Shown here in pieces: positions 1-64,000 of a DNA stretch of 64,000 nt. The position numbers and the translations under genes are program-made. Source of the stretch: Anaerolineae bacterium (GTDB lineage: Bacteria > Chloroflexota > Anaerolineae > S140-20); NCBI GenBank assembly GCA_027021705.1, contig JALUTT010000085.1, positions 21,526 to 85,525 on the forward strand, written 5' to 3'. How positions within the stretch are numbered: position 1 is the first letter of the stretch; every line of letters begins with the position of its first letter. The notes below the pieces were generated by a model. That model saw only the letters and a program-made list of their open reading frames with translations. It had not been told where the DNA came from and did not search any database.

Positions 1-339
1 GAGAGGAAGGCCCGTCCCCAGGCTGACGAGGCCGCCGATGAGGAGGGTGGAGAGGAGGACACCGGGCACAGCCAGGGTGAGGACCGGTGTAATGCTGCTG
101 CGCAGCAATCGGAAATCGAGATGGAAGGCCGCTTCAAAGATGAGCGGCGGGACGAAGATGAAGAGGATTAACTCCGGCGTCACCTCGATAGCGAAGGGCT
201 GGAGGATGGCAATAACCAGCCCCACCAGCACCAGGCTCACCGTGTAAGGTAGACGCAACCGCCCCGCAACGATGGCTACCAGCGTCGCGATGGCGATCAG
301 CAGGAGGAAGAGGGATTGGGCAACCAGGAAGGATTCCAT
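1..339 (-). CDS. CPA1-family (NhaP-type) Na+/H+ antiporter, N-terminal part (runs off the window edge)
   Basis: Translated by hand from the ATG at 339: MESFLVAQSLFLLLIAIATLVAIVAGRLRLPYTVSLVLVG...LFIFVPPLIFEAAFHLDFRLLRSSITPVLTLAVPGV. The 'LPYTV.LV..G', 'PPLIFEAA' and 'LAVPGV' motifs are typical of CPA1. Not in the ORF track because it is partial. Confidence 0.85.
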   Translation of the reverse strand, partial: MESFLVAQSLFLLLIAIATLVAIVAGRLRLPYTVSLVLVGLVIAILQPFAIEVTPELILFIFVPPLIFEAAFHLDFRLLRSSITPVLTLAVPGVLLSTLLIGGLVSLGTGLPL

Positions 340-411
340 AGGGAGAGCAAATTGCGAATTGCAGATTGTAGATTGTGGATTGCAGCGAGTCTCCAGCGGC
401 GAGGCGCAGAG

Positions 412-440
412 ATTATACCATAGCAACCCATAGTTGTCCA
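412..440 (-). promoter_or_regulatory. sigma70-type promoter for the antiporter gene
   Basis: Minus strand TGGACA-17 nt-TATAAT with extended -10 TG. Confidence 0.55.
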
Positions 441-645
441 CAGCGTTTGAATCATCGAAACGCTGAGGCCAGTGAGAATGCTGAAGGGCCGAGCCCTGGC
501 CCGGGCCGGGCCGGGGACGTCGCACGGCAGCGCTGCCGGCCCCTCAATGGACTCACTCCGTTCAGCTCCTCAGGGGTTCAAGAACTCCGGAATCCCGGAA
601 GCGCTGAGGCTGGTAAGGGTGCCGAGGAACCGGCACTACCGGCCC

Positions 646-1668
646 TCAAAGTTGGGCACCGGAGAAGCGCAGGCGGTAGAGGAGCAGGGGATCGGTCAGG
701 CCGCGGACCGGGGTGCGAAAGTCCTCGACTGCGTGGGCGGCGAGCAGGGAGAGGGCTGCCGGGTCGGCAAGGATCGCCTCGGTGAAGACCGTCTCCCAGC
801 TTCGGGCCAAGGCGCTGACGCGGGCGGCCACGTTGACCGTGGTGCCGAAGTAGTCTAGCCGGTCGTTCAGGGTGACGACGATGGCCGGCCCCTGGTGTAG
901 ACCGATCTTCAGGGCAAGCCGCTGATCGCCCCGCAGAGCGTGGTGGCGGTTGAAGTCGGCCAGGGCACGGTGGGCAGCCAGGGCGGCCCGCAGGGCCTGC
1001 TCGCCATCGAGGAAGACGGCCATCACGCCGTCGCCCATCGTCTTGACCACCACCCCCTGGGCCTGGTGGACGGCGTCGAAGACCTGGTCGAAGTGCTCGC
1101 GCACCAGGTGGTAGGCCAGGGGATCCCCCTGGCGGGCATACAGGGCGGTGCTGCCCGTCAGGTCGGAGAACCAGATGACCAGCCGTTGTACCTCCAGGTA
1201 CTCACCGGCGGGGAGGGGCTCATCCCGAGCCCAATCCCGGAACGCCTGAACGGTCATCAGCTCGTGCACGGTGGTAGGGGGAAAGCGCCGGCGCATCGCC
1301 TCTCGGAAGGAGGGATCGTCGGCAGCCGGACCGAGGACCCGCCGTTGTGGGTGAGGAGAGAAAGTGACCTGGACTTCGTGGTCCAGGTGCAGCGGGAAGG
1401 TCGTCTGGCAGGCGGGGCACGTGTAATCGTGGCGGGCGTGGGCAAACCCGCCGGACGCCTCCTGGATGTGGCCGCAAGCAGGACAGTGAACCTCCCAGTG
1501 CAAGACCACATCCCCCTGGAAGAGGGCTTCGACCAGGGTTTCCAGCGTCAGGCGCGGGGGAAGGCGTAGCGCGTGGGCGATCTGGTGGGGAAGGGCGTGG
1601 AAAAGAGCACGCTCCTCGGCCCGTTGCAGGTGGCGGCGTAGGAGTGAGAGCGGTGAATCAGACATCAC
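646..1668 (-). CDS. Class III adenylate/guanylate cyclase with N-terminal zinc-ribbon (DUF5939-like) domain
   Basis: FSDLTGST, VVKTMGDGVMAVF, LKIGLHQG and DYFGTTVNVAARV cyclase motifs; CPAC...CPAC zinc ribbon. Confidence 0.9.
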   Translation of the reverse strand: MMSDSPLSLLRRHLQRAEERALFHALPHQIAHALRLPPRLTLETLVEALFQGDVVLHWEVHCPACGHIQEASGGFAHARHDYTCPACQTTFPLHLDHEVQVTFSPHPQRRVLGPAADDPSFREAMRRRFPPTTVHELMTVQAFRDWARDEPLPAGEYLEVQRLVIWFSDLTGSTALYARQGDPLAYHLVREHFDQVFDAVHQAQGVVVKTMGDGVMAVFLDGEQALRAALAAHRALADFNRHHALRGDQRLALKIGLHQGPAIVVTLNDRLDYFGTTVNVAARVSALARSWETVFTEAILADPAALSLLAAHAVEDFRTPVRGLTDPLLLYRLRFSGAQL

Positions 1669-1682
1669 GGTCTCGGGTTGCT

Positions 1683-1922
1683 TCAGGTCATGGAACGCAA
1701 GACGGCAAGCAGGGCCTCAAACTCTTCGCGACAATCCGGGCAACGGTCCAGGTGGTCTTGGACCAGGGGCATGGCCTCCGCAGCGTTTTTACCGGCCAGC
1801 TTCAGCTCGACGAAGCGGTCCAATTGTTCAAAACACTCGTCGCAGCCGATCTCGTCAGGGCGAGTGGCCAGCACACTGCGGACAATCCGTTTCAGGGTGG
1901 TCGGTTCCAGCACCATTGTCAT
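1683..1922 (-). CDS. Small zinc-binding anti-sigma (ZAS / zf-HC2-like) protein
   Basis: CDEC...HLDRCPDC (HxxxCxxC), directly downstream of an ECF sigma gene. Confidence 0.8.
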   Translation of the reverse strand: MTMVLEPTTLKRIVRSVLATRPDEIGCDECFEQLDRFVELKLAGKNAAEAMPLVQDHLDRCPDCREEFEALLAVLRSMT

Positions 1923-1997
1923 CCTCTATGTCTGTAGACGCCCCGGAGTCAGGCTTTCTTACCCCAGTCTCGCCCCCCCCGGTCTCCCTCCTCCTCG

Positions 1998-2621
1998 CTA
2001 CTCCTCAAAGGCCGCCAGGACCTCCTGAGGGGTCAACCCCTCGGCCAGGAGGCGCTTCTTGAGGTGTTGACGGGCGTCGTGCAGGAGCTTGTAGAGGGCG
2101 TTGCGGTTGGTGCCCATCCGGCGGGCGACTTCTTCCAGCGGCATTCCCCCCATCATCACAGCGGTCATCGCCTGGCGCTGACGTTCGGTCAGCTCCTCGG
2201 CGATGATCCGTTGGATGGTCTCCAGCATCAAACGCTGGGTGGTCCGGCGCTCAGGGCCGGCGGTGTGGTTGGTGAGGGCCGCAGGGGTGAAATCCCCGGC
2301 ATCGTAGCGGGCGATGAGGTCCTGAAGGGAGACCTCCTGCCAGCGCCGACGGCGCAGCTCGGTGAAGGCGACGCGGACGGCGATCTTGTGGGCCCAGGTG
2401 GTGAAGCGACCCTCCCCCCGGAAGGTGTGCAGGTTGTCCAGAATCCTCAAGAGGGCGTTCTGGGCGAAGTCCTCCAGGTCATCTTCGGTCACGTTGAAGC
2501 GGTCGGCCAGGGCGTAGCGGAGGCCGCGCACCAGGAGGGTCCGCAGCTTGGCCAGGGCCTCATCGGGCTCCGGGCTGCGCAGGGCATCCAGCCATTCCTG
2601 GTTCGACCGTTCTTCCGTCAC
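1998..2621 (-). CDS. ECF-family RNA polymerase sigma-70 factor
   Basis: Region 2 (EDFAQNALLRILDNLHTFRGEGRFTTWAHKIAVR) and region 4 HTH (LTERQRQAM...LEEVARRMGTNRNALYKLLHDAR). Confidence 0.92.
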   Translation of the reverse strand: MTEERSNQEWLDALRSPEPDEALAKLRTLLVRGLRYALADRFNVTEDDLEDFAQNALLRILDNLHTFRGEGRFTTWAHKIAVRVAFTELRRRRWQEVSLQDLIARYDAGDFTPAALTNHTAGPERRTTQRLMLETIQRIIAEELTERQRQAMTAVMMGGMPLEEVARRMGTNRNALYKLLHDARQHLKKRLLAEGLTPQEVLAAFEE

Positions 2622-2805
2622 GTCTCACGCCTCGGGAGGCAGGGAGCAGAGAGCGACTGAGAGGCCGGACGACGGCTGACCCGCCAACCGCCGACCGAGG
2701 ATGGGCACCGAGGGGGGAGGGATGAGGCACCGAGTCACCATACAACCGCCGACGGCCAACGACCGGGCACCCGACCACCTGACCAAGCGACCACCCGACC
2801 TCCCT

Positions 2806-4269
2806 TCACAGGCCGGCGAGGAGGCCCATCACCGACTGGACCGACCGGCCGGCCATCTCCAGCCAGGGGGCCGGCCAGAGACCCAGGCCCAGGACGCCCA
2901 GGGCGGCGACGACGAGGGCGACGGCCAGGGCGGGGGCGATCTGCTGGGGCAGCGGGCGCAGGGGCTCGTCGAAGTAGACGCGCACCACGGGGTGCAGGTA
3001 GTAGAAGGCGGAGATGACGCTGGTGAGGACGCCGACGATGGCGAGCCAGTAGAGGCCGGCCCCGATGGCCGCTCCGAAGAGGACGTACTTGCCCACGAAG
3101 CCGCTGGTCGGCGGGATGCCGGTCAGGGAGAGCATGAAGAGGGTGAAGGCGGCCGCCAGGCCGGGCTGCCGGCGGGCCAGGCCCGCGTACTGGTCGAAGC
3201 TGAGGTCCTCGCCCTCCTTGCGGGCCATCGCGGTGACGACGGCGAAGGCGCCCACGTTGGTGAAGGCGTAGCTGAGCAGGTAGAAGAGGGCGGCCGACAG
3301 CCCCTGCCCGTTGTGGGCCGCCAGGCCCATCAGGATGTAGCCGGCGTGGGCGATGCTGGAGTAGGCGAGCATCCGTTTGATGTTCTGCTGGGCCACGGCG
3401 ACGACGTTGCCCAGGATCATCGTCAGGGCGGCGATGAGGGCCAGGGCCGGCGCCCATTGGCCGCTCAAGCCGGGCAGGGCGAAGAGGAAGATCCGCAGCA
3501 GGGCGGCGAAGCCCCCCGCCTTGGCCCCCACCGACATGAAGCCCACGACGGGCGTCGGTGCGCCCTCGTAGACGTCGGGGGTCCACATATGGAAGGGGAC
3601 GGCGGCGACCTTGAAGCCGAAGCCGACGAGGAGCAGCGCTACGCCGGCCAGCAGCAAGGGGTGGGGGGAGCCCTGACCAAGGGCCACGGCGATCTCGGAG
3701 AGGCCGGTCGTGCCCGTCGCCCCGTAGGTGAGGGCGATCCCGTAGACCAGGAAGGCCGAGGAGAAGGCGCCCAGCAGGAAGTACTTCAGCGCCGACTCCT
3801 CGGAGGCCGGGTCGGGGCGGGCGAGGCCCGACAGGATGTAGAGGGGGATGCTGAGCAGTTCCAGGGCGATGAGGACGACGATGAGGTCGGCGGCTGCGCC
3901 CATCAGCATCATCCCGCTGGTGGTGAAGAGGAGCAGGCTGTAGTACTCGCCCCGCTCGATCCCCCGGTCCTTCAGGTAGCGCAAGGAGACAGGCACGCTG
4001 AGGGCCAGGGCGACGATGAAGACCAGGTCCAGGAAGAGGGCGTAAGGGTCTAGGATGACCATGCCCTGGAAGCCGGTCAGGGGACGGTTCCAGAGGGCCA
4101 GGACGGCGACCAGAGCACCGGCCGGCCCCAGCAGGCTCAGCCAAGCCGTCGTCGTCTTGCGCTCCGGCGGGATGAGGAGGTCCACCAGGAGCAGGATCAT
4201 CCCCCAGCCGGCCAGGATCAGCGGGGGCAGGATGGCGAGAAAATCGTCAGCGCGTATGGGGATCGGCAT
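2806..4269 (-). CDS. nuoN: NADH-quinone oxidoreductase subunit N
   Basis: GFKVAAVPFHMWTPDVYEGAPTP and NIKRMLAYSSIAHAGY motifs; start set at MPIPI after a GGAG RBS. Confidence 0.96.
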   Translation of the reverse strand: MPIPIRADDFLAILPPLILAGWGMILLLVDLLIPPERKTTTAWLSLLGPAGALVAVLALWNRPLTGFQGMVILDPYALFLDLVFIVALALSVPVSLRYLKDRGIERGEYYSLLLFTTSGMMLMGAAADLIVVLIALELLSIPLYILSGLARPDPASEESALKYFLLGAFSSAFLVYGIALTYGATGTTGLSEIAVALGQGSPHPLLLAGVALLLVGFGFKVAAVPFHMWTPDVYEGAPTPVVGFMSVGAKAGGFAALLRIFLFALPGLSGQWAPALALIAALTMILGNVVAVAQQNIKRMLAYSSIAHAGYILMGLAAHNGQGLSAALFYLLSYAFTNVGAFAVVTAMARKEGEDLSFDQYAGLARRQPGLAAAFTLFMLSLTGIPPTSGFVGKYVLFGAAIGAGLYWLAIVGVLTSVISAFYYLHPVVRVYFDEPLRPLPQQIAPALAVALVVAALGVLGLGLWPAPWLEMAGRSVQSVMGLLAGL

Positions 4270-4285
4270 CGTCGTGCTCCAGTTG

Positions 4286-4420
4286 TCATCTGTCGGCTGC
4301 TTCAACGATGGTTTCTATCGTCGCCACAAACCTCTCTGCGATGGTAACGGCATCATGGCCGACCTGACGAAGCAAGTCGGCCACCTCAATCGGCAGATTC
4401 TCGTCAATCTTGAAATCCAT
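4286..4420 (-). pseudogene. Truncated DUF5615-like PIN toxin (44 aa N-terminal fragment)
   Basis: MDFKIDENLPIEVADLLRQVGHDAVTIAERFVATIETIVEAADR*. The first ~27 aa match the DUF5615 start (xxFxxDENLP...LRxxGHD); it lies directly after DUF433 and stops early. Confidence 0.75.
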
Positions 4421-4428
4421 CGCGTTTT

Positions 4429-4686
<258 letters not shown>

Positions 4687-4858
4687 TTACACCGCAATTA
4701 TACCGCGTTTCTCCCGCGCTGGCTAACGATCGGCGCGCGAGCCGCCGCCCAACACAAGCCCAGCCCATTGGACTTGTACATCATCCCTAACCTTGACTCC
4801 AGATTTGCCGGATGAACATGCCTCGCATCGTGTAATCGGCGCGAGAGATCGCATCGTC

Positions 4859-6268
4859 TCACACACGCCTGAAATTCACAGTGAAGTTCCTCCCCCCACC
4901 ATATTGCTCAACAAATGCAAAGCCCTGCTGCTCGGCCAGAGAGCAGACAACCGAAAGCGGGAGGGCATCGGGATCCCCCGGCTGTTCGGTAACGGAAAGA
5001 AGCCCCAAGGGCCGGAGAGCCTGATGAAGAGCGCGAAGACACGCCGAAGGATCCGACACCTCACCTAAGACTGCGACGAGAAAGGCCACGTCAAAGCTCC
5101 TCCCCCTGAAGGGCAAGGTGGTGGCATCTCCCTGGATGAAGCCCACGTTGCGCAATCCGGCAGTGGCGATTTTCTGACGCGCCTTTTCGAGCATCGCTCC
5201 CTGCACGTCGAACAGCACCAAGTGCCCCTGCGAGATGCGTCGTGCCACCTCGACGCTAAAGTACCCCGGCCCCGGCCCTACCTCGAGCACGTGCGAATCC
5301 TCTTCGAGGTGGAGCCGATCAGCCAGTCTCTCGGGAGAGAGGATAAGCCGACGCAAGGCCGAATCTAGGATGAACGAAAGCTGATACGGACAGACACCCT
5401 TACCGAAAAAGCGCTTTACAACGTTTCCCCACTCTCTGAAACTTCCTTTTGGCCAGGCGAGGGTCTTGGGCCCCCAAATAACCACCACGATGACCGAGAG
5501 GGCGGTGACCAAGACGAGGCTGTATGCTCTGGCCTGCGCCGTCAAGGGCATCAGTTCGCCTGTGAAATTCGCCATGAAGTGGAAAAGAATGGCGGATAAC
5601 GTGCTGCGGCCGGTGTTGTTGTAGATCCACGTGAACAGGATCGAGGTGATCACCGGACCGGAGAGAAATGACCAGAAATCGGGAGAGCCGAACTTCAATA
5701 CGTCATGCTGGAAGGTGCCGTGCATGAAAAACAGGGGGAGATGCCACAAGGACCACACTACCCCCAGGATGAGGCTTGATGCGAGTGCGCTGTATCCGGC
5801 TTGCAGCCCGTCTAGTCCATAGCCACGCCAGCCGAGCTCTTCCGGTAGCGGGCCAAAGACCAGGATGAAAGCAGCAAAGGGGAGAATTCTCCACGGCTGA
5901 GACAGCAGGTCTCTGGCCGTGTCGAACCCAGGCGCCGGCGAACCGGCGAGCATATCGAGCAGAATGGCGAGTCCATTTACAGCAGGAAAGATGAGCCAGA
6001 TGGCTAGGTGCCACCTCTTGCTAATCCGTTTGATGTCAAAGACCCGCTGCCAGTAATCGCGCCATTGTTCTCGATCATGAGCGCGAAAGATCAGGACAAT
6101 TTCGGCGAGGGCCGGCCCGAAGAGCCCCAAAGCACCAAAAAGCACCGCCGGAAAGGTCCAGACGTTCCAGCGAAGCAGGATAACCCACACCCAGAAAAAC
6201 CAGGAGATACCCAGCGCGAGGATGAAGAACCGCCACGGATTCGCCGTCTTCGACGTTTCTAGGTTCAT
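4859..6268 (-). CDS. CPBP/CAAX intramembrane metalloprotease fused to a class I SAM-dependent methyltransferase
   Basis: N-half: EELGWRG, WSLWH, AILFHFMAN. C-half: VLEVGPGPGY, FDVQ, QGDATTLPF...SFDVAF. Visibly more AT-rich than the flanks. Confidence 0.85.
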   Translation of the reverse strand: MNLETSKTANPWRFFILALGISWFFWVWVILLRWNVWTFPAVLFGALGLFGPALAEIVLIFRAHDREQWRDYWQRVFDIKRISKRWHLAIWLIFPAVNGLAILLDMLAGSPAPGFDTARDLLSQPWRILPFAAFILVFGPLPEELGWRGYGLDGLQAGYSALASSLILGVVWSLWHLPLFFMHGTFQHDVLKFGSPDFWSFLSGPVITSILFTWIYNNTGRSTLSAILFHFMANFTGELMPLTAQARAYSLVLVTALSVIVVVIWGPKTLAWPKGSFREWGNVVKRFFGKGVCPYQLSFILDSALRRLILSPERLADRLHLEEDSHVLEVGPGPGYFSVEVARRISQGHLVLFDVQGAMLEKARQKIATAGLRNVGFIQGDATTLPFRGRSFDVAFLVAVLGEVSDPSACLRALHQALRPLGLLSVTEQPGDPDALPLSVVCSLAEQQGFAFVEQYGGGRNFTVNFRRV

Positions 6269-6324
6269 CTCGTGGGGCCTTTTCCAGACTTACCCTGCAT
6301 CGGCGCGGGCACTCGCCAACGAGA

Positions 6325-6392
6325 GTGAAACTTCATCTCGGTACCCCTTTGAAATTCCGATCGGGGAAAGCAAAGTAACGGGTGGTCTTCAC
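6325..6392 (-). pseudogene. Collapsed remnant of a small toxin / DUF2283-like antitoxin pair
   Basis: GTG at 6392 gives MKTTRYF-AFPDRNFKGVPR*, resembling the first and last residues of a small toxin family joined together; its stop overlaps (ATGA) an ATG at 6336 reading MKFH, a DUF2283-like start. Confidence 0.5.
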
Positions 6393-6436
6393 AGCAATCT
6401 CGCCTCTGCCCAGCGATGGAGCAGTCTCACTCCGGG

Positions 6437-7942
<1,506 letters not shown>

Positions 7943-7964
7943 CCTCTCGCTCCTTGGGATGCGG

Positions 7965-9950
7965 CTATGCGGACAGCAAGAACCAGGCGACGATGGCGAC
8001 GACGCCGACCATCACCGCCAGGGCGTATTGGCGGACGTAACCGGTCTGCAGGCGGCGCAGTTGTCCGGCCGTCCGCCGGACCAGCCGGGCGACGCCGTTG
8101 ACCGTTCCATCTATGACGCCGGCCTCCACAGGTCGGGCCAGGAAGGCGGCCAAAGCGTAGAAGCCCTGGACGAAGACCCGGTGGTAGCTCCGGTCCACGT
8201 ACCAGGCGTTGTAGGCACCGACGAAGAGGCCCCGGGCCGTTTGGAGAAGCGGGTCGGGATCGGTGGTCGCCCGGAGACGATCCCGGTAGATCCGGTAGGC
8301 CAGGCCCAGGGCGATGAGGGCCAGCACCGTCGAGGTGAGGGCGACGGTGGGGTTGAAGGGCGCGGTGTGGTGCCGGATGAAGTCGGCGAAGGGGTGCGGT
8401 CCGGGAAAGTTGATCAGCCCGGCCACCACGGAGCCCAAGGCCAGGAGGATCAGGGGGACCGTCATCACCGGGCCGCTCTCCTCGGCGTGGGCGGCCGCCT
8501 CGGTGCGGGGCCGTCCGAAGAAGATGAGCCAGAGCTGCCGGCCCATGTAGAAGGCAGTGAAGAAGGCGGCCACCGTCAGGACCAGCCAGATGGCCGGGTT
8601 GCGCTCCAAGGCGTCGGCCAGGATCTCGTCCTTGGAGAAGAATCCGGCCAGGGGGGGCAGGCCGGCCAGGGCCAAGGCCCCGATGGTGTAGGTCCAGAAG
8701 GTGAGGGGCTGGCGCTCCCGCAGACCGCCCATATTGCGTATGTCCTGGGGATCGTGGGGGTCGGGCGGCGGCAGGGGAGAGGCCGACGCGGGGGAGGCCT
8801 CAGCCCCTTGGGAGGCCGCCGAAGCGTGCATCCCGTGCTGAAGGCCGTGGATGACGGAGCCGGCGGCCAGGAAGAGCAGCGCCTTGAAGAAGGCGTGGGT
8901 GACCAGGTGGAACATGCCGGCGGTGTAGCCGCCCAGCCCCACGGCAGCCATCATAAAGCCCAACTGGCTGATGGTCGAGTAGGCGAGGACCCGCTTGATG
9001 TCGAACTGGCCCACGGCGATGGTGGCGGCCAGGAGGGCGGTGAGGGCACCCACCCAGGCGACGAGGCCGCTGCTGAGGGGAGCCATCTCGTAGAGGACGG
9101 CGCTGCGGGTGACCATGTAGACGCCGGCCGTCACCATCGTCGCGGCGTGGATGAGGGCGGAGACGGGGGTCGGGCCGGCCATCGCGTCGGGCAACCAGAC
9201 GTAGAGGGGGATCTGGGCCGACTTGCCGACGGCCCCGACGAAGAGGAGCAGCGTGATGATGGTCACCACATCCCGCATCGGCAGGGTGAGGCCGGCCAGG
9301 GCGACGGTCGCGCTCTGCTCGGCCATCTCGAAGATGGGGCCGAACTCCAGGGTGCCGAAGGTGACGAAGAGCAGGAAGAGGCCCAGGAGGAAGCCGAAAT
9401 CCCCGATGCGGTTGACGACGAAGGCCTTGCGGGCGGCGGCGGCTTTGGAGAGGTCCTCAAACCAGAAGCCGATGAGCAGGTAGGAGCAGAGCCCCACCAG
9501 CTCCCAGCCGATGAAGAGGACCAGGTAGTTGTTCCCCATCACCAGCACGAGCATAGAGGCCAGGAAGAGGTTCATGTAGACGAAGAAGCGCTGGAAGCGG
9601 GGATCGCCGTGCATGTAGCCGACGGCGTAGATGTGGATGATGGTGCCGACGCCGGTGACGACGAGCATCATCGTCACCGAGAGGGGGTCGAGGCGCAGGG
9701 CGAAGGGGACCTGGAGCGCTCCGGCCGAGATCCAAGGGTAGAGGGTGCGCTCGACCAGGCGGGCCTCCGGTGGCCGCCCCAGCAGGGCGGCGAAGACAAG
9801 CAGGGAGACGACGAGGGCCGCGCCGGAGGCGAGACAGGCCACCCAGGCTACCCCCCGCTCTCGCCAGCGGTCCCCCAGGAAGGCGTTGAGCAGCAGGCCG
9901 ATGATAGGGAAGAGAATGACCAGGAATGCGTAATCGAGGACGGCATCCAT
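7965..9950 (-). CDS. nuoL: NADH-quinone oxidoreductase subunit L
   Basis: GKSAQIPLYVWLPDAMAGPTPVSALIHAATMVTAG and DIKRVLAYSTISQLG motifs. Confidence 0.97.
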   Translation of the reverse strand: MDAVLDYAFLVILFPIIGLLLNAFLGDRWRERGVAWVACLASGAALVVSLLVFAALLGRPPEARLVERTLYPWISAGALQVPFALRLDPLSVTMMLVVTGVGTIIHIYAVGYMHGDPRFQRFFVYMNLFLASMLVLVMGNNYLVLFIGWELVGLCSYLLIGFWFEDLSKAAAARKAFVVNRIGDFGFLLGLFLLFVTFGTLEFGPIFEMAEQSATVALAGLTLPMRDVVTIITLLLFVGAVGKSAQIPLYVWLPDAMAGPTPVSALIHAATMVTAGVYMVTRSAVLYEMAPLSSGLVAWVGALTALLAATIAVGQFDIKRVLAYSTISQLGFMMAAVGLGGYTAGMFHLVTHAFFKALLFLAAGSVIHGLQHGMHASAASQGAEASPASASPLPPPDPHDPQDIRNMGGLRERQPLTFWTYTIGALALAGLPPLAGFFSKDEILADALERNPAIWLVLTVAAFFTAFYMGRQLWLIFFGRPRTEAAAHAEESGPVMTVPLILLALGSVVAGLINFPGPHPFADFIRHHTAPFNPTVALTSTVLALIALGLAYRIYRDRLRATTDPDPLLQTARGLFVGAYNAWYVDRSYHRVFVQGFYALAAFLARPVEAGVIDGTVNGVARLVRRTAGQLRRLQTGYVRQYALAVMVGVVAIVAWFLLSA

Positions 9951-10103
9951 AAGATTGCGCTCCCGATGGGCAGATTGCCGGATCAGACGTCAACCAGGGT
10001 CGAGATGCCCACGACTTCCACGACGCGGATGCCCGACCGGGGGAGGCGGCGCGGACCGCGCCACGCCCGGGGCAGGCGGTCGGTGGACGAGGTGGACACG
10101 GAC

Positions 10104-10406
10104 TCAGCCGGACAGGGTGCTGACCTGGTCCACATCAATGCTGTGCTTGGTGCGGAAGATGACGACGATGAGGGCCAGGCCGATGGCGACCTCGGCAGCC
10201 GCGACGGTCAGGACGAAAAAGACGAGCACTTGCCCTTCGAGCCGGTTGAAGTAGCGGGCGAAGGCGATGAAGGCCAGGTTGGCCGCGTTCAGCATCAGCT
10301 CCACCGACATGAAGATCAAGATGGCATTGCGGCGCACGAGGAAGCCAACGGCTCCCAGGGTGAAGAGAATTGCACTTAGGATGATGTAGTAGGGTACAGG
10401 GACCAT
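10104..10406 (-). CDS. nuoK: NADH-quinone oxidoreductase subunit K
   Basis: [20 protein letters not shown]...[10 protein letters not shown]. Confidence 0.95.
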
Positions 10407-10423
10407 CGTCTTACCACTGGTGA

Positions 10424-10921
10424 TCAATCTTTGGTCAGGACCAAGACGCCGATCATCGCGACCAGGAGGAGCACGGAGGTCAGCTCGAAGGGAAACAGGT
10501 AGCGGCTGAAGAGGAGCTGACCGACCGCCTGAGGAGTGCCCTCTTGGGTCAGGGCCGGCATCGCCGCCAGCGCCCGGGCCGAAGGGCTGAGGAGCAGGTA
10601 GACGATCTCGACGAGGAGCGCTCCTGCCAGCAGAAGGGCCAGAGGCCGCTGGAAGGCAAACCGCTCCTCTCCGCCCAGCCGTTCGGCCCCCAACAGCATG
10701 ATCACGAAGAGGAAGAGGACCATGATGGCGCCGGCGTAGACGGTGATCTGCACCATTGCGATGAAGGGCGCGGCCAGCGTCAGGAAGAAGAGGGCAATGG
10801 TGACGAAGTTGACCACCAGCCAGAGGGCCGCGTGGACGGCGTTGCGGCTGGTCAGCATCGCCACAGCACTGCCGACGGCGATGAGCGCGTGGAGGAAGAA
10901 GAGCACCGTTGGAAGGTCCAT
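10424..10921 (-). CDS. nuoJ: NADH-quinone oxidoreductase subunit J
   Basis: [20 protein letters not shown] and [13 protein letters not shown]. Confidence 0.95.
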
Positions 10922-10955
10922 AGCAGGTTCCCCGGAATCGCGGACTGGTGGGTCC

Positions 10956-11525
10956 TTATCCTTTCATCGGATCGCCAAAGCGGGTGACCAGCCCCTCCGG
11001 CAGGATGGCCCGGTGGGCGAACCGGCCTTCGGGATCGGCCTGCGGGGTGGCGAGTTCGGGGCTGGGGGGCGGGTCCAGCAGCATCGCCTTGGTGTAGATG
11101 TTCTCGCCTCGCTCGTAGAAGGCCAGTTCGTAGTCGTGGCCCAGGACGATGGCGTTGGTCGGGCAGGCATCCTCGCAGTAGCCGCAGAAGATGCAGCGGA
11201 GCATATTGATCTCGTAGACGCGGGCGTACCGCTCCCCCGGCGAGTAGCGTGCCTCGTTGGTGTTCTCCCCCGCCTCGACAAAGATGGCATCGGCCGGGCA
11301 GGCCGCCGCGCAGAGGGCGCAGCCGATGCAACGCTCCAGGCCGTTCTCGTAACGTCGGAGGTGGTGGCGTCCTCGGAAACGGGCCTTCGGTGGACGTTTC
11401 ACCTCCGGGTACTGCACCGTCACCGGCCGGCGGAAGAGGTGGCGCAGGGTCACGGACAGCCCCTCGGCAATCCGCGCCGGCCAGGTCACCATCTCTTTCA
11501 GCGTATAGCCGCGATCATCGCGCAC
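10956..11525 (-). CDS. nuoI: NADH-quinone oxidoreductase subunit I
   Basis: Two 4Fe-4S motifs ([24 protein letters not shown]); TVQYPE; RFRGRH. Confidence 0.96.
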
Positions 11526-11541
11526 GGTTTGCCTCCTGTTC

Positions 11542-11671
11542 CTATGAAATCAACGCATCACTCACTACGGGCATATGCCAAGTCGTTCTCCATCTCCTCC
11601 CGGCTGTAGTGTCGGGGAACACCTCGTTCACCCCCCCTTCCCAGGTAGTTCTTCCCAACAAGCGCCGTCAT
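11542..11671 (-). pseudogene. Remnant of a UPF0175 antitoxin / DUF3368 PIN toxin pair
   Basis: 11671-11558 reads MTALVGKNYLGRGGERGVPRHYSREEMENDLAYARSE* (UPF0175-like C-terminus); an overlapping ATG at 11574 gives [10 protein letters not shown] (DUF3368-like start). Confidence 0.6.
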
Positions 11672-12078
11672 CCCTGCCAGAAGTCATCGGGTAGCTTCCG
11701 CAACACTACTTCGCGCACTTGATAGGCGATCTCTACAGCTTCTTGGGCATCCTCCAATAGAGGTGCCTCAAACTCAGGATAGCGGGCTTCCACTGCATAA
11801 GGCGTTAGCACCGCAGCGATGTCCTGCAATGCCAGCCACTCGACATCTTGTTGGCCCGCCAGCAGGACCAAGTCCTCCAGGGCGTGAGTTCGAGGGAAAG
11901 GAACGCCCTTCCACACCAGATAGGCTTTCAGGTACTTCTCTGCAGCCTGCTGAGCGTGAAAGCAAACAATGTCTGTGAACGGTTGAGGCGAGGCGAGGGC
12001 CATCTCGGCGGTCGCCAGATCACGTCTGGCCTTCTCGAGCCACCTCTGCACCAGATCGCCTTTCTCCCGTCTTCTCAT
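11668..12078 (-). CDS. HEPN domain protein (MNT-HEPN pair)
   Basis: WLEKARRDL...CFHAQQAAEKYLKAYL...RTHAL...YAVEARYP. Confidence 0.92.
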   Translation of the reverse strand: MRRREKGDLVQRWLEKARRDLATAEMALASPQPFTDIVCFHAQQAAEKYLKAYLVWKGVPFPRTHALEDLVLLAGQQDVEWLALQDIAAVLTPYAVEARYPEFEAPLLEDAQEAVEIAYQVREVVLRKLPDDFWQG

Positions 12079-12433
12079 AAAGGCGCTTGCCCTCCCGCAC
12101 AACTGTTGTGATAAAGGCCTCGGGAACCTCACTCCAGGCCTCGATCTCGTCCGGCGTGTACACCAGAATGTCCTTGGGAATGAGAAGCCCGGCCAGGGCA
12201 CGGTAAACAGGGATCGCCCGCTTATACCGAGGCAGCCGAGACTCCATCACAACCAAGATGTCCAAATCGCTTTGCCGATGGGGTGTTCCTCGACCGTGGG
12301 AACCGAAGAGGATGATGGACTCCGGGTCCACCGCGTCCACGATCCGGCGCACCACCTCCCGGAGGACGGCCTCGTCCACCTGCTGAACCCACCGCACCGA
12401 GGGCTGGTCCTGGTGAGCACTTCCCTCCGCCAT
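12020..12433 (-). CDS. Minimal nucleotidyltransferase (MNT)
   Basis: IILFGSHGRG...SDLDILVV, DILVYTPDE, REGKRLYE; GGAGAG RBS; overlaps the HEPN gene. Confidence 0.92.
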   Translation of the reverse strand: MAEGSAHQDQPSVRWVQQVDEAVLREVVRRIVDAVDPESIILFGSHGRGTPHRQSDLDILVVMESRLPRYKRAIPVYRALAGLLIPKDILVYTPDEIEAWSEVPEAFITTVVREGKRLYEKTGERRSGAEVAREGQT

Positions 12434-12459
12434 CGGCCTCTCTCCTAAGCCTCCACCGT

Positions 12460-13494
12460 TCACCCCAGCAGCGCCAGCACCCCGGCCGTGACGATGACGT
12501 TGAGCAGAGCCAGAGGGAGCAACACCTTCCACCCAAAGGCCATCAGCCGGTCGTAGCGGAAGCGGGGCAGGGTGGCCCGCAGCCAGACCATCACCACCAG
12601 GAGCACCAGGACCTTGGCCGTGAACCAGAGGGGGGATAGCCAGGTGAAGCCACCGATGGCTTCCCACAATCCTCGCAACAGGTTGGGGAAAGGCGGTAGC
12701 CAACCGCCGAAGAAAAGGGTCACGGCCAGCCCGCTCACCCCGATCATCTTCACGTACTCGGCCATGAAGAAGAGGGCGAACTTCATCCCGCTGTACTCGG
12801 TGTGGTAGCCGGCCGTCAACTCCTGCTCCGCCTCGGGCATGTCGAAGGGCGCTCGGTTGACCTCGGCCAGCCCGGTGAGGATGAAGACGACGGCGGCCAC
12901 CGGCTGCAGGAAAGCGTACCAGACGCCCCCTTCCATCTGGCGGCGAACGATCTCGTGCATGCTCATCGAGCCGGCCAGGAGCAGCACCCCCAGGATGGCC
13001 AGCCCCATCGCCAGCTCATAGCTGATCATTTGGGCCGAGGAGCGGAGCCCCCCCAACAGCGGGTACTTGCTGTTGGAGGCCCAGCCGGCCAGGACGATCC
13101 CGTAGACGCTGATGGAGGTGATGGCGAGCACGTAGAGGATGCCCACGTTGATGTCGGTGATGGCGAAGGAGATGGAGCGTCCGAAGAGCGTCACCTGCCC
13201 TCCGATGGGGACGACGGCCAGCAGGATGAGGGCCGGCACCACGGTGATGACGGGGGCCAGGGTGAAGAGCGTCTTGTCGGCCTGGGCCGGAGCTACCTCT
13301 TCCTTGAAGAGCAGCTTGATGCCGTCGGCCACCGGCTGGAGCAGTCCGAAGGGACCGACTCGGTTGGGGCCGTAGCGCACCTGGAAGCGAGCCACCATCT
13401 TGCGCTCGATCCAGGTCATGTAGGCGAACCCGGTCAACAGCAGCACAATGAGGATGATGCTCTTGATCGTGGCCTCGATGATCAGGGCGGTCAT
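12460..13494 (-). CDS. nuoH: NADH-quinone oxidoreductase subunit H
   Basis: ERK...QVRYGPNRVGPFGLLQPVADGIKL and NRAPFDMPEAEQEL. Confidence 0.97.
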   Translation of the reverse strand: MTALIIEATIKSIILIVLLLTGFAYMTWIERKMVARFQVRYGPNRVGPFGLLQPVADGIKLLFKEEVAPAQADKTLFTLAPVITVVPALILLAVVPIGGQVTLFGRSISFAITDINVGILYVLAITSISVYGIVLAGWASNSKYPLLGGLRSSAQMISYELAMGLAILGVLLLAGSMSMHEIVRRQMEGGVWYAFLQPVAAVVFILTGLAEVNRAPFDMPEAEQELTAGYHTEYSGMKFALFFMAEYVKMIGVSGLAVTLFFGGWLPPFPNLLRGLWEAIGGFTWLSPLWFTAKVLVLLVVMVWLRATLPRFRYDRLMAFGWKVLLPLALLNVIVTAGVLALLG

Positions 13495-13508
13495 CGTGAC
13501 TCCTCGGA

Positions 13509-16058
13509 TCAGCGGGGGCTCACGGCCTCCCTTGGGCGCTCGCGGAGGTCTATGAGCCGGGGCTTGAGGACGGTCGAACGGTTGATCAGCGTGCCGGCCC
13601 GCATCAGGCGGCGCACCGGGACGGTCTCAGGGGGCCGGGCCGGAGGCACCGGCAGGGGAACCCAGGCCGGACGCGCCAGGGTGGGGTCCTGCTCCACCAG
13701 CGAAGGCCAGCGGCAGCCCAACCCCCCTTCGTTCTGGTAGGCCGTGCCGCTGAAGTAGAGGTCCTCCCGGCCCACGGGAGGCCACTGGGGCTCGGTCTCG
13801 GCCAGCCGCTCGTAGCTCAGGCCGGCGTAGATGGGCACCGCCGAGACCAGGGCTTGGAAGACTTCCTCGGCCGTTCGGTAAGGCCAGTCCAGCCCCAGAC
13901 GGCGGCCCAGCCGGGTCAGGATCTGCCAATCGGGACGCCCCTCACCCAGCGGGGGCAGGGCTTGGTAGAAACGCTGCACCCGTCGGTCGCCGCTGGTGTA
14001 GGTTCCCTCCTGCTCGGCGAAGCTGAGGGCCGGCAGCACCACGTCGGCTCGGCGGGCGGTCTCGGTCAGGAAGAGTTCCTGCACCACCAGGAAGTCTAGC
14101 TTCTCCAGAGCGTCGGCGGTGCCCGGGTCGTCGCCGACCGGGTCGGCCGCGGCGATGAGCATCCCCTTCAGGTCGCCCGCCCGGGCTGCGGCCAGCATCC
14201 CGGTGAAGCCCAGACCGGCCTCCTCCGCAGGCCGATAGCCGGGCAGCCGGACGGGGCAGAGGCCCAGGTCCTGAGCGCCCTGGGTGTTGTTGTGGGGCCA
14301 GAGAGGAAGCAGGCCGCTGTCGGGCTCCCCGGCGTGACCGGTGACGATGAGCAGGTTGGCCGCCATCTGGACCAGCGCCTCGGTCGCCTCGGGGGCCATC
14401 CCCTCACTCCCGAAGAGGATGACCAGCCGCTCCGCCTCGGCCACCGCCTGGGCTGCCGCCCGGACTTCCTCCGGCGCGACGCCGGTCTGCCGGGCCAGCT
14501 CCTCCCCATCCTGCTCGGCCAGGCGGGTCCGCAGCGTCTCCAGCCCCGGCAGAGGGGGGTTGCCCACCGCCGGAACCGCCTCCCCCTCCGGCCGGGGTTC
14601 GGGGACGAGGAGCACCCTCAGCAGGGCGGCCAGCAAGTGGGGGGCCGTGCCGTAGTGGTAGCGGAGCCGATGGACGGCAGAGCGGTCCAGCCGGGTGGCG
14701 CGGGCGTTGGCGACGATGAGCCGGGCCCCCCGCCGGACGGCTCCCCTCACCCGCAGGAACCAGATGGGGGCCGCTTCGTGGGGATCGCCGGCGACCACCA
14801 GGATGGTCGTTCCCCGGCCCCAACGTCCGAAGTCGCTCTCCTGGGGCAATCCGAACCGGGCGACTCCCTCGGCGCCGGCGACGGCGGGGTAGCCGTCCAC
14901 GTGGGGCGTGCCCAGCCCCTGGCGCAGCAGGGCCTGGAAGAGGAAGAGGTCTTCGTTGCTCAGCCGGTCGCCGGCCACCCCTCCCAGCGCTTCGGAGCCG
15001 TGGGCCTCCTTGATCTCTTGGAGCCGTTGGGCTACCAGGTCCAGGGCTTCCTTCCAGGTGGCCGGCCGGAGCTCCCCATCGCGCCGGATGAGGGGGGTCT
15101 GCAAGCGGTCCTCGGCCCGGGCGTGGTGGTGACCGAAGCGCCCCTTGTCGCAGATCCAGATCTCGTTGACCTGCTCGTTCTGGCGGGGCATCACCCGCTT
15201 GATGACGGGAACGCCGCGCCTGCCCTCCAGCCGGGTGTCCAGCGTCAGGTTGCAGCCCACCGGACAGTGGGGGCAGATGCTGGGCGTGCGGGTCAGCTCC
15301 CAGGGACGTGCACCGAAGCGGAAATCGGCGCTGGTCAGCGCTCCCACGGGGCAGATGTCCGTGGTGTTGCCGGAGAAGATGCTGTCGAAGGGCGGGTCGG
15401 AGTGGGTGATGACCTGGGCGTGGCGTCCCCGGTGGAAGAAGGCGAGCACCGGGTCGCCGGCGATCTCCTCCTGGAAGCGGATGCAACGACCGCAGAGGAT
15501 GCACCGCTCTCGGTCCAGGATGATCAGGTCGCCCAGGGGGACCCGCTTGTCCAGGTGCATCTTGTCGGCGTAGTCGAAGCGGCTGACGGTGGGGCCGTGG
15601 GCCAGCGTCAGGTTCTGGAGCGGGCACTCCCCGCCTTTGTCGCAGATGGGGCAGTCCAGGGGGTGGCTGGTCAGCAGGAACTCCAGGATCTCCTGGCGGG
15701 CCTCGATGACCGCCTCGGTGTTGGTGCGGACGACCAGGCCGTCCATCGCCCGCAGGGTACAGGCGGTCTGGAGCTTGGGAAACCAGCGGATGCGGGGGTT
15801 TCCGTCCTCATCCCGCTGGATCTCGCCGGTCTCCCGGTCGCGCATCACCGTGCCGGCCTCCACCAGGCACATCCGGCAGGCTCCGGCCGGCTCCAGCTTG
15901 GGGTGGTAGCAGAAGACGGGGACCTGGATGCCCAGCTTCCTGACCGCATCCACCACCGGAGTCCCGGCGGGCACGCTGATGGTCTGGTCGTCAATGGTCA
16001 GCGTTACCAGCTTATCATTGTGCATCGTTCTCAGGAGCCTTTCTGTGGATTTGGGCAC
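13509..16058 (-). CDS. nuoG: NADH-quinone oxidoreductase subunit G (start may be the ATG at 16025)
   Basis: FCYHPKL..GACRMCLV, HPLDCPICDKGGECPLQ, CILCGRC and CPHCPVGC Fe-S motifs. Confidence 0.96.
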   Translation of the reverse strand: MPKSTERLLRTMHNDKLVTLTIDDQTISVPAGTPVVDAVRKLGIQVPVFCYHPKLEPAGACRMCLVEAGTVMRDRETGEIQRDEDGNPRIRWFPKLQTACTLRAMDGLVVRTNTEAVIEARQEILEFLLTSHPLDCPICDKGGECPLQNLTLAHGPTVSRFDYADKMHLDKRVPLGDLIILDRERCILCGRCIRFQEEIAGDPVLAFFHRGRHAQVITHSDPPFDSIFSGNTTDICPVGALTSADFRFGARPWELTRTPSICPHCPVGCNLTLDTRLEGRRGVPVIKRVMPRQNEQVNEIWICDKGRFGHHHARAEDRLQTPLIRRDGELRPATWKEALDLVAQRLQEIKEAHGSEALGGVAGDRLSNEDLFLFQALLRQGLGTPHVDGYPAVAGAEGVARFGLPQESDFGRWGRGTTILVVAGDPHEAAPIWFLRVRGAVRRGARLIVANARATRLDRSAVHRLRYHYGTAPHLLAALLRVLLVPEPRPEGEAVPAVGNPPLPGLETLRTRLAEQDGEELARQTGVAPEEVRAAAQAVAEAERLVILFGSEGMAPEATEALVQMAANLLIVTGHAGEPDSGLLPLWPHNNTQGAQDLGLCPVRLPGYRPAEEAGLGFTGMLAAARAGDLKGMLIAAADPVGDDPGTADALEKLDFLVVQELFLTETARRADVVLPALSFAEQEGTYTSGDRRVQRFYQALPPLGEGRPDWQILTRLGRRLGLDWPYRTAEEVFQALVSAVPIYAGLSYERLAETEPQWPPVGREDLYFSGTAYQNEGGLGCRWPSLVEQDPTLARPAWVPLPVPPARPPETVPVRRLMRAGTLINRSTVLKPRLIDLRERPREAVSPR

Positions 16059-16071
16059 GCACTTTGTCCGT

Positions 16072-17334
16072 TCACCGCCCCGCTTTCACCTTCGCCTCGT
16101 ACTCCTCCCGCCAGTGCTTGAAGCTGGAGAGGACGGGGCTGGTGGCGAACTCGCCCAGCAGGCAGAAGGTCTTGCCCTGAATCTGACGGGCAACGTCTTC
16201 CAGGATCTCGATCTCCCGGCGGGTAGCAGTGCCCGCAGCGATCTTCTCGTAGAGACGGAGCATCCAGTAGGTTCCCTCGCGGCAGGGCGTGCACTTGCCA
16301 CAGGACTCGTGCTCGAAGAAGGCGGTCATCCGATGGGCCGCCCAGACGATGTCCACCGTCTCGTCCAGCACGATGACGGAGGCCGATCCCAGCATCGAGC
16401 CCGCCTGCTGGACCGATTCGTAGTCCAACGGGGTGTCCAGCACCTCCTCGGTGGCCGGCAGGAGGGGCGCCGAAGCACCGGCGGGCAGGATCGCCTTCAC
16501 CGCCCGTCCCCCGGGCACCCCGCCCCCCAGTTCGTAGATGAGCCGGCGGAAGGTGACCTTGCCCAGCTCGATCTCGTAGTTGCCCGGACGGTTCACCCGC
16601 CCGCTCAGGCAGACGATCTTGGGGCCCGGGCTCTTCTCCGTGCCCATCTGCCGGTACCAGTCCGCCCCGTTGAAGATGATGGGAGGCACGTTGGCAAGGG
16701 TCTCCACGTTGTTGATCACCGTCGGCTTGCCGTACAGCCCCACCGAGGCGGGGAAGGGGGGGCGCAGCCGGGGCTGGCCCAGCTTGCCTTCCAGGGAGTT
16801 GAGCAGCGCCGTCTCCTCCCCGCAGATGTAGGCCCCCGCCCCCAGGTGGACCACCAGCTCCAGGCTGAAGTCGGTCCCCAGGATGTGGCGGCCCAAATAG
16901 CCGGCGGCGTAAGCCTGGTCCACCGCCCGCTGCAGGACCTGAGCGGGCTGGTAGAACTCCCCCCGGCAATAGATGTAGGCCCGCTCGGCCTGGACGGCGT
17001 AGGCGGTCAGGATGGTCCCCTCGATCACCTGGTGGGGGTTCCCCTCCAGCAATTGCCGGTCCTTAAAGGTCCCCGGCTCGCTTTCGTCGGAGTTGACGAC
17101 GACGTACTTGGGGAAGACATCCTTGGGCACGAAGCCCCACTTGACGCCGGTGGGGAAGCCGGCCCCACCCCGCCCGCGCAGCCCCGACGCCTTGACGACG
17201 TTGATCACCTCGTCGGGCGTCATCTCCGTCAGGGCCTTGCGCAGGGCAGCGTAGCCCCCGTGGGCCTCGTAGACCTCCAGATCGCGGATGTTGGGAACGT
17301 CACGGTCGCGCAGCAGAACGTGCGGTTGCAGCAT
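16072..17334 (-). CDS. nuoF: NADH-quinone oxidoreductase subunit F
   Basis: SGLRGRGGAGFPTG, DESEPGTFKDR, GAGAYICGEETAL, ESCGKCTPCREG. Confidence 0.97.
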   Translation of the reverse strand: MLQPHVLLRDRDVPNIRDLEVYEAHGGYAALRKALTEMTPDEVINVVKASGLRGRGGAGFPTGVKWGFVPKDVFPKYVVVNSDESEPGTFKDRQLLEGNPHQVIEGTILTAYAVQAERAYIYCRGEFYQPAQVLQRAVDQAYAAGYLGRHILGTDFSLELVVHLGAGAYICGEETALLNSLEGKLGQPRLRPPFPASVGLYGKPTVINNVETLANVPPIIFNGADWYRQMGTEKSPGPKIVCLSGRVNRPGNYEIELGKVTFRRLIYELGGGVPGGRAVKAILPAGASAPLLPATEEVLDTPLDYESVQQAGSMLGSASVIVLDETVDIVWAAHRMTAFFEHESCGKCTPCREGTYWMLRLYEKIAAGTATRREIEILEDVARQIQGKTFCLLGEFATSPVLSSFKHWREEYEAKVKAGR

Positions 17335-17361
17335 GCCTTTCTCCCTGCCGGGTATCCCCTA

Positions 17362-17919
17362 TTACCCTGTCGCCCCCCGACCTTCCTCTTCTGAGAGCTC
17401 CGGTTCCAGCCCAACCACCCCCGGGATGCGCCCGTCGGCGGAGGGCATCCCCTCCGTCCGCAGCCGCTCGATCAGGGCGTCGAAGGCCTCCGGCGTCAGG
17501 TTCTCGTGGTACTCCAGATTGATCTGGGCCACCGGTGCCCGATGGCAGGCGGCGATGCACTTCACCGTCTCCAGGGTGAAGAGGCCATCGGACGTCGTCT
17601 CCCCCGGACGGATGCCCAGGCGCCGACAGGCGTGCTCGACCAGATCATCGGCCCCTCGCAGGGCGCAGGGGAGGTCGTTGCAGATTTGGACGACGTACTT
17701 CCCCACCGGCCGCTCGTAGAGGAGCGTGTAGAAGCCCACGATGGACTTCACCGTCGTGGGGTCCAGGTCCAGCAGGTCGGCGACCTCCCGGATGCCTTCC
17801 TCGGTGCAGTAGCCGTGCTCTTTCTGCACCAGGTAGAGCAGGGGCAGGATGGCGGACTGCCGGTCGGGATAACGGGCCAGGATGGTTTCGATCTCACGGG
17901 CATACTTGTCGCGGATCAT
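17362..17919 (-). CDS. nuoE: NADH-quinone oxidoreductase subunit E
   Basis: CNDLPCALRG...KCIAACHRAP 2Fe-2S motif. Confidence 0.95.
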   Translation of the reverse strand: MIRDKYAREIETILARYPDRQSAILPLLYLVQKEHGYCTEEGIREVADLLDLDPTTVKSIVGFYTLLYERPVGKYVVQICNDLPCALRGADDLVEHACRRLGIRPGETTSDGLFTLETVKCIAACHRAPVAQINLEYHENLTPEAFDALIERLRTEGMPSADGRIPGVVGLEPELSEEEGRGATG

Positions 17920-17926
17920 CGCCCCC

Positions 17927-18742
17927 TCACTGCAGCGTCTCGGCCAGGAAAGCCTCCAGCAGGGCGGTCACCCGTTCGGGCTGCTCCAGGTTGCTGATAT
18001 GGCCGGCCTCGGGGATCACCTCCAGCCGGGCCCCGGGAATGGCCCGGGCCATCTCCTCCGCCTCGTGGGGCGGACGGGGGATGTCGTCGGCCCCCACGAC
18101 GACCAACGTCGGCGCTTGGATCTCCGGCAACCGGTCCAAGATCGAGATGCGGGAGAAGATGCCCCGCCCCACGGCCAGGACGCCGGGAATGCGCTCGGCC
18201 GGGATGGTCTGGAGATGCCGACGAAACCTGTCCACCAGGTCGGGCTTGTGCTCCATCGTGAGCGGTGAGAAGAAGAGGGAAACCACCGCCTCCAGGATCT
18301 GGGGAGGGAAGGCGCCGGCCTTCTCGATGACGTCCATCATCCCGAAGTAGCGGGTCCGGGTCTCCTCGGGCTCCGGCCCCACGTAGGTGTCCATCAGCAC
18401 CAGGGCCGCCACCGCCTCTGGATGGTTCAGCGCCAGATGGGCCCCCCACATCCCCCCCACCGAGAGGCCGATCACCGCAAAGCGCTCCAGCCCCAGCGCC
18501 TGGGCCAGCGCCCAGTGGTCCTCGGCCATCGCTTCAATGGCATAGGGGGTCTTCGGCGGGGGATCGGACTGCCCGTGGGCCCAGAGGTCGGGTACGATGC
18601 AGCGGTAGGACCGGGATAAAGCCGCCACCTGGGGCTCCCACATCCTCCGGTCCCACAGGTAGCTGTGCCCAAAGAGGAGGGGAAACCCCTCGCCCTGTTC
18701 CTCGTAGAAGATCCGCTGTCCCTTGATGGTGATGGATGGCAT
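17927..18742 (-). CDS. Alpha/beta-fold hydrolase (enol-lactonase-like)
   Basis: GLSVGG nucleophile elbow, DLWAHGQS, VVVGADD, AGHISNLEQP. Confidence 0.9.
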   Translation of the reverse strand: MPSITIKGQRIFYEEQGEGFPLLFGHSYLWDRRMWEPQVAALSRSYRCIVPDLWAHGQSDPPPKTPYAIEAMAEDHWALAQALGLERFAVIGLSVGGMWGAHLALNHPEAVAALVLMDTYVGPEPEETRTRYFGMMDVIEKAGAFPPQILEAVVSLFFSPLTMEHKPDLVDRFRRHLQTIPAERIPGVLAVGRGIFSRISILDRLPEIQAPTLVVVGADDIPRPPHEAEEMARAIPGARLEVIPEAGHISNLEQPERVTALLEAFLAETLQ

Positions 18743-18772
18743 CTTCCCTCTCCCGCGTATTTATTCGGCCTA

Positions 18773-18866
18773 CCCTCCCGCAGGTCACCGGTCGAGGGCG
18801 CTTTCAGCCCCGATGGCTATTGGAAGCACGGTTTCACGTCGGAAACGCGCCTAACCTGCGGGAGGG
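18773..18866. repeat. 94-bp element with 12-bp terminal inverted repeats (MITE/REP-like), copy 1
   Basis: CCCTCCCGCAGG (18773-84) and CCTGCGGGAGGG (18855-66); same ends and length as 62105-62198. Confidence 0.6.
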
Positions 18867-18985
18867 TGAACAGTTACTCTCCTGCGCTCTTGTGAAAGCC
18901 GGTCACGCCATCCTCCCCCGGGGCGCAACGTTTCAGCCCGCCGGCACGGTCAACCACGCCGGGGGAGGGCAACAGGGAAGGCCGG

Positions 18986-20233
18986 TCAGCGATCCGCCTC
19001 CCCCAGGACGATGTCAATGCTCCCGATGATGGCCACCAGGTCCGCCACCAGCCCCCCCTTGGCCATCAGGGGCAGGGCCTGCAGGTGGACGAAGGAGGGG
19101 GCGCGGAAGTGGACCCGGCGCGGCTTGCCGCTGCCGTCGGAGCTGATGTAGACGCCGAACTCCCCTCGAGGGGATTCCACCGCCTGGTAGACCTCGCCCT
19201 CCGGCGGCTTGAACCCCTCGGTCCAGAGCTTGAAGTGGTGGATCAGCGATTCCATACTGTAGGCCAGCTCTTCTTTGGGGGGCGGCGTCACCTTGCGGTC
19301 GGGGGTGCGCACCGGCCCGCCGGGCAGGTTGTCCAGAGCCTGCCGGATGATGCGCAGACTCTGGCGCATCTCGGCCAGCCGCACCCGGTAGCGGTCGTAG
19401 ACATCGCCGTTGCTGCCCACCGGCACCTCGAAGTCGAAGTGGTCGTAGCTGCTGTAGGGCATCGCCTTGCGCAAATCCCAGGCGATCCCCGTCGCCCGCA
19501 GGCTGGGGCCGGTCACCCCCCACTGGATGGCCTGCTCCTGGGTGATCACCCCAATGCCGATGGTGCGGTCCTTCCAGAGGGGGTTCTCCGTCAGCATCTC
19601 CTCGTACTCGTCCAGCCGCCGGGGGAGGTAATCCAGGAAGGCCCGCACGGCCCCCTCGAACTCCTCGGGCACGTCCCGCCACAGCCCGCCGACCCGGAAG
19701 AAGCTGGTCATCATCCGCTGGCCGGAGCAGATCTCGAAGATGTCCAGGACATGCTCCCGCTCTCGGAAGCAGTAGAGGAAGACGCTCATCGCCGCCAGGT
19801 CGAGGGCGCTGGTGGCCAGCCAGACCAGGTGGCTGGCGATGCGGGTCAACTCGGCCAGGATCACCCGGATGTACTGGGCTCGAGGGGGGACCTCCACGTC
19901 CATCAGCCGCTCGACGGCCAGGCAGTAGGCCAGGTTGTTGGAGAGGGGCGAGAGGTAGTCAATCCGGTCGGTGAGCGGGATCACCTTCTGGTAGGTGCGG
20001 TGCTCACAGCTCTTCTCGATGCCGGTGTGGAGGAAGCCGATGTCCGGGGCCACGTTGACCACCGTCTCCCCATCCAGCTCCAGCAGCAGCCGCAGGACGC
20101 CGTGGGTGCTGGGATGCTGAGGCCCCATGTTCAGCAACATTGTCTCCCCGGTCAGCGCCCGCTCGGAGACCAGGGTGCGCAACTGCTGCCAGGTCAGCTC
20201 GGTCAGTTGGGTTGCGTGCTCTGCTTCAGCCAT
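18986..20233 (-). CDS. nuoD: NADH-quinone oxidoreductase subunit D
   Basis: LNMGPQHPSTHGVLRL, IGFLHTGIEK, ESPRGE, IGSIDIVLGEADR. Confidence 0.97.
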   Translation of the reverse strand: MAEAEHATQLTELTWQQLRTLVSERALTGETMLLNMGPQHPSTHGVLRLLLELDGETVVNVAPDIGFLHTGIEKSCEHRTYQKVIPLTDRIDYLSPLSNNLAYCLAVERLMDVEVPPRAQYIRVILAELTRIASHLVWLATSALDLAAMSVFLYCFREREHVLDIFEICSGQRMMTSFFRVGGLWRDVPEEFEGAVRAFLDYLPRRLDEYEEMLTENPLWKDRTIGIGVITQEQAIQWGVTGPSLRATGIAWDLRKAMPYSSYDHFDFEVPVGSNGDVYDRYRVRLAEMRQSLRIIRQALDNLPGGPVRTPDRKVTPPPKEELAYSMESLIHHFKLWTEGFKPPEGEVYQAVESPRGEFGVYISSDGSGKPRRVHFRAPSFVHLQALPLMAKGGLVADLVAIIGSIDIVLGEADR

Positions 20234-20255
20234 TCCGATCCATCCTGGGTGGTGA

Positions 20256-20370
20256 GCCGATAAGGCGACAAGGTGATAGGGCAGTAAGGCAGTAAGGCGA
20301 CGAGACGATAAGGCAATAGGGCAATAAGGCGATAAGGCGATAGGGCGACGAGACGATGGGACGGCGAGAG
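20256..20370. repeat. Degenerate 8-bp tandem repeat (GGCRATAA/G-like) between nuoC and nuoD
   Basis: ccgataaggcgacaaggtgatagggcagtaaggcagtaaggcgacgagacgataaggcaatagggcaataagg... Confidence 0.8.
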
Positions 20371-20395
20371 CGCGCGGAGGGGGCCGGCAAGGGGC

Positions 20396-20902
20396 CTACT
20401 CCCGGGCAAAGGGCTTTTCGGCGTAGATACGGGCTTTGTTGAAGGAGTAGGCGATCTCTTCGACGACGACGGGGATCTCCTTGCGCAGCGGATGGCCCTC
20501 CCACTCGGCCGGCAGCAGGATGCGCCGGGGGTCGGGATGGCCCTCGAAGCGGATGCCCATCAGGTCGAAGGCCTCCCGCTCGTGCCAGTTGGCCCCCGGC
20601 CAGACGCCGGTCACGGTGGGCACCGCCGGGTCTTCTTCCTCGACGAAGACCTTGACCCGCAACCGTTGGCGGTGGTCCAAAGAGAGCAGGTGGTAGTTGA
20701 CGGCGAAGCGGGGGGTGCGGGGCAGGTAGTCCACGGCGCAGAGGTCGGCCAGCATGTTAAACCCCTCTTCGTCGCGCAGGTAGGTGCAGACCTCCACCAG
20801 CGCTTCTCGGGGCACCACCACCGTCGTCTCCCCTCGGAAGGTGATCACGTCCTGGATGGCTGTGGGAAACCGCTCTCGCAAGCGGGCGATCAGGGCTTCC
20901 AT
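20396..20902 (-). CDS. nuoC: NADH-quinone oxidoreductase subunit C
   Basis: ANWHEREAFDLMGIRFEGHPDPRRILLP..WEGHPLRK. Confidence 0.97.
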   Translation of the reverse strand: MEALIARLRERFPTAIQDVITFRGETTVVVPREALVEVCTYLRDEEGFNMLADLCAVDYLPRTPRFAVNYHLLSLDHRQRLRVKVFVEEEDPAVPTVTGVWPGANWHEREAFDLMGIRFEGHPDPRRILLPAEWEGHPLRKEIPVVVEEIAYSFNKARIYAEKPFARE

Positions 20903-20931
20903 AGCAGGCTCCTACGGGCTCCTGACGAATC

Positions 20932-21420
20932 CTACGAACGGGGTGTCTCGACCAGTTTCTCCCGGCGGATCTTCTCGTGCAGCTTCATGATGCCGTGGAT
21001 GAGGGCTTCGGGGCGCGGAGGGCAACCGGCCACATAGACATCCACAGGGACGATCTCGTCCACCCCCTGGACGATGGCGTAGTTGTTGAAGACGCCGCCA
21101 CAGGAGGCACAGTCCCCCATCGCGATGACCCACTTGGGCTCCGGCATCTGGTCGTAGAGGCGGCGCAGCACCGGCGCCATCTTCCGGGAGACCCGCCCGG
21201 CCACGATCATCAGGTCCGACTGGCGGGGGGAGGCCCGCATCAACTCCATCCCGAAGCGCGAGAGATCATAGCGGGAGGCCTGGGTCGCCATCATCTCGAT
21301 GGCGCAACAGGCCAGCCCGAAGAGCATCGGCCAGAGGGACCCGCTGCGGGCCCAGTTGACCGCTTGTTCCAACGTTGTGGTGACAACGCCCAACTGGCCC
21401 AGCCTGGACTCTAATCCCAT
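20932..21420 (-). CDS. nuoB: NADH-quinone oxidoreductase subunit B
   Basis: [34 protein letters not shown]. Confidence 0.97.
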
Positions 21421-21773
21421 TCCAATCCCCCTTTCCGCCAGACGTAGACGTACCCAACCGTCAGGACCAGCATAAAGATCAGCATCTCAATGAAGAGGAA
21501 AGCGCGGGCCGAGAGGTTCATAAACAGGACCGCCCAGGGGTACATAAAGATGATCTCGATGTCGAACAGGATGAAGAGGACGGCGATCCGGTAGAAGCGG
21601 ATGTCAACCCGGCGCTGGGCCGGCCCGAAGGGCACCATACCCGACTCGTAGGGGGAGAGCTTGCGGGGGGTGGGGCGGCGGGGGCCGAAGAGGTTGCCCA
21701 ACACGATGACCAGACCGGCCAGCCCGAGGGCGAGAAGGATCAAGATGAGGATGGGAAGGTAGCCTTGCAGCAT
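21411..21773 (-). CDS. nuoA: NADH-quinone oxidoreductase subunit A
   Basis: [41 protein letters not shown]. Confidence 0.96.
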
Positions 21774-21891
21774 GGGCCGGACGACTCCTTTTTGTGAGAG
21801 CGTGAACTGCCTGGCCTGGGGACGCTACCAAGAGGGCTATGTGGATAGCAATCGGCGCGTCGCGCGGGGCCACGGCGACGCGCACGAGCGA

Positions 21892-21919
21892 ATTTTATCA
21901 CAAAGTCGGGAGATGTCAA
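21892..21919 (-). promoter_or_regulatory. sigma70 promoter of the nuo operon
   Basis: Minus strand TTGACA-16 nt-TAAAAT with extended TG. Confidence 0.65.
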
Positions 21920-21961
21920 GGAAAGGTTGTAAAAAAAAGATGTGGTTCTAAGAAATACCGT

Positions 21962-23221
21962 TCAGATGACGGTGCCGGCAGGGACCACCGCGTTCTTGGG
22001 GATGACGACAATCCCATCCCGGATGACGTAGTTCTCCTCTTCGCGGTCCGGCTCTCCGGCGTGGGAGCGAATGGTGACGCCCCGGCCAATGCGGGCGTTC
22101 TTGTCAATGATGGCCCGCTCGATGTAAGCATCCTGGCCGATGCCAACGTGGGGCCGGCCCAACCGCCGGTTCTCGGCCTTCTGATCCTCGCTCTCGTAGA
22201 AGTCGGCGCCCATCATCACCACCTGGCGCAGCCGGGCACCGGGCCGCACGACGCTGCGCAGCCCGACGATGCTCTCCTCGATGTCGGCCTCGTAGAGCCG
22301 ACAACCGTCGGCCACCACCGTCCGTTCCAGCCGGCATCCGTCAATCCGCGAGGCCGGCAGGAAGCGAGGCCGGGTGTAGATGGGATGGCGAGGGTCGTAG
22401 AAGTCAAAGGGCGGGTTGGGGCGGGTCAGGGCCAGGTTGGCCTCATAGAAGGCCGAGATGGTCCCGATGTCCTCCCAGTACCCCCGGAAGGGAAAGGCGT
22501 AGACGCGGGCCGATTCAATGGCCGCCGGGATGATGTGCCGGCCGAAATCCTCGCCGGGCACCTCCTCCAACAGGCGAGCGAGGACATCCATCCGAAAGAT
22601 GTAGATGCCCATCGAGGCCAGGTAGGGGCGTGTCTGGCCCGGGTAGCTCTCCAGGCCGGCCAGCGCCTCGGCCCCCTGGGGCTTCTCCCGGAAGGCGACG
22701 ATCCGGCCCTCGCCGTTGGTCTTCAGGATCCCGAAGCGGGAAGCCTCGTCCGCCGAGATGGGCAGGACGGCGATGGTGACGTCGGCCCGGCTCTCCCGGT
22801 GGAAGCGGATGAAATCCCGGTAGTCCATCCGGTAGAGATGATCGCCGGCCAGGATCAGGGCATCTTCCGGCGCCCGGCTGAGGAAGCGGTTCATCTGGCG
22901 GCGAACGGCATCCGCCGTCCCCTGATACCAATCGGTGCTGGTCAGCGTCTGCTCGGCCGGCAGGATCTCGACGAAGCCCTGGGAGAAGACGTCGAACTTG
23001 TAGGTCTGGTAGACGTGGCGCTGGAGCGACGCCGACAGGAACTGGGTGAGGACGAAGATGCGGGTGAGGCCGGAGTTGATGCAGTTGCTGATGGGGATGT
23101 CAATCAACCGGTACTTGCCGGCGATGGGGACGGCCGGCTTGGCCCGCATCTTGGTCAGGGGGTAGAGGCGGGTGCCCCGTCCGCCTCCCAGGACGATGGC
23201 GAGGACGTCGGGTGCAGGCAT
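21962..23221 (-). CDS. glgC: Glucose-1-phosphate adenylyltransferase
   Basis: LGGGRGTRLYPLTKMRAKPAVP, WYQGTADAV, GDHLYRMDY, YWEDIGTI. Confidence 0.96.
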   Translation of the reverse strand: MPAPDVLAIVLGGGRGTRLYPLTKMRAKPAVPIAGKYRLIDIPISNCINSGLTRIFVLTQFLSASLQRHVYQTYKFDVFSQGFVEILPAEQTLTSTDWYQGTADAVRRQMNRFLSRAPEDALILAGDHLYRMDYRDFIRFHRESRADVTIAVLPISADEASRFGILKTNGEGRIVAFREKPQGAEALAGLESYPGQTRPYLASMGIYIFRMDVLARLLEEVPGEDFGRHIIPAAIESARVYAFPFRGYWEDIGTISAFYEANLALTRPNPPFDFYDPRHPIYTRPRFLPASRIDGCRLERTVVADGCRLYEADIEESIVGLRSVVRPGARLRQVVMMGADFYESEDQKAENRRLGRPHVGIGQDAYIERAIIDKNARIGRGVTIRSHAGEPDREEENYVIRDGIVVIPKNAVVPAGTVI

Positions 23222-23285
23222 GCGATCTTCTCCTCCTTCACGCAACTACCGCCTTACTGCCCGCCCCGGGTCGGCCACGGCCGGC

Positions 23286-24131
23286 CTACGAGCGAGTTCC
23301 TTGCCCCTCCGGGCTCCCCCGGCCCCGGTAGGGCACGGGCACATACTGCACCGAGGGGCGCTGCTGAGCCGGCTGGCGGTAGAGAGCCATCAGCTTGTAG
23401 ACCAGATCGGGCATCTCTGTCGAGACCGGCAACCCCAACTCCTGGGCTTCCTCCACCGTGATGGGGTAGTCGTGGGTCCACCGCCCCTGGGAGAGGATCT
23501 CGGCCAGCCGCTCGGCCTGGGCGGATTCCATATGCTCCGACAGGATCTCCTGGACCGTCTGCTTCACCTGGGCGATGGCCTTCCGGGCCACGTCGGCCAG
23601 GATGAGCGTTTTGTCCTCCACCTCGTTGGGGTCTTTCATCTCCAGGACCTTGACGATGGAAGCCGCCGGGTACTCCCCGAGCTGCGGGTCCACCGGCCCC
23701 AGGACGGCGTTCTCGTCCATCACGATCTCGTCGGCGGCCAAGGCGATGAGGGTGCCGCCGGACATCGCGTAGTGGGGGATGAAGACGGTAACCTTGGCCG
23801 GGTGTTTGCGCAGGGCGTGGGCGATCTGCTCGGCGGCCAGCACCAACCCGCCCGGCGTGTGCAGGATCAGGTCAATGGGCACCGAGTCATCGGTCAGCTT
23901 GATGGCCCTGAGCACCTCCTCGCTGTCCTCAATGTTGATGTAGCGGAAGATGGGGAAACCCAGGAGGGCCATCGTCTCCTGGCGGTGGATCAGGGCGATG
24001 ACGCGGCTCTTACGCTCCTGCTCGAGGCGCTGCATCAGCCGCAGGCGGGAAGCCTCCAGCATCCGCTTCTGCATCGCTGGCCACAGGCTTGTGACGATGA
24101 AGAAAAGCCAGAAGAGGTCGAAGATGGTCAT
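23286..24131 (-). CDS. SDH-family ClpP-fold serine proteinase
   Basis: LHTPGG, PHYAMSGGTLIALAADEIVM..LGPVDPQ, WTHDYPIT. Confidence 0.9.
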   Translation of the reverse strand: MTIFDLFWLFFIVTSLWPAMQKRMLEASRLRLMQRLEQERKSRVIALIHRQETMALLGFPIFRYINIEDSEEVLRAIKLTDDSVPIDLILHTPGGLVLAAEQIAHALRKHPAKVTVFIPHYAMSGGTLIALAADEIVMDENAVLGPVDPQLGEYPAASIVKVLEMKDPNEVEDKTLILADVARKAIAQVKQTVQEILSEHMESAQAERLAEILSQGRWTHDYPITVEEAQELGLPVSTEMPDLVYKLMALYRQPAQQRPSVQYVPVPYRGRGSPEGQGTRS

Positions 24132-24149
24132 AGGGCATCCTCCTGCTGT

Positions 24150-24845
24150 CTACCAGGGCCAGTATTCATCGGGGTAGGAGGGGCGCGGGCTGCGCCGGGC
24201 GAAGAGCCACACCAAGACGATGCCGGCGACGAACCCTCCGATGTGGGCCCACCAGGCCACGCCACCGCTCTGAAAGACGGAGGCCGTTAGCGCGAAGAGC
24301 CCGTTGAAGAGCTGAGAGAGGAACCAGAACCCCAGGTAGAAGAAGGCAGGGATCTCCACGATCTCGACGAAGAAGAAGATGGGGATCAGGGTGATGACCC
24401 GCGAGGTGGGGAAGAGAACGAAGTAGGCTCCCAAGACGGCTGAGATGGCACCGCTGGCCCCCACCGTGGGGACCCCGGAGAGGGGATACATCCACAGGTG
24501 TGCAAAAGCGGCGGCAACGCCCCCCACCAGGTAGAAGGCCAGGTAGCGCAGGTGTCCCATCCGGTCTTCCACGTTGTCCCCGAAGATGTAGAGGGCCAGC
24601 ATATTTGAGATCAGGTGCCACCAGCCCCCGTGCATGAACATCGCCGTGAAGATGGTGGTGAACTCCTCGAGGCCCGGATGGGCCCAGAAACGGCGGGGGA
24701 CCAGGCCGAAGGCCATCACAAACTGGTTCAGGGAACGTGGTCCTAGCGAGGCCTCAAAGAGGAAGACCAGGACATTGAGCAGGATCAACGAGGTGTTGAC
24801 CACGGGGAAACGGCGGGAGCGGATGGTGTCGCGGATCGGGATCAC
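24150..24845 (-). CDS. Rhomboid intramembrane serine protease
   Basis: MFMHGGWWHLISNM, GDNVEDRMG, VGASGAI, VAWWAHIGGF; GTG start after AAGGAG. Confidence 0.93.
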   Translation of the reverse strand: MIPIRDTIRSRRFPVVNTSLILLNVLVFLFEASLGPRSLNQFVMAFGLVPRRFWAHPGLEEFTTIFTAMFMHGGWWHLISNMLALYIFGDNVEDRMGHLRYLAFYLVGGVAAAFAHLWMYPLSGVPTVGASGAISAVLGAYFVLFPTSRVITLIPIFFFVEIVEIPAFFYLGFWFLSQLFNGLFALTASVFQSGGVAWWAHIGGFVAGIVLVWLFARRSPRPSYPDEYWPW

Positions 24846-24862
24846 AGGCGGTGCTCCTTTTC

Positions 24863-25696
24863 CTACCCACCGGGTTGGATGGAAGGGGTTTCGGCCTCTC
24901 CTGAGGCTGCCTCCACGCCGGCGATGAGTCGGTGCAATCCCAGGCCCGGCGGCCCCGGCAGTACCCACACGCGGACCTGGACCTGGCGGCCCTCGCCGTC
25001 CTCATAGCGGGCCGCCACCGTGTGGGGGGCGCTATCCAGCCACGGATAAGCCTGGTAGAGCTGGCCCACGTTGTCGAAGCAGGGGGCCAAATAGTGCCCT
25101 GAGGAGAGAACCTGGATCTCCTGAGGCCGACCATTCACCTGGGTGATCAGCACCATCGTCCAGGCCTTGCTCTCCTGGTACGAATAGCCATAACGGCCGG
25201 CAACGGCGTAGGCGTAGAAGGTCAGGACGCTCTGGGCGTACTGTCGGGTGCTCGGCAGGTGAACCTGGTCCCATCCGCCGTTGTAGGCCGAGAGGGCCAG
25301 AACCAGGTCGCCTTGTGCCTTGTGGACGATCTCGGTCAGGATTCCCGTCCCCCAAGCCAGGTTCAAGGAGGGGTCTTTCAGCGCCTCGGCCGAGGGTCGC
25401 CAGGGGAAACCCGCCTCGGCCGGCATCACCATCATCAGTCCAACCGCTCCGTAGGGACCCTCTTTCTGAGCCTGCCCGATGGACTCTTTGCGCACCACGG
25501 CGGCTACCAGATCAGGGTCCAACCCTCGCTCTTCAGCCCAGTAGGCGATCAGGGATTCCCACTGGCGGATAGCAGGCCCCCAATAGGGAGAGAGCACCAC
25601 CGCTCGGGGGGGATCATTCCCGGGTGGCTCACCGCTTCGGGGTGGGAGGGAGAGTGGGAAGAGCAGGGCGAGGATCAGCGTCCATCGCAAAAGCAT
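24863..25696 (-). CDS. Secreted lytic transglycosylase (SLT domain)
   Basis: Signal peptide; LVAAVVRKES, GAVGLMMVMP, ALSAYNGG. Confidence 0.85.
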   Translation of the reverse strand: MLLRWTLILALLFPLSLPPRSGEPPGNDPPRAVVLSPYWGPAIRQWESLIAYWAEERGLDPDLVAAVVRKESIGQAQKEGPYGAVGLMMVMPAEAGFPWRPSAEALKDPSLNLAWGTGILTEIVHKAQGDLVLALSAYNGGWDQVHLPSTRQYAQSVLTFYAYAVAGRYGYSYQESKAWTMVLITQVNGRPQEIQVLSSGHYLAPCFDNVGQLYQAYPWLDSAPHTVAARYEDGEGRQVQVRVWVLPGPPGLGLHRLIAGVEAASGEAETPSIQPGG

Positions 25697-25753
25697 AGCA
25701 TCCGTCCGGCCTTGTCCTGGCGTGCGAGGAGAACCCGGCATCGTCTGGCCCGG

Positions 25754-25782
25754 ATGATACCACAGACGGGCCATCTTCGCAA
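25754..25782 (-). promoter_or_regulatory. sigma70 promoter of the SLT-rhomboid-protease-glgC gene string
   Basis: Minus strand TTGCGA-17 nt-TATCAT with extended TG. Confidence 0.5.
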
Positions 25783-25784
25783 GG

Positions 25785-25912
25785 GTGGTCGGATGGTCGG
25801 GTGGTCAGGTGGTCACTTGGTCAAGTGGTCGCTTGGTCGGATGAAGTCCTCGGTCCTCAGTCCTCAGTCCTTGGTCCTCGGTCCTCGGTCCTCAGCCCTC
25901 GGTACTCAGTCC
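25785..25912. repeat. Adjacent 8-mer (GTGGTC-core) and 7-mer (GTCCTCR) tandem repeats
   Basis: ggtggtcggatggtcgggtggtcagg... followed by gtcctcggtcctcagtcctcagtccttggtcctc... Confidence 0.8.
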
Positions 25913-25934
25913 GCCATTGGGTCGGGTGGGGAGG

Positions 25935-26408
25935 CTATCCTCCCTCGACCCTGGCGATGGCCTCTGCGGGAGGGACGTCGGCGTAGATGACGCTCATAAT
26001 GCCGGGGAGGTACTTGTCCATCATCAGCACGTTGAGGTAGACAAGCGTCTTGATCATCTGGGGCGTCAGTTGTCCGCCCTCCACATCCACGCTGGTCTTG
26101 TACCGGACCTCGCCGTCGGAGAAGTCCATCTCGAAGTTGCCGATGATGAGGCCGTAGTTCGCCCGGGTCAGGAACTCCGCCACGGCCTGGCGCTTGTCCG
26201 GCGGAACGTTGGTCTCCAGCACCGAGTAGAAGATGAACTGTTGTTGAGCATCCTTCGCCTGGGCGAAGCACTGCCAACTCCCGTTGTTGCCCCGGAAGCC
26301 CATCCGGAGGATTGGCCTATCCCCCAACTGTTGGAACCTCCAGTCATCATCCCTGAAGAACTGGACCATCGTATCGAAGATGCTGCCGCCTCCGAAGAAT
26401 GGACTCAT
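25935..26408 (-). CDS. YbjN domain protein
   Basis: VAEFLTRANYGLIIGNFEMDFSDGEVRYKT; AAGGAGG RBS; TTGCGT-17-TATACT promoter at 26494-26466. Confidence 0.88.
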   Translation of the reverse strand: MSPFFGGGSIFDTMVQFFRDDDWRFQQLGDRPILRMGFRGNNGSWQCFAQAKDAQQQFIFYSVLETNVPPDKRQAVAEFLTRANYGLIIGNFEMDFSDGEVRYKTSVDVEGGQLTPQMIKTLVYLNVLMMDKYLPGIMSVIYADVPPAEAIARVEGG

Positions 26409-26508
26409 TCCGCCCTCCTTGTAGGTGTAGAACAAGGGCCTTGTGAGGGAGAGAGCTTTGAATCGAGTATATCACACAACCACGCCCAACGCAAGACCCA
26501 AAGCCGAA

Positions 26509-26553
26509 TGGCCGTCCACGAACCTCCCACGAATGCACCTTCGCGGACGGCCA
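26509..26553. repeat. Palindromic dispersed repeat (ACGAAT-arm family)
   Basis: TGGCCGTCCACGAA...TTCGCGGACGGCCA. Confidence 0.6.
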
Positions 26554-26642
26554 ACCTCCGGCGGAGGGCGTTTGAACCGCCGATGCTCTGTTCGGTGGCC
26601 CCATCCCCCCTGGCTTGGTCCGGGCGGGTATGGGAGCCCGCT

Positions 26643-29600
26643 CTACGGCCCGGCCAACCGGAACAGGGCGACCACGGGATCGTGGTCGGCGGCCCGGTGG
26701 GGGTCGGCGCCGTCCGGCTCCGGCAGGGGGTAGTCGGCGTTGACGTGCAAGGGCTCGGCCCGCACCAGGTGCTCCCCCAGCGCCGGCGTGACCAGGATGT
26801 GGTCCAGCAACTGGGAGACGCCCTGGTAGATGAAGGAGTAGCGCTCCTCCCGAGGCAGATTCGCCAGGACGTGGACCAGCCGACCGCCGGGTGTCTCCCC
26901 CTCTGTCAGCGCCCGCAGCGGGGCCGAACCGTAGTAGTCGTTCAGGTCGCCCAGGACCACCACGTAGGCCCCGGGATCGCGGGCCAGGAGCTGGTCCACC
27001 AGGTGGGCGTTCCACTGGGCCTCCTTCACCCGGCGGGGCTCCGTCAGCGCCTCACCGCCCGCCTTGGAGATGAAGTGGTTGACGATGGCGTAGACGGTCA
27101 CGTCGCCGGCCGAGGCGGTGCGCACCGTGACGGTGATCATCAGGGGCGGACGGCTGAAGAGCCCCTCCGGGGCCTGGTACTGGCCGGCCCCCACCACCGT
27201 CGCCCGATCGCCCCGCACCAGGAAGCCCACGTCAATCCCCCGGCTGCTGGGCCCCTCGATGAGCACCCCTTGGTAGTCGTAGCCGGCCAGGGCCGGGCGG
27301 GCCGCCAGGTCCTCCAGGACCTTGATGTTCTCCACCTCCTGCACGCCGACGATGGTCGGGGCCCCCAGGGCCGTGATCACCTGGGCGATCCGATCCAGCC
27401 GCCTCTCGTACCGGCGGCGCGTGGGCTTGGGTGGGTCGCTCACCGGATGGGGATCGCGGTAGTCGAAGAGGTTCTCCAAGTTGAAGGTAGCGACGCTGAA
27501 CTCGTCGGGGCCGGGCTCCGGCAGGCGAGGGAGCGGCGGCGGCGGAGCGCTAACGACCCGAGGCGGGGCCAGGGGTTCCACCTTGTAGTTGCCGAAGGTG
27601 TAGGCCAGCGGCCCCGTCAGGTCCATCACCTGGTCGCCGGTGCGGACCCGGTAGGGGAGGGTGCTGCCGTCTTGGTGGCGCACCAGGGAACCGTCGTCCA
27701 CCCGGATGAGGAGGCCGGTCGGGTCGCCGTGGAGCACCCGGGTCACGCCGTGCTCCGGCAGCACCAGGGCGTACTCGCCGTACTGGTTGACCGGCCCGAC
27801 CGCCACCGCCGGCCCCGGCAGCGTCACCAGCATCCCCTCCAGGGGCTCGTAGTAGGCCACCGCCGTCTCGTCGTCGGTCGGCGGGTCCAAGGGGACCGGC
27901 TCCGGCAGCGGCTCCCCGGCTTCCAGCACCTGCACGTCCTCCGGCCCGCCGATGTGCAGTTCCGTCTGGGCACCGCGCTCCCGCACCCGCCCCCGGACCT
28001 GCACCCGGTCGCCCGGCGACACCTGGACCTTCGCCTCGCCCGTGTAGACGAAGAGCCCCTCCGAGGTGCGGGGGTCCTCATCGGGCGTTGGGCTCTGGAT
28101 CCAGAAGCCGCCCAGGTCGGGGAAGAGGCCGGTGACGATGCCCTCGGTGCTCAGCGTCTTCAGCTTGTAGGGGGAGGCGAAGCCGGGTCCCTGGACCGCC
28201 CAGATGGGCACGGTGTCGCCGACGAAGGTGAGCAGCGGCAGGCCGGTCTCGTGGGTGAGCCATTCGCTGGCCCAGGCGGCGTAGGAGGGCACGGTGATGA
28301 CCCCCTCCTCGCCCGTCACGACGGCGGTGAAGTGGACGCTGGCCGACTCGCCGGCGGGCAGCGAGGGGAGGGTCCAGCGGATCACCCCCTCGGCCACCGC
28401 CCCACCATCTTCCACCTCCGCCAGGGCGGCGCTCCCGGTCGGCAGGGCGCTGGTGACGACGACGCGGCTGAAGGGGGCGTCGGTGTGGTTGCTGACGGTG
28501 AGGGTGAAGGGGACGGTCGCGCCGGGCCGGGCGTTGACCGGCGCATCCCCGCCCACGGCCAGCACCGGCGGGTAGACTTCGACGATGTCGTCGGGGATGC
28601 GGGGCTTGAGCTCCAGCGTGTCGTTGTACATCTCGGCGATGCCGGCGATGGTGTAGCGGTGGCCCACCTCCATCGCCTCAACCGCCAGGTCCAGCCCCGT
28701 CAGCTTGTCCACGTAGACCAGGACGACGTTGCCCTCCTCGTCGGCCAGGTCAATCTGGAAACTGTAGGTGGCCTCCTCGATGCGGGTGGCCACGCCGGTG
28801 GCGGCGACGAGCCAGCCGGGGACGGCAGGGTCCTGCAAGAGCTGGCCCACGGAGAGCTGGCGGGGTGGTGGGACCTCCGCCTGGCCCAGGATGACGACGT
28901 CGTCGGGGTTGCTCTGGGGCACGATCTGGATGGAGTTGCGGTAGACGCCTACCTCGCCGGTGACCCGGACTCGGTCGCCCAGGGCCACGGTGGGCGGCTC
29001 GCCGTTCTCGTCGAAGCACTGGATCTGGATGCCGCCGCTCTCGTCCTGGAGGTAGAACTTGGCGTTGTTGGTGCCGGCGTAGTAGCCGCCGGTGTACATC
29101 GTGGCGATCCCCTCAACGGTGACCCGCCGGCCCATCAGCGTGCGGGCGACGGCGATGGGGAGGATGCCTCCTTCCACGCGGGTGCGGACGGGTGCGGGGT
29201 AGGCCGGCTGGGGCCAATCGGCGGCCTGGGCGGTCGCCTCCCGCACGATGAGGGTGAGGTAGGTCAGGGGGGTCTCCACCGTGACCGCGCGGGCGGACGC
29301 CTCCCCGTCCGCCAGTTGGGGGATCGTCCAGCGCACCATCTGGCCTTCCACCGAGCCGTTGTCGGAGGCGGAGACGACGGTGAGGCTGGGCGGGACGGTG
29401 AAGGTCAGCGTCACGTCGTGGACGGTCTTGCCGGTGGCGTTGGTCACCTCCAGGCGGTAGTCGAAGCGGGTGCCCGGCTCCACCGTCGTCGGGGCCTCCA
29501 GGCGGACCAGGAGCTGTTCGGCCTCGACGGGGGTGGGGAAGCTGCCGGTGTTCTGGGGGTTGGGCGCGGCGTTGACCAGGAAATCGGCGCTGTTGTCATC

Positions 29601-30122
29601 GCTATCCTGGCCGTTCCCCGCCTCCCCACCGGGCTTGCGCTCCAGGGAGGTGCCGTTCTCGGGGGCGGGGGCGGGCGATCCCTCGGCCAATTCGGCGGCC
29701 TTCTCGCCCCAGGCCAGCCGGTCGGCTACCTCGCCGGCCGGGTCCAGCAGGGTCAAGGAGCCGAAGCGGGCGTTGATGGGCTGGTCGAACTCGGCGTCGG
29801 GCACCAGGCCCACGTCTATGCCGGCGCGCACCAGGAGGAAGTGGCCGTGGGGGGGCACCACCGAGGGCTCCTCCCAGGTGTAGAGGGGGATCGGTTCCGT
29901 CTGGGGGGAGAGCTGGTAGAGCAGGCGGTAGCCCTGGAGGTCGAAGGGCTCCGAGGTGGCGTTGTAGAGCTCGATGAACTCGTAGTTGTTGTTGCCTTTG
30001 GCCCCGGCCTGGAGCTCACTGATGACCAGGGGGGTCGTCGGCGTGGGCTTGGCCTCTTTCTTGCAGGCGCTCAGCAGGGCGAGGAGCGGGAGCAGCAGGA
30101 GCAGGGGCAGCGTTTTTCGCAT
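26643..30122 (-). CDS. Lipoprotein extracellular nuclease (lamin-tail, Ig/DUF11-like and OB-fold domains; ExeM/NucH-type endonuclease/exonuclease/phosphatase domain)
   Basis: Lipobox LLSAC; LVISE...EFIELYN (LTD); ATFNLEN, GVQEVEN, LGDLND, LDHIL, DHDPV (EEP motifs). Confidence 0.88.
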   Translation of the reverse strand: MRKTLPLLLLLPLLALLSACKKEAKPTPTTPLVISELQAGAKGNNNYEFIELYNATSEPFDLQGYRLLYQLSPQTEPIPLYTWEEPSVVPPHGHFLLVRAGIDVGLVPDAEFDQPINARFGSLTLLDPAGEVADRLAWGEKAAELAEGSPAPAPENGTSLERKPGGEAGNGQDSDDNSADFLVNAAPNPQNTGSFPTPVEAEQLLVRLEAPTTVEPGTRFDYRLEVTNATGKTVHDVTLTFTVPPSLTVVSASDNGSVEGQMVRWTIPQLADGEASARAVTVETPLTYLTLIVREATAQAADWPQPAYPAPVRTRVEGGILPIAVARTLMGRRVTVEGIATMYTGGYYAGTNNAKFYLQDESGGIQIQCFDENGEPPTVALGDRVRVTGEVGVYRNSIQIVPQSNPDDVVILGQAEVPPPRQLSVGQLLQDPAVPGWLVAATGVATRIEEATYSFQIDLADEEGNVVLVYVDKLTGLDLAVEAMEVGHRYTIAGIAEMYNDTLELKPRIPDDIVEVYPPVLAVGGDAPVNARPGATVPFTLTVSNHTDAPFSRVVVTSALPTGSAALAEVEDGGAVAEGVIRWTLPSLPAGESASVHFTAVVTGEEGVITVPSYAAWASEWLTHETGLPLLTFVGDTVPIWAVQGPGFASPYKLKTLSTEGIVTGLFPDLGGFWIQSPTPDEDPRTSEGLFVYTGEAKVQVSPGDRVQVRGRVRERGAQTELHIGGPEDVQVLEAGEPLPEPVPLDPPTDDETAVAYYEPLEGMLVTLPGPAVAVGPVNQYGEYALVLPEHGVTRVLHGDPTGLLIRVDDGSLVRHQDGSTLPYRVRTGDQVMDLTGPLAYTFGNYKVEPLAPPRVVSAPPPPLPRLPEPGPDEFSVATFNLENLFDYRDPHPVSDPPKPTRRRYERRLDRIAQVITALGAPTIVGVQEVENIKVLEDLAARPALAGYDYQGVLIEGPSSRGIDVGFLVRGDRATVVGAGQYQAPEGLFSRPPLMITVTVRTASAGDVTVYAIVNHFISKAGGEALTEPRRVKEAQWNAHLVDQLLARDPGAYVVVLGDLNDYYGSAPLRALTEGETPGGRLVHVLANLPREERYSFIYQGVSQLLDHILVTPALGEHLVRAEPLHVNADYPLPEPDGADPHRAADHDPVVALFRLAGP

Positions 30123-30210
30123 CAGGTCTCTCTCCGGGTGTGCAACTTGCAATTTGCCATTCGCAGGGAGAAATATACACCCGATGGGGGAAGCAGGCAA
30201 GTCGCCGGAA

Positions 30211-30254
30211 GGGGCAAGGGGCAGGGGGCAGGGGGCAAGGGGCAAGGGGGGGCA
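30211..30254. repeat. GGGGCAR heptamer tandem repeat
   Basis: ggggcaaggggcagggggcagggggcaaggggcaagg; same unit at 55818-55885. Confidence 0.8.
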
Positions 30255-30262
30255 GGAGCGGC

Positions 30263-30291
30263 TTGACTTTCCCCGGGGTTTCCGCTATACT
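30263..30291 (+). promoter_or_regulatory. sigma70 promoter of the type III cas operon
   Basis: TTGACT-17 nt-TATACT, about 180 nt upstream of cas10. Confidence 0.75.
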
Positions 30292-30472
30292 GGGGGTGGT
30301 TTTTGAGAGCGCCTTTGAAAAGTCCTCTGTTGGGGTGTCCCCCAGGCCGGTCACGACGCCCTGGTGACCGTAGGAGCCCACGAAACAGCCCGCTGGCGTC
30401 AGCGTTGCCGGCGGGCTTTCTTCCATAGCCTTAGCGGTTGCCCTGTTCAATGCCGGAGCCAAGGAGTACCCT

Positions 30473-32419
30473 ATGCACGAGACATGGCGTGACTGGTATG
30501 AGGCTGTTCTGCGTCCCCTCCTTGACCACACCCCCGATGCTGAACCTTCTCCCACCTTGAAGAAGCTGCTCGCCCGCGATCCCGACGAAGTGGACCTGGC
30601 CCTCCTGGCCGCCGACACCGACCGTACCCAAAGCTACATCTTCGAGAGCGCCAAACTCCCCGAAATCCGGGGAGGAAGCGAGCTGCTTCGCCGCCTGAAC
30701 CAGGAGGTCCTGCCCCAGATCGTGACCGACGCCGGCCTCCCCGCAGCGTGCGTGCTCTATGCCGGCGGTGGGAGCCTCCTGGCCCTGGTGCCCGCCTCCA
30801 TCGCCGACGACCTGGCGGCTCAGATCGAGCGATGCTACCCCGACCGGACCGGCACGGCAACCATCACCTGCGTCTGGCGGCCTGTCAGCCCCCAGGAGGT
30901 CCTCCACGGCTGGGGAGGCACGACCTTCTCCCAAGACCAGGTCAACGCCCTGCGCGACCGGCTCACTGCTGAGGACTGGCAGCGCGTCGCCCGCGCCTAC
31001 GGCCTCTCCGACGGTGGCCCCATCCCCCCAGAAGCCTACCGGCAGCGTCGGGGCTTTGGGCAGATGGTCCAAGTGATGGGCACGCTGCTGCGGCGGCGCA
31101 AGGAGACCCCGCCGGCCATACCCGTTGTTGAAGCCTTCCCCTTCGCCATGCGCTGCCAGGTCTGCCAAGTGCGTCCGGCGGAGCGGATCGCCCCCTACTT
31201 CGGCGAAGACCGGCCCCTCTGCGCCGCCTGTCAGCGTAAAGCAGGCGATGGACGAGCGCAAGAGGCCCGCAGCCAGCAGGTGAGGCGCTTCCTGGCCTGG
31301 CTAAAAGATCGGCCCGACCTCGAGGAACGCTACCTAGGTGACGCGGCCCGGCGCCGGGTCCACTTCACCCAGGACTTGAACGAGTTGGGGGCCGCCTGCC
31401 GAGCACGGCCGGGGTACATCGGGCTCCTCTACGCCGACGGCAACCGGATGGGCCAGGTTCTGGAGTCCCTCCCCACGCCAGAGGCCTACCGCCAGTTCAG
31501 CCAGGCCCTGAGGGAAGCCCTGGAGCACGCCGCCTACCAGGCCCTGGCAGAGCACCTCCATCCCATCCAAATCGAGCGGGTCAGCCCTACCGGAAAACCC
31601 CTGGGGAAAGGGTACATCCACCCCCTAGAACCCTTGGTCGCCGGCGGGGATGACCTGATCCTCATCGTGCCGGCCGATGTGGCGCTGCCCATCGCCCTCC
31701 GCTTGAGCCAGCTCTTCGAGCGGGAGATGGTTCAACGGGTGCCGGACGAGATATGGTCCTGGCTCCCCCCTGCCCTGCGCCACCCCACCCTCTCCGTCGG
31801 CGTCGCCATCGCCGACAGCCACAACCCCGTTCGGGTTCTCCAACAACTCTCCCGGGAACTCTGCAAGAGCGCTAAAGGTCGCGTCCACGAGGAGGAGGAG
31901 CAAGGCCACCCTCCCACCTCGGCCCTGGACTTCCTGGTGCTCAAATCCCAGAGCATGCTGCGCCGCGACCTCCGGCAGCTTCGCCGGCTCCCGCCCTACT
32001 ACTACTCCGAGGACGGGCGTCGGCGGGGCCGCTTGATGACCGCGGCGCCCTACACCCTGGAGGAGGGCCGCCGGCTGCTGCGGCTGCTCAAGGCGATACG
32101 CCAGGCGAACACCCCCACCAGCCTTCTGCAGAACCTGGTGGCCGCGCTGCATCGGGGACGCAAGTACGGCTCGCTCCACTACCTGTACCAGCAGGCCCGC
32201 TTAGGTGGGACGCAGCCCCTGCTGACCCTCCTGCCCCGAGTCTGGCCCTACGACGACCGGCGGGACCCCATCCCCTGGCACCGCCTCCCTGGCGAGGAGG
32301 AAGTCTTCGCCACCATCGTGCCCGACCTGCTGGAGCTCTACCCCTTCGTGCCCAAACCGGCCCCCGACGATCTGTGGCGGGAGGTCCTGACGGAGGCAGA
32401 CGATGAAGACGCGAATTGA
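30473..32419 (+). CDS. cas10: Cas10, type III large subunit; no HD domain, intact cyclase palm
   Basis: ADTDRTQSYIF..LPEIRGGS, LYAGGG, CQVC..CAAC zinc finger, YADGNRMG, VAGGDDL, LSVGVAI; 648 aa with no N-terminal HD domain. Confidence 0.93.
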   Translation: MHETWRDWYEAVLRPLLDHTPDAEPSPTLKKLLARDPDEVDLALLAADTDRTQSYIFESAKLPEIRGGSELLRRLNQEVLPQIVTDAGLPAACVLYAGGGSLLALVPASIADDLAAQIERCYPDRTGTATITCVWRPVSPQEVLHGWGGTTFSQDQVNALRDRLTAEDWQRVARAYGLSDGGPIPPEAYRQRRGFGQMVQVMGTLLRRRKETPPAIPVVEAFPFAMRCQVCQVRPAERIAPYFGEDRPLCAACQRKAGDGRAQEARSQQVRRFLAWLKDRPDLEERYLGDAARRRVHFTQDLNELGAACRARPGYIGLLYADGNRMGQVLESLPTPEAYRQFSQALREALEHAAYQALAEHLHPIQIERVSPTGKPLGKGYIHPLEPLVAGGDDLILIVPADVALPIALRLSQLFEREMVQRVPDEIWSWLPPALRHPTLSVGVAIADSHNPVRVLQQLSRELCKSAKGRVHEEEEQGHPPTSALDFLVLKSQSMLRRDLRQLRRLPPYYYSEDGRRRGRLMTAAPYTLEEGRRLLRLLKAIRQANTPTSLLQNLVAALHRGRKYGSLHYLYQQARLGGTQPLLTLLPRVWPYDDRRDPIPWHRLPGEEEVFATIVPDLLELYPFVPKPAPDDLWREVLTEADDEDAN

Positions 32420-34289
32420 CGTTCACCTGACCTTCGACGGCCCCTTCAACGTGGGCAGCGGAGCCATAGGCGGCTCGCTGGCCGACAAACCCCTGATCCG
32501 AGATGCCCGGGGGCTGCCTATGGTGCCTGCCTCCGCTTTCAAGGGCCGTCTGCGCCACGAGGTGGAACGGCTGGCCCCCATCCTCTGCCCCGATGATCCG
32601 CCGCCGTGTGGCTCCCCCCGCGCAGAGACGATGTGTCAGGGTGATGCGCCTCCCTGCCCCGTCTGCCGCCTCTTCGGCTCCCCTTGGCATCCAGGCCGGC
32701 TGACCTTCAGCGACTTCACGCTGGTGGAACCGGCCTTTCTGCTCATCGGGGAGCCTCCGCCGGGCCACCTGCGCTACGGCGTCGGGCTCTCGCGCCAGCG
32801 TCGGGTGGCCGAGGACCAACTGCTCTACACGGTCGAGGTCTTCCTGCCCGGCACCCCCATCACCCTGAGCGGCACGATCCAGGGCGATCTGGAGAACGAG
32901 GACCTCGTCCTGCTGAAAGCGGCGCTGGAGAACCTCCTCGCCGTCGGCGGGGGCAAGACCAAAGGGCTGGGCTGGTTTGAGATGGCCTTCCACATCCACC
33001 GGGAACCGGAGCCCGCTCCTCCCGCCCCCCTCTCGGTGGGTGACCAAGACGAGGTGCTGGAAGTCATCGTCCAGTTGGACTCCCCCCTGCTCCTGGGCCC
33101 CGATGCCGACGAGGCTTTCTACAAAACGACCCGGTCCTTCATCCCCGGCAGCGTCCTGCGGGGCTCCCTGGCCCGACAGATGACTGCCGCCTGCGAACAT
33201 GACCCGCAGGCCCCCCACGAGGGGTGTGACTTCGGTCGCCTCTTCGACGATGGCCCTGCTCCCATCTTTGAGCATCTCTACCCCACCACCTCTCACGCCT
33301 GGGAGTTCCCCTTCCCCGCCCCGCTGACCGCCCGTTCCTGCAAGTACCATCCGGGCTTCGTTCACCCCCGTGCCGAGGAGGAGGGGGGCCACGGCGTCGG
33401 GGACATTTTGATCCCCCAGGCGGTCTTCGAGGCCATGCTGGACCGGGGGCTGCCCCTGCCGGCCCTCTACCGGCCCCGGTGCCCCAGGTGCGGGGCTGAA
33501 GTGGTCCCCTTCGACGCCTTCCTCCTGATGATCGAGGCCGACCGCTTCGACAGCATCGCCGTGCCCATCCGCCGCACCTCTCACACGGCCATCAACCGGC
33601 AGCGGGCCGTTGCAGCCGACGGGCTGCTCTACACCCTGGAGACCATCGAGCCGTTGGACCACCAACGCCGTCCCACCACCTTTCGGGGGCGGGTGCGGGC
33701 CTCGCCCGCCCAGATCGCCATCCTGGCCCATTGGCTCCCCCGGCTCTCCGCTCTAGGGCGGGGCCAGACCCGGGGCCTGGGCCACGTCCACGTTCAGGTT
33801 AAGCGCCCGGAGGAGACCCCCAACCCGCTGCCCCTCCTGGAAACACGCTTGCGAGATTTCAACACCGCATTCTGCCAGGAATGGGCCTTCTACGAGCGGG
33901 TGGTAGGGGCCGAGCCCCTGCCGGACGATCTCCTCTTCTTCAGCTTGGACCTCCTCTCACCCGCCGCCCTGACCTGGCACGGCGTGCCGGTCACGGCCCC
34001 ACCCCCGGCGATGCTGGGCTTTGAGGGGGGCGTCCACCTGCAGCGGGCCTTCGCCCGCTACCAGATGGTGGGCGGCTGGCACCTGGGTGCCGGCCTGCCC
34101 CGGCGAACCCGCCCCGTGGTGGTGCAGGGAAGCGTCTTCCTCTATCGCTGCCAGGGCCTCTCCTTGGAAGCACTGGCTGCTCACTTGGCCCCCTTGGAGA
34201 CCCAGGGCCTAGGGGAGGACCGGGGTCGGGGGTTTGGCCGTCTCCTGATCTGCTCTCCCTTCCATTACAAGCCGGAGGTGACCCTATGA
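32403..34289 (+). CDS. csx10: Cas7-Cas5 RAMP fusion (Csm3-Csx10 type, III-D)
   Basis: Successive RAMP units with PASAFKGRLR and IPGSVLRG; Gly-rich loops GGGKTKGLG, GRGQTRGLG, GEDRGRGFG; QGSVFLY. Confidence 0.85.
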   Translation: MKTRIDVHLTFDGPFNVGSGAIGGSLADKPLIRDARGLPMVPASAFKGRLRHEVERLAPILCPDDPPPCGSPRAETMCQGDAPPCPVCRLFGSPWHPGRLTFSDFTLVEPAFLLIGEPPPGHLRYGVGLSRQRRVAEDQLLYTVEVFLPGTPITLSGTIQGDLENEDLVLLKAALENLLAVGGGKTKGLGWFEMAFHIHREPEPAPPAPLSVGDQDEVLEVIVQLDSPLLLGPDADEAFYKTTRSFIPGSVLRGSLARQMTAACEHDPQAPHEGCDFGRLFDDGPAPIFEHLYPTTSHAWEFPFPAPLTARSCKYHPGFVHPRAEEEGGHGVGDILIPQAVFEAMLDRGLPLPALYRPRCPRCGAEVVPFDAFLLMIEADRFDSIAVPIRRTSHTAINRQRAVAADGLLYTLETIEPLDHQRRPTTFRGRVRASPAQIAILAHWLPRLSALGRGQTRGLGHVHVQVKRPEETPNPLPLLETRLRDFNTAFCQEWAFYERVVGAEPLPDDLLFFSLDLLSPAALTWHGVPVTAPPPAMLGFEGGVHLQRAFARYQMVGGWHLGAGLPRRTRPVVVQGSVFLYRCQGLSLEALAAHLAPLETQGLGEDRGRGFGRLLICSPFHYKPEVTL

Positions 34290-34792
34290 GTGGGCAAGGA
34301 CAAGGAACGAGCAACGGACGCGAGCAGAAACGCCAGCGTCTCCGCCGTCGCATGGCGATCCAACGCCAGGTGGAGCTGCGGATGAACCACCTCATCCGGC
34401 AGATGACCCAACTGGTGGATGCGGAGACGAAGGTGGCCGAGAGCCGGATGGAGAAGCACCAGATCAAGACCCTGCTGGGGGTGGCCTTGGAGACCTCCAG
34501 CGTCGAGGTCATCAAACACTACATCCTCTACCAGGTGGGGCGGGATGTGGCGGGCACGAACTGGCGTCACAACGATTTCGGTCGGAAGCTGGTGAAGGCG
34601 CTGGACAGGCTGCGCCAGGACGCCGAGCGGATCACCCGGCAGGTCCACCGACAGCTCCGCCTGGAGGACCCCAGCCGGGAAGAGGTGGAGGAGACCTGGC
34701 TGTTGCTGGTGCGGGCCTACCTGGGCTATCTCAACCGCTACTTCTACTTTCGGAAGGAGGAGGCGCTATGGCCATCGGCAACGAGTGGATAG
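34286..34792 (+). CDS. Putative Cas11 small subunit
   Basis: 168-aa all-helical protein with ILYQVGR and YLGYLNRYF motifs, overlapping both RAMP neighbours. Confidence 0.7.
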   Translation: MSGQGQGTSNGREQKRQRLRRRMAIQRQVELRMNHLIRQMTQLVDAETKVAESRMEKHQIKTLLGVALETSSVEVIKHYILYQVGRDVAGTNWRHNDFGRKLVKALDRLRQDAERITRQVHRQLRLEDPSREEVEETWLLLVRAYLGYLNRYFYFRKEEALWPSATSG

Positions 34793-35634
34793 ACTTCACC
34801 ACCTTTCACAACCGCCTGCGGGTGCGGGGGGTTCTGCACGCCGAGACGGCCCTGCGCATCGGTAGCGGGGAGACGAGCGGCCCCACCGAGCACGACCTGC
34901 CCGTCTTAAAGGACCTCTACGGACGTCCCTACATTCCCGGCAGTTCCTTCAAAGGGGCCTACCGCGCCCACTTGGAGCGGCTGCTGCGGGGGATGGACGA
35001 GCGGCTGGCCTGCCCCAGCACCACCCGCCCGCGCGGACGCGACGCCCTGCCCGGCTGCCTCACCCAGGAGGATGTGGACTACCTGAAGCGTCAGTACGAG
35101 GGCGACGCTCCCGGCCTGGCCCGTGAGATCCTGCGCCGCTCCTGCTGGACCTGCTCCCTCCTGGGCGCCCCCTGGCTGGCCTCCAAGGTCCTGGTCCGAG
35201 ACCTGACCGTTGTCCCCGAAACTTGGTTCGAGCACTACCTTGTTCGCGACGGGGTTGCCATTGACCGGGACACCGAGACGGCGGCGGAAGGGCTCAAGTA
35301 CGACTTCGAGGCCGTTCCCTCCGGCACAGCTTTCGCCTTCGAGATGGTCATCGAGAACGCCAGCGATGCCGAATTGGGGCTGGCCCTGCTAGGGCTGCGA
35401 GAGTTTGAAGAGGGTTACGTCTCCCTGGGAGGAGGAGCCTCACGGGGGCTGGGCAACGTCCGCCTGGTGCTGGACTGGGAGCGGTCAGAGTGGCTGACAG
35501 CCTCGGACCTACGGGCCTACCTGGAACGGCGGACCGTCGGCAGCCTGGCCCGAGAGGAAGACCGTCAGCGCTACTGGCGGGCCTTCCTGGACGCGCTGGA
35601 GAGGGGAAAGAAGGAGGTAGAGGGCCATGCATAA
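34768..35634 (+). CDS. Cas7-group RAMP (Csx7/Csm3-like)
   Basis: ALRIGSG, HDLPVLKD..GRPYIPGSSFKG, RDGVAIDRDT, LGGGASRGLG. Confidence 0.9.
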   Translation: MAIGNEWIDFTTFHNRLRVRGVLHAETALRIGSGETSGPTEHDLPVLKDLYGRPYIPGSSFKGAYRAHLERLLRGMDERLACPSTTRPRGRDALPGCLTQEDVDYLKRQYEGDAPGLAREILRRSCWTCSLLGAPWLASKVLVRDLTVVPETWFEHYLVRDGVAIDRDTETAAEGLKYDFEAVPSGTAFAFEMVIENASDAELGLALLGLREFEEGYVSLGGGASRGLGNVRLVLDWERSEWLTASDLRAYLERRTVGSLAREEDRQRYWRAFLDALERGKKEVEGHA

Positions 35635-36568
35635 GAAGTTGGTCAACGAGCTGCGCCTGACCTTCCGCATCCAGCCCCAGGGCCCTTTGCTCATCAAATC
35701 GGGCCGGGAGGCCGGGGCCGATCCCACCCTGCTCGACATGAACTTCGTGCGCACCACCCACGCCGAGCTAGGCCATACTGTCTACCTGCCCGGCTCCAGC
35801 CTCAAGGGGGCCATACGCAGCTACTGCGAGAAGATCGGGCGGACGGTGGGGCTGAAGGTCTGCAACCCCCTGGACGTGCGCGATTCCTGCGGCCGCCGAC
35901 TGGAGCGCAAGGCCAAGAGGGCCACCGGCGCGGAGATCTACCGGCAGCTTTGCCCCATCTGCTGCATCTTCGGCCACACGGTCATGTCCAGCCACATCCG
36001 CTTCGACGACGCCTACCCCACACCGGAGACGGTGGCCGTGGTCAACGAGACGGAGGAGCGGGATGGGGTGGCCATAGACCGGGTGTCCGGGGCCGTGGCC
36101 GTAGGGCCATTTCAGCTCGAGGTGGTCACCCGAGGCGAGTTCCTCGCCGGCCTGACCCTGCGCAACTTCCAGCTCTGGCAGGTGGGCCTGCTGGCGGTGG
36201 CCCTACGGGATATGGCCGAGGGGCGCGTCCCCTTGGGTTTTGGCCGCAGCCGGGGGCTGGGGCGCGTCCGCTTGCGCTACGACCGGCTGGAGATCACCTA
36301 TCCCGGCCGCTTCCACGACGATGGCGGGCAGAAGTTCGACCAAGCCCTCTACGGGGTCACAGCCCTGATGTCGGCTGCCGATGCCGAACCCTACGGCTTC
36401 TACCCCGAAGACCCCCTGCCCCTGCCCGTCTCCACGACACCCGTCAGCGAGTGGGGGCGCGTCAGCCTGGTCTACGAAGACCCCGGAGCGATCATCCGGC
36501 TGCTCAAGGCAACGGTGAAGCCCTGGAGCGCCTACGTGGCGGCGATGACGCAGGGAGGGAACCGGTGA
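35627..36568 (+). CDS. Cas7-group RAMP (Csm3-like)
   Basis: GPLLIKSG, DMNFVRT, YLPGSSLKG, CPICCIFG, RDGVAIDR, LGFGRSRGLG. Confidence 0.9.
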   Translation: MHKKLVNELRLTFRIQPQGPLLIKSGREAGADPTLLDMNFVRTTHAELGHTVYLPGSSLKGAIRSYCEKIGRTVGLKVCNPLDVRDSCGRRLERKAKRATGAEIYRQLCPICCIFGHTVMSSHIRFDDAYPTPETVAVVNETEERDGVAIDRVSGAVAVGPFQLEVVTRGEFLAGLTLRNFQLWQVGLLAVALRDMAEGRVPLGFGRSRGLGRVRLRYDRLEITYPGRFHDDGGQKFDQALYGVTALMSAADAEPYGFYPEDPLPLPVSTTPVSEWGRVSLVYEDPGAIIRLLKATVKPWSAYVAAMTQGGNR

Positions 36569-37155
36569 GCGAGCGACCCCACCTCTACCACCGTTTTGTG
36601 GCCCCCGAGGAATTGGCGGCGACTCTGGAGGCTCTGAGGGCCACCTACGTCCTGGACTACCTGTACTGGGAGTCCGAGGCCACCATCGAACTGACGGCCT
36701 ACCGCACGCCGGATCCGGCGTGGTCCCACGGGCGGGCCTTCGGTCCGTCGCTGGAAGTGCGCTGGCAACGGACCGGCGAGGGGTTCGAGATGCTGCTGCT
36801 GACCGAGAGGCCGCTCCCCCTGCCCCAGGGGTGGCAACCCCTGCCGGAGGCCACTGCTGGGGGGCAAGGAGAGGCCGATACCCCGTTTCCCTACCCGGAC
36901 TCGGTGGACTCCCCGGCGCAGGTGCTGCTCTGGGGCACCCACATTCGCCACCTCCAGCACCCCCACCGGCTGGCGGGTGGCGAGGGGGATGTCTGGATCG
37001 AGACGCGCATCCCCCGCCCCCTGCGCTATCCGGTCCGGGGAGCCCCCCCCTGGGTCAAGGCCCGGGTCATCACCTACCGCTACCGGGGGCGTCCTGTGCT
37101 GACCCGCCTGGTGAGTCTGGAAGGAGAGAAGCATGAGCCCGAGACCTCCTGGTGA
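36565..37155 (+). CDS. csx19: Csx19-like subunit of the type III-D complex
   Basis: GTG start overlapping the previous stop after GGAGG; GRAFGPSLEVRW, LLWGT, ETRIPRPLRYP, TRLVSL; lies before the last Cas7. Confidence 0.7.
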   Translation: MSERPHLYHRFVAPEELAATLEALRATYVLDYLYWESEATIELTAYRTPDPAWSHGRAFGPSLEVRWQRTGEGFEMLLLTERPLPLPQGWQPLPEATAGGQGEADTPFPYPDSVDSPAQVLLWGTHIRHLQHPHRLAGGEGDVWIETRIPRPLRYPVRGAPPWVKARVITYRYRGRPVLTRLVSLEGEKHEPETSW

Positions 37156-38146
37156 TGAGTTCGTTCCCAAGCCTTACAACTTCGTTCCCTTCCCCCAGAA
37201 GGTAGAGCGCTTCCGGGTGCCCGGCCACGAACGGCTGGACCTGGCGGACCACTACAGCGGTCGGCTCACCTATCGCCTGCAGGCGCTGACCCCCGTCTTC
37301 GTGGGCACCGGCACCTACGCCCTGGGCGAGGACGTGGGCTTCCCCCGGGCACTGGTCGTCCGTCCCTTCTACCGGGTGCGCGGCGAGCCTACCATCCCCG
37401 GTTCCTCGTTGAAGGGCGTGGTCCGCAGCATCGTCGAGGCCGTCAGCCCTTCCTGTGTCACCGTCACCCGCATCGCCCCCCACAAGCTGCCCCCAGGGGT
37501 GGAACTGGCCCAGGGCCGGCGCCGGGGTTGCAGCCCCACCCAGGCCTGTCCGGCCTGCAACCTCTTCGGTCGGGTGAGCCAGTCGGCGAAGGTCCATTTC
37601 AGCGACGCCCACCTGGCCGAGGGGGGGAAGACGGCCCTCTTCCGGCTGACGCCTCTCTTCGCGCCCCGCGCCTTCCGCTCCCCACCCGTCTACCTGAACG
37701 ATGAGGGAAAGTTCAAAGGGCGCAAGTTCTACTACCACAGCCGGCCGGCCGAGGACAGCCGCCAGCCTCCCGTCGAGGTGATCCCCAAAGGGCGGCAGGT
37801 GACAGGGGAGGTGACCTTCGAGAACCTGCGGATGGCCGAACTGGGCCTCCTCCTCTTCGCCTTGGGGCTAGATGGCACCCTTACCCTCAAGCTGGGTGGC
37901 GGCAAACCCGTGGGGCTGGGCTCCCTGCGAACGGTGGGGGCGACGTTGGCCCTGCTGGAGGCCGACCACTACACCCAGGCCGAGGCCCAGGAGAGGACTT
38001 ATCGTGGGAAAGCGCTGGCCGACTTCGTAGGGCAGGCCATTGATGCCGCCCTGAGCGAAGGTATCCTCCTGCGAGAGCAAGCCCTGGAGCTGGCAGAGAT
38101 CCTGACCTTCACCCAAGATCGTTCCGCCCCTCTGAGGTCCTACTGA
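37133..38146 (+). CDS. Cas7-group RAMP (terminal III-D Cas7)
   Basis: KPYNFVPF, IPGSSLKGVVRS..EA, CPACNLFG, GRKFYYH, FENL, KLGGGKPVGLG. Confidence 0.9.
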   Translation: MSPRPPGDEFVPKPYNFVPFPQKVERFRVPGHERLDLADHYSGRLTYRLQALTPVFVGTGTYALGEDVGFPRALVVRPFYRVRGEPTIPGSSLKGVVRSIVEAVSPSCVTVTRIAPHKLPPGVELAQGRRRGCSPTQACPACNLFGRVSQSAKVHFSDAHLAEGGKTALFRLTPLFAPRAFRSPPVYLNDEGKFKGRKFYYHSRPAEDSRQPPVEVIPKGRQVTGEVTFENLRMAELGLLLFALGLDGTLTLKLGGGKPVGLGSLRTVGATLALLEADHYTQAEAQERTYRGKALADFVGQAIDAALSEGILLREQALELAEILTFTQDRSAPLRSY

Positions 38147-38241
38147 GCCTCTGCCCCACCGGAACGCACGACACGCTTTCGAGGCCCGGCCCTTCCCGGC
38201 CACGCCGATTCGCGCCGGGCTGCACGGTGAGGAGGTGACCG

Positions 38242-38586
38242 ATGGCGATGAGCAAAGCGGATTGGGCCAAAGCCGACGCCATTGCCCGCCGGTTGGCCAA
38301 GGACGTAGACCGCAACGAGCTGGGCAAGATCGTGGCCTATGCCCACCGTGTCCGCGATCCAGGGAAGGTGATCACGCTGGCGCAGCGCCTGCCCCAGAGC
38401 GGCTATGTGCGCAGCAAGCGCACCCGAGGCTACCTCCAACGAATCGCCCGGGTCCTGAGCGACGAACTGGCCGGCCTGGAAAGAGAGCGGGCGCTCGCCA
38501 TCCTGGCCTGGGCTTTCCGATTGCTCACCACCTACCAGACGGAGATGGGCACGGGCAAGGCAGCCGGGCGGAGGCAAAGAGGCTAG
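38242..38586 (+). CDS. Small basic helical protein, possibly a second Cas11-like subunit
   Basis: GAGGAGG RBS; DRNELGKIVAY...RSKRT..Y...AILAWAFRLL resembles helical small-subunit domains of type III loci. Confidence 0.55.
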   Translation: MAMSKADWAKADAIARRLAKDVDRNELGKIVAYAHRVRDPGKVITLAQRLPQSGYVRSKRTRGYLQRIARVLSDELAGLERERALAILAWAFRLLTTYQTEMGTGKAAGRRQRG

Positions 38587-38600
38587 CCTTTCGCCTTTAG

Positions 38601-39902
38601 TTGAACTGGGGTAAAGCCATGTTGGGAGAAGCCCCGATGGAATTTCTTGAGAGAGAGATTCGCGATCTTCAGGAAGAGCTGGACAGCATCGAAAAGCGCA
38701 GACACATCTTTCAGGGGCATGTGCGCCATCTCGAGGAGCGAGCAGCCATACAAGGTGGTGAACACAATCTCTCACTCGCTGATAGAACTCAATTGGAACG
38801 TGTTCGTGAAGTGTTTGAAAAGCTTGACCTACAAATGCAGGACCTCCAACGCCAGTTAGTAGACAGGCTTGATAGATTGCAGAGAGCTCAGGAGGTGGAA
38901 GCACTTGAGAAAGCGCTAGACGAGGCCATCGAGCAAGAGAATCCTAGTCTTGTAAAAAGTATCGCCGGGCAGTTGAAAAGCCTGGAACCGTCCCGTGCAG
39001 AGACGGTTGATCTGAAGCTCACGCGCTACTATTGGAGAGCAGTTATAGCTATGGAGCGCACCAGGAATTTTGATGGCTGTAGGCAAGCATGGGAACAGTT
39101 GGAAGCCCACTGCTATCGAACTGGTGACGAAGAGGGCCTTGGCAATGCCCGTGAAGGACTGGCACGCTTATTTGAGCAGCAAGGTGACAAGGAGGCTCGA
39201 GAGGGAGGATTTACCCAGGCCATCCATCTCTACCGCCAGGCCTACAAAAAGTGGTGCGAGGTAGGAACAGGAGAAGACGCACTATTCGCCCAGCAGCGTG
39301 TCTTAGGGAAACAGGCCCAAGCGTACGAGAATCTGGAACAGCTTGAAAAAGCATTGCACTGTAGTTATGATCGGCTAGAACTGCTGACGCAGATGGGACG
39401 ATTACAAGAAGCCAAGCCTTGCTACCGCCAAGCCATAAAGTTATGCGCCAGGCTCTCCGGCCCACAGCGTGATGATTGGGAGTATAGACTCACCAGCCTC
39501 TATGTCGAGTGGCTTAAAGACCTTGAGAGCCCCTCGGAGATTCAGGAAATCGCCGACCTCGGTCGTCGTGAGAACAGACCAGCAATTTACGAACCTGCCA
39601 CTTATGCCCTAAAGGATCTCAGTATCTTGATCCCACAGCCGTTACACCTCCGAGAGAGACATCGCTCCCCACCAGGAGAACCATCGCGCGATCTGACCAT
39701 CCGACAGCGCTGTGCTGACTTGGACAAACTGATTGCCGAAGCCCAAAAGCTTCTCAGGGAGTTCGAGGAGCTCCGCCTCCTGGCCGATGATCCCAAGAAA
39801 AAGCTTCGGCTGGAACGCCAGATCGCCGACCTGAAGGCCCAGATGAAGGATTACGAAGCGGAGTATCAGGAGCTACAGTGCCACGAGCTAGAGGGGAGGT
39901 AA
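38601..39902 (+). CDS. TPR-like helical protein with N- and C-terminal coiled-coil modules (start may be 38619 or 38637)
   Basis: TPR-like A..LY.QA and A..CYRQA repeats; C-terminal ~60 aa shared with the next ORF; visibly AT-richer DNA. Confidence 0.7.
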   Translation: MNWGKAMLGEAPMEFLEREIRDLQEELDSIEKRRHIFQGHVRHLEERAAIQGGEHNLSLADRTQLERVREVFEKLDLQMQDLQRQLVDRLDRLQRAQEVEALEKALDEAIEQENPSLVKSIAGQLKSLEPSRAETVDLKLTRYYWRAVIAMERTRNFDGCRQAWEQLEAHCYRTGDEEGLGNAREGLARLFEQQGDKEAREGGFTQAIHLYRQAYKKWCEVGTGEDALFAQQRVLGKQAQAYENLEQLEKALHCSYDRLELLTQMGRLQEAKPCYRQAIKLCARLSGPQRDDWEYRLTSLYVEWLKDLESPSEIQEIADLGRRENRPAIYEPATYALKDLSILIPQPLHLRERHRSPPGEPSRDLTIRQRCADLDKLIAEAQKLLREFEELRLLADDPKKKLRLERQIADLKAQMKDYEAEYQELQCHELEGR

Positions 39903-40565
39903 GGCTTGATGACCGATCATTTGGATGAAGAAGTGGAACACCTGCGCGAACTCCTGCGCACCCATCGGCGCACCTTGATGATCCTGGAAGAGCAGATCGC
40001 CCAGTTCACCGAGATGGAAGCCCCCGTCCACAAGCTCAGCCAGCGGGATCAGGTACGCGCCGAGATCCAGCGCCTGGAGGCCCAGCTGCAAGCTTTGTCG
40101 TCGCAAGGGGGCCGTCAGGCATCGCAGGCATCGAAGGAAAAGCCACCTCGCAAGACTGATTCCACCGGTCGCAACCAGCGCCAACAGCGTTGTGACTCCT
40201 TAGGCGAGTTGATCCGCGACGCTCAGGCCCTGCTCAAAGAGTACGAGGAGCTTCGCCTCCTGGCCGATAATCCCAAGGAAAAGCGTCGGCTGGAACGCCA
40301 GATCGCCGACCTGAAGGCCCAGATGAAGGATTACGAAGCGGAGTATCAAGAGCTACAGTGCCACGAGCTAGAGGGGAGGTAAGGCTTGATGACCGATCAT
40401 TTAGATTTAGAGAAAGAAGTGGAACACCTGCGCGAACGCCTGCGCATCCATCGGCGCACCCTGATGATCCTGGAAAAGCAGATCGCTCAGTTCACCGAGA
40501 TGGAAGCCCCCGTCCATAAGCTCAACCAGCGGGATCAGGTACGCGCCGAGATCCAGCGTCTGGAG
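39759..40565 (+). repeat. Direct duplication of ~320 bp spanning gene junctions (copy 1 ~39759-40079, copy 2 ~40239-40565)
   Basis: Near-identical sequence with period 480 nt (486 after a 6-nt indel), including stop, RBS and start: ...CACGAGCTAGAGGGGAGGTAAGGCTTGATGACCGATCATTT... Confidence 0.95.
39909..40382 (+). CDS. Two-module coiled-coil protein (putative adaptor)
   Basis: N-terminus nearly identical to that of the 40389 ORF; C-terminus nearly identical to that of the 38601 ORF; GGAGG RBS. Confidence 0.75.
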   Translation: MTDHLDEEVEHLRELLRTHRRTLMILEEQIAQFTEMEAPVHKLSQRDQVRAEIQRLEAQLQALSSQGGRQASQASKEKPPRKTDSTGRNQRQQRCDSLGELIRDAQALLKEYEELRLLADNPKEKRRLERQIADLKAQMKDYEAEYQELQCHELEGR

Positions 40566-41669
40566 AAGGAGCTTCGTGCTCTGGAGGCCCAGCAGGTCGT
40601 GGGTGTCAGCCCGCCGCCAGAACCAGAACCTTCACACCCCTCCATCCGCGTCTTCATCAGCGGCACCATCCGAGACCTCCGGGCCGAGCGAGAGGCCGTG
40701 GAACAGGCCCTCCGGCACCTCGATCTGGAAACCCTGCGGGCCGAGACCATCGGCTCCCAGTCGGCCAGCCCCTACGAGGTCAGCCTGATGCTGGCCCAGC
40801 AGTGCGACATCTACCTGGGCCTCTACGGCGGACGCTACGGTACCATCGTGCCCGGCGATGGCCGCTCCATCACCGAGATCGAGTATCAGACCGCCCGCAA
40901 CCAGGGCAAACCGATCCTCATCTACCGCAAGAAGGGGGTAGAGGTAGAGCCGGAACAGGAAGAGTTCCTACAGTTCGTCGGCGACCTGACCGGCGGTCAC
41001 ATCTGGCGGGAGTTCGGCCCCGATGACGTGCCCGACAACCTGATGGCCTGGGTGCAAGAGGACGTGCGGGCGGAGGTTCGGCGTCACCCCGAGTGGGCTC
41101 GGCGTCCCCCGGCCCGGGGCCGCGTCCTCCTGGCCTCCCTGGGCCGCTCGCCCGGGGCCGTCACCGGCCTCTACCATGCCCTGGTCCGCGACGGCAAGCC
41201 GGTCACCCGCGTCGTCACCTTCTCCTCCACCCATCGGGATGTGCGCGACGCGGCCGGCATCTGTAGGCAAGAGTTCCACTGGCTGGGGGTCCCCTACGCC
41301 AACCGTCTCATTGACGCCGAAGACATCGCCAGCGAGGACGATGCCCGCGAGTTCAAGTCCTGCTTCTACGGTCTGCTCCAGGAGAGCCTGGGGAGCGGCG
41401 CTGAGGTCCTGGTGGGCATCACCGGCGGGCGGACGGTGATGGGAGCGCTGATGGCCGTCGTCGTACAGACCACCGCCCCTGGACAGGCCGCCCTCTACCA
41501 CCTGGACGTGGACGACGACATCGAGGAAGACGGTCGCCTGCCCCGGCTGTGGGATTTCGAGGGCACGGAGCGGTGGCGGGAACTCCTGGACCCACCTCCG
41601 GAGAAGTGTCGGCTGGTCCGAGTGCCTTACGTCCGCTTCCCAAGCCAATCCTCCGCCGGCGGCCGATAG
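40389..41669 (+). CDS. Coiled-coil + DUF4062 (TIR/NDT-like) + CARF (Csx14/NE0113-like) fusion protein
   Basis: DUF4062: IRVFISGTIRDLRAEREAV..CDIYLGLYGGRYG..SITEIEYQTA. CARF: VLLASLGRSPGAVT..EDIASEDDA..VGITGGRTVMG..LYHL. Confidence 0.85.
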   Translation: MTDHLDLEKEVEHLRERLRIHRRTLMILEKQIAQFTEMEAPVHKLNQRDQVRAEIQRLEKELRALEAQQVVGVSPPPEPEPSHPSIRVFISGTIRDLRAEREAVEQALRHLDLETLRAETIGSQSASPYEVSLMLAQQCDIYLGLYGGRYGTIVPGDGRSITEIEYQTARNQGKPILIYRKKGVEVEPEQEEFLQFVGDLTGGHIWREFGPDDVPDNLMAWVQEDVRAEVRRHPEWARRPPARGRVLLASLGRSPGAVTGLYHALVRDGKPVTRVVTFSSTHRDVRDAAGICRQEFHWLGVPYANRLIDAEDIASEDDAREFKSCFYGLLQESLGSGAEVLVGITGGRTVMGALMAVVVQTTAPGQAALYHLDVDDDIEEDGRLPRLWDFEGTERWRELLDPPPEKCRLVRVPYVRFPSQSSAGGR

Positions 41670-41691
41670 CCCCCCACCCCGAGGAGCCCCT

Positions 41692-42519
41692 ATGCCCACG
41701 GTCGTCACGGTCCACCTCTCCACGGCAGATCCGCTCTTCTTCGACGAGACCTGGCCCCTGGAGACGCCCTTCCGGCAGCTCCTGGCCGCTGCTCACCCAT
41801 CCCCACCGCCGACCGGGGGGCAACACGACGCCTTCCTGCCCTACACCCTCTCCCCCCTCTGGCGGGTCCACCGCCGGCAGCGCCCCAACCCGGGGAGGGC
41901 AACCCCGACCGCCTACCGATGGCGGATCTGCCTCCTCGACGACGCCCTCGCCCCTCCCCTCCTGGCCGGCCTCCAGGCGATGGAGACGCTGGCGCTGCAG
42001 GGTGCTTCCCTCACCGTCGAGGAGGTGACCGTCGAGGCGCAGAGCTACCCCCAACTCGCCCGCCAGGCCCAGGAGCAGGTCGGTGGCCGGCCCGAGAGCG
42101 CCCGCCGCCTCTCCCTGGAGTTCATCACCCCCGTCGTCCTGCACCGGTCCGGGCTCCCCATGCCCCTGCCGGACCCCCTCCTCGTCTTCCGCCACTACCT
42201 CCTCTGCTGGGACACCTTCGCCCCGCCGGAGCTCCGGGTCAACGTCAACCTCCTCGACGCCGTCGCCTTCCACGTCGCCCTGACGGAGCACCGGCTGGAG
42301 ACCCGGCGCGTCCGGCTGGCGGGGAAGCCCCCCCGAGTCGGCTTCCTGGGGAACGCCACCTACACCGTGATGGCCTGGGAGAAGCTCGGCCCGGACTTCC
42401 TGGCGACGCTGCACGCCCTGGCCCGGTTCGGGGCCTTCTGCGGCACCGGTGAGATGACGGCCCAGGGTCTGGGGCAAACCCGCTACGGGGGGCCTGAGCC
42501 GCCCAGGAGGTCCCGTTGA
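41692..42519 (+). CDS. cas6: CRISPR pre-crRNA endoribonuclease Cas6 (copy 1)
   Basis: PYTLSPL, LEFITP, PLPDP, GFLG and C-terminal Gly loop GTGEMTAQGLG. Confidence 0.85.
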   Translation: MPTVVTVHLSTADPLFFDETWPLETPFRQLLAAAHPSPPPTGGQHDAFLPYTLSPLWRVHRRQRPNPGRATPTAYRWRICLLDDALAPPLLAGLQAMETLALQGASLTVEEVTVEAQSYPQLARQAQEQVGGRPESARRLSLEFITPVVLHRSGLPMPLPDPLLVFRHYLLCWDTFAPPELRVNVNLLDAVAFHVALTEHRLETRRVRLAGKPPRVGFLGNATYTVMAWEKLGPDFLATLHALARFGAFCGTGEMTAQGLGQTRYGGPEPPRRSR

Positions 42520-43505
42520 GCACCCTATCCCTGCCCTCTGACTTCACCCTGGCCCACTACCGCCTCACCCTGGAGGCCCTGGAGCCCCTGCACCTCCCCC
42601 CTTTCAAGGGGAGTGCACTGCGGGGTGGGTTCGGCCACACCTTCAAACAGCTCGTCTGCTCCCAGCCCTGGCCCTGCGCCCAGCGCTGCCAACGGGGCAA
42701 CGCCTGTCCCTACGGCTACATCTTCGAGACCGCCCCGCCGGCGGGGAGCGAGGTGTTGCGCACCTTCCGCGAGGTGCCCCGCCCCTTCGTCATCGAGCCG
42801 CCCCAGGACCGGCGCACCTACATCCCCGCCGGCGATCGGCTCACCTTCGGGCTGACCCTGGTCGGCCAAGCCATCCCCTTTCTGCCCGACTTCGTCGTCG
42901 TCTTCCAAGAGCTGGGCCGCAGGGGGCTGGGCCGCCGGCGGGGGCAGTACCGCCTCCTGGCGGTGGACGCCGTCCTCCCCCACGAGGGGCGGGCCGAGCC
43001 GGTCTACCGGGAGGAGGATGGGGAGGTGCGGTCTGCGGACCTGCCCATCCGCATCCCGGCCATCGTCGCCCACGCCGCCCGGTTCTCTCCCGACCGGCTC
43101 ACCCTCCATTTTGTCACTCCCACCCGGCTCAAGCACGAGGGTCGCTGGGTGCGCCGGGGGCCGCCCTTCCACGTCCTGGTCAAGGCGCTCCTGGGGCGCA
43201 TCTCCTCCCTCAGCTACTTCCACTGCGGCCAGCGTTGGGAGACCGACTTTCGGGGCTGGATTGACCGGGCGCGGGCGGTGCGGCTGGCGAGGGCGGAGAC
43301 TCGCTGGGAGGACTGGGAGCGGTTCTCGGGCCGGCAGCGACGGCGGGTGAAGATGGGCGGACTGGTGGGCCGGGCCACCTACGAGGGCGATCTGGAGCCC
43401 TTCCTGCCGCTGCTGGCCCTGGGCGAACTGGTTCACGTCGGCAAGGGCACCGTCTTCGGGAACGGACAGTACCGGGTCGGGGAGTCCGTAGTCCGCAGTC
43501 CGTAG
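42516..43505 (+). CDS. cas6: CRISPR pre-crRNA endoribonuclease Cas6 (copy 2, Cys-cluster type)
   Basis: FKGSALRGGFG, C..C..C..CPY, VPRPFV, FVTPTRL, WERFSGRQ, HVGKGTVFGNG. Confidence 0.9.
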   Translation: MSTLSLPSDFTLAHYRLTLEALEPLHLPPFKGSALRGGFGHTFKQLVCSQPWPCAQRCQRGNACPYGYIFETAPPAGSEVLRTFREVPRPFVIEPPQDRRTYIPAGDRLTFGLTLVGQAIPFLPDFVVVFQELGRRGLGRRRGQYRLLAVDAVLPHEGRAEPVYREEDGEVRSADLPIRIPAIVAHAARFSPDRLTLHFVTPTRLKHEGRWVRRGPPFHVLVKALLGRISSLSYFHCGQRWETDFRGWIDRARAVRLARAETRWEDWERFSGRQRRRVKMGGLVGRATYEGDLEPFLPLLALGELVHVGKGTVFGNGQYRVGESVVRSP

Positions 43506-43630
43506 TCCGCAGTCCACAGTCTTTTTCACGCCTGGTGCTCTTTGTGGCCTTGGTGCCCTTTGTGTCCTCCGCGCCGCAAAATCGGCGGTCGGCCGTTGGC
43601 GGTCGGCGGTCCGCCGTCGGCGGTCGGCCG
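43485..43630. repeat. Cluster of short tandem repeats (GTCCGYA, 9-mer CTTTGTG-like, GGCGGTC)
   Basis: gtccgtagtccgcagtccgtagtccgcagtccacagtc; ggcggtcggcggtccgccgtcggcggtc. Confidence 0.75.
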
Positions 43631-43679
43631 GCGTTCGGCACCGACCCCCCCGCGCTGAGAAGGCAGACCCCTTCCCCCC

Positions 43680-43730
43680 TCGCTCCCACCTTCTGCGTGG
43701 GAGCGTACTTCGTTCCGACGCCGGAGCGTC
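43680..43730. repeat. REP-like palindrome
   Basis: CGCTCCCACcttctgcGTGGGAGCG hairpin resembling the widespread GTTCCCACGCTCTGCGTGGGAA REP class. Confidence 0.55.
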
Positions 43731-43789
43731 TCCCCATCGTTCCCAGGCCCTCGGAATCCCTGAAACGCTGAAGGGGTGGTGATTACCCG

Positions 43790-43962
43790 CCGGCCAACGA
43801 ATTGCCAACGGATAAACGAATGCGGCCCGTGGCATTCGTTTATTCGTTCCGCCATTCGTTGACCGGATCCCGGGATGTGGGACTAGCCGTCCACGAATGG
43901 GGCACGAATACACGAATGAAGGACCGCCTCATTCGTGCATTGGTGAGAAATTCGTGGACGGC
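43790..43962. repeat. Two long palindromic repeats (ACGAAT-arm family)
   Basis: Hairpins 43790-43866 (CCGGCCAACGAAT...ATTCGTTGACCGG) and 43886-43962 (GCCGTCCACGAAT...ATTCGTGGACGGC). Confidence 0.75.
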
Positions 43963-44262
43963 CTGCTACGGACCACTCTCTCGCTCACTTGTGGGTAATC
44001 ACCAGAGCGCCTGGGTAGCGAATTCGGGGAGTTATGGTATAATATAACAACTTTATTGTTCTTTTAGTCGTTCCACGGGGTCATTGGTGGTCGTCTTGCT
44101 GGCGTGGGAAAGGGCGGACACCTGACGGTGATGGCCAACGGTGCCCGCCGGATACGGCGTTGGTTCCAGACGCTCTGGAGTCGGCTTCCCTGGAGGGAGT
44201 TCATCCTGAATTGGTACCCCCTCAAAGAGTTAGCTGCTCTCTGCAGCGAAAGGAGACATGCT

Positions 44263-47200
44263 ATGCAAACTGGAAGACCCGTACCCCCACCCCGGCGCTC
44301 CGCCGGGGCCCGGCCTTCCGTTGTGCAGCCGGAGAGCCAGGTCTGCGCAGGGCAACACCGACCCGCAGACCCTGTATCCCGGCGTGAGGAAATCCGCTCG
44401 TCGGGATATGGGCGTCTTGCCCGAGGGTTGCTTTGGGCCGCGCTGCTGGCCGTTCCGCTGCTGGTCCTGTTGACCCTTCTGTCCCGCCAGGTCGTGGCCG
44501 AACCGGAGCCCAACGATCTCACCCTGCCCAACACAACCCCCATCACCGACGACATCCTCACCGATACCGTCTGGACGCTGGCGCAAAGCCCCTACCTGGT
44601 GCAGAAAATTCAGGTGAAGATCGCCGCCAGCGCGACGCTCACCGTGGAGCCCGGCGTGGAGGTGCAGTTCGCCCAAAGCACCGGCATGCTCGTGGAGGGC
44701 AACCTGGTGGCCGTGGGCACGGTGACCCAGCCCATCACCTTCACCGGCTCCACCGAGACCCCCGGCTGGTGGGACGGCATCCGGATTCAGGGTGACCTGC
44801 AAGGGGACATCGCCAACCTGAACCGGGGCAGCCGTTTCTCCCATGTGACCATCGCCTACGGCGGCAACAGCTATGCCAACCTGGTGCTGGACGACGCCCA
44901 CGCCACGGTGGAAGCGAGCACCTTCCTGGGCAGTGGGAGGCACGGCATCTACACCCTGGACGAGGGCGTGGTGGACGTGCGGGACAGCCGCTTCATCAGC
45001 AACACCGACTACGCCCTGATGCTGAACATGGGCGCGCTGGACCCGGTGCTCACCGGCCTGCAGGCCACGGGGAACGGCCAGGACGCGGTGGGCCTGTGGG
45101 CTTCGGCCAGCACCGACATGACCGGCGACTACGTCTGGGAGAACCCCGGCATCCCCTACCAGGCCGTGGGGCACGTTATTCTAGAAAAGGGCGCCACTTT
45201 GACCGTAGACCCCGGCGTGGAAGTGCGCTTCGACCAGAACAGATCCTTCATCGTGTACGGCAATCTGCTCGCACTAGGGACAGCCAGCCAACCCATCACC
45301 TTCACCGGTACGACCCAGCAGCCCGGCTGGTGGGATGGACTGCACATCGTCGGCACGCCGGACGAGCGCAACCTGGGCAACGAACTGTCCTACGTCACGC
45401 TCGAATACGCTGGACTGGGCCAGGGCAACCTGGAAGTGGACGATGCCCAGGTGCGCGTGGACCACAGCATCATCCGGCACAGCGCGAATAACGGCATCTA
45501 CGCCGACCGGGGCAGCGTGGTGGCGGTGTGGGCAAGCCAGATCGTGGACAACGCGGACTACGGCGTCTGGAACCACTACAGCAACCCACCGCTTCGCGCC
45601 GAGTACAACTGGTGGGGAGACGCCAGCGGTCCCTGGGAAGCCAGCACGAACCCCAGCGGCGCGGGAGACAAAGTGAACTTCTACGTCTTCTATTCCCCCT
45701 TCCTAACCGCGCCGGATGAAGAGCCGCCAGCCGTTGCACCGGGAAAGGCCGCGGTCATTACCATCGAGCCCGTGCGCTGGTACGTGCCCGCGGACGGCTT
45801 CCCTGGCTGGGTGACCATCACCCTGCGGGACGGCGCGGGCAACCCCATGCCCGGCTACCGGGTCAATCTCGCGACAAATCTCGGCCACGTCACCGACGGC
45901 GGGCTCACCGACGCCTCGGGACGCACCTTCGCCTATGTCACGTCGGACACCCCCGGCGAAGCCGAATTGATCGCCACCCTCGACGGAGCCGCCTACCACG
46001 ACGCACTCCCTGCCACCACCACCATCACCTTCTACGACCCCCTCAGCGGGCTGGCGCCGGACCTGGCCGCCGATGTGGCCGCCCCCTACGCCACCGACGC
46101 CATCGAGATCACGCCCTTGCCCATCGTGCAAGGCATTTCCACCACCATCAGTGTCAACCTCACCAACCCCAACGATTTCCCCATCGTTGTCACCGGCACA
46201 TTCGGTATCGCCCAGTTGGGCATCGGGCTGACCTTTGGACCGCTAGGCGGAATCCAAAGTGTGGAGATTCCCGCCCAGAGCACGCGCACCATCGGCATCA
46301 TCTGGACACCAACAGTCTCCGGGAAATATTGCGTTGACTTCAACTACTCATGGGCGCCCACTTCCCAAGCCGGCCTCGCTTCCCCGTTTTCCACATCCGG
46401 CGGGCACATGAGACGCAATCTCAGCGTCTTCCCCGGCACGCTGGAGCCGCAGCACGGCAAGGAGATCCTGGAAAAGGCCCGACAAGCAACTGAGTTAATA
46501 AGCTATCTGACACCAGCACCCCACCTGATTATTCCTAAGGGGCTATTGCGCAGGGGGTTGGGGTGGATGTTCGATATAGCTGCGGGGATCTCCTGGCAGT
46601 TGGGCGGCGATCCACCCCGGCAGGACTACCGGGCCATCGCCATGCCGCAATGGCTTGAGGTATCCCCGGTGTTGCCGTCGCCGGACGTCTCCCAGGCCCG
46701 GGCTGATGCTGTGAACGCGCTTACCGACGGCATACTGGACATCCAGGCCTACGGGAACGCGGCTCTCATCTCTCTGGACCGGTACGGCGGCGCGGCTGCG
46801 GCCGGCAGTCTGACCTGGAGCGCGCAGCAGGCCTCGGCCGTGATCTACTATCGCGGCAAGGTGGGCCAGGCGATGCTGGACACCGCTGACGCCGTGGACG
46901 ACTTCGCCCAGGTGTTGGAGAACGAAGAGGGCAGTCCCCTCATCATCACGGTGGCCGAGGTGCGGGCCTACCAGGATCGCCTGCGCACCCAGGGATGGAC
47001 GGCGGAGGAGATTCAGGCCGCCCGTGAACTGGGCCTGACAGACGCGCAGATCGAAGCGCTGCGTCAGGATATCTTGGCCCAGGACCCCGTCCAGCTGGCC
47101 GGCGACCTGCTCCAAAAGTTGCGGGAAGCAGCCCAGGCCCTGCGCGAGGCCGGGGCCACCTTAGTGGCGGAGCAGAACTACGCCTCCCCTGCCGGCCTGA

Positions 47201-47577
47201 AGAGCAGCGACACCTCGGCCACGCCGAACAACCTGGTTCAGGTCTACCGCACCCAGGTGCCGATCCGGGTCGGCAACCCGGCGACCGTCACCGACACCAT
47301 CAGCCTGAAGACGCGGCCGTTGGGCCTGCCGCTGGATTGGAGCGTGTCCGTCTCGCCGGCATCGGTCACGCTGGGCCCGGGTGAGGCGATCACCGCCACC
47401 GTCACCATCGTGCCCGGCGGCCCCACCGCCCAGGGAACCGTGCCTCGGGTGGCCGTGGAGGGCTTCAACTCCTCCGACGAGCTCATCGGCGGCGTGGTGG
47501 TGGATGTGGTCGCGCCGGCCCAGGGCAATTTCGACGGTCAGTTGCACGTCTACCTGCCGGTCGTGCAGGGGCCCTAG
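44263..47577 (+). CDS. Large exported/surface protein with parallel beta-helix repeats, Ig-like (Big_1) domain and C-terminal VYLPVV tail
   Basis: AAGGAG RBS before the ATG at 44263; TM/signal segment; duplicated LTV.PGVEV.F...PITFTG...PGWWDG unit; NWWGDASGP; TITLRDGAGNP..TDASG; TGgTATAAT near 44035. Confidence 0.8.
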   Translation: MQTGRPVPPPRRSAGARPSVVQPESQVCAGQHRPADPVSRREEIRSSGYGRLARGLLWAALLAVPLLVLLTLLSRQVVAEPEPNDLTLPNTTPITDDILTDTVWTLAQSPYLVQKIQVKIAASATLTVEPGVEVQFAQSTGMLVEGNLVAVGTVTQPITFTGSTETPGWWDGIRIQGDLQGDIANLNRGSRFSHVTIAYGGNSYANLVLDDAHATVEASTFLGSGRHGIYTLDEGVVDVRDSRFISNTDYALMLNMGALDPVLTGLQATGNGQDAVGLWASASTDMTGDYVWENPGIPYQAVGHVILEKGATLTVDPGVEVRFDQNRSFIVYGNLLALGTASQPITFTGTTQQPGWWDGLHIVGTPDERNLGNELSYVTLEYAGLGQGNLEVDDAQVRVDHSIIRHSANNGIYADRGSVVAVWASQIVDNADYGVWNHYSNPPLRAEYNWWGDASGPWEASTNPSGAGDKVNFYVFYSPFLTAPDEEPPAVAPGKAAVITIEPVRWYVPADGFPGWVTITLRDGAGNPMPGYRVNLATNLGHVTDGGLTDASGRTFAYVTSDTPGEAELIATLDGAAYHDALPATTTITFYDPLSGLAPDLAADVAAPYATDAIEITPLPIVQGISTTISVNLTNPNDFPIVVTGTFGIAQLGIGLTFGPLGGIQSVEIPAQSTRTIGIIWTPTVSGKYCVDFNYSWAPTSQAGLASPFSTSGGHMRRNLSVFPGTLEPQHGKEILEKARQATELISYLTPAPHLIIPKGLLRRGLGWMFDIAAGISWQLGGDPPRQDYRAIAMPQWLEVSPVLPSPDVSQARADAVNALTDGILDIQAYGNAALISLDRYGGAAAAGSLTWSAQQASAVIYYRGKVGQAMLDTADAVDDFAQVLENEEGSPLIITVAEVRAYQDRLRTQGWTAEEIQAARELGLTDAQIEALRQDILAQDPVQLAGDLLQKLREAAQALREAGATLVAEQNYASPAGLKSSDTSATPNNLVQVYRTQVPIRVGNPATVTDTISLKTRPLGLPLDWSVSVSPASVTLGPGEAITATVTIVPGGPTAQGTVPRVAVEGFNSSDELIGGVVVDVVAPAQGNFDGQLHVYLPVVQGP

Positions 47578-47804
47578 CGGCTTCGGCTCATCCCAGGCTG
47601 GTCCGGCCGTTGGCCTTCGGTCGCCGACGGCCGGACTCAGCCGCCTCATCGCTTACCCCTCCTCTAAAGCCTATTGCTCTGGGGAGAGCAGGCAGCCGCT
47701 CTCCCCGGGGTTCTACCCGACGGCAGACGAGGGAACGGTCTCAACCTCGGATTCGGCGGTCGGCGGTCCGCCGTCGGCGGTCTGCCGGCCGTCGGCCCGT
47801 GACA

Positions 47805-49904
47805 TCAGGCCGCCGCGTCCCCCTCGCGCACCACGATCTGCCGGATTCGGTCCAGCCGGAAGAGCCGCTCGGCCTGAGCGCGGCGGCAGAAGCCGACCAG
47901 GTAGAGCACCTCCCCCCGTCGCTCCAGCCGATAGGGCTCCACCACCCGGTGGGTCACCTCGTCCCGACCGGCGGTGTAGTAGGCCATCTCCAGGACGCCC
48001 CCCCGCTCCAGCGCCTCCTCGACGAGAGCACGGACTTCCTCGACCGGCAGCGTGGGCGCCGTCCAGGCGGGAAAGGCAGCCCGGCCCTCCAGGGCCTCCT
48101 GCAGCGCGGCCAGAGTCCGCTCCACTGCCACCTCGGCAGCGGTCAGATCGCCCGGATCCGCCAGGGCGGCCAGGTGGTCCAGGAGGGGCTGGGGAAGGTG
48201 GACCGGCAGGGAGAGGAAACGGCCCAGCTTCTGGTAGAGGCGGGCAGCCATCCAGAGATGGGCGGCCCCGCTCCGGCCCAGCGCAGGGTCTGCAGGGGGA
48301 ACGGGTGGAGGAAGCTCGATCCGGGGTGGCACCCCCTCCTGACGGGTCAGGCGGCGGACCAAGAGGGGCAGTTGGGCTTCGTCCACGACGACGGCCCGGC
48401 GGGAGAGGGTGCGGTGGATGAGGCGACGCCCCCGCCGGGTCGAAGCCAGCCGGCTCAGAACCTCGGGCTCCTTCACCTCCAGCACCGTCAGACGGCGCAG
48501 GGTCATCCGGTCCGCCATCTCCCCCCACTCCCGCAGCAGGGCCACCTCCTGGCCGGTGAGCGGACGATCCGTCAGCGCCTCCAGCGCCTCCAGCAGGGCC
48601 GGGATGGACCACCCGCGATGGAGCGCCCTCACGAATCCCGAGGCCGACAAGGTGTACCGGTAGCCTTCCTCCCCGCCCTCCCCACGCCCCCCTTCGCCGA
48701 TCTCCACCGCCACCGCCAGGTGGGCCGGGTCCGGCAATCCCGGGCGCAGCGTCAAGGTGAGCCGGCGCTTCAGCGGATCGGGCTGCCGGTCCAGCGCCAC
48801 CGCGAACCGGGCGAAGGCGAGGGGAGGGAGCCCGGAGCGTAGCGATCCGGCCAGCCACGCCGCCCCCACCGACGACAGCCTGTAGCCCCCTTCCCCCTCC
48901 CCGTCGTCACCGTGCAGGACCCCCAGCCAGACCAGCGGACCGGTGAGGAGTTGGACCACCGCCTCCCGCAAAAGGTCGCGGGCGTTGGGGGTCCTGTCGG
49001 CCACCAGGTCGTAGAGCCGGGGGTGACGGGCGACCAGGGCCCGGGCGAAGCCCTCGGGGTCCGAGGGGGCCATCTCCTCAAGTTCCTCGTGGATGGCGGC
49101 CACCAGCACCTCGGGCCGGACGAGCCAGCCGCTGCCCGGCAGGCGAAAGGCCCGCCACCGGTCGGAGTCCGGCGCCGTCCAGACCTCCCACAGGCGCTGG
49201 AGCCGGTCGGCGCGAGCCCCCCTCAACCAGAGTTCGGCGGCGGGGGTGGGCTTCAGGAAGGGGCCGGCGGGGCCGACGAAGCCGGCCGCCTCGGCCAGGT
49301 AGTGGAGGAAGCGGCGCCGCCCCGTCCGCTTCTCGCTCCGGGCGTTGGGGAAGGCCGGGGGAACGGCACACTGCTCCCCCCAGGCGGCCAGGAAGCCCGG
49401 GGGAAGCCACCCACCGGCCAGCGGCCGGACCTCCTCGCGCCGAAGCAGGGCCAGGAGCAGGGCCAGGTCGTGACAGAGGAGATCGGCCGGCGCAGGACCC
49501 GGGCCGGCGGAGGACGCCGGTGGCGCGGGCAGGGCCGGAGGGGCCGGCAGGTGCGGGATGAGGTCCTCGGGCACGAAGAGGTCGTCCGTCAGCCGATCGT
49601 GGAAGAGGAGCCCCAGGCAGCGCAGCCGTTCCAGGGGAGCCGGGTCTCCCCCTGCCACCGCCCGCGCCGACCGGAAGGGCATACGACCGCCGACGGCCAC
49701 CAGGCTCTCCAGCACACGCCGCTCCTCTCCGGTCAGGTCGGACAGCGCCGCCGCCAGGTTGGCAGGGTCCGGCAGCGTGCGGGCCAGCCGATCCACCAGG
49801 TCGGCCTTGAGGATGTTCGAGGAAAAACGGAGCCCCCGCCGCCGACCAATGATCACCAGCCGCCGCCAGGGAGTTCCTTCCAGAGCTTCGCGCAGGGTCG
49901 TCAT
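47805..49904 (-). CDS. WYL-domain protein with helicase-associated (Helicase_C_3-like) domain
   Basis: C-terminal MAYYTAGR..HRVVEPYRL..YLVGFCRRAQAERLFRLDRI; central YTLSASGFVRAL..GWS..LLREW; AGGAGG RBS. Confidence 0.85.
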   Translation of the reverse strand: MTTLREALEGTPWRRLVIIGRRRGLRFSSNILKADLVDRLARTLPDPANLAAALSDLTGEERRVLESLVAVGGRMPFRSARAVAGGDPAPLERLRCLGLLFHDRLTDDLFVPEDLIPHLPAPPALPAPPASSAGPGPAPADLLCHDLALLLALLRREEVRPLAGGWLPPGFLAAWGEQCAVPPAFPNARSEKRTGRRRFLHYLAEAAGFVGPAGPFLKPTPAAELWLRGARADRLQRLWEVWTAPDSDRWRAFRLPGSGWLVRPEVLVAAIHEELEEMAPSDPEGFARALVARHPRLYDLVADRTPNARDLLREAVVQLLTGPLVWLGVLHGDDGEGEGGYRLSSVGAAWLAGSLRSGLPPLAFARFAVALDRQPDPLKRRLTLTLRPGLPDPAHLAVAVEIGEGGRGEGGEEGYRYTLSASGFVRALHRGWSIPALLEALEALTDRPLTGQEVALLREWGEMADRMTLRRLTVLEVKEPEVLSRLASTRRGRRLIHRTLSRRAVVVDEAQLPLLVRRLTRQEGVPPRIELPPPVPPADPALGRSGAAHLWMAARLYQKLGRFLSLPVHLPQPLLDHLAALADPGDLTAAEVAVERTLAALQEALEGRAAFPAWTAPTLPVEEVRALVEEALERGGVLEMAYYTAGRDEVTHRVVEPYRLERRGEVLYLVGFCRRAQAERLFRLDRIRQIVVREGDAAA

Positions 49905-50025
49905 CGGCCTCCTCCTGCTCAACCCTCGTTGGTCCTCATCGGATTATACATCCATCTGCGGGTCCTGACGTCTCGAGGACGAGGATTCCTACCAAATCTC
50001 GGACCCTCTCTCGGTCTGAGGCCGA

Positions 50026-50054
50026 TTGCCCCGGCCCGGCTCTTGTGGTACACT
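50026..50054 (+). promoter_or_regulatory. sigma70 promoter of the kinase gene, divergent from the WYL gene
   Basis: TTGCCC-17 nt-TACACT with extended TG; an opposite-strand TATAAT at 49943-49948 could serve the WYL gene. Confidence 0.55.
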
Positions 50055-50134
50055 GGTGGGCAATAGGGGGCCGGTGGCGGCGTCGCGGCGGCCGGTCGGT
50101 CGCCTCGACCGATTCTCCAGGGGAGGGATGACCG

Positions 50135-52948
50135 ATGAGAGCACCACGCCTGGGTATGAGTCAGCTCGCCAGGGATGCCGGCTTCGGCACCCGGGTCTGG
50201 AGCGAAACGGGGTACTGGGGTGGGCGTTTCTACCACCTGATCGTGGCCATCGGCACCGCCACCATCCTGATCGCTTCGACCTGGCAGCGCCTGTCCGTAC
50301 CTCTCCTCGTCATCCTGCTGGCCGGCTATGGCCTCTACCTCCTCATCCGCTTCACCCTCATCCGAGGCCACGAGTCCGCCTACTACCGCCCCTGGATCCA
50401 GTTCGTCCGGGCTCAGGTCTCCATCGCCGTGCTGACCATTCTCATCGCCTGGCTGGAACAGAAGGGGGCGCGAGAGTACCTGTGGCTGCTCTACACCCTC
50501 CAGTTGATGATCATCGGTCGCCACCTGAGCACCCTCCTCTTCATCCTGTCCATCCTCCAGGTGTGGGGGCTCCTCGCCTTCCTCCGCCTGGGAATAGCGC
50601 CTCCCTCACCCGCATCCGCCTCCCAGATTCACCGAGACCTGGTCGCCCAAGGGGCGTGGATCGCCCTCATCGGCTTCGTCCTCCACTACTTGCTGCGCAA
50701 CATTGACGCCCGCGACGGAACCATCGCCATGATGAGCCGGATCAACGACCTGGCCCACCGCTCTATGACGGGGCGGGAGTGGAAGAGCCACTGGGAGGCC
50801 GCGTTGAAGACCTACCTGAACAGCGTCGGCGGGCGGCGTGGGCTGGTCTGGCTCTGCAACCCGCGCACGGGAGAGATCCGCCCCTTCTCCGGCCTGGGGA
50901 GGCCCTGCCGTGTCGTCTCCCCGACCGACTCCGACGAGCTCATCCATGTGGACACGGACCATCCCATCGCCGAGGTCGTCCGCACCGGACAGCCCCTCCT
51001 CTGGAGGGCTCAGCCCCGATTGGGCGACCGGCTCTCCCGTGCCCGTCAGGCGGTGCGGATTCACCCGCTCCCCCCCAACGTCTACGCCCGCATTCTGGTC
51101 CCCATCGGTCCGCAGGCCCACGGCGACGGTCTCTGGCTGGGTGTCCTGGGGGTGGACTTCGACCGCGACGATCCCCCCCGGGAGCGGCTGTTGGAGCACT
51201 ACTTCGACTTCTTCCATAACTTGGCCGATTGGGTCGTGCCCGTCCTCCGGTTCGTCCAGCAGATCAGGGAGCAGCAGACCCTGCGCCACATCGGCGTCCA
51301 GGTCTCCAGCAGCCTGCGCCTGGAGACCGTGCTGAACGAGACCCTCGACGCCCTGACAGGGCCGCTGGGCTTCGATCTGGCCACCATTGCCCTGGTGGAC
51401 GAGGAGGCCCAGCTCATCCGCTGCCGGGGTGGGCGCAACGTCCCTCCTGCCTGGGTCGAGCAGATGTGTTACCCCCTGGACAGCCCGACGATCCTGGCCG
51501 ACGTGGTGCGCCGAGGCGAGATCGAGGTCATCCAAGGATGGGATGACCGCCTCGACCGCCGCCTCTACAAGCGATTTCACCAAGACCGGCTCATCCGGGC
51601 CTTTGTGCCCATCCAGCGACAGCCCCAGGGCAACGGCTCCCCTCCCAGGCCCCACGGCGTCGTTGAGGTGGGGTACCGCCTGCGCCACCAGAACCGGATC
51701 CCCCCGGACCAACTGGCTTTGCTGACCACCTTTATGGACCAGGTGGCGGTGGCCATCGAGAAGGCCCGGCTCTTTCGGAACATCCGGCAGCACCGGAAGA
51801 TGCTGGTCCAGCTTCACCGGGTCAGCCACGACATCGCCGACGCCCGCCATCCCGACCGGGTGCTGACGAAGCTGGGGGAGGGCCTGCAACAAGCCCTCGA
51901 GGCCGACATCGTGATGATCTACCGCTTCAACCGCGCGACCCAGGAGATCGAGCCGCCGCTGACCTTCGGCCAGGTGTGGGGCCGGCTCCCCCTCCGGCGC
52001 TCCCCCCTCGACCGGGGCATCATCGCCGAGATCCTGCACAAGGGCCGGCCCTACTACGCACCCGACGCCACTGCCGACCCCCTGCTCTGCCAGCCCAATC
52101 CCCCCCGCACCCAGGGGGAGAGGCCGGGGGGCCGCCGCACCTTCACCGTGCGCCAGAACATCAAATCCTTCGCCGGCGTCCCGATGCTGGTCAACGACGA
52201 GGTCGTGGGCGTCCTGTGCGTCAACTACCGGCGACGCCACGCCTTCTCCGAGAACGAGCGGTGCGTCCTGGAGTTGGCCGCCCAACTGGCCGCCGTCGCC
52301 CTGCGCAACGCCGAGCTCAACGCCCTCGCCGCCGAACTGGCCGCCGAGGAGGAGCGCAAACGGCTGACCTCCCAGTTGCACGACTCCGTCTCCCAACTCG
52401 TCTCCGCCATCCCCCTGATGGTCAGCACGGCCCTGGAACACCTCCCCTCGCAGCCTGACAAAACGGCTCACTGGCTCGAGCGCATCCGCCACACGGCGCG
52501 CCAGATCGCCGTCGAAGTGCGGGCCAACATCTTCGAGATGGGCACCGCCTCCTCCCACGGGCGCAGCCTGCAGCAGGCCCCGGAGGAGGTCGCCGGCCTG
52601 GCCCGAGGATGCTTCCAACTAGAGGTGGAAATCACCTCCCAAATCTCCCCGGAAAGGCTGAGCGCTTCTTTAGAGACCGAGCTGCTCCTGGTCTGCCGTG
52701 AGGCTATCGTCAACGCCGGCCGGCACGCCCAGGCCCGGCGGGTCACGGTGGAGCTCCTGGAGCGTGGTGATCGGGTCTACCTGCGGGTTCAGGACGACGG
52801 GGAGGGGTTTGACCCCTCCGCCCTCAGCCCCTGGGAGCAACGAGGGTTGAAGTTCATGCGCCAGCGCATCGAACGGATGGGAGGCAGGTTCTCCGTCCAC
52901 AGCCGCCCCGGTGAGGGCACGACCATCGAGGCCACCGTGCCGGCCTGA
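50135..52948 (+). CDS. Membrane-bound multi-GAF sensor histidine kinase (HisKA_3/NarX type)
   Basis: About 5-6 N-terminal TM helices; GAF motifs (SFAGVPML..VGVLCV); EERKRLTSQLHDSVSQ H-box; REAIVNAGRHA, DDGEGF, PGEGT. Confidence 0.92.
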   Translation: MRAPRLGMSQLARDAGFGTRVWSETGYWGGRFYHLIVAIGTATILIASTWQRLSVPLLVILLAGYGLYLLIRFTLIRGHESAYYRPWIQFVRAQVSIAVLTILIAWLEQKGAREYLWLLYTLQLMIIGRHLSTLLFILSILQVWGLLAFLRLGIAPPSPASASQIHRDLVAQGAWIALIGFVLHYLLRNIDARDGTIAMMSRINDLAHRSMTGREWKSHWEAALKTYLNSVGGRRGLVWLCNPRTGEIRPFSGLGRPCRVVSPTDSDELIHVDTDHPIAEVVRTGQPLLWRAQPRLGDRLSRARQAVRIHPLPPNVYARILVPIGPQAHGDGLWLGVLGVDFDRDDPPRERLLEHYFDFFHNLADWVVPVLRFVQQIREQQTLRHIGVQVSSSLRLETVLNETLDALTGPLGFDLATIALVDEEAQLIRCRGGRNVPPAWVEQMCYPLDSPTILADVVRRGEIEVIQGWDDRLDRRLYKRFHQDRLIRAFVPIQRQPQGNGSPPRPHGVVEVGYRLRHQNRIPPDQLALLTTFMDQVAVAIEKARLFRNIRQHRKMLVQLHRVSHDIADARHPDRVLTKLGEGLQQALEADIVMIYRFNRATQEIEPPLTFGQVWGRLPLRRSPLDRGIIAEILHKGRPYYAPDATADPLLCQPNPPRTQGERPGGRRTFTVRQNIKSFAGVPMLVNDEVVGVLCVNYRRRHAFSENERCVLELAAQLAAVALRNAELNALAAELAAEEERKRLTSQLHDSVSQLVSAIPLMVSTALEHLPSQPDKTAHWLERIRHTARQIAVEVRANIFEMGTASSHGRSLQQAPEEVAGLARGCFQLEVEITSQISPERLSASLETELLLVCREAIVNAGRHAQARRVTVELLERGDRVYLRVQDDGEGFDPSALSPWEQRGLKFMRQRIERMGGRFSVHSRPGEGTTIEATVPA

Positions 52949-53004
52949 CGCCCCGGACGGTGATCGCCGCCTTGCCTGCCATCCCCACCACGAAAGGGGG
53001 AGCG

Positions 53005-53703
53005 ATGACATCCGAGAAGGACCGACGGATCAGCATCCTCATCGTGGAGGACGCGCCCATCTACCGGGAGGCCCTGGAGGGGTATCTGGAGACCCGACAG
53101 GACCTGTTTGAGGTGATCGGGTGGACAGACCTTCCGGACGTGGCGGTCTCGCTGGTCGAGCAACACGTGCCCGACATCATCCTGCTGGACCTGGTGCTCC
53201 ACCGGGATCAGAACGCCGGCATCCGGGTCATCCACGAGGTGCGTCGGATCAGCCCGACCACCCAGATCGTTGTCCTTACCCATCGTTTCGAGGATAACAT
53301 AGTCTTCAACGCCATCCGAGCCGGGGCTACCACCTACTTGGTCAAGGACAACGTCACCAGTGACGAACTCATTACTGCCCTGATCCGCGTGCGGGATGGG
53401 GATCCCCCGATGGACCCCCAGATCGCCCGCCGTCTCTACGAGTTCTTCCAGTCGCCCGACGCCGGCCCCGACCCATCCTCCCCTCCGCTCACCCGCCGCG
53501 AATGGGAGGTGTTGGAGTTGGTGGCCGAGGGGATGCGCAACCGGGAGATCGCCGAGAAACTGGTCATCACCGAGAAGACGGTCAAGACCCACGTCAGCAA
53601 CATCCTCAGCAAGCTCCACCTGAGCAACCGCACCGAGCTCCAGTGGTGGTACCGGCGGCGTCACTTCGCCGGAGAGGGAGGGGCCGATGTTCCGGGAAAG
53701 TAG
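53005..53703 (+). CDS. NarL/LuxR-family response regulator
   Basis: ILIVED, PDIILLDL, VVLT, YLVK; LTRREWEVLELVAEGMRNREIAEKLVITEKTVKTHVSNIL. Confidence 0.95.
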   Translation: MTSEKDRRISILIVEDAPIYREALEGYLETRQDLFEVIGWTDLPDVAVSLVEQHVPDIILLDLVLHRDQNAGIRVIHEVRRISPTTQIVVLTHRFEDNIVFNAIRAGATTYLVKDNVTSDELITALIRVRDGDPPMDPQIARRLYEFFQSPDAGPDPSSPPLTRREWEVLELVAEGMRNREIAEKLVITEKTVKTHVSNILSKLHLSNRTELQWWYRRRHFAGEGGADVPGK

Positions 53704-53834
53704 ACGAAACCCTACCCCGAGGCCAGCTCGACCGGTGCGCCGGGGTATCCCGCTCGCGAGAGGGCCACGCATCCCACCGGCGCACCCCCGCTCCGTCCCC
53801 GGCGTAAGACCGTCGAAACGTCGGCGTAGGACCC

Positions 53835-53863
53835 AGGCCGAGGCATTGCCTCGGCCTTTTTTT
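53835..53863 (+). terminator. Rho-independent terminator
   Basis: AGGCCGAGGC-ATT-GCCTCGGCCT followed by a T run. Confidence 0.85.
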
Positions 53864-54006
53864 ACGTCCCGGAATCGTCAGGCGGCCAATGGATTTCCCC
53901 CTTCCTTTCGGATATACTGCCCTTGAAGGACGAACGACACCCTACAGGAAGACCACCGGGTTCAACGTACCGGGGGAATCCCCCGAGGGCTCTCAGGAGG
54001 TGCGCC

Positions 54007-55794
54007 GTGAACCGGTCCGATTCTCAAAGGCTCCGGGCCATCTACCGCAGGGCCCGACGGCGGCTGGGTGGCTGCTGCCTGCTCATGCTCCTCGGCCTGC
54101 TCCTGGCCTGTGGTGCCGTCTGTGGCCTCTCCTTCCACCTGGTGCGTCGGGTGGGAGCCCAGGGCCCCGACCCGGCACCGCTCCAGGTCCTGCTCCTCAT
54201 TGACCAGAGCAACAGCATGTACGAGAAGGGCGGGATCGGCAGCGACCCCAACCTGTTGCGCATCGAAGCGGCCCGCCTCTTCATCACCTACCTGGGCGTG
54301 GACAGCAGTGGACCCGTCCACCGGCTGGGGGTCATCTTCTTCGGCGACCAAGCCCGGCTCATCGTCCCGCTCACCTCCCTGGCCGACGACGCCCGCCGGG
54401 CCGAAATGGTTCGGCTCATCGCCGACCCTCCCCGGATGGGCTGGACGGACCCCCAGGCTGCCCTCGATTTGGCCGCCGAGACGCTGCTGGCGGAGGACGG
54501 GAACGCCCGTCGGGCCGTGATCCTGCTGACCGACGGCAAGCCGGAACGGAGCACCCGACCCACCCCCCAGGAGAAGGCGGTGACCATCGCCCAACTGCGG
54601 GAGACCGCCCGGCGCTTCGCCGACGAGGAGATCTCCCTCTTCCTCGTCCTGCTCCAGAACGAGGCCACCGATGCCGACCCTGAGATCGAGACCCTCTACG
54701 TCCCCCTCTGGCAGGAGATGGCGCAGATGACGCCCCACGGTCGCTTCTACCGGGCCCGCCGGAGCGAGGAACTGCTGGGGATCTACCACGACATCGTCGT
54801 CGCCCTCACCGGCCGCCAGACCGCCGGCGTGGTCGTGCAGACCCAGGTGCAGACGGAGACCGTGGAGACGGTGCTGGTAGAGGCGGGCTTGGCCCAGGTC
54901 ACCTTCGTCGTCCGCAAGAGCGCCCCGGCCCTCCAGGTCACCATCCTGCGTCCCGACGGGCGTCTCCTCACCCCCGGCGATCCCGACGTCCGGTATGGCG
55001 GTCGGCCGGGGCAGAGCCGCGAGGAGGTGTGGGCCGTCCACGCGCCGGCTCCAGGTCTCTGGCGGGTGCGCATCCGTGGGCAGGGTACCGTCACCGTCTG
55101 GAGGGACTTCTACCCGGCCCCACCGACCCCCACGCCCACGCCCTCGCCCACTCCCGCCCCCACCCCATCTCCGTCGCCCACCGCCAGCCCCACCCGCCCG
55201 CCAACGCCATCCCCCTTACCGCTCCTCGTCGCGCCGACCATCAGCCCCCCGATCCCGCTGTCCCCCGCAGGGCCGGCGACGGAGGAGGTCACCGGCAGCG
55301 GCGGCGGACGGTCGGGCCTATGGGTCGGCCTGCTCGTCGTCGGGCTGGCCCTCGGGGGAGGGGGCATCTGGCTCTACCGACGGCGGAGGGCTCCGCTGCT
55401 GGAGGGCACCTTGCGCCGCCTGGCCGCCCCTGTGGGCTCGGCCATCCCAGACCGCCTGGACCTGGACGCGCTCAACCGGCGGGAAGTCCGCCTGGGGCCG
55501 GACCCCGATGCCGACCTCTACCTGCCCGGCACCTCCGACGTGCCAACCCCGCCTGTCCGTCTGATCGCCCAACGGGGGGGAGGAGGCCGCACCGGCATCC
55601 TTCTCACCCTCGAACCCACGAGGAAGCGTGACGGGCAGGCTCGGGTCAACCACCTGCCCGTCACTGACGAATGGCCCCTGCGGGACGGAGACCTGATCAC
55701 CCTGGGGGCCTACCGCTTCCGGTACGAGAACCTGCGCCGCCGTTCGAGGGGAGGCACCGAGCGAGGGATGAGGCAACGAGACACTGAGGGATGA
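54007..55794 (+). CDS. vWA-domain membrane protein with Pro/Thr linker, second TM and degenerate C-terminal FHA-like domain
   Basis: AGGAGG + GTG start; MIDAS DQSNS..T..LTDG; PTPTP linker; VN....PLRDGDLITLGAYRFRY FHA-like end. Confidence 0.85.
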   Translation: MNRSDSQRLRAIYRRARRRLGGCCLLMLLGLLLACGAVCGLSFHLVRRVGAQGPDPAPLQVLLLIDQSNSMYEKGGIGSDPNLLRIEAARLFITYLGVDSSGPVHRLGVIFFGDQARLIVPLTSLADDARRAEMVRLIADPPRMGWTDPQAALDLAAETLLAEDGNARRAVILLTDGKPERSTRPTPQEKAVTIAQLRETARRFADEEISLFLVLLQNEATDADPEIETLYVPLWQEMAQMTPHGRFYRARRSEELLGIYHDIVVALTGRQTAGVVVQTQVQTETVETVLVEAGLAQVTFVVRKSAPALQVTILRPDGRLLTPGDPDVRYGGRPGQSREEVWAVHAPAPGLWRVRIRGQGTVTVWRDFYPAPPTPTPTPSPTPAPTPSPSPTASPTRPPTPSPLPLLVAPTISPPIPLSPAGPATEEVTGSGGGRSGLWVGLLVVGLALGGGGIWLYRRRRAPLLEGTLRRLAAPVGSAIPDRLDLDALNRREVRLGPDPDADLYLPGTSDVPTPPVRLIAQRGGGGRTGILLTLEPTRKRDGQARVNHLPVTDEWPLRDGDLITLGAYRFRYENLRRRSRGGTERGMRQRDTEG

Positions 55795-55943
55795 GGCAAC
55801 GAGACACCGGGGGGTAAGGGGCAGGGGGCAAGGAGCAGGGGGCAAGGGGCAGGGGGCAAGGAGCAGGGGGCAAGGGGCAGGGGGCCTGGCGACCTAGCGG
55901 CTTAGCGGCGGACTGAGGACCAAGGACCGAGGACTGAGGACTA
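55766..55943. repeat. 23-bp direct repeat plus GGGGCAR and GGACYRA heptamer arrays
   Basis: gggatgaggcaacgagacac twice; ggggcagggggcaaggagca...; ggactgaggaccaaggaccgaggactgagg. Confidence 0.8.
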
Positions 55944-55948
55944 AACCG

Positions 55949-57598
55949 CTGAACCACTGCATGATGCGGGGGGCTTCACCGTCCGTTACCCCAACGGTCG
56001 GGTGATCACCCCTCAGCGTTGAACTCACCGTGCCCGGCTGGGCCGACCGCCTGCCTGCCCGCTCGGCCCCGGCCGAACTGGTGCGCTACGTGCGAGACTA
56101 CGAACGGATCCGCCTGGGCACCGACTTCAGACGCTGGCTCTCCCAGAACGAAGCCCTGCTGGCCGAGGAGGCCGAAGCGACCCTGACCGATCACCTCACC
56201 CGTCTCGCCCGCCGGGCAGGGCTCCCGCCGACCGAAAGCTTCCTGAAGGGCGTGCTGCACCGGCTGGACGAGGCGGCCTCCCGACTGAGCGCCCGCCAGG
56301 CGGAGCGGGAAGGCCAACAGGCGGAGCTGAGCCGGGAGCTGGCCCGGCTGGAGACCGTCTTCCTCCAGGCGGGTGAGGGGAGCTTCCTGGGCCGGAGCCG
56401 TCGGGTGTCCCGCGCCCGTCAGACCTACTTCGCCGCAGCCCAGCGCCTCTTCCGCCTGCGCTGGCACCTTCAGGTGACCGCTGCAGCCCTCGCCCTTCTG
56501 AACCGCCTGAGCCGGGCGGCCCGGGACCACCTGGCCGCCTGTCAGGAGACGGCCCTCCGCCTCAAGGCGGTCCACCGTGCTCTCCAGGAGGTCGCAACCC
56601 GGTTCGACGACGGGCAGGCTCAGGCCGGTGTGACCACCCGCTCCCTGGCCGACGAAGTCCTGGTCGCCGCCCTCTTCCGGCGCCACGCCCCCCCACCGGC
56701 CGACACGCTGGCAACCCTCTTCAGCGACGGAGCCTCCCCCCTCGACTGGCAGGATGCACCTCCCGAGCGCATTCAGGCCGCCCTGCTCGCCGCCTGCCGG
56801 CCCCCCTTCGCCTCCGTCGCCGCCATGAGCGTCGAGGAGGCCATCGCCCTGCGCGCCGAAAAGGCCACCCCCGAGGGGTACTACCGTTGGCTGATGGACC
56901 AGGCGACGCCCTCGTGGAACCTAGACCACACCCGGCTGCCCGATGGAGGGGCCAACCTCCAGCGGCTGGAGGTGCTCGGCGTCCCCGACGAGACGAACAC
57001 CCTCTACCGCCACCACGCCACCACCCTCGTCTCCACCAACGATCGGACGCGACTTATCGCCTTCGTCGCCCACATCGGTGCACCCCACACCGCGCTGCAG
57101 CAGTGGGAAAGCTACCAGGCGACCTACGAGCAGGCCCGCGGTAGGGTCCCGCTCCACGTTCTTCCCCAGTTCCAGACCGACGGCGAGCAGGCCCGCCAGG
57201 CCTTCGCCCTGGGCTTCCTCTTCGGCTTCATCAGGAGCCAGGGGGCCGCCTTCGACTACGTCCCGGCCGACCGCCTGGAGCGGCCCACCCGGCTGGGCCG
57301 GGACCTGGATGACGCCCTCCGGGCCTTCGCCCGGCGCGATGACCTGGTGCAGGAGACCTGGGAGCGGGTAGAGCAGTGGGTGGCCAGCCGGGGGATCGAA
57401 GCCACCCTGCGCACGCTGACCGCCTACTACCGCGCCGACGACCACCACGACCTGGCCGACGACCTGGTGCTGGAGCTGAAGCGGCTGGTGCGGGCCTACG
57501 CCGACCGGCTGCGCCAGATCCATCAGTTCGCCCTCGGCCCCCCCTCCCCGGAAGCGCGGGAGGGGTGGGAGCAGGAGGGAAGGCAAGATGAACCCTGA
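55949..57598 (+). pseudogene. N-terminally deleted tubulin/FtsZ-like (Tubulin_2 / FtsZl1-type) gene; C-terminal ORF 56030-57598
   Basis: The ORF has no RBS and no GTPase domain. Upstream frameshifted relic LNHCMMRG/GFTVRYPNGRVIT. Helical body parallels the next gene (QATPSW vs QASPFL). Confidence 0.5.
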
Positions 57599-59768
57599 GG
57601 GAATCCAGCGGACGCTGATGGTCGGGTTAGGGGAGGGTGGCGCCCACGTCGTCGCCGCCTCGCTGGCCCGCCTGAGAGAGAGGCTGGCGTCCGACGGCGT
57701 CGTGGCCGGCCTCGCCGTTCAGGTCGCCGAGGCTGACGAGCCCCCTCCCCTCAGCGCCACCCTCACCATCTCGCCGGAAACCCCCTTCGCCCGGTGGCAG
57801 GAGGAGTTCGAGGCGATGGTCGGCCCCCTGCTGCGCCGGGTCTCGCGCCTGGACCACCTCACCGCCCTGGTCCAGCAGGGCCTGAGCCTGCGTCGAGCCG
57901 GCGAGGTACACCTCATCCTGGTGGCCGACCTGGCCGAGCCCTGGGTCGGGCGCACGCTGATGGCCGTGGCCGGTGCCCTGCGGGCGAGCGTCCACCGCAC
58001 CCTCGCTTGTGACGCCGGCCTGACCGGCCTCCTGCTGCTCCCCCCCGCAGCCGAGTCCGACCCCCCTTGCCCCGGTAAGCCCCTCCCCGGAGCGGGCGAG
58101 GTGGCGGGGGATGGGCCCGGAAACCCCTTCGACCGGGGCTGCTTCCTCGTCAGCCCGACCAACGAGGCGGGCCTCGTCGTCGGCGACTCGGAAGCGCTGA
58201 TCCATCGGACGGCCCACTTCCTGGCCCTCCTGGTCACCTCGCCCCTGGGAGCAGCGGTGGCCGAGTCGGACTGGGACCCGGCCGGCCCCTCGGGATGGGA
58301 GCCCTCCTCCCTGGCCAGCTTCGGGCTGGCCGCCATCCGTTGGCCCGGTCCGGCGCTGGTGGAGGCTCTGAGCGCCCGCTGGGCCGGGGAACTCCTCGCC
58401 CGGCTGACCGCCTCCATCCCCGGCGTCGAGGAGGAGGCCGATGCCGCCGCCCGCCGGTGGGCGGCCGGGGAGCGGCTGGCCCCTTCCTTCCTCTTGGAGC
58501 GCCTCTCCACCCTCGCGCCGGCCCCGCCCAACCCCCTGGCCGACGGCGTGCCCGATCCCCCCTGGCCCTGGGAACTGGTCGGCCTCCGAGAGCGGCTGGA
58601 GGCCGCCGTCCGGCGCTGGGAGGAGGCGTGGCAGGCCACGGACGAGGCCCTGACGACCGCCCTGGCCGAGGCCCGGGCGACCTGGCGGGAGGCCGCCCGG
58701 CGCTGGCTGGACCGGCAGCTCGCCTCCCCTGCCGAAGGAGCCCTCCGGCGCATCGGTGCCCGCCTGGAGGCCGTCGCCCGCCTCCTGAGGGCCTTCGTCG
58801 AGGAGGTGGAGGCCGGGGTGGAGGAAGCCCACCGGGAACTGGAAGCCGTCGAGGAGCAGCTTGCCGCTGCCGCCGAGGCCCTGTCCCGCCACTTGGCCCC
58901 GTTGCCCGGCTCACCGCTGGCGGCGCTGCTGCGCTGGGGACCCCACCCCCTGCGGTGGCCCCGGCGGTGGGGCCAGTGCCGCCGGGCCCAAGACCTCGCC
59001 CGGCACCACGCCCACCTGCTCCGCGCCCGCCTGGTGGCCCTTCGGACCCTCCGGCTCCACGAAAGGGCGCTGCCCTGCTACCGGGCTATGCAAGCGGCGT
59101 GGGCGGAGGTCCTCGAGGCCTGGGCCTGCTGCAGTGCCCAGGTGATCCAGGCCGCCGGCTCGCCCACCCTGGCCGGCTGGCAGGAGCAGCAGCAGGCCGC
59201 CCTGGAGAGCTCCGGCGGGCCGTGGACCCCCGCCCTGGTCGAAGCCCTCTACGAGGCCGCCGAGGACCTGGAGGATGGCCCCCTCTGGGACCCCCCCGGC
59301 CCGCTCCGTCGGTGGATGGAGGAGGGCACGCCGGCCGAGGAGATCGAGGGCCAACTGCGGGACCACGCCGCCGGACGGCTGCGCCCCCGGCTCCTCCTGC
59401 CGGTGGACCTGGCGCTGGCCCGGCAGATGGCCGACGAAGCACACCTGGCCGACTGGCTGGCCGCCTTCGTCGCCCAGGCCAGCCCTTTCCTGCGCTACGA
59501 CGAGACGGCGCTGACCGAGGAGAGCCGGGCCCGGACCCGGCTGGACCGCTGGCTCCTGCTCCCCGGCGGGGAACGTTCGCCCCTGGCCCGCCTCTGCCAG
59601 CGCTGGTCCCAACCGCCCCTCCTGCTGGAGAGCCAGGAGCCGGGGGAGATGATCGCCGTCACCGTGCGGCGGAGAGCAGTCCGTTTTGGAGCGGATAGCC
59701 GTCAGCGGAGTAGGGAACGGATTGAGCAGATAGGAGAGCCCCTCTCTCCGTTCAATCCGCTCTCCTAA
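57588..59768 (+). CDS. Degenerate tubulin/FtsZ-like domain protein with long helical C-terminus
   Basis: TLMVGLGEGG (T1-like), VHLILVADL, PFDRGCFLVSPTNEAG, SFGLAAI; lacks the GGGTGSG signature. Confidence 0.65.
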   Translation: MNPEGIQRTLMVGLGEGGAHVVAASLARLRERLASDGVVAGLAVQVAEADEPPPLSATLTISPETPFARWQEEFEAMVGPLLRRVSRLDHLTALVQQGLSLRRAGEVHLILVADLAEPWVGRTLMAVAGALRASVHRTLACDAGLTGLLLLPPAAESDPPCPGKPLPGAGEVAGDGPGNPFDRGCFLVSPTNEAGLVVGDSEALIHRTAHFLALLVTSPLGAAVAESDWDPAGPSGWEPSSLASFGLAAIRWPGPALVEALSARWAGELLARLTASIPGVEEEADAAARRWAAGERLAPSFLLERLSTLAPAPPNPLADGVPDPPWPWELVGLRERLEAAVRRWEEAWQATDEALTTALAEARATWREAARRWLDRQLASPAEGALRRIGARLEAVARLLRAFVEEVEAGVEEAHRELEAVEEQLAAAAEALSRHLAPLPGSPLAALLRWGPHPLRWPRRWGQCRRAQDLARHHAHLLRARLVALRTLRLHERALPCYRAMQAAWAEVLEAWACCSAQVIQAAGSPTLAGWQEQQQAALESSGGPWTPALVEALYEAAEDLEDGPLWDPPGPLRRWMEEGTPAEEIEGQLRDHAAGRLRPRLLLPVDLALARQMADEAHLADWLAAFVAQASPFLRYDETALTEESRARTRLDRWLLLPGGERSPLARLCQRWSQPPLLLESQEPGEMIAVTVRRRAVRFGADSRQRSRERIEQIGEPLSPFNPLS

Positions 59769-59892
59769 TCCGTTGACAGCAGTCCTTCTAGAGCGGATAG
59801 CCGTCAGCGGATTCGGGAACGGATTGAGCGGATGGGAGAGCCCCTCTCTCCGTTCAATCCGCTCTCCCAATCCGTTGACAGCAGTCCTTCTA
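59689..59892. repeat. Two tandem 102-bp palindromic units
   Basis: 59689-59790 and 59791-59892; each reads GCCGTCAGCGGA..ACGGATTGAGC..loop..TCCGTTCAATCCG..ATCCGTTGACAGC. Confidence 0.9.
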
Positions 59893-59956
59893 GAGCAGCC
59901 CGTTTCGGAAAGCGGGCTGGCGCTCCCACACCACATATTGTACGAGGAGGTATCCT

Positions 59957-61141
59957 ATGTTCGAGGAAAACCTTGAGGGCTACCGCCCATACCGCTGGAA
60001 CGACTGGAACCCCTGGTGGAACGGCCTCGACTGGGAGGAGGCCCGAGAGGTGGTGGACCGGGAGAGCCGGGCGCGCATCCTGCTGCTGGGCCTGGTCAAC
60101 GCCGGCAAGTCCACCCTCCTCAACCGGCTGCGAGGCTGCACGCTCTCCCTGCCCACCTCGGGGATCGAGGCCCCGGAGGAGGCCCGGGCGGGCGGGGGAT
60201 GCCGGGTTGAGGACTTCGGCCTCTTCTGCCTGGTGGACCTACCCGAGGAGGCGACCGGCGAAGGGGCCGAGGAGGATTTCCTGGCCTACGGCCTCTCCCC
60301 CCTCCAGATGGCCGAGGAGGCCGACCTGCTGGTCTACCTCCTCGACGGGGCCGCCGGCGTGCGGGTGGCCGACTACCGCTGGATCGGCCGCCTGCGCCGG
60401 CTGGGCCGCCCCCTGCTGGTCGCGTTGAACAAGAGCGACCTGGTGGAGGAGGAGACCTTCGCCCAGTTGCCCGAACTGGAAAAACGGCTCGCCACCTCGG
60501 TGCTCCCCATCTCGGCCCTGGACGGCACCAACGTGCTGGACCGGCTCCTGCCGCGTATGGTGGATGCCTCCCCCGGCCTGGCCGTCCCCCTGGGGAGGGA
60601 ACTGCACGGCTTCCGCCGCCAGGCGGCCGCCCGCCTCATCCGACGGGCCGCCCTCTTCAACGGCTTCATCGCCCTGGAGCCGGTGCCCTTCCTCGACATC
60701 CCCTTCCAGATGGCCACCCTCGTCGGGATGGTGATGCGCATCGGTGCCGTCTACGACCGCCCCCCCACCGATGCCCACCGACGGGAGGTGATCGCCGCCG
60801 TCACCGGAGGGCTGCTGGGTCGCTACGCCACCCAGCAGGCGATCAAGCTCATCCCCTTCGTCGGCTGGCTGATCAGCAGCTTCATCGCCGTCTCCTGCAC
60901 CTGGCTGCTGGGCCGAGCCGCCGTCGCCTACTTCGAGGCCGGGGGGGATGTCATCCTGACCGAGGGATGGGACCGGGTTCGGAACCGCCTGCACCGCCAC
61001 CGGCAGCCCCCGGAGGCGACCCGGCGGTGGACGGCGGACGCCTGGGCCGGCCTTCGCCGCCGCTGGCAGAACCTGTTCCGCCCCGCCCGTGGGAGCGACG
61101 AGCAGACCCCCCTCCCCACCGATGAGGAACGCCCGAGGTGA
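59957..61141 (+). CDS. Era/Ras-like GTPase with C-terminal DUF697/YcjF-like membrane region
   Basis: G1 GLVNAGKST, degenerate G3 DLPE, G4 NKSD, G5 ISA; LEPVPFLDIP and KLIPFVGW; GAGGAGG RBS. Confidence 0.82.
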   Translation: MFEENLEGYRPYRWNDWNPWWNGLDWEEAREVVDRESRARILLLGLVNAGKSTLLNRLRGCTLSLPTSGIEAPEEARAGGGCRVEDFGLFCLVDLPEEATGEGAEEDFLAYGLSPLQMAEEADLLVYLLDGAAGVRVADYRWIGRLRRLGRPLLVALNKSDLVEEETFAQLPELEKRLATSVLPISALDGTNVLDRLLPRMVDASPGLAVPLGRELHGFRRQAAARLIRRAALFNGFIALEPVPFLDIPFQMATLVGMVMRIGAVYDRPPTDAHRREVIAAVTGGLLGRYATQQAIKLIPFVGWLISSFIAVSCTWLLGRAAVAYFEAGGDVILTEGWDRVRNRLHRHRQPPEATRRWTADAWAGLRRRWQNLFRPARGSDEQTPLPTDEERPR

Positions 61142-61171
61142 GCGGCAGGCCCCTTCCGGCGAGGTGATGCG

Positions 61172-62095
61172 ATGAGCCCTTCCCTTCACCTACCCGACGA
61201 CGTCGGAACCGACCTGTTGGCCGCCCCCCGGGGGCCCCTGCGCCGGGTGGATCCCGAGGCCCTCTTCTCCCTCGACGCCCTGCGCCGGGCCTGGCTGAAG
61301 GTGAGGGCGGCCGGCGGTGGCCCCGGCGTGGATGGCGTGACCATCCGCCGCTTCGAGAAGGAGCTGGAGGCCAACCTGGCCGCCCTGCGAGCCGAACTGC
61401 TGGCCGGTCGCTACCGCCCCTACCCCGTCAAGCGCCTGCTGGCCCCCAAACCGGGGGGTGGCCTGCGCCCCATCGCCCTCTGGGCCCTGCGCGACCGGGT
61501 GGTGCAGCGGCTGGTCCACGACTGCATCGCCCCCTACTTTGAACGCCACTTCTTGGATTGCAGCTTCGGCTTCCGCCCCGGTCGCGGGGTGGCCGACGCC
61601 GTGCAGGCGGTCCTCGCCCACCGGGACGCCAACCGGCGCTGGGTGGCCGACGTGGACATCAAGGACTGCTTCGACAGCCTGGACCCGAACCTGCTGATGC
61701 GCTTCGTGCGCCGGCAGGTGAAGGACCCCACCATCCTGCGGCTGATCCGAGCCTGGCTCAACGCCCGGGTCTTCAACGCCCTGCGGGGCCCCTGGACCCG
61801 GGCCGGGGCCTCCCAAGGGGCCGTCATCTCTCCCCTGCTGGCCAACGTCTACCTGCACCAGGTGGACCTGCAACTGACCGGCCAGGGTTACCACCTGGTC
61901 CGCTACGCCGACGACCTGGTGATCTGCTGTCGGCGCAAACGGGAGGCCCAACGGGCGATGGAAGCCACCGCCGTAGCGCTCCGGCGAGTCCGGCTGCAGA
62001 TCAACCCCCACAAATCCCGCCTGGTCCACTTCGACCAGGGCTTCCAGTTCTTGGGGGTCTTCTTCCTGCGCAACGAGCACTTCTACCTGGGATAG
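61172..62095 (+). CDS. CRISPR-associated stand-alone reverse transcriptase (group II intron-derived)
   Basis: RT0 AWLKV..GPGVDG, RT1-2 KPGGGLRPI..RDRVVQ, SFGFRPG, DIKDCFD, QGAVISPLLANVYL, RYADD, FQFLG. Ends right after RT7 with no maturase X or endonuclease domain; adjacent to cas1. Confidence 0.93.
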   Translation: MSPSLHLPDDVGTDLLAAPRGPLRRVDPEALFSLDALRRAWLKVRAAGGGPGVDGVTIRRFEKELEANLAALRAELLAGRYRPYPVKRLLAPKPGGGLRPIALWALRDRVVQRLVHDCIAPYFERHFLDCSFGFRPGRGVADAVQAVLAHRDANRRWVADVDIKDCFDSLDPNLLMRFVRRQVKDPTILRLIRAWLNARVFNALRGPWTRAGASQGAVISPLLANVYLHQVDLQLTGQGYHLVRYADDLVICCRRKREAQRAMEATAVALRRVRLQINPHKSRLVHFDQGFQFLGVFFLRNEHFYLG

Positions 62096-62104
62096 GGCCA
62101 GGAG

Positions 62105-62198
62105 CCCTCCCGCAGGCCCTTCCTATGGCCTGAAGCGCGTCGTGGGCAGCCCCCATAGGCCACTGCTATCGCCGGGCACCGCGGGACCTGCGGGAGGG
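62105..62198. repeat. 94-bp element with 12-bp terminal inverted repeats, copy 2 (between RT and cas1)
   Basis: CCCTCCCGCAGG (62105-116) and CCTGCGGGAGGG (62187-198), followed by TGAA as in copy 1. Confidence 0.6.
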
Positions 62199-62218
62199 TG
62201 AAACCAGGAGGTGACACG

Positions 62219-63241
62219 ATGCCCCCGGTCTACGTGCGGGAACAAGGCGCGATCATCCGCCGGCGGGGCGAGCGGTTGATCGTCGTGCGTGATGGAAAAG
62301 CGTTGCTGGACCTTCCCCTCATCCACCTGGACCAACTGGTCCTCTTCGGCAACGTCCAGCTCACCGCCCCGGCCGTCGCCATGCTGCTTCAGGCCGAGGT
62401 GGACGTCGTCTTCTTCTCCCGGTATGGCAAGTTCCGGGGCCGGCTGGTGCACACCGGCTCCAAATTCGCCCGGCTGCGCCACGCCCAGTTGCAGAAGATG
62501 AGCGATGCTCAGACCTCTCTGGACATCGCCCGCCACGTCGTGGCCGGGAAGCTGCACAATCAGCAGGCCCTGCTGCGGACCTGGGCGGTCCAGGCGCCGG
62601 CCTCCGTCCAGGGCCAGGTGCAGCGGGCCGTGGCCGGCATCGGGCGGATGCTGGAACGGGCTCTGACCACCCCCTCCCCCGACTCGCTGCGGGGTTTCGA
62701 GGGAAAGGCGGGGGCCGACTACTGGGCGGCCTTCCGGGCGCTCCTGGCCGAGGACTGGGGCTTTCGGAGCCGCCAGTACTTCCCACCCCCCGATCCCGTC
62801 AACGCCCTCCTCAGCTTCGGCTACGCCCTGCTCCTCAAGGACGTCACCGCCGCCGTGCAACTGGTCGGCCTGGACCCCTACCTGGGCTTCCTGCACACCA
62901 TTGACTACGGACGTCCGTCGTTGGCGCTGGATATGATGGAGGAGTTCCGACCGGTCCTGGTGGACCCCCTGGTGCTGGAGATGGTCAACGGGGGGGAGGT
63001 GACGGCGGCCGCCTTCGAGCGGACGGCCAATCCCCGGCGGCCGATCCGGCTCACCGATGCCACCACCGACGCCCTGATCCAGCGCTACGAAGCGCGGCTG
63101 GAGATGCGGGCCGTCCATCCCGACGCCGGAGGACAGACGGCCTACCGGCGCATCATCGAGCTCCAGGTGCGCCGGCTGGCCCGGCTGATCCTGGGCAAGG
63201 CGAAGCGATACCGGCCCTTCCTGGTTCGGAGCCGGCGATGA
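62219..63241 (+). CDS. cas1: CRISPR-associated integrase Cas1
   Basis: LRGFEG..Y, DPVNALLSFGY, GLDPYLGFLH, SLALDMMEEFRP..VD (E/H/E catalytic residues); AGGAGG RBS. Confidence 0.97.
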   Translation: MPPVYVREQGAIIRRRGERLIVVRDGKALLDLPLIHLDQLVLFGNVQLTAPAVAMLLQAEVDVVFFSRYGKFRGRLVHTGSKFARLRHAQLQKMSDAQTSLDIARHVVAGKLHNQQALLRTWAVQAPASVQGQVQRAVAGIGRMLERALTTPSPDSLRGFEGKAGADYWAAFRALLAEDWGFRSRQYFPPPDPVNALLSFGYALLLKDVTAAVQLVGLDPYLGFLHTIDYGRPSLALDMMEEFRPVLVDPLVLEMVNGGEVTAAAFERTANPRRPIRLTDATTDALIQRYEARLEMRAVHPDAGGQTAYRRIIELQVRRLARLILGKAKRYRPFLVRSRR

Positions 63242-63696
63242 GGCGCTTCTGGAGACGTCCCCGTCGGCTGGCCGTCTACTGCGACGGGGCCATCGGTGAC
63301 CGGGGTGAGGGGACCGGCCTGGGGGTCATCGTCCGCGACGAGCGGGGGGAGATCATCGGGCTGGTGAAGCGGACGCTGCCGCCGATGACCAACAACGAGG
63401 CCGAATACGCGGCCCTCGTGCTGGCCTTGGAGGCGGCCTGGCACTTTCGGCCCCGTCGGCTGGAGGTCTACATGGACAGCGAGGTGGTGATCGGGCAGAT
63501 GCAGGGGCGCTTCGCCGTGCACAGCCCGGCGTTGAAGCGGTGGCACGTCCGGGCCTGTCGGTTGGCCCGGCGCTTTCGGGAGGTGACGTACCATTACATC
63601 CCGAGGGAGGCCAACCGGCTGGCCGATGCCCTGGCCGGCGAGGCGCTGAGCGAGGCGCGGAAGGAGGGGAACGATGTTCGTCGTCGTCAGCTATGA
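63238..63696 (+). CDS. Ribonuclease HI family protein
   Basis: VYCDGA..G.GVIV, TNNEAEYAAL..AL, MDSEVVIGQM.G, IPREANRLADALA: complete D-E-D-D set; ATGA overlap with cas1. Confidence 0.93.
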   Translation: MRRFWRRPRRLAVYCDGAIGDRGEGTGLGVIVRDERGEIIGLVKRTLPPMTNNEAEYAALVLALEAAWHFRPRRLEVYMDSEVVIGQMQGRFAVHSPALKRWHVRACRLARRFREVTYHYIPREANRLADALAGEALSEARKEGNDVRRRQL

Positions 63697-63961
63697 CATC
63701 CCGGACGATCGCCGGCGGACGCGGGTGATGAAGGTGCTCAAGGACTTCGGGGCGCACGTGCAGTACAGCGTCTTCGAGTGCGAGTTGAGCGCCAAGGACT
63801 ACCGGCGGCTGCGGGAGCGGCTCAGCCCGTTGATTGACCGGGAGGAGGACAGCGTGCGCTTCTACGAGCTGTGTCGGGAGGACGTCCGGCGGCGTCGGGT
63901 GTGGGGGAAGAAGCGGGCGGAGCTGGACCTGCGTCCGTGGTACCTGGTGCGGCGTTCGTAG
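63674..63961 (+). CDS. cas2: CRISPR-associated protein Cas2
   Basis: VVSYDIPDDRRRTRV.K.LKDFG.HVQYSVFEC..EDSVRFYELC; AAGGAGG RBS inside the RNase H gene. Confidence 0.97.
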   Translation: MFVVVSYDIPDDRRRTRVMKVLKDFGAHVQYSVFECELSAKDYRRLRERLSPLIDREEDSVRFYELCREDVRRRRVWGKKRAELDLRPWYLVRRS

Positions 63962-63969
63962 GTCAACGA

Positions 63970-64000
63970 GGTCAACGAATGGAGAACGAATAAACGAATG
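63970..64000. repeat. Left arm of another ACGAAT-family palindrome (cut by the window edge)
   Basis: GGTCAACGAATGGAGAACGAATAAACGAATG is almost the exact reverse complement of 43833-43864. Confidence 0.7.

Follow-up and report, generated by a model that had tools for sequence, protein, structure and literature searches.

A DUF4062 (NIR)-CARF protein encoded within a type III-D CRISPR-Cas operon, probably a signal-activated NAD-depleting effector

Analysis of the window (by which we mean the whole stretch of 64 000 nucleotides under study) revealed what is, by its gene content, a complete type III-D CRISPR-Cas operon, and enclosed in it, with the last III-D effector genes on one side and cas6 on the other, a gene whose 427-amino-acid product consists, from the N- to the C-terminus, of a helical hairpin, a DUF4062 (NIR) domain and a CARF domain of the Crn1/Csx14 type. 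The sequence evidence makes this protein most likely a cA4-activated NADase. We consider it fairly probable that the gene supplies the type III-D system with a signal-activated effector, which would turn a cyclic oligoadenylate (cOA) signal into NAD+ hydrolysis while held in a tethered complex; in that sense the protein can probably be counted as a new immune effector, one that depletes NAD in response to a signal. The core of this proposal, i.e. a CARF domain fused behind a TIR-like glycosidase domain that keeps its Glu, in an operon whose Cas10 has GGDD but lacks an HD nuclease, had come from a sequence-only reading of the same DNA, and every computational test agrees with it. What has been shown by computation is the identity of the domains, the conservation of residues, the place of the gene in the operon, the conserved synteny and the way in which modules are shared and swapped. 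The gene and the parts of its product, as defined from the open reading frame and its translation, are as follows:

40386..41669, + strand: NIR(DUF4062)-CARF gene, 427 amino acids counted from TTG 40386
40386..40610, + strand: helical hairpin 'H' at the N-terminus (about residues 1-75), a shared adaptor module
40635..41108, + strand: DUF4062/NIR TIR-like domain, residues 84-241 (Pfam, profile match, VIA fold match)
41118..41639, + strand: CARF domain of the Crn1/Csx14 (Cas_NE0113) type, residues 245-418 (Pfam, profile, VIA, Foldseek)

Translation likelier begins at ATG 40389 than at TTG 40386, because an SD sequence, GGAGG (40375-40379), is found 9 nt before the ATG; the earlier reading had already placed the gene at 40389 to 41669. 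The fusion that it proposed is borne out, since both Pfam DUF4062 and Pfam Cas_NE0113 matched the protein, and the enzyme domain (residues 84-241) does lie N-terminal to the sensor (residues 245-418). An AF2 model of the whole protein (mean pLDDT 89.9, with a two-helix hairpin at residues 2-73) and the profile searches, which had been suggested as a check of the domain boundaries, resolved the hairpin, the DUF4062 domain and the CARF domain. The motifs quoted at the time are present as SITEIEY (161-167), LGRSPGAVT (252-260) and GGR (347-349). All counts of residue conservation given below refer to an alignment of 28 homologues of the NIR-CARF protein.

The assignment of the enzyme domain is based on both sequence and structure comparisons. 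Pfam DUF4062 (PF13271) matched residues 88-170 over the full length of the model (1-82) with an E-value of 2.2e-20 and a score of 73.1 bits, for a cut-off of 24.7. The predicted catalytic residue, Glu166 (codon 40881-40883), is the conserved Glu that had been pointed out in SITEIEY, and it is invariant (28/28). Among solved structures, the best profile match (E 2.7e-12) was to the DUF4062 NADase KpSwz (Swarozyc; 10wc), where Glu166 aligns with the catalytic Glu97, which is Ala in the deposited E97A chain. The isolated NIR domain was modelled with a pLDDT of 89.2. VIA comparison of the NIR part gave Z-scores of 12.3 for RPS4 (a plant TIR), 11.8 for MilB, 11.2 for Cat1 (chain 9mud) and 11.1 for SARM1, and Foldseek, run on the isolated domain, retrieved TIR-STING (E 1.9e-5) and had DNPH1 and nucleoside 2'-deoxyribosyltransferases (NDTs) among its best matches. 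The modelled fold is thus TIR/NDT-like, of the flavodoxin type. No match to Pfam TIR or TIR_2 was found in the 427-amino-acid protein at E <= 0.01, and in the model the resemblance to canonical TIR domains is at the level of the fold only.

That the substrate would be NAD+ is suggested by recent work on other members of the family. Three preprints of 2026, including 10.64898/2026.05.01.722283 and 10.64898/2026.09.04.749371, report experiments showing that DUF4062 (NIR) is an NADase, and NAD+ depletion through the conserved Glu is described in these two for KpSwz, PsAvs2, Vulcan, Vesta and human TEP1. However, since DNPH1 and MilB, which are nucleotide N-hydrolases, and the NDTs resemble the modelled domain about as closely as TIR domains do, NAD+ is only a predicted substrate, and one may think of a cOA-activated N-glycosidase acting, like DNPH1, MilB or an NDT, on a nucleotide or nucleoside instead. 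The rank of DNPH1 and of the deoxyribosyltransferases in the Foldseek search, the Z-score of MilB, which falls between those of TIRs, and the membership of DUF4062 in the Pfam clan Nribosyltransf, as given in a figure legend of the Swarozyc preprint, would fit such an activity. But the DUF4062 proteins that have been tested, the five just named, all cleave or deplete NAD+, and among solved structures the KpSwz NADase comes first by sequence; we hold an N-glycosidase of this kind to be unlikely. The main texts of the three preprints make no mention of CARF and describe no CRISPR-linked or cOA-coupled DUF4062 protein.

The C-terminal domain is a CARF of the Csx14/NE0113 type, as had been recognized from the letters. 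Pfam Cas_NE0113 (PF09623) matched residues 256-418 (E 6.8e-12, 46.1 bits for a cut-off of 23), the profile match to Sso2081 had an E-value of 3.6e-12, and VIA aligned the domain with cA4-bound Sso2081 (7ygh) over 158 residues with a Z-score of 17.8 and an rmsd of 2.6 Å; the next-closest fold was the Cad1 CARF (Z 15.9), and the top Foldseek matches were Sis0455 and Sso2081. The NCBIfam models for Csx14 (TIGR03642; E 2e-9, 37.8 bits) and Crn1 (NF040581; 18.2 bits) scored below their curated cut-offs, 90.35 and 125, respectively. Motif I reads G253-R254-S255 and motif II G348-R349-T350. Five residues, G253, P256, G257, G347 and G348, are invariant, while Arg349 and Asp/Glu313 are each kept in 27 of the 28 homologues; by alignment, Arg349 and Asp313 correspond to Arg105 and Asp75 of Sso2081, which are major cA4-binding residues of that protein (PMC10018336). 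The adenine-contacting Glu17 of Sso2081 aligns with an invariant Gly of the NIR-CARF family, which leaves room for a ligand other than cA4.

These affinities bring up a different role for the protein, that of a Crn1/Csx14-type ring nuclease, mainly an off-switch clearing cA4, with a minor or regulatory DUF4062 domain and the true effector located elsewhere. Its closest CARF relatives, by sequence and by structure, are indeed Sso2081 and Sis0455; the motif-I Ser, equivalent to Ser11 of Sso2081 with its role in catalytic positioning, is kept in 24 of the 28 homologues; and the Cad1 CARF is called ring-nuclease active in the title of a preprint. However, Ala occupies the Ser position in the other four, and the position of the motif-II Lys (Lys106 of Sso2081, the transition-state Lys of G-R-K) is taken by Thr in 25 homologues and by Ser in 3, but by Lys in none, whereas this Lys is strictly conserved in Crn1 and required if Sis0455 is to act as a ring nuclease (PMC10018336). 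In addition, the invariance of the NIR catalytic Glu speaks for selection acting on the enzyme domain, and searches of the 94.9%-complete genome for Csx1_HEPN, Csm6_HEPN, SAVED and APE2256 found no other candidate for a toxic cOA effector. An off-switch as the main function is, in our opinion, improbable. As to self-limitation, i.e. cleavage of cOA by the NIR-CARF effector itself, the absence of the motif-II Lys from all 28 sequences makes it uncertain.

The operon around the gene comprises, besides the components described further below, the following genes:

30473..32419, + strand: Cas10, HD-less, with GGDD at residues 391-394 (nt 31643-31654)
32403..34289, + strand: Cas7-Csx10 (Cas5) fusion (TIGR02674 Csx10, 229 bits, above cut-off; PADLOC Cas5_IIId)
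34286..34792, + strand: Csm2/Cas11 small subunit (PADLOC Csm2 (III-D), E 4.6e-28)
34768-35634 and 35627-36568, + strand: two Csx7/Csm3 Cas7 genes (Csx7 TIGR02581, 187 bits, above cut-off)
36720..37136, + strand: probable Csx19, by position and synteny; start codon uncertain
37133..38146, + strand: Cas7 of the III-D insertion type (PADLOC Cas7_IIId and gRAMP)
38242..38586, + strand: Csx21-family small protein, III-D associated (PADLOC Csx21, E 1.1e-14)
41692-42519 and 42516-43505, + strand: two Cas6 genes (Pfam/NCBIfam and PADLOC matches)

The Cas10 is as the sequence-only reading described it: GGDD is present, and the search for HD was empty for this protein while the identical search, serving as its positive control, did match HD in the type III-A Csm1 of the same genome. 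Of the related Cas10 genes, 8 extend over this motif, and all 8 have GGDD. The probable Csx19 ORF has no family match of its own; it is 36% identical to its equivalent in locus L012, and the syntenic 204-amino-acid ORF of locus L011 matches PADLOC Csx19 (E 6e-9). The Cas7 encoded at 37133..38146 matches TIGR03986 (E 4e-41) and NF041225 (E 1e-29), in both cases below the cut-off, and is similar to the C-terminal part of the type III-E gRAMP. A Csx21-family gene is conserved after the last Cas7 in L011, L012, L014, L017, L021, L026 and L028. CRISPR arrays were found neither in the window (TRF) nor on the contig (k-mer scan); they are present on other contigs.

The association with cas genes is a conserved one. 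Both domains are encoded at 17 non-self loci, all from Chloroflexi or from metagenome contigs; cas neighbours are conserved in 14 of these, the remaining 3 are on contigs of 4.2 kb or less, and a different context was found in none (0/17). A sample of 400 other genomes of the phylum gave no match at E <= 1e-20: the NIR-CARF family is rare, though such a sample cannot show absence.

What else could respond to cOA was looked for at two levels. Among the ORFs of the locus, no Csm6/Csx1 HEPN protein was found, as had been said of the cas region. The genome, which is 94.9% complete, gave no match to Csx1_HEPN, a search in which control genomes did give matches; it also gave none to Csm6_HEPN, SAVED and APE2256, but for these three the absence is only weakly shown because the control genomes matched none either. 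Elsewhere in the genome there are two NE0113-type CARF-HTH proteins and one Csx3 fusion. The fusion protein had been presented as the only visible cOA-sensing protein of the system; this is right for the III-D locus, though not for the genome as a whole. The genome also carries type III-B and III-A loci, so that the Cas10 feeding the NIR-CARF sensor may be that of another locus.

Upstream of the gene lie two further genes, and a duplication that runs across the junctions:

38601..39902, + strand: TPR433, a 433-amino-acid coiled-coil/TPR protein with weak TPR matches, which ends in X (residues 369-433)
39906..40382, + strand: CC158, a 158-amino-acid adaptor in which a linker separates an H hairpin from a helical module, 'X', at the C-terminus
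39701..40583, + strand: tandem duplication (period 480-486 nt), spanning gene junctions

The N-terminal segment of the NIR-CARF protein had been read as a coiled coil. Its helical nature stands, as two helices (2-33 and 43-73) are modelled by AF2 with pLDDT above 90, but it is better described as a hairpin and as an adaptor module common to neighbouring genes. Indeed, H and residues 1-67 of the adjacent CC158 have 81% identity (E 6e-33), and residues 94-158 of CC158 are in turn 82% identical to the C-terminus of TPR433 (E 8e-32), i.e. there is one helical module on the effector and on a neighbouring scaffold, the arrangement that characterizes EAD-type systems, with binding itself only predicted. 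These identities are explained by the tandem duplication, in which 39701-39931 pairs with 40181-40411 (86%) and 39919-40097 with 40405-40583 (89%), the junction sequence being identical at both gene borders; judging from these repeats, the duplication created CC158. Taken alone, identity of this origin is no proof of binding. CC158 as a meaningless by-product of the duplication was rejected, given a dN/dS of about 0.3 for both module pairs (0.34 for the two copies of H, 0.28 for the two copies of X) and the existence of an independent H-EAD7 adaptor in L012. The idea that X is a divergent EAD7 was also rejected, as by eye the two have no pattern in common. Complex prediction on a set consisting of H (1-80), the X of TPR433 (355-433) and the whole of CC158 gave, over the set, scores of 0.31, 0.00 and 0.02 for a mark of 0.34, in runs that had no controls. 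TPR433 retrieved generic TPR clusters only from the ESM Atlas, with scores of 0.86 or less, and in a search for longer proteins with CC158, 3 of 1945 candidates matched.

Comparison of the loci shows that adaptor modules are shared and swapped between neighbouring genes. A 75% identical homologue, P0004, bears X where the protein of the window has H. At L011, a TPR-bDLD1-H protein adjoins H-NIR-CARF; at L012, the H-EAD7 adaptor accompanies a protein with EAD7; P0050 is an EAD7-trypsin-NIR-CARF protein. Overall, Pfam EAD7 or bDLD1 occurs at equivalent positions in L012, L011, P0037, P0050 and P0053. TPR-NIR-CARF fusions exist as well (P0030, P0036, L028), and at every locus with a visible upstream region the NIR-CARF gene follows, or is joined to, one for a TPR or HEAT repeat protein or a TPR fusion. 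Sister loci encode, directly upstream, a second TIR_2-TPR or DUF4062-TPR protein.

This constant company of repeat proteins could mean that the TPR partner, and not cOA, is what activates the protein, either by sensing a phage protein or by docking on the III-D complex, the CARF being then a dimerisation module or a timer. NIR systems of the Avs, Vulcan and Swarozyc kinds do sense phage proteins via repeat domains, and a part of the type III-E gRAMP is similar to the last Cas7. The gRAMP protein binds a TPR protein. However, the conservation of the CARF signature (five invariant residues, and Arg349 in 27/28) and of GGDD in all related Cas10s argues that cOA signalling is in use, and activation by the TPR partner instead appears to us quite unlikely. 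The enzymes found upstream at sister loci could also be the targets of an NAD+-derived second messenger made by the NIR domain, as with Thoeris-type TIRs, that would activate TIR-TPR or NIR-TPR neighbours. But the product reported for DUF4062 in a 2026 preprint is that of hydrolysis only, ADPR plus nicotinamide, and TPR433, the partner in the window, is without an enzyme domain; there is very little chance that this is how the system works.

We thus return to the reading in which the protein is a cOA-activated NADase, for which the following course of events may be proposed. Target RNA bound by the Cas10 complex would cause the GGDD cyclase to make cyclic oligoadenylate, most likely cA4. The ring would be bound by a dimer of the Crn1-like CARF, where Arg349 and Asp313 stand for the main cA4-binding residues of Sso2081, and a rearrangement or oligomerisation would then turn on the N-terminal DUF4062/NIR domain, which would hydrolyse NAD+ through Glu166, so that the infected cell is arrested. 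H is common to the effector and the small adaptor, and the X of the adaptor recurs in the TPR protein encoded upstream; helical contacts of like with like (the 'EAD principle') therefore probably hold these three proteins together. In this scheme, we infer the binding of cOA, the size of the ring, the NADase chemistry and the physical tethering. A bolder version, which we put forward as a tentative possibility only, is that III-D drives a tethered 'signalosome': death-domain-like homotypic adaptors (H, X, EAD7, bDLD1) would wire NIR-CARF to a TPR scaffold, and at sister loci also to a second TIR/NIR NADase or a trypsin-like protease, with cOA setting off the assembly of an NADase of supramolecular size. 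The effector may also be docked by its TPR arm on the Cas7 that resembles gRAMP, by analogy with TPR-CHAT in type III-E. If true, this would be the first EAD/death-like adaptor logic inside a CRISPR effector module.

Type III-triggered NAD+ depletion is known from TIR-SAVED, Cat1 and TSR1, and the NADase activity of DUF4062 was shown only in 2026; the NIR-CARF family unites these two lines of work, as what would be a fourth, independently evolved architecture for a cOA-gated NADase. Its sensor is a CARF of the ring-nuclease type, which kept motif I and lost the motif-II Lys, and thus offers a test case for the passage from ring nuclease to sensor. The proposed linkage of a CRISPR effector to TPR partners by interchangeable homotypic adaptors is directly testable. 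As for applications, the protein could be used as a compact reporter module that converts cA4 into NADase activity.

It is the demonstration of NADase activity for DUF4062, together with the characterization of Cat1 and TIR-SAVED, that places the protein among known types of effectors. The statement, made in the sequence-only reading, that the characterised type III TIR effector uses SAVED is outdated: the CARF-TIR protein Cat1 has been characterised (PMC12162218), hence SAVED is not the sole sensor used by type III TIR effectors. Like Cat1, NIR-CARF is type III-encoded and couples a CARF, as the cOA sensor, to an NAD+ hydrolase of the TIR fold that depends on a Glu, both functions being predicted in the present case. 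The order is reversed, however: Cat1 has an N-terminal CARF followed by a canonical TIR, whereas in NIR-CARF the enzyme comes first and has no match to Pfam TIR, the CARF is of the Crn1/Csx14 type, and there are a TPR partner and an additional hairpin acting as adaptor module. Cat1 leaves cA4 uncleaved (PMC12162218). TIR-SAVED and TSR1 (TIR-SAVED-Crn4; 10.64898/2026.09.16.751991) are type III-linked, cyclic-nucleotide-activated NADases, as NIR-CARF is predicted to be, and TSR1 is self-limiting through its ring-nuclease domain; but their sensor is SAVED, which binds cA3, and not CARF, their enzyme is a canonical TIR, and they are not reported to have EAD-type adaptors. The enzyme family and the catalytic Glu are those of Swarozyc (KpSwz), PsAvs2, Vulcan, Vesta and Evangelion. 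Repeat-protein partners (TPR, HEAT) recur among these DUF4062/NIR defence NADases, as they do here; they sense phage proteins, whereas the trigger module of NIR-CARF is a CARF encoded in a cas operon. With Crn1 (Sso2081, Sis0455) and Csx14, the protein has in common the CARF subfamily fold, the G-x-S of motif I and the Arg and Asp at cA4-binding positions, but Crn1 is a stand-alone protein of about 180 amino acids with the motif-II Lys, while NIR-CARF is a 427-amino-acid fusion with Thr at that position and scores under the family cut-offs. Multi-component CARF systems have been noted (PMC10910872), and homotypic adaptor logic has been described in PMC8195603, in the text of which the words CARF and CRISPR do not occur. 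In contrast to the modules of EAD systems, H and X of the window returned only coiled-coil noise and no EAD model from Pfam at E <= 0.1, and so neither can be placed in a named EAD family. The arrangement itself is nevertheless the one known from the EAD7/bDLD1 systems (PMC8195603, PMC7159879), where a short helical module is likewise present on the effector and on a neighbouring scaffold.

The reading that we favour, at somewhat better than even confidence, is that the 427-aa NIR-CARF protein of the window serves a type III-D system as an effector, a NADase activated by cOA, probably cA4, with DUF4062 (renamed NIR) as its enzyme domain. To that extent the computational evidence supports the cOA-activated NADase or nucleotide glycosidase proposed in an earlier sequence-only reading. 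Its gene is

40386-41669, +, 427-codon open frame beginning with TTG

but an ATG at 40389 stands 9 nt past a GGAGG and is a likelier start than TTG 40386, in agreement with the coordinate first proposed. The DUF4062-CARF fusion was borne out by Pfam, with DUF4062 at residues 88-170 (E 2.2e-20, 73.1 bits, cut-off 24.7) and Cas_NE0113 at residues 256-418 (E 6.8e-12, 46.1 bits, cut-off 23), while residues 246-420 match CARF/Csx1-type models of PADLOC (best E 1.3e-18). The profile of an alignment of 28 homologues, run against every solved chain, scored best with two families, the DUF4062 of KpSwz (10wc; positions 92-225, E 2.7e-12) and the ring nuclease Sso2081 (7ygh; positions 254-368, E 3.6e-12). 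Structural matches agree. The full-length AF2 model (mean pLDDT 89.9) shows a two-helix hairpin (2-33, 43-73) followed by two alpha/beta domains, which were matched separately when the model was compared with 48,161 chains by VIA-align: residues 245-415 with Sso2081 (Z 17.8, rmsd 2.6 Å, 158 residues aligned) and the Cad1 CARF (Z 15.9), and residues 84-234 with the TIR domains of RPS4 (Z 12.3), Cat1 (11.2) and SARM1 (11.1) and with the NDT-fold hydrolase MilB (Z 11.8). The enzyme domain modelled alone (pLDDT 89.2) gave Foldseek matches to TIR-STING, DNPH1, nucleoside deoxyribosyltransferases and plant TIRs.

The conserved Glu that had been noticed in the SITEIEY motif is indeed present: the second Glu, Glu166, is a Glu in 28/28 homologues, and Glu164 is variable (E 23, H 3, Q 1, R 1). 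In a HMMER alignment, Glu166 pairs with an Ala of 10wc which by chain count is residue 97, and the deposited KpSwz construct is given in the Swarozyc preprint as 15-C with E97A, so that, judged from the alignment, the invariant Glu of the family equals the catalytic Glu of a DUF4062 NADase whose structure is known. Three 2026 preprints describe DUF4062 as a Glu-dependent NADase, found in Swarozyc, Avs2, Vulcan, Vesta, Evangelion and human TEP1. Beside these NADases, and for all the matches to MilB, DNPH1 and the deoxyribosyltransferases, we regard it as unlikely that NIR-CARF is a nucleotide N-glycosidase, and as highly improbable that it synthesises a signal.

The CARF domain was compared with the functional residues of Sso2081.

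Sso2081 residues, their NIR-CARF counterparts and the residues found in the 28 homologues
Motif I G9-T10-S11: G253-R254-S255; Ser 24, Ala 4
Asp75: Asp313; D 21, E 6, N 1
Motif II Arg105: R349; Arg 27, Pro 1
Motif II Lys106: T350; Thr 25, Ser 3, Lys 0

As reported for Sso2081, cA4 binding is owed mainly to Asp75 and Arg105, Ser11 places the scissile phosphate and Lys106 acts in transition-state stabilisation, its loss leaving Sis0455 inactive and Sso2081 stalled at the linear intermediate (PMC10018336). On residue conservation, there is good support for binding of cOA by NIR-CARF, most likely of cA4. The protein may also cleave the ring, but this activity is probably slow or has been lost. That the role of the protein is primarily that of a ring nuclease, which the fold of its CARF would allow, is a doubtful proposition with Lys106 replaced in all 28 homologues, and the self-limiting activity once suggested is uncertain.

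The effector gene is the 11th in a co-directional run, and the cas locus of the window is a type III-D system.

Genes co-directional with the NIR-CARF gene
30473-32419, co-directional, Cas10
32403-34289, co-directional, Cas7-Csx10
34286-34792, co-directional, Csm2
34768-36568, co-directional, two Csx7 genes
36720-37136, co-directional, probable Csx19
37133-38146, +, Cas7 with III-E gRAMP-like similarity
38242-38586, co-directional, Csx21
38601-39902, co-directional, 433-aa TPR protein
39906-40382, co-directional, 158-aa protein
41692-43505, co-directional, two Cas6 genes

Cas10 has GGDD at residues 391-394 and gave no HD match in searches that returned PF01966 and HDIG for the type III-A Csm1 of the same genome, just as the sequence-only reading had it. 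The last Cas7 (37133-38146, +) matches the C-terminal part of gRAMP (NF041225 positions 1381-1536, E 1e-29) and TIGR03986, which hints at a III-D lineage near the origin of III-E. An RT-linked adaptation module follows the III-D genes at a distance of about 18 kb, with its reverse transcriptase and Cas1 at the contig end (window end 64000):

61172-62095, +, reverse transcriptase (RVT_1, E 7e-39)
62198-63241, +, Cas1 (E 1e-88)
63238-63696, 152-aa ORF behind Cas1, without family match

The contig carries no CRISPR array, arrays being located on other contigs, and that of the module is probably beyond the assembly break. The NADH:quinone oxidoreductase (nuo) cluster in the first third of the window (2806-20233, -) is ordinary chromosomal context, and thus the CRISPR locus is chromosomal.

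Several other features were recorded in the window. A 1200-aa protein (26643-30245, -) is, from its lamin-tail, OB-fold, DUF11 and endonuclease/exonuclease/phosphatase domains, a probable secreted nuclease; the opposite strand carries a 1449-aa ORF (25917-30266) that overlaps this annotated gene, has no Pfam or NCBIfam match and may therefore be spurious. Some 4 kb past cas6 and in the reverse orientation, a 705-aa protein (47805-49922, -) ends in a WYL domain (E 1.8e-17), its N-terminal 580 aa having no family match. Further on, the stretch 50135-53703 (+) encodes a 937-aa GAF histidine kinase and, behind it, a response regulator of GerE type (52960-53703); a vWA protein is at 53923-55794. 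Short heptamer tandem repeats (e.g. GGGGGCA, AGTCCGC) at 25783-25912, 30209-30249, 43483-43628 and 55810-55885 lie in intergenic regions bordering the cas operon as well as other genes. To a 102-nt tandem repeat (59675-59896; 2.2 copies, 93% identity), related k-mers occur at the termini of contigs C24 and C25.

The genome assembly (183 contigs, 94.9% complete) holds three Cas10 loci: the III-D locus of the window, a III-A locus whose Csm1 bears an HD domain, and a III-B locus with Cmr1, Cmr3 and Cmr2, which also carries an NE0113-type CARF-GerE HTH fusion, a 388-aa Csx3 fusion and a WYL (WYL-WCX) protein. A second CARF-GerE gene is on a 1.2-kb contig. The additional type III/CARF loci are on C59 (L009:133-8156), C83 (L010:702-3437) and C158 (L002); the CARF motifs of the other loci, GGQ/GRR and GTE/GRK, are unlike those of NIR-CARF. 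Searches of this 94.9%-complete genome gave no match for Csx1_HEPN, which was found in control genomes, nor for Csm6_HEPN, SAVED and APE2256, which gave none in the controls either. This leaves NIR-CARF as the one candidate toxic cOA effector that was detected in the genome. With two CARF-GerE proteins present, it is not the genome's only CARF protein; the earlier claim that it is the only visible cOA sensor holds for the III-D locus itself.

The family is real but rare. Among about 5.8 billion clustered proteins, 40 matches were found, 37 with both Pfam domains, and those that are named come from Anaerolineae or Chloroflexi MAGs. A profile search run exhaustively on 1.84 billion representatives gave, among the best 150 listed, 15 with one stretch spanning both domains, the others being DUF4062 alone, CARF alone or fragments, and 400 other genomes sampled from the phylum contained no match at E <= 1e-20. 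Scans of genome and metagenome contigs yielded 28 loci (7 in one scan, 21 in another), one of them the window's own contig. Both domains are encoded in 17 of the 27 non-self loci. The tblastn tables of L019 and L011 are identical, as are those of L024 and L016, so that the independent loci are fewer. In 13 of the 17, type III-D genes lie upstream in the window's gene order; L013, a short contig, has both Cas6 genes downstream, and the other three contigs (2.1-4.2 kb) have flanks too short to judge. None of the 17 shows a non-CRISPR context. GGDD is present in 8/8 Cas10 homologues covering the motif.

An addition to the first account is a chain of shared adaptors, H (the N-terminal hairpin of NIR-CARF) and X (the C-terminal helical module of the TPR protein). 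Residues 1-67 of the 158-aa protein share 81% identity with residues 1-69 of NIR-CARF (E 6e-33), and residues 94-158 of the same 158-aa protein share 82% identity with TPR-protein residues 369-433 (E 8e-32). In the DNA, this appears as a tandem duplication (period 480-486 nt, 86-89% identity) with identical stop-to-start junctions at the duplicated gene borders, from which we infer that the 158-aa gene arose as a chimera of the effector-gene 5′ end and the TPR-gene 3′ end. Both pairs diverge mostly at synonymous sites (X, dS 0.38, dN/dS 0.28; H, dS 0.26, dN/dS 0.34; a small sample of 65-67 codons per pair), which argues that the chimera has been maintained by selection.

Modules are likewise shared or exchanged among the relatives. 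A TPR-bDLD1-H protein immediately precedes H-NIR-CARF in L011/L019, and in L012 a 406-aa protein with a terminal Pfam EAD7 is followed by H-NIR-CARF and a 156-aa H-EAD7 protein. The homologue P0004 (75% identity) has X in place of H; a single fused protein of the order TPR-NIR-CARF is encoded by P0030, P0036 and the L028 gene; P0037, P0039 and P0053 have bDLD1 between NIR and CARF; P0050 is EAD7-trypsin-NIR-CARF; and X stands at the start of P0047, a TPR protein of 861 aa in which a P-loop-like motif was recognised by eye. Where the effector has no hairpin, the upstream gene encodes a repeat protein: TIR_2-TPR (L015, L016/L024), DUF4062-TPR (L025-L027), TPR (L014, L023) or HEAT-repeat (L017). 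The genes upstream of short NIR-CARF genes at L015:724-2199, L016:8542-10005, L026:8314-10005 and L028:1694-3010 join a second NADase-type domain to a repeat scaffold, as TIR_2-TPR, DUF4062-TPR or TIR_2 with a P-loop NTPase-like region. Just downstream of H-bearing NIR-CARF genes, L011:11467-11886, L012:11317-11721 and L022:2550-3047 encode conserved 134-165-aa proteins whose N-terminal segment is hydrophobic and whose C-terminal stretch is H-like by eye; they have no Pfam match and no counterpart in the window.

According to the EAD principle of Kaur, Aravind and colleagues, short helical adaptors common to effector and core protein recruit the former to the latter via like-with-like contacts (PMC8195603), and by its domain composition the module sharing at NIR-CARF loci is of this pattern. 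NIR-CARF is thus probably tethered to its TPR partner, the physical binding being predicted from the shared adaptors. That the TPR partner, and not cOA, drives activation we consider quite improbable given the ligand residues kept in the CARF; activation by cOA is the reading retained.

The EAD paper mentions neither CRISPR nor CARF. Altae-Tran et al. refer to 'multi-component CARF/SAVED systems', and EAD7 is among the labels in the legend of their CRISPR-linked CARF/SAVED figure, without further detail (PMC10910872). In the main text of each of the three DUF4062 preprints 'CARF' occurs 0 times, and mention of CRISPR is confined to a reference or to general introductions. Our literature search found no paper describing a DUF4062-CARF fusion, though the tables of the 2020 CARF census or the supplements of the DUF4062 preprints may list it. 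Characterised type III NADase effectors for comparison are Cat1, a CARF-TIR protein which forms cA4-driven filaments and does not cleave cA4 (PMC12162218), and TSR1, a TIR-SAVED-Crn4 protein (10.64898/2026.09.16.751991).

Follow-up and report, generated by a model that had tools for sequence, protein, structure and literature searches.

The window, i.e. the whole 64,000-nucleotide stretch of DNA analysed here, closes with genes for a reverse transcriptase (RT), Cas1, a ribonuclease HI (RNase HI) and Cas2, which form a single tightly packed operon and were found as open reading frames in the order and at the coordinates of the original prediction. A type III-D effector operon lies about 19 kb upstream of these adaptation genes on the same strand. 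The features are as follows.

30473..42519, plus strand: type III-D-like effector operon (NCBIfam, Pfam)
30473-32419, plus strand: Cas10
32403-34289, plus strand: Csx10
34768-35634, plus strand: Csx7
37133-38146, plus strand: RAMP protein, TIGR03986
40386-41669, plus strand: DUF4062 plus CARF-like Cas_NE0113
41692-42519, plus strand: Cas6
47805..49922, minus strand: WYL-domain protein of about 700 aa, probable CRISPR regulator (WYL 1.8e-17, PADLOC cas-associated WYL 7.3e-17)
53923-55794, plus strand: vWA protein (VWA_2 9.8e-11)
56030-57598 and 57588-59768, plus strand: two ORFs matching parts of the Tubulin_2 (FtsZl1-like) protein of the related locus L036 (blastp)
59957..61141, plus strand: GTPase with a fused DUF697 domain, immediately before the RT (DUF697 4.6e-9, MMR_HSR1 2.1e-7)
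61172..62095, plus strand: stand-alone CRISPR-type RT, 307 aa, YADD, fingers and palm only, without thumb/X domain (RVT_1, TIGR04416)
62101..62201, no strand assigned: copy of a genome-wide repeat of about 100 bp between RT stop and cas1 start (more than 100 genome matches)
62198..63241, plus strand: cas1, probable true start ATG 62219 (PF01867 1e-88, TIGR00287 5.7e-84)
63238..63696, plus strand: RNase HI of the RVT_3 / LC11 / Sto-RNase HI type, 152 aa, DEDD residues D16, E56, D80 and D130 (RVT_3, RNase_H)
63674..63961, plus strand: cas2, starting 23 nt inside the RNase H gene (PF09827 4.1e-26, TIGR01573 1.5e-18)
63962..64000, plus strand: probable CRISPR leader, beginning only, with the contig end at 64000 (30-nt overlap with contig C98)

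Results

Operon layout and array

Both cas1 and cas2 are intact. The stop codon of cas1 and the start codon of the RNase H gene overlap in an ATGA at 63238-63241, and cas2 begins 23 nt inside the RNase H gene at ATG 63674 with an AGGAGG 6 nt upstream, so that both overlaps and the ribosome-binding site of its own that had been claimed for cas2 are directly visible. An AGGAGG likewise precedes ATG 62219 of cas1, which is probably the true start, since the corresponding M8 is nearly invariant in our Cas1 alignment (A2). The 23-nt overlap of RNase H and cas2 recurs in two related loci (L020, L021), while the distance from RNase H stop to cas2 start amounts to -1 to +7 nt in 10 further loci. The repeat at 62101..62201 is inserted here between RT and cas1, two genes that are contiguous or overlapping in relatives. 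This repeat has more than 100 matches genome-wide at 75-88% identity, some of them as tandem arrays; the contigs of all four sequencing runs break at it, and in one run its depth reaches 3660 against about 75. The RNase H/cas2 junction is spanned by contigs of three further public runs from two other studies, the cas1/RNase H junction in only one run, which is possibly the source of the window DNA.

The contig ends 39 nt past cas2, and the operon is linked to a candidate array by a 30-nt overlap only: contig C98 (1865 bp) starts with the last 30 nt of the window and continues with about 470 nt of leader and 17-18 copies of a 37-nt repeat. For 40 spacers from three matching arrays (C98, C121, C142) no full-length match was found in the host genome, where partial hits covered 17-29 nt only.

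Reverse transcriptase and RNase HI

The predicted YADD reverse transcriptase was confirmed, with an active-site motif reading RYADDLV and matches to RVT_1 (6.9e-39) and to the group II RT model TIGR04416 (1.8e-85, model positions 2-269 of 353). Among PADLOC models, it matches the cas RT PDLC01136 (1.3e-86) and the RT part of Cas1_IIIb (2.8e-54). Aligned by profile, the RT covers residues 4-278 of the GsI-IIC RT (428 aa) and residues 358-599 of the Cas6-RT-Cas1 protein 7kft. No Rfam family, intron RNA included, was detected in the window or C98 at gathering thresholds.

The 152-aa protein matches RVT_3 (PF13456; 9.7e-26, 90.5 bits, cut-off 21.6) and RNase_H (PF00075; 7.4e-9, 36.3 bits, cut-off 25.8). 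Its active site is intact: the four acidic catalytic residues of the original prediction are indeed present as D16, E56, D80 and D130, E56 being the second E in NNEAEY, and all four are kept by each of the 22 linked homologues and align with those of solved enzymes. In a second alignment DEDD is kept in 29-30 of 30 homologues, where the single gap results from a start that was cut too short. The AlphaFold2 model (pLDDT 93.6) is matched by Foldseek to 3hst, 4e19, 3u3g and 4h8k with E values of 4e-15 to 1e-11, and TM scores of 0.8-0.9 are reached against the closest solved relatives, Rv2228c-N, Halobacterium RNase H1 and LC11-RNase H1. Comparison with such free-standing enzymes yielded no sequence feature separating the protein from them, no PADLOC cas or accessory model matched it at E <= 0.01, and no longer or fused forms were found at E <= 1e-10, the latter being weak evidence. 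A complex prediction of RT, Cas1 and Cas2 with RNase H as partner, run without controls, returned a score of 0.00.

Recurrence of the layout

That the arrangement might be a one-off was checked against 185,579 species genomes, and RNase H was found in RT/cas1/cas2 operons in 29 of the best 80 relatives: 18 with the full RT-Cas1-RNH-Cas2 layout, 7 with this order truncated where the contig ends, and 4 in which RNase H precedes the RT (RNH-...-RT). Among metagenome contigs, it is linked in 67 of 79, with 57 in order A, RT-Cas1-(RemA)-RNH-Cas2, and 10 in order B, RNH-(RemA or SPFH-like protein)-RT-Cas1-Cas2. Taken together, RNase H lies inside the operon in 96 of 159 loci, where reference and metagenome loci may partly be identical contigs (e.g. 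L037 and L238, both 32,759 bases). The originally predicted position between cas1 and cas2 is therefore seen here and is recurrent, but it is not essential, since order B places the gene upstream of the RT.

All named hosts of a linked RNase H are Chloroflexota and include members of the orders Anaerolineales, Caldilineales, Aggregatilineales, Thermoflexales and Ardenticatenales. In an even sample of 401 genomes of this phylum, 13 carry RNase H linked to RT-Cas1-Cas2 and 4 carry RT-Cas1-Cas2 without it. Four modules lacking the gene, namely GTPase-RT-Cas1-RemA-Cas2 in G290, from the same class as the window, and RT-Cas1-Cas2 in G267, G148 and G076, indicate that RNase H is dispensable in evolution. 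The co-occurrence with RT and type III genes that had been anticipated was also found: an RT is present at every RNase H-linked locus where the flank is visible, and type III genes occur in the window and beside some relatives (L044, L028, L030). It should be noted that the phylum sample with 1.5-kb flanks displayed an RT in only 2 of 29 loci, while in wider regions many RTs were located 1.4-2.8 kb downstream. Among the queries used, effector genes appeared in this sample at 1 of 13 RNase H-linked loci (L177) and at 2 of 4 loci without RNase H (L183, L184). In two loci (L030, L223) a clade-member RNase H sits beside a tubulin-like gene while neither RT nor cas1 occurs within 4-5 kb, and in L030 it is also located beside Card1/CARF genes.

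RNase H is not the only extra gene of the module, which usually also comprises the DUF697 GTPase, a RemA-like protein and the WYL regulator; the RemA-like protein is absent here. Where the RT is visible, a homologue of the GTPase immediately precedes it in 16 of 19 reference loci and in 26 of 37 metagenome loci, and WYL homologues were found downstream of cas2 in 13 reference and 27 metagenome loci. A pair of vWA and tubulin-like genes is located near the module in L034, L036, L046, G258, G290 and L236-L239. In blastp against L036, the vWA protein of the window matched with 9e-54 and the two ORFs downstream of it matched the Tubulin_2 protein with 7e-18 and 3e-5, while the Tubulin_2 profile scored 19.5 bits on window ORFs, below its cut-off.

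Phylogeny and co-divergence

As to whether the linked enzymes group with housekeeping ones, a question raised along with the original prediction, all 32 RT/cas-linked RNase H rows fall within one starred split (98) of the tree, which leaves out 27 of the 29 RNases HI from Chloroflexota that lack a cas context. A tree that holds 34 context rows together, L117 included, improves on the free tree by 10.5 lnL (p-AU 0.66), with groups that were named after the tree was seen; on this basis the linked RNases H can be placed in a separate clade. A clade without L117 was rejected (p-AU 0.02). L117 is the sister of the RT-linked L110, and its contig ends 211 nt past the gene.

Judged by pairwise distances, the divergence of the linked RNase H tracks that of Cas1 (r = 0.89) and RT (r = 0.81), with r = 0.91 between Cas1 and RT. 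None of 5000 permutations reached these correlations, although shared species history would also yield correlation.

Host background

The host is a heat-vent bacterium. We looked for the separate housekeeping rnhA that the original prediction had asked about and found none that is canonical: the host genome holds an RNase HII and a second RNase HI-like gene, a degenerate paralogue without the fourth Asp. Within families f2-f12, which we read as the class of the window, matches of any kind to this RNase HI family at E <= 1e-10 occur in 6 of 45 genomes. The same genome carries a non-RT cas1-cas2 locus (C104; cas1 38-48% identical) without RNase H.

Discussion

Taking recurrence, RT co-occurrence, type III context, clade and co-divergence into account, the placement of this RNase H in the RT-linked adaptation module, rather than as a stray housekeeping gene, is strongly supported by comparative sequence analysis, and the dedication to adaptation proposed originally is upheld in this respect. 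We consider it probable, with some reserve, that the 152-aa protein is enzymatically active as an RNase HI and was recruited to RT-dependent, type III-linked adaptation as a dedicated accessory, which would clear the RNA strand of RT hybrids. Removal or nicking of the RNA strand in RT-made RNA:cDNA hybrids during spacer acquisition is its most likely role; its substrate, its step of action and any physical association with RT, Cas1 or Cas2 are what we infer from this setting.

We propose a model in which the thumb-less RT would copy invader or transcript RNA into cDNA and RNase HI would then hydrolyse the RNA strand of the RNA:cDNA hybrid. Removal of RNA might take place before integration, whereupon the second DNA strand would be made and Cas1-Cas2 would integrate DNA, or after Cas1-Cas2 has integrated an RNA-containing intermediate, in which case the gap would be repaired to DNA. 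Hosts like that of the window lack a canonical RNase HI, and the module may therefore bring its own.

The recurrence and co-divergence would fit equally well an RNase H that makes substrates or primers instead of cleaning up, by nicking RNA in RNA:DNA hybrids, either RT products or R-loops on transcribed invader DNA, and thereby providing short RNAs or hybrids with a 3'-OH for integration by Cas1 or extension by the thumb-less RT and helping to set prespacer length. RNase H leaves 3'-OH and 5'-phosphate ends, which are needed by Cas1 chemistry, while most RNases leave cyclic phosphates. Since the RT has no thumb, its priming or processivity may need help, and in order B the RNase H gene stands on the RT side of the operon. 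The sequences give nothing to tell such a role from strand removal, and no RNase H-dependent priming is known for group II-type RTs. In the published accounts, as far as they were available to us, RT-Cas1 of Marinomonas starts without such help, and we regard primer or substrate production as unlikely.

The two loci in which RNase H neighbours a tubulin-like gene while neither RT nor cas1 is visible (L030, which adds Card1/CARF, and L223), together with the recurring vWA and tubulin-like genes near the module, would suit an enzyme that serves interference or locus upkeep and not adaptation, resolving R-loops at the highly transcribed array or at type III targets, or working along with the vWA, tubulin-like and GTPase genes. 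Type III immunity depends on transcription, which would agree with such a function. Its location within the operon in 96 of the 159 loci, the co-divergence with Cas1 and RT, and the occurrence of effector genes, among the queries used, at a single linked locus of the phylum sample (L177) but also at two of the four loci without RNase H argue against this function, which we deem distinctly improbable.

Neither another canonical RNase HI in the host genome nor any feature distinguishing the protein from free-standing enzymes was found, and the RNase HI family is rare in the presumed class of the window (6 of 45 genomes), as would be expected of a general-purpose RNase HI that rides on a mobile CRISPR module and gives housekeeping activity to hosts that lost theirs. 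The host nevertheless has an RNase HII, the clade is tied to RT-bearing operons across several named Chloroflexota orders, and the non-RT cas1-cas2 locus C104 of the same genome lacks RNase H, rendering this scenario very improbable. A chance insertion without function in the operon, for which nothing speaks beyond the related loci without the gene, can practically be dismissed in view of the invariant active site, the conserved packing and the recurrence in 29 of the best 80 reference relatives and 67 of 79 metagenome contigs.

A module with an RNase HI of its own, conserved over many Chloroflexota and common in environmental contigs, points to RNA-strand removal or nicking as a step on the way from an RNA or RNA/cDNA intermediate to a spacer of double-stranded DNA in RT-linked CRISPR systems. 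Studied RT-CRISPR systems are assumed to borrow host enzymes for this conversion. The recurrent layout suggests a so far undescribed step in the path from invader RNA to DNA memory in some CRISPR systems, and the compact gene set allows this putative step to be probed by mutation. RNase HI, the RemA-like protein and the DUF697 GTPase are added as candidate adaptation accessories outside current cas profile sets, and the finding may help RNA-recording tools that rely on RT-Cas1-Cas2. More speculatively, and with considerable doubt on our part, these Chloroflexota modules might follow an RNA-to-DNA route unlike that of Marinomonas, with an obligatory sequence from thumb-less RT over RNase HI and second-strand synthesis to Cas1-Cas2, in which the RemA-like protein, as a DNA-wrapping factor, would take the place of IHF at the leader, and the DUF697 GTPase would, together with FtsZl1/vWA or SPFH proteins, anchor the machinery at the membrane, where invader nucleic acid enters. 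If true, this retrovirus-like sequence with RemA and GTPase would constitute a multi-part adaptation complex of an as yet undescribed type.

Comparison with known systems

In sequence (E 7e-19 to 2e-7), fold (target-normalised TM 0.77-0.94) and placement of the DEDD residues, the enzyme resembles the free-standing RNases HI of the LC11, Sto-RNase HI, Rv2228c-N and Halobacterium type (PDB 3u3g, 4h8k, 2ehg, 3hst, 4e19). Those enzymes stand alone or are fused to a phosphatase, whereas the clade described here sits in CRISPR adaptation operons. Known adaptation accessory nucleases include Cas4, DnaQ/DEDDh domains fused to Cas2, and Csn2. The RNase HI gene is likewise a small extra gene in or beside cas1-cas2, the product of which probably acts on the prespacer, but fold and chemistry differ, since RNase HI cleaves RNA within RNA:DNA hybrids instead of trimming DNA ends; no homology to Cas4, DEDDh-Cas2 or Csn2 was detected, with Pfam and NCBIfam returning RNase H families only.

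Among RT-linked systems, type III RT-Cas1/Cas2 acquisition in Marinomonas mediterranea, Vibrio vulnificus and Thiomicrospira (Cas6-RT-Cas1) is alike in that a group II intron-type YADD RT adjoins Cas1 and Cas2 in a type III locus (10.1101/2023.09.01.555893, PMC6821258, PMC8102632). Here, however, the RT is a separate protein of 307 aa without thumb and without Cas6 or Cas1 fusion, and neither an RNase HI nor, as in relatives of our locus, a RemA-like protein and DUF697 GTPase are reported in the available portions of those papers. In the accessible part of their work, Mohr et al. (10.1101/2023.09.01.555893) argue that an RNase H route does not fit Marinomonas spacers, the enzyme integrating dN-tailed RNA or RNA/cDNA directly; an RNase H step is consequently no general requirement. 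By gene layout, the module resembles the unfused RTs of clades 9 and 13 (Toro et al. 2018, PMC6013744) and branch 7 (Silas et al. 2017, PMC5513706), which adjoin cas1-cas2 in type III loci. Supplements aside, the main texts of both papers contain no mention of 'RNase H' or Chloroflexi, and that of Silas et al. none of 'RNaseH' or 'ribonuclease'. The literature available to us, supplements aside, refers in one sentence (PMC9755687) to an RNase HI gene within CRISPR adaptation operons, a passing mention without analysis, and the original remark that no characterised system with this layout was known to its author agrees with this.

For the genes further upstream, the FtsZl1 / vWA / GTPase system offers a possible parallel, being a gene cluster that combines a distinct GTPase with vWA and FtsZ-like 1 proteins, as far as the available text of Makarova and Koonin (2010) describes it; the window has a clear vWA protein, a Tubulin_2 match below cut-off and a GTPase in this place. 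With the RT-RNase H-integrase of retroviruses and LTR elements, finally, the operon would have the same three activities in common, namely reverse transcription, RNase H and DNA integration. Cas1 is unrelated to retroviral integrase, and the activities are here encoded by separate genes, with an RNase H of the cellular RVT_3 type.

Architecture of the RT–Cas1–RNase HI–Cas2 operon

From the open reading frames and the sequence itself, the four-gene layout at 61172–63961 from which the original prediction started could be confirmed, together with both overlaps that it had named: cas1 ends and the RNase H gene begins within a common ATGA at 63238–63241, and cas2, its ATG preceded by AGGAGG, begins 23 nt within the RNase H gene.

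Genes of the operon (window coordinates)
61172–62095, + strand: RT, 307 aa; RVT_1 6.9e-39; group II RT model TIGR04416 1.8e-85; YADD box
62198–63241, + strand: Cas1; PF01867 1e-88
63238–63696, + strand: RNase HI, 152 aa; RVT_3 9.7e-26; RNase_H 7.4e-9
63674–63961, + strand: Cas2; PF09827 4.1e-26

The true Cas1 start is probably ATG 62219, since the Met at this position is nearly invariant among relatives. Between RT and cas1 (62101–62201) lies one copy of a ~100-bp structured repeat with terminal inverted repeats, of which 2.2 copies are also found past the tubulin-like ORF (59675–59896). The host genome holds more than 100 copies at 75–88% identity, partly in tandem arrays with a period of ~100–110, contigs C71, C50, C133, C162 and C96 being among the sites; public assemblies break at this repeat, for which no Rfam family match was obtained.

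The RT matches the cas RT model of PADLOC (1.3e-86) as well as the RT part of Cas1_IIIb. Its TIGR04416 match spans model positions 2–269 of 353 only. Since the RT profile stops at residue 278 of the 428-aa GsI-IIC RT (aligned from residue 4) and at residue 599 of the Cas6-RT-Cas1 structure (aligned from 358), the enzyme appears, given the domain limits of GsI-IIC, to consist of fingers and palm without a thumb/X domain. An Rfam search of the window returned no intron RNA. The gene between cas1 and cas2 (RNH in the following) codes for an RNase HI whose active site is intact, the DEDD residues being D16, E56, D80 and D130. By sequence, the nearest solved relative is LC11-RNase H1 (7e-19), with the Rv2228c N-terminal domain, Halobacterium RNase H1 and Sulfolobus tokodaii RNase HI as further near ones.

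Recurrence of the module among relatives

A reference scan with RNH as query covered one genome per species (185,579 species), and the context of the best 80 relatives kept was searched by tblastn with the four proteins of the window. The full RT–Cas1–RNH–Cas2 order was found at 18 of these loci, the same order interrupted by a contig end at 7, RNH–RT–Cas1–Cas2 at 3 and RNH followed by RT at 1. These 29 RT/cas-linked loci, all from hosts named Chloroflexota, are the closest among the best 80 relatives (39–59% identity); around the remaining 51, neither cas nor RT genes were detected within 5 kb (tblastn, E 1e-5). Among the best 79 relatives on metagenome contigs, the window's own contig excluded, 57 carried order A (RT–Cas1–(RemA)–RNH–Cas2), 10 order B (RNH–(RemA or protein X)–RT–Cas1–Cas2), one RNH beside a tubulin-like gene and 11 RNH alone, nine of the latter at ≤40% identity; metagenome and reference loci may overlap, e.g. 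L037 and L238, both of 32,759 bases. With 29 of the best 80 reference loci and 67 of the best 79 metagenome contigs linked, the arrangement is not the one-off that could have undone the original prediction. A role of RNH outside adaptation is left some room by two loci, the unlinked L030, where RNH is flanked by a Tubulin_2 gene on one side and Card1/CARF genes on the other, and the tubulin–RNH contig L223, with neither RT nor cas1 in view within 4–5 kb, yet we consider such a role less likely because of the operon position of RNH.

In a large protein collection, 255 clusters matched RNH at E ≤ 1e-20; the best 120 of them, many from contigs of 1–4 kb, are 54–82% identical and are named just 'ribonuclease HI', 'reverse transcriptase-like protein' or 'probable phosphoglycerate mutase'. 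We additionally examined the regions around co-located hits in an even phylum sample of 401 Chloroflexota genomes, the tallies including the unpublished G145 and G344, while all loci analysed come from other genomes. RNH was linked to RT–Cas1–Cas2 in 13 genomes, mostly in the order RNH–X–RT(long)–Cas1–Cas2–(WYL), while RT–Cas1–Cas2 without RNH occurred in four (G290, G267, G148, G076) and RT alone in one. G290, which belongs to the window's class, displays vWA–tubulin–GTPase–RT–Cas1–RemA–Cas2 and thus a RemA-like gene although RNH is absent.

Further genes recur with the module. A GTPase-DUF697 gene lies directly upstream of RT at 16 of the 19 order-A reference loci and 26 of the 37 metagenome order-A loci with RT visible, and a WYL protein of ~700 aa follows cas2 at 13 reference and 27 metagenome loci. 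A RemA-like gene (PF04025, formerly DUF370; ~92–110 aa, e.g. L021:4712-4990, L022:4712-4990, L044:5401-5733 and metagenome loci L195–L221) separates cas1 from RNH at 24 of 47 metagenome loci with cas1 visible and lies between RNH and RT in order B; none was found in the window or the host genome. Its product may wrap DNA at the leader. Protein X of order B (L168–L176, L028:5674-7401), 425–575 aa long and likewise coded between RNH and RT, combines a conserved N-terminal domain with a Q/E/R/A-rich coiled coil and matched no Pfam or PADLOC family; comparison with a protein atlas suggests SPFH/Band 7 (0.93 as feature score, TM 0.35–0.47 by structure), which we treat as a lead only. In L044, L028 and L177 the module has type III-B genes as immediate neighbours.

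Relationship of RNH to housekeeping RNases H

Apart from one RNase HII, the host genome contains a single other RNase HI-like gene, a divergent one of 154 aa on contig C108 (locus L010:1339-1803), which keeps D, E and D. Because this gene is a weak match (22 bits), carries Q instead of the fourth Asp and is cut short at the C-terminus, RNH is the only canonical RNase HI of the genome. RVT_3-type RNases HI (E ≤ 1e-10) are common in the phylum, with 214 of the 401 Chloroflexota genomes matching; of the 45 genomes of families f2–f12, read as the window's class, only 6 do.

In a 110-row RNase H tree, all 32 RT/cas-linked rows fall within a starred split (98) that comprises 40 rows and otherwise contains L030, L117 and six long-branch Bacillota. 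Chloroflexota RNases HI that lack a cas context mostly fall outside it (27 of 29). Of the concern that RNH might be both the genome's only RNase HI and a relative of housekeeping enzymes, the first part is borne out as far as canonical enzymes go, and the tree speaks against the second. A clade of the 33 context rows without L117 was rejected (p-AU 0.02). L117, whose contig ends 211 nt past the gene, is sister of the RT-linked L110 from the same genus; once L117 was added, the constrained tree surpassed the free quick tree by 10.5 lnL (p-AU 0.66). The groups were defined after inspection of the tree.

Pairwise distances of RNH correlate with those of Cas1 (r = 0.89, 17 loci) and RT (r = 0.81, 15 loci) about as closely as Cas1 and RT do with each other (r = 0.91), with 0 of 5000 permutations as high, a correlation to which shared species history contributes. 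A second adaptation locus of the host, on contig C104 (L103, about 1346–2708), comprises a Cas6-like gene, cas1, cas2 and an 8-repeat array; its cas1 reads in two frames owing to either a frameshift or misassembly near codon 55, and neither RT nor RNase H was found in it. RNH has long been kept inside RT-bearing cas1–cas2 operons of type III systems.

Genomic surroundings of the module

A type III-D-like effector operon is located ~19 kb upstream of the module.

Further features of the window
30473–42519, + strand: type III-D-like effector operon with Cas10, Csx10, Csx7, TIGR03986 RAMP, CARF-like protein and Cas6
40386–41669: DUF4062 and CARF-like Cas_NE0113/Csx14 protein, directly before Cas6
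47805–49922, − strand: WYL protein
50135–53703: GAF histidine kinase and LuxR-type response regulator, between the WYL and vWA genes
53923–55794: vWA protein
56030–59768: two ORFs matching the Tubulin_2 protein of a related locus
59957–61141: GTPase with DUF697 domain, directly before RT

The DUF4062/CARF-like protein may be a signalling accessory. GerE/LuxR regulators also precede the module in L022 and L041, and vWA, tubulin-like (FtsZl1-type) and DUF697 GTPase genes recur near it in other Chloroflexota; to our knowledge, a link between vWA/FtsZl1/GTPase operons and CRISPR adaptation has not been described. Intergenic heptamer/octamer tandem repeats (e.g. GGGGGCA x11) were observed at 55810–55885, 25783–25912, 43483–43628 and 20258–20357.

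The window, positions 21526–85525 of contig C85, reaches the end of that contig, and contig C98 (1865 bp) opens with the window's last 30 nt, followed by a leader of ~470 nt and 17–18 repeats of 37 nt, a repeat which recurs on C121, C142 and C86. The host genome is unusually CRISPR-rich, with four cas1 loci (C155, C85, C104, C117) and at least 10 arrays of at least 5 distinct repeat types, several of these arrays taking up an entire small contig (47 repeats on C32, 162 on C54, 80 on C117, 63 on C155).

Proposed role and comparison with known systems

Full-text literature searches of main texts turned up no adaptation operon described as containing an RNase HI gene, with the exception of one sentence in a hot-spring Cas1 survey (PMC9755687), which names the same three accessory families as found here. 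Term searches within the main surveys of RT-CRISPR systems and of type III accessories (Silas 2017, Toro 2018, Shah 2018, Hoikkala 2024, Makarova 2025, Koonin and Makarova 2019) were likewise negative. We classify the locus as a type III adaptation module linked to an RT and equipped with a dedicated RNase HI besides other accessories.

We propose that RNH would act on RNA:cDNA hybrids made by the RT, its simplest role being removal of the RNA strand. The RNA could be removed prior to integration, so that second-strand synthesis would provide a DNA prespacer. Alternatively, an intermediate still containing RNA could be integrated first and, once its RNA is removed, be repaired to DNA. As a variant of this reading, RNH might nick the hybrids and thereby supply 3'-OH ends or primers.

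The genes at 53923–61141 resemble the vWA/FtsZl1/GTPase operons assigned to 'membrane remodelling' by Makarova and Koonin 2010 (PMC2875224). As for RNA-strand removal by RNH, the same RNase H route was named as conceivable by Mohr et al. (bioRxiv 10.1101/2023.09.01.555893), who argue that it does not fit their data on the Marinomonas RT-Cas1, an enzyme that directly integrates dN-tailed RNA or RNA/cDNA. The mechanism of the Chloroflexota modules may thus differ from that of the Marinomonas system.
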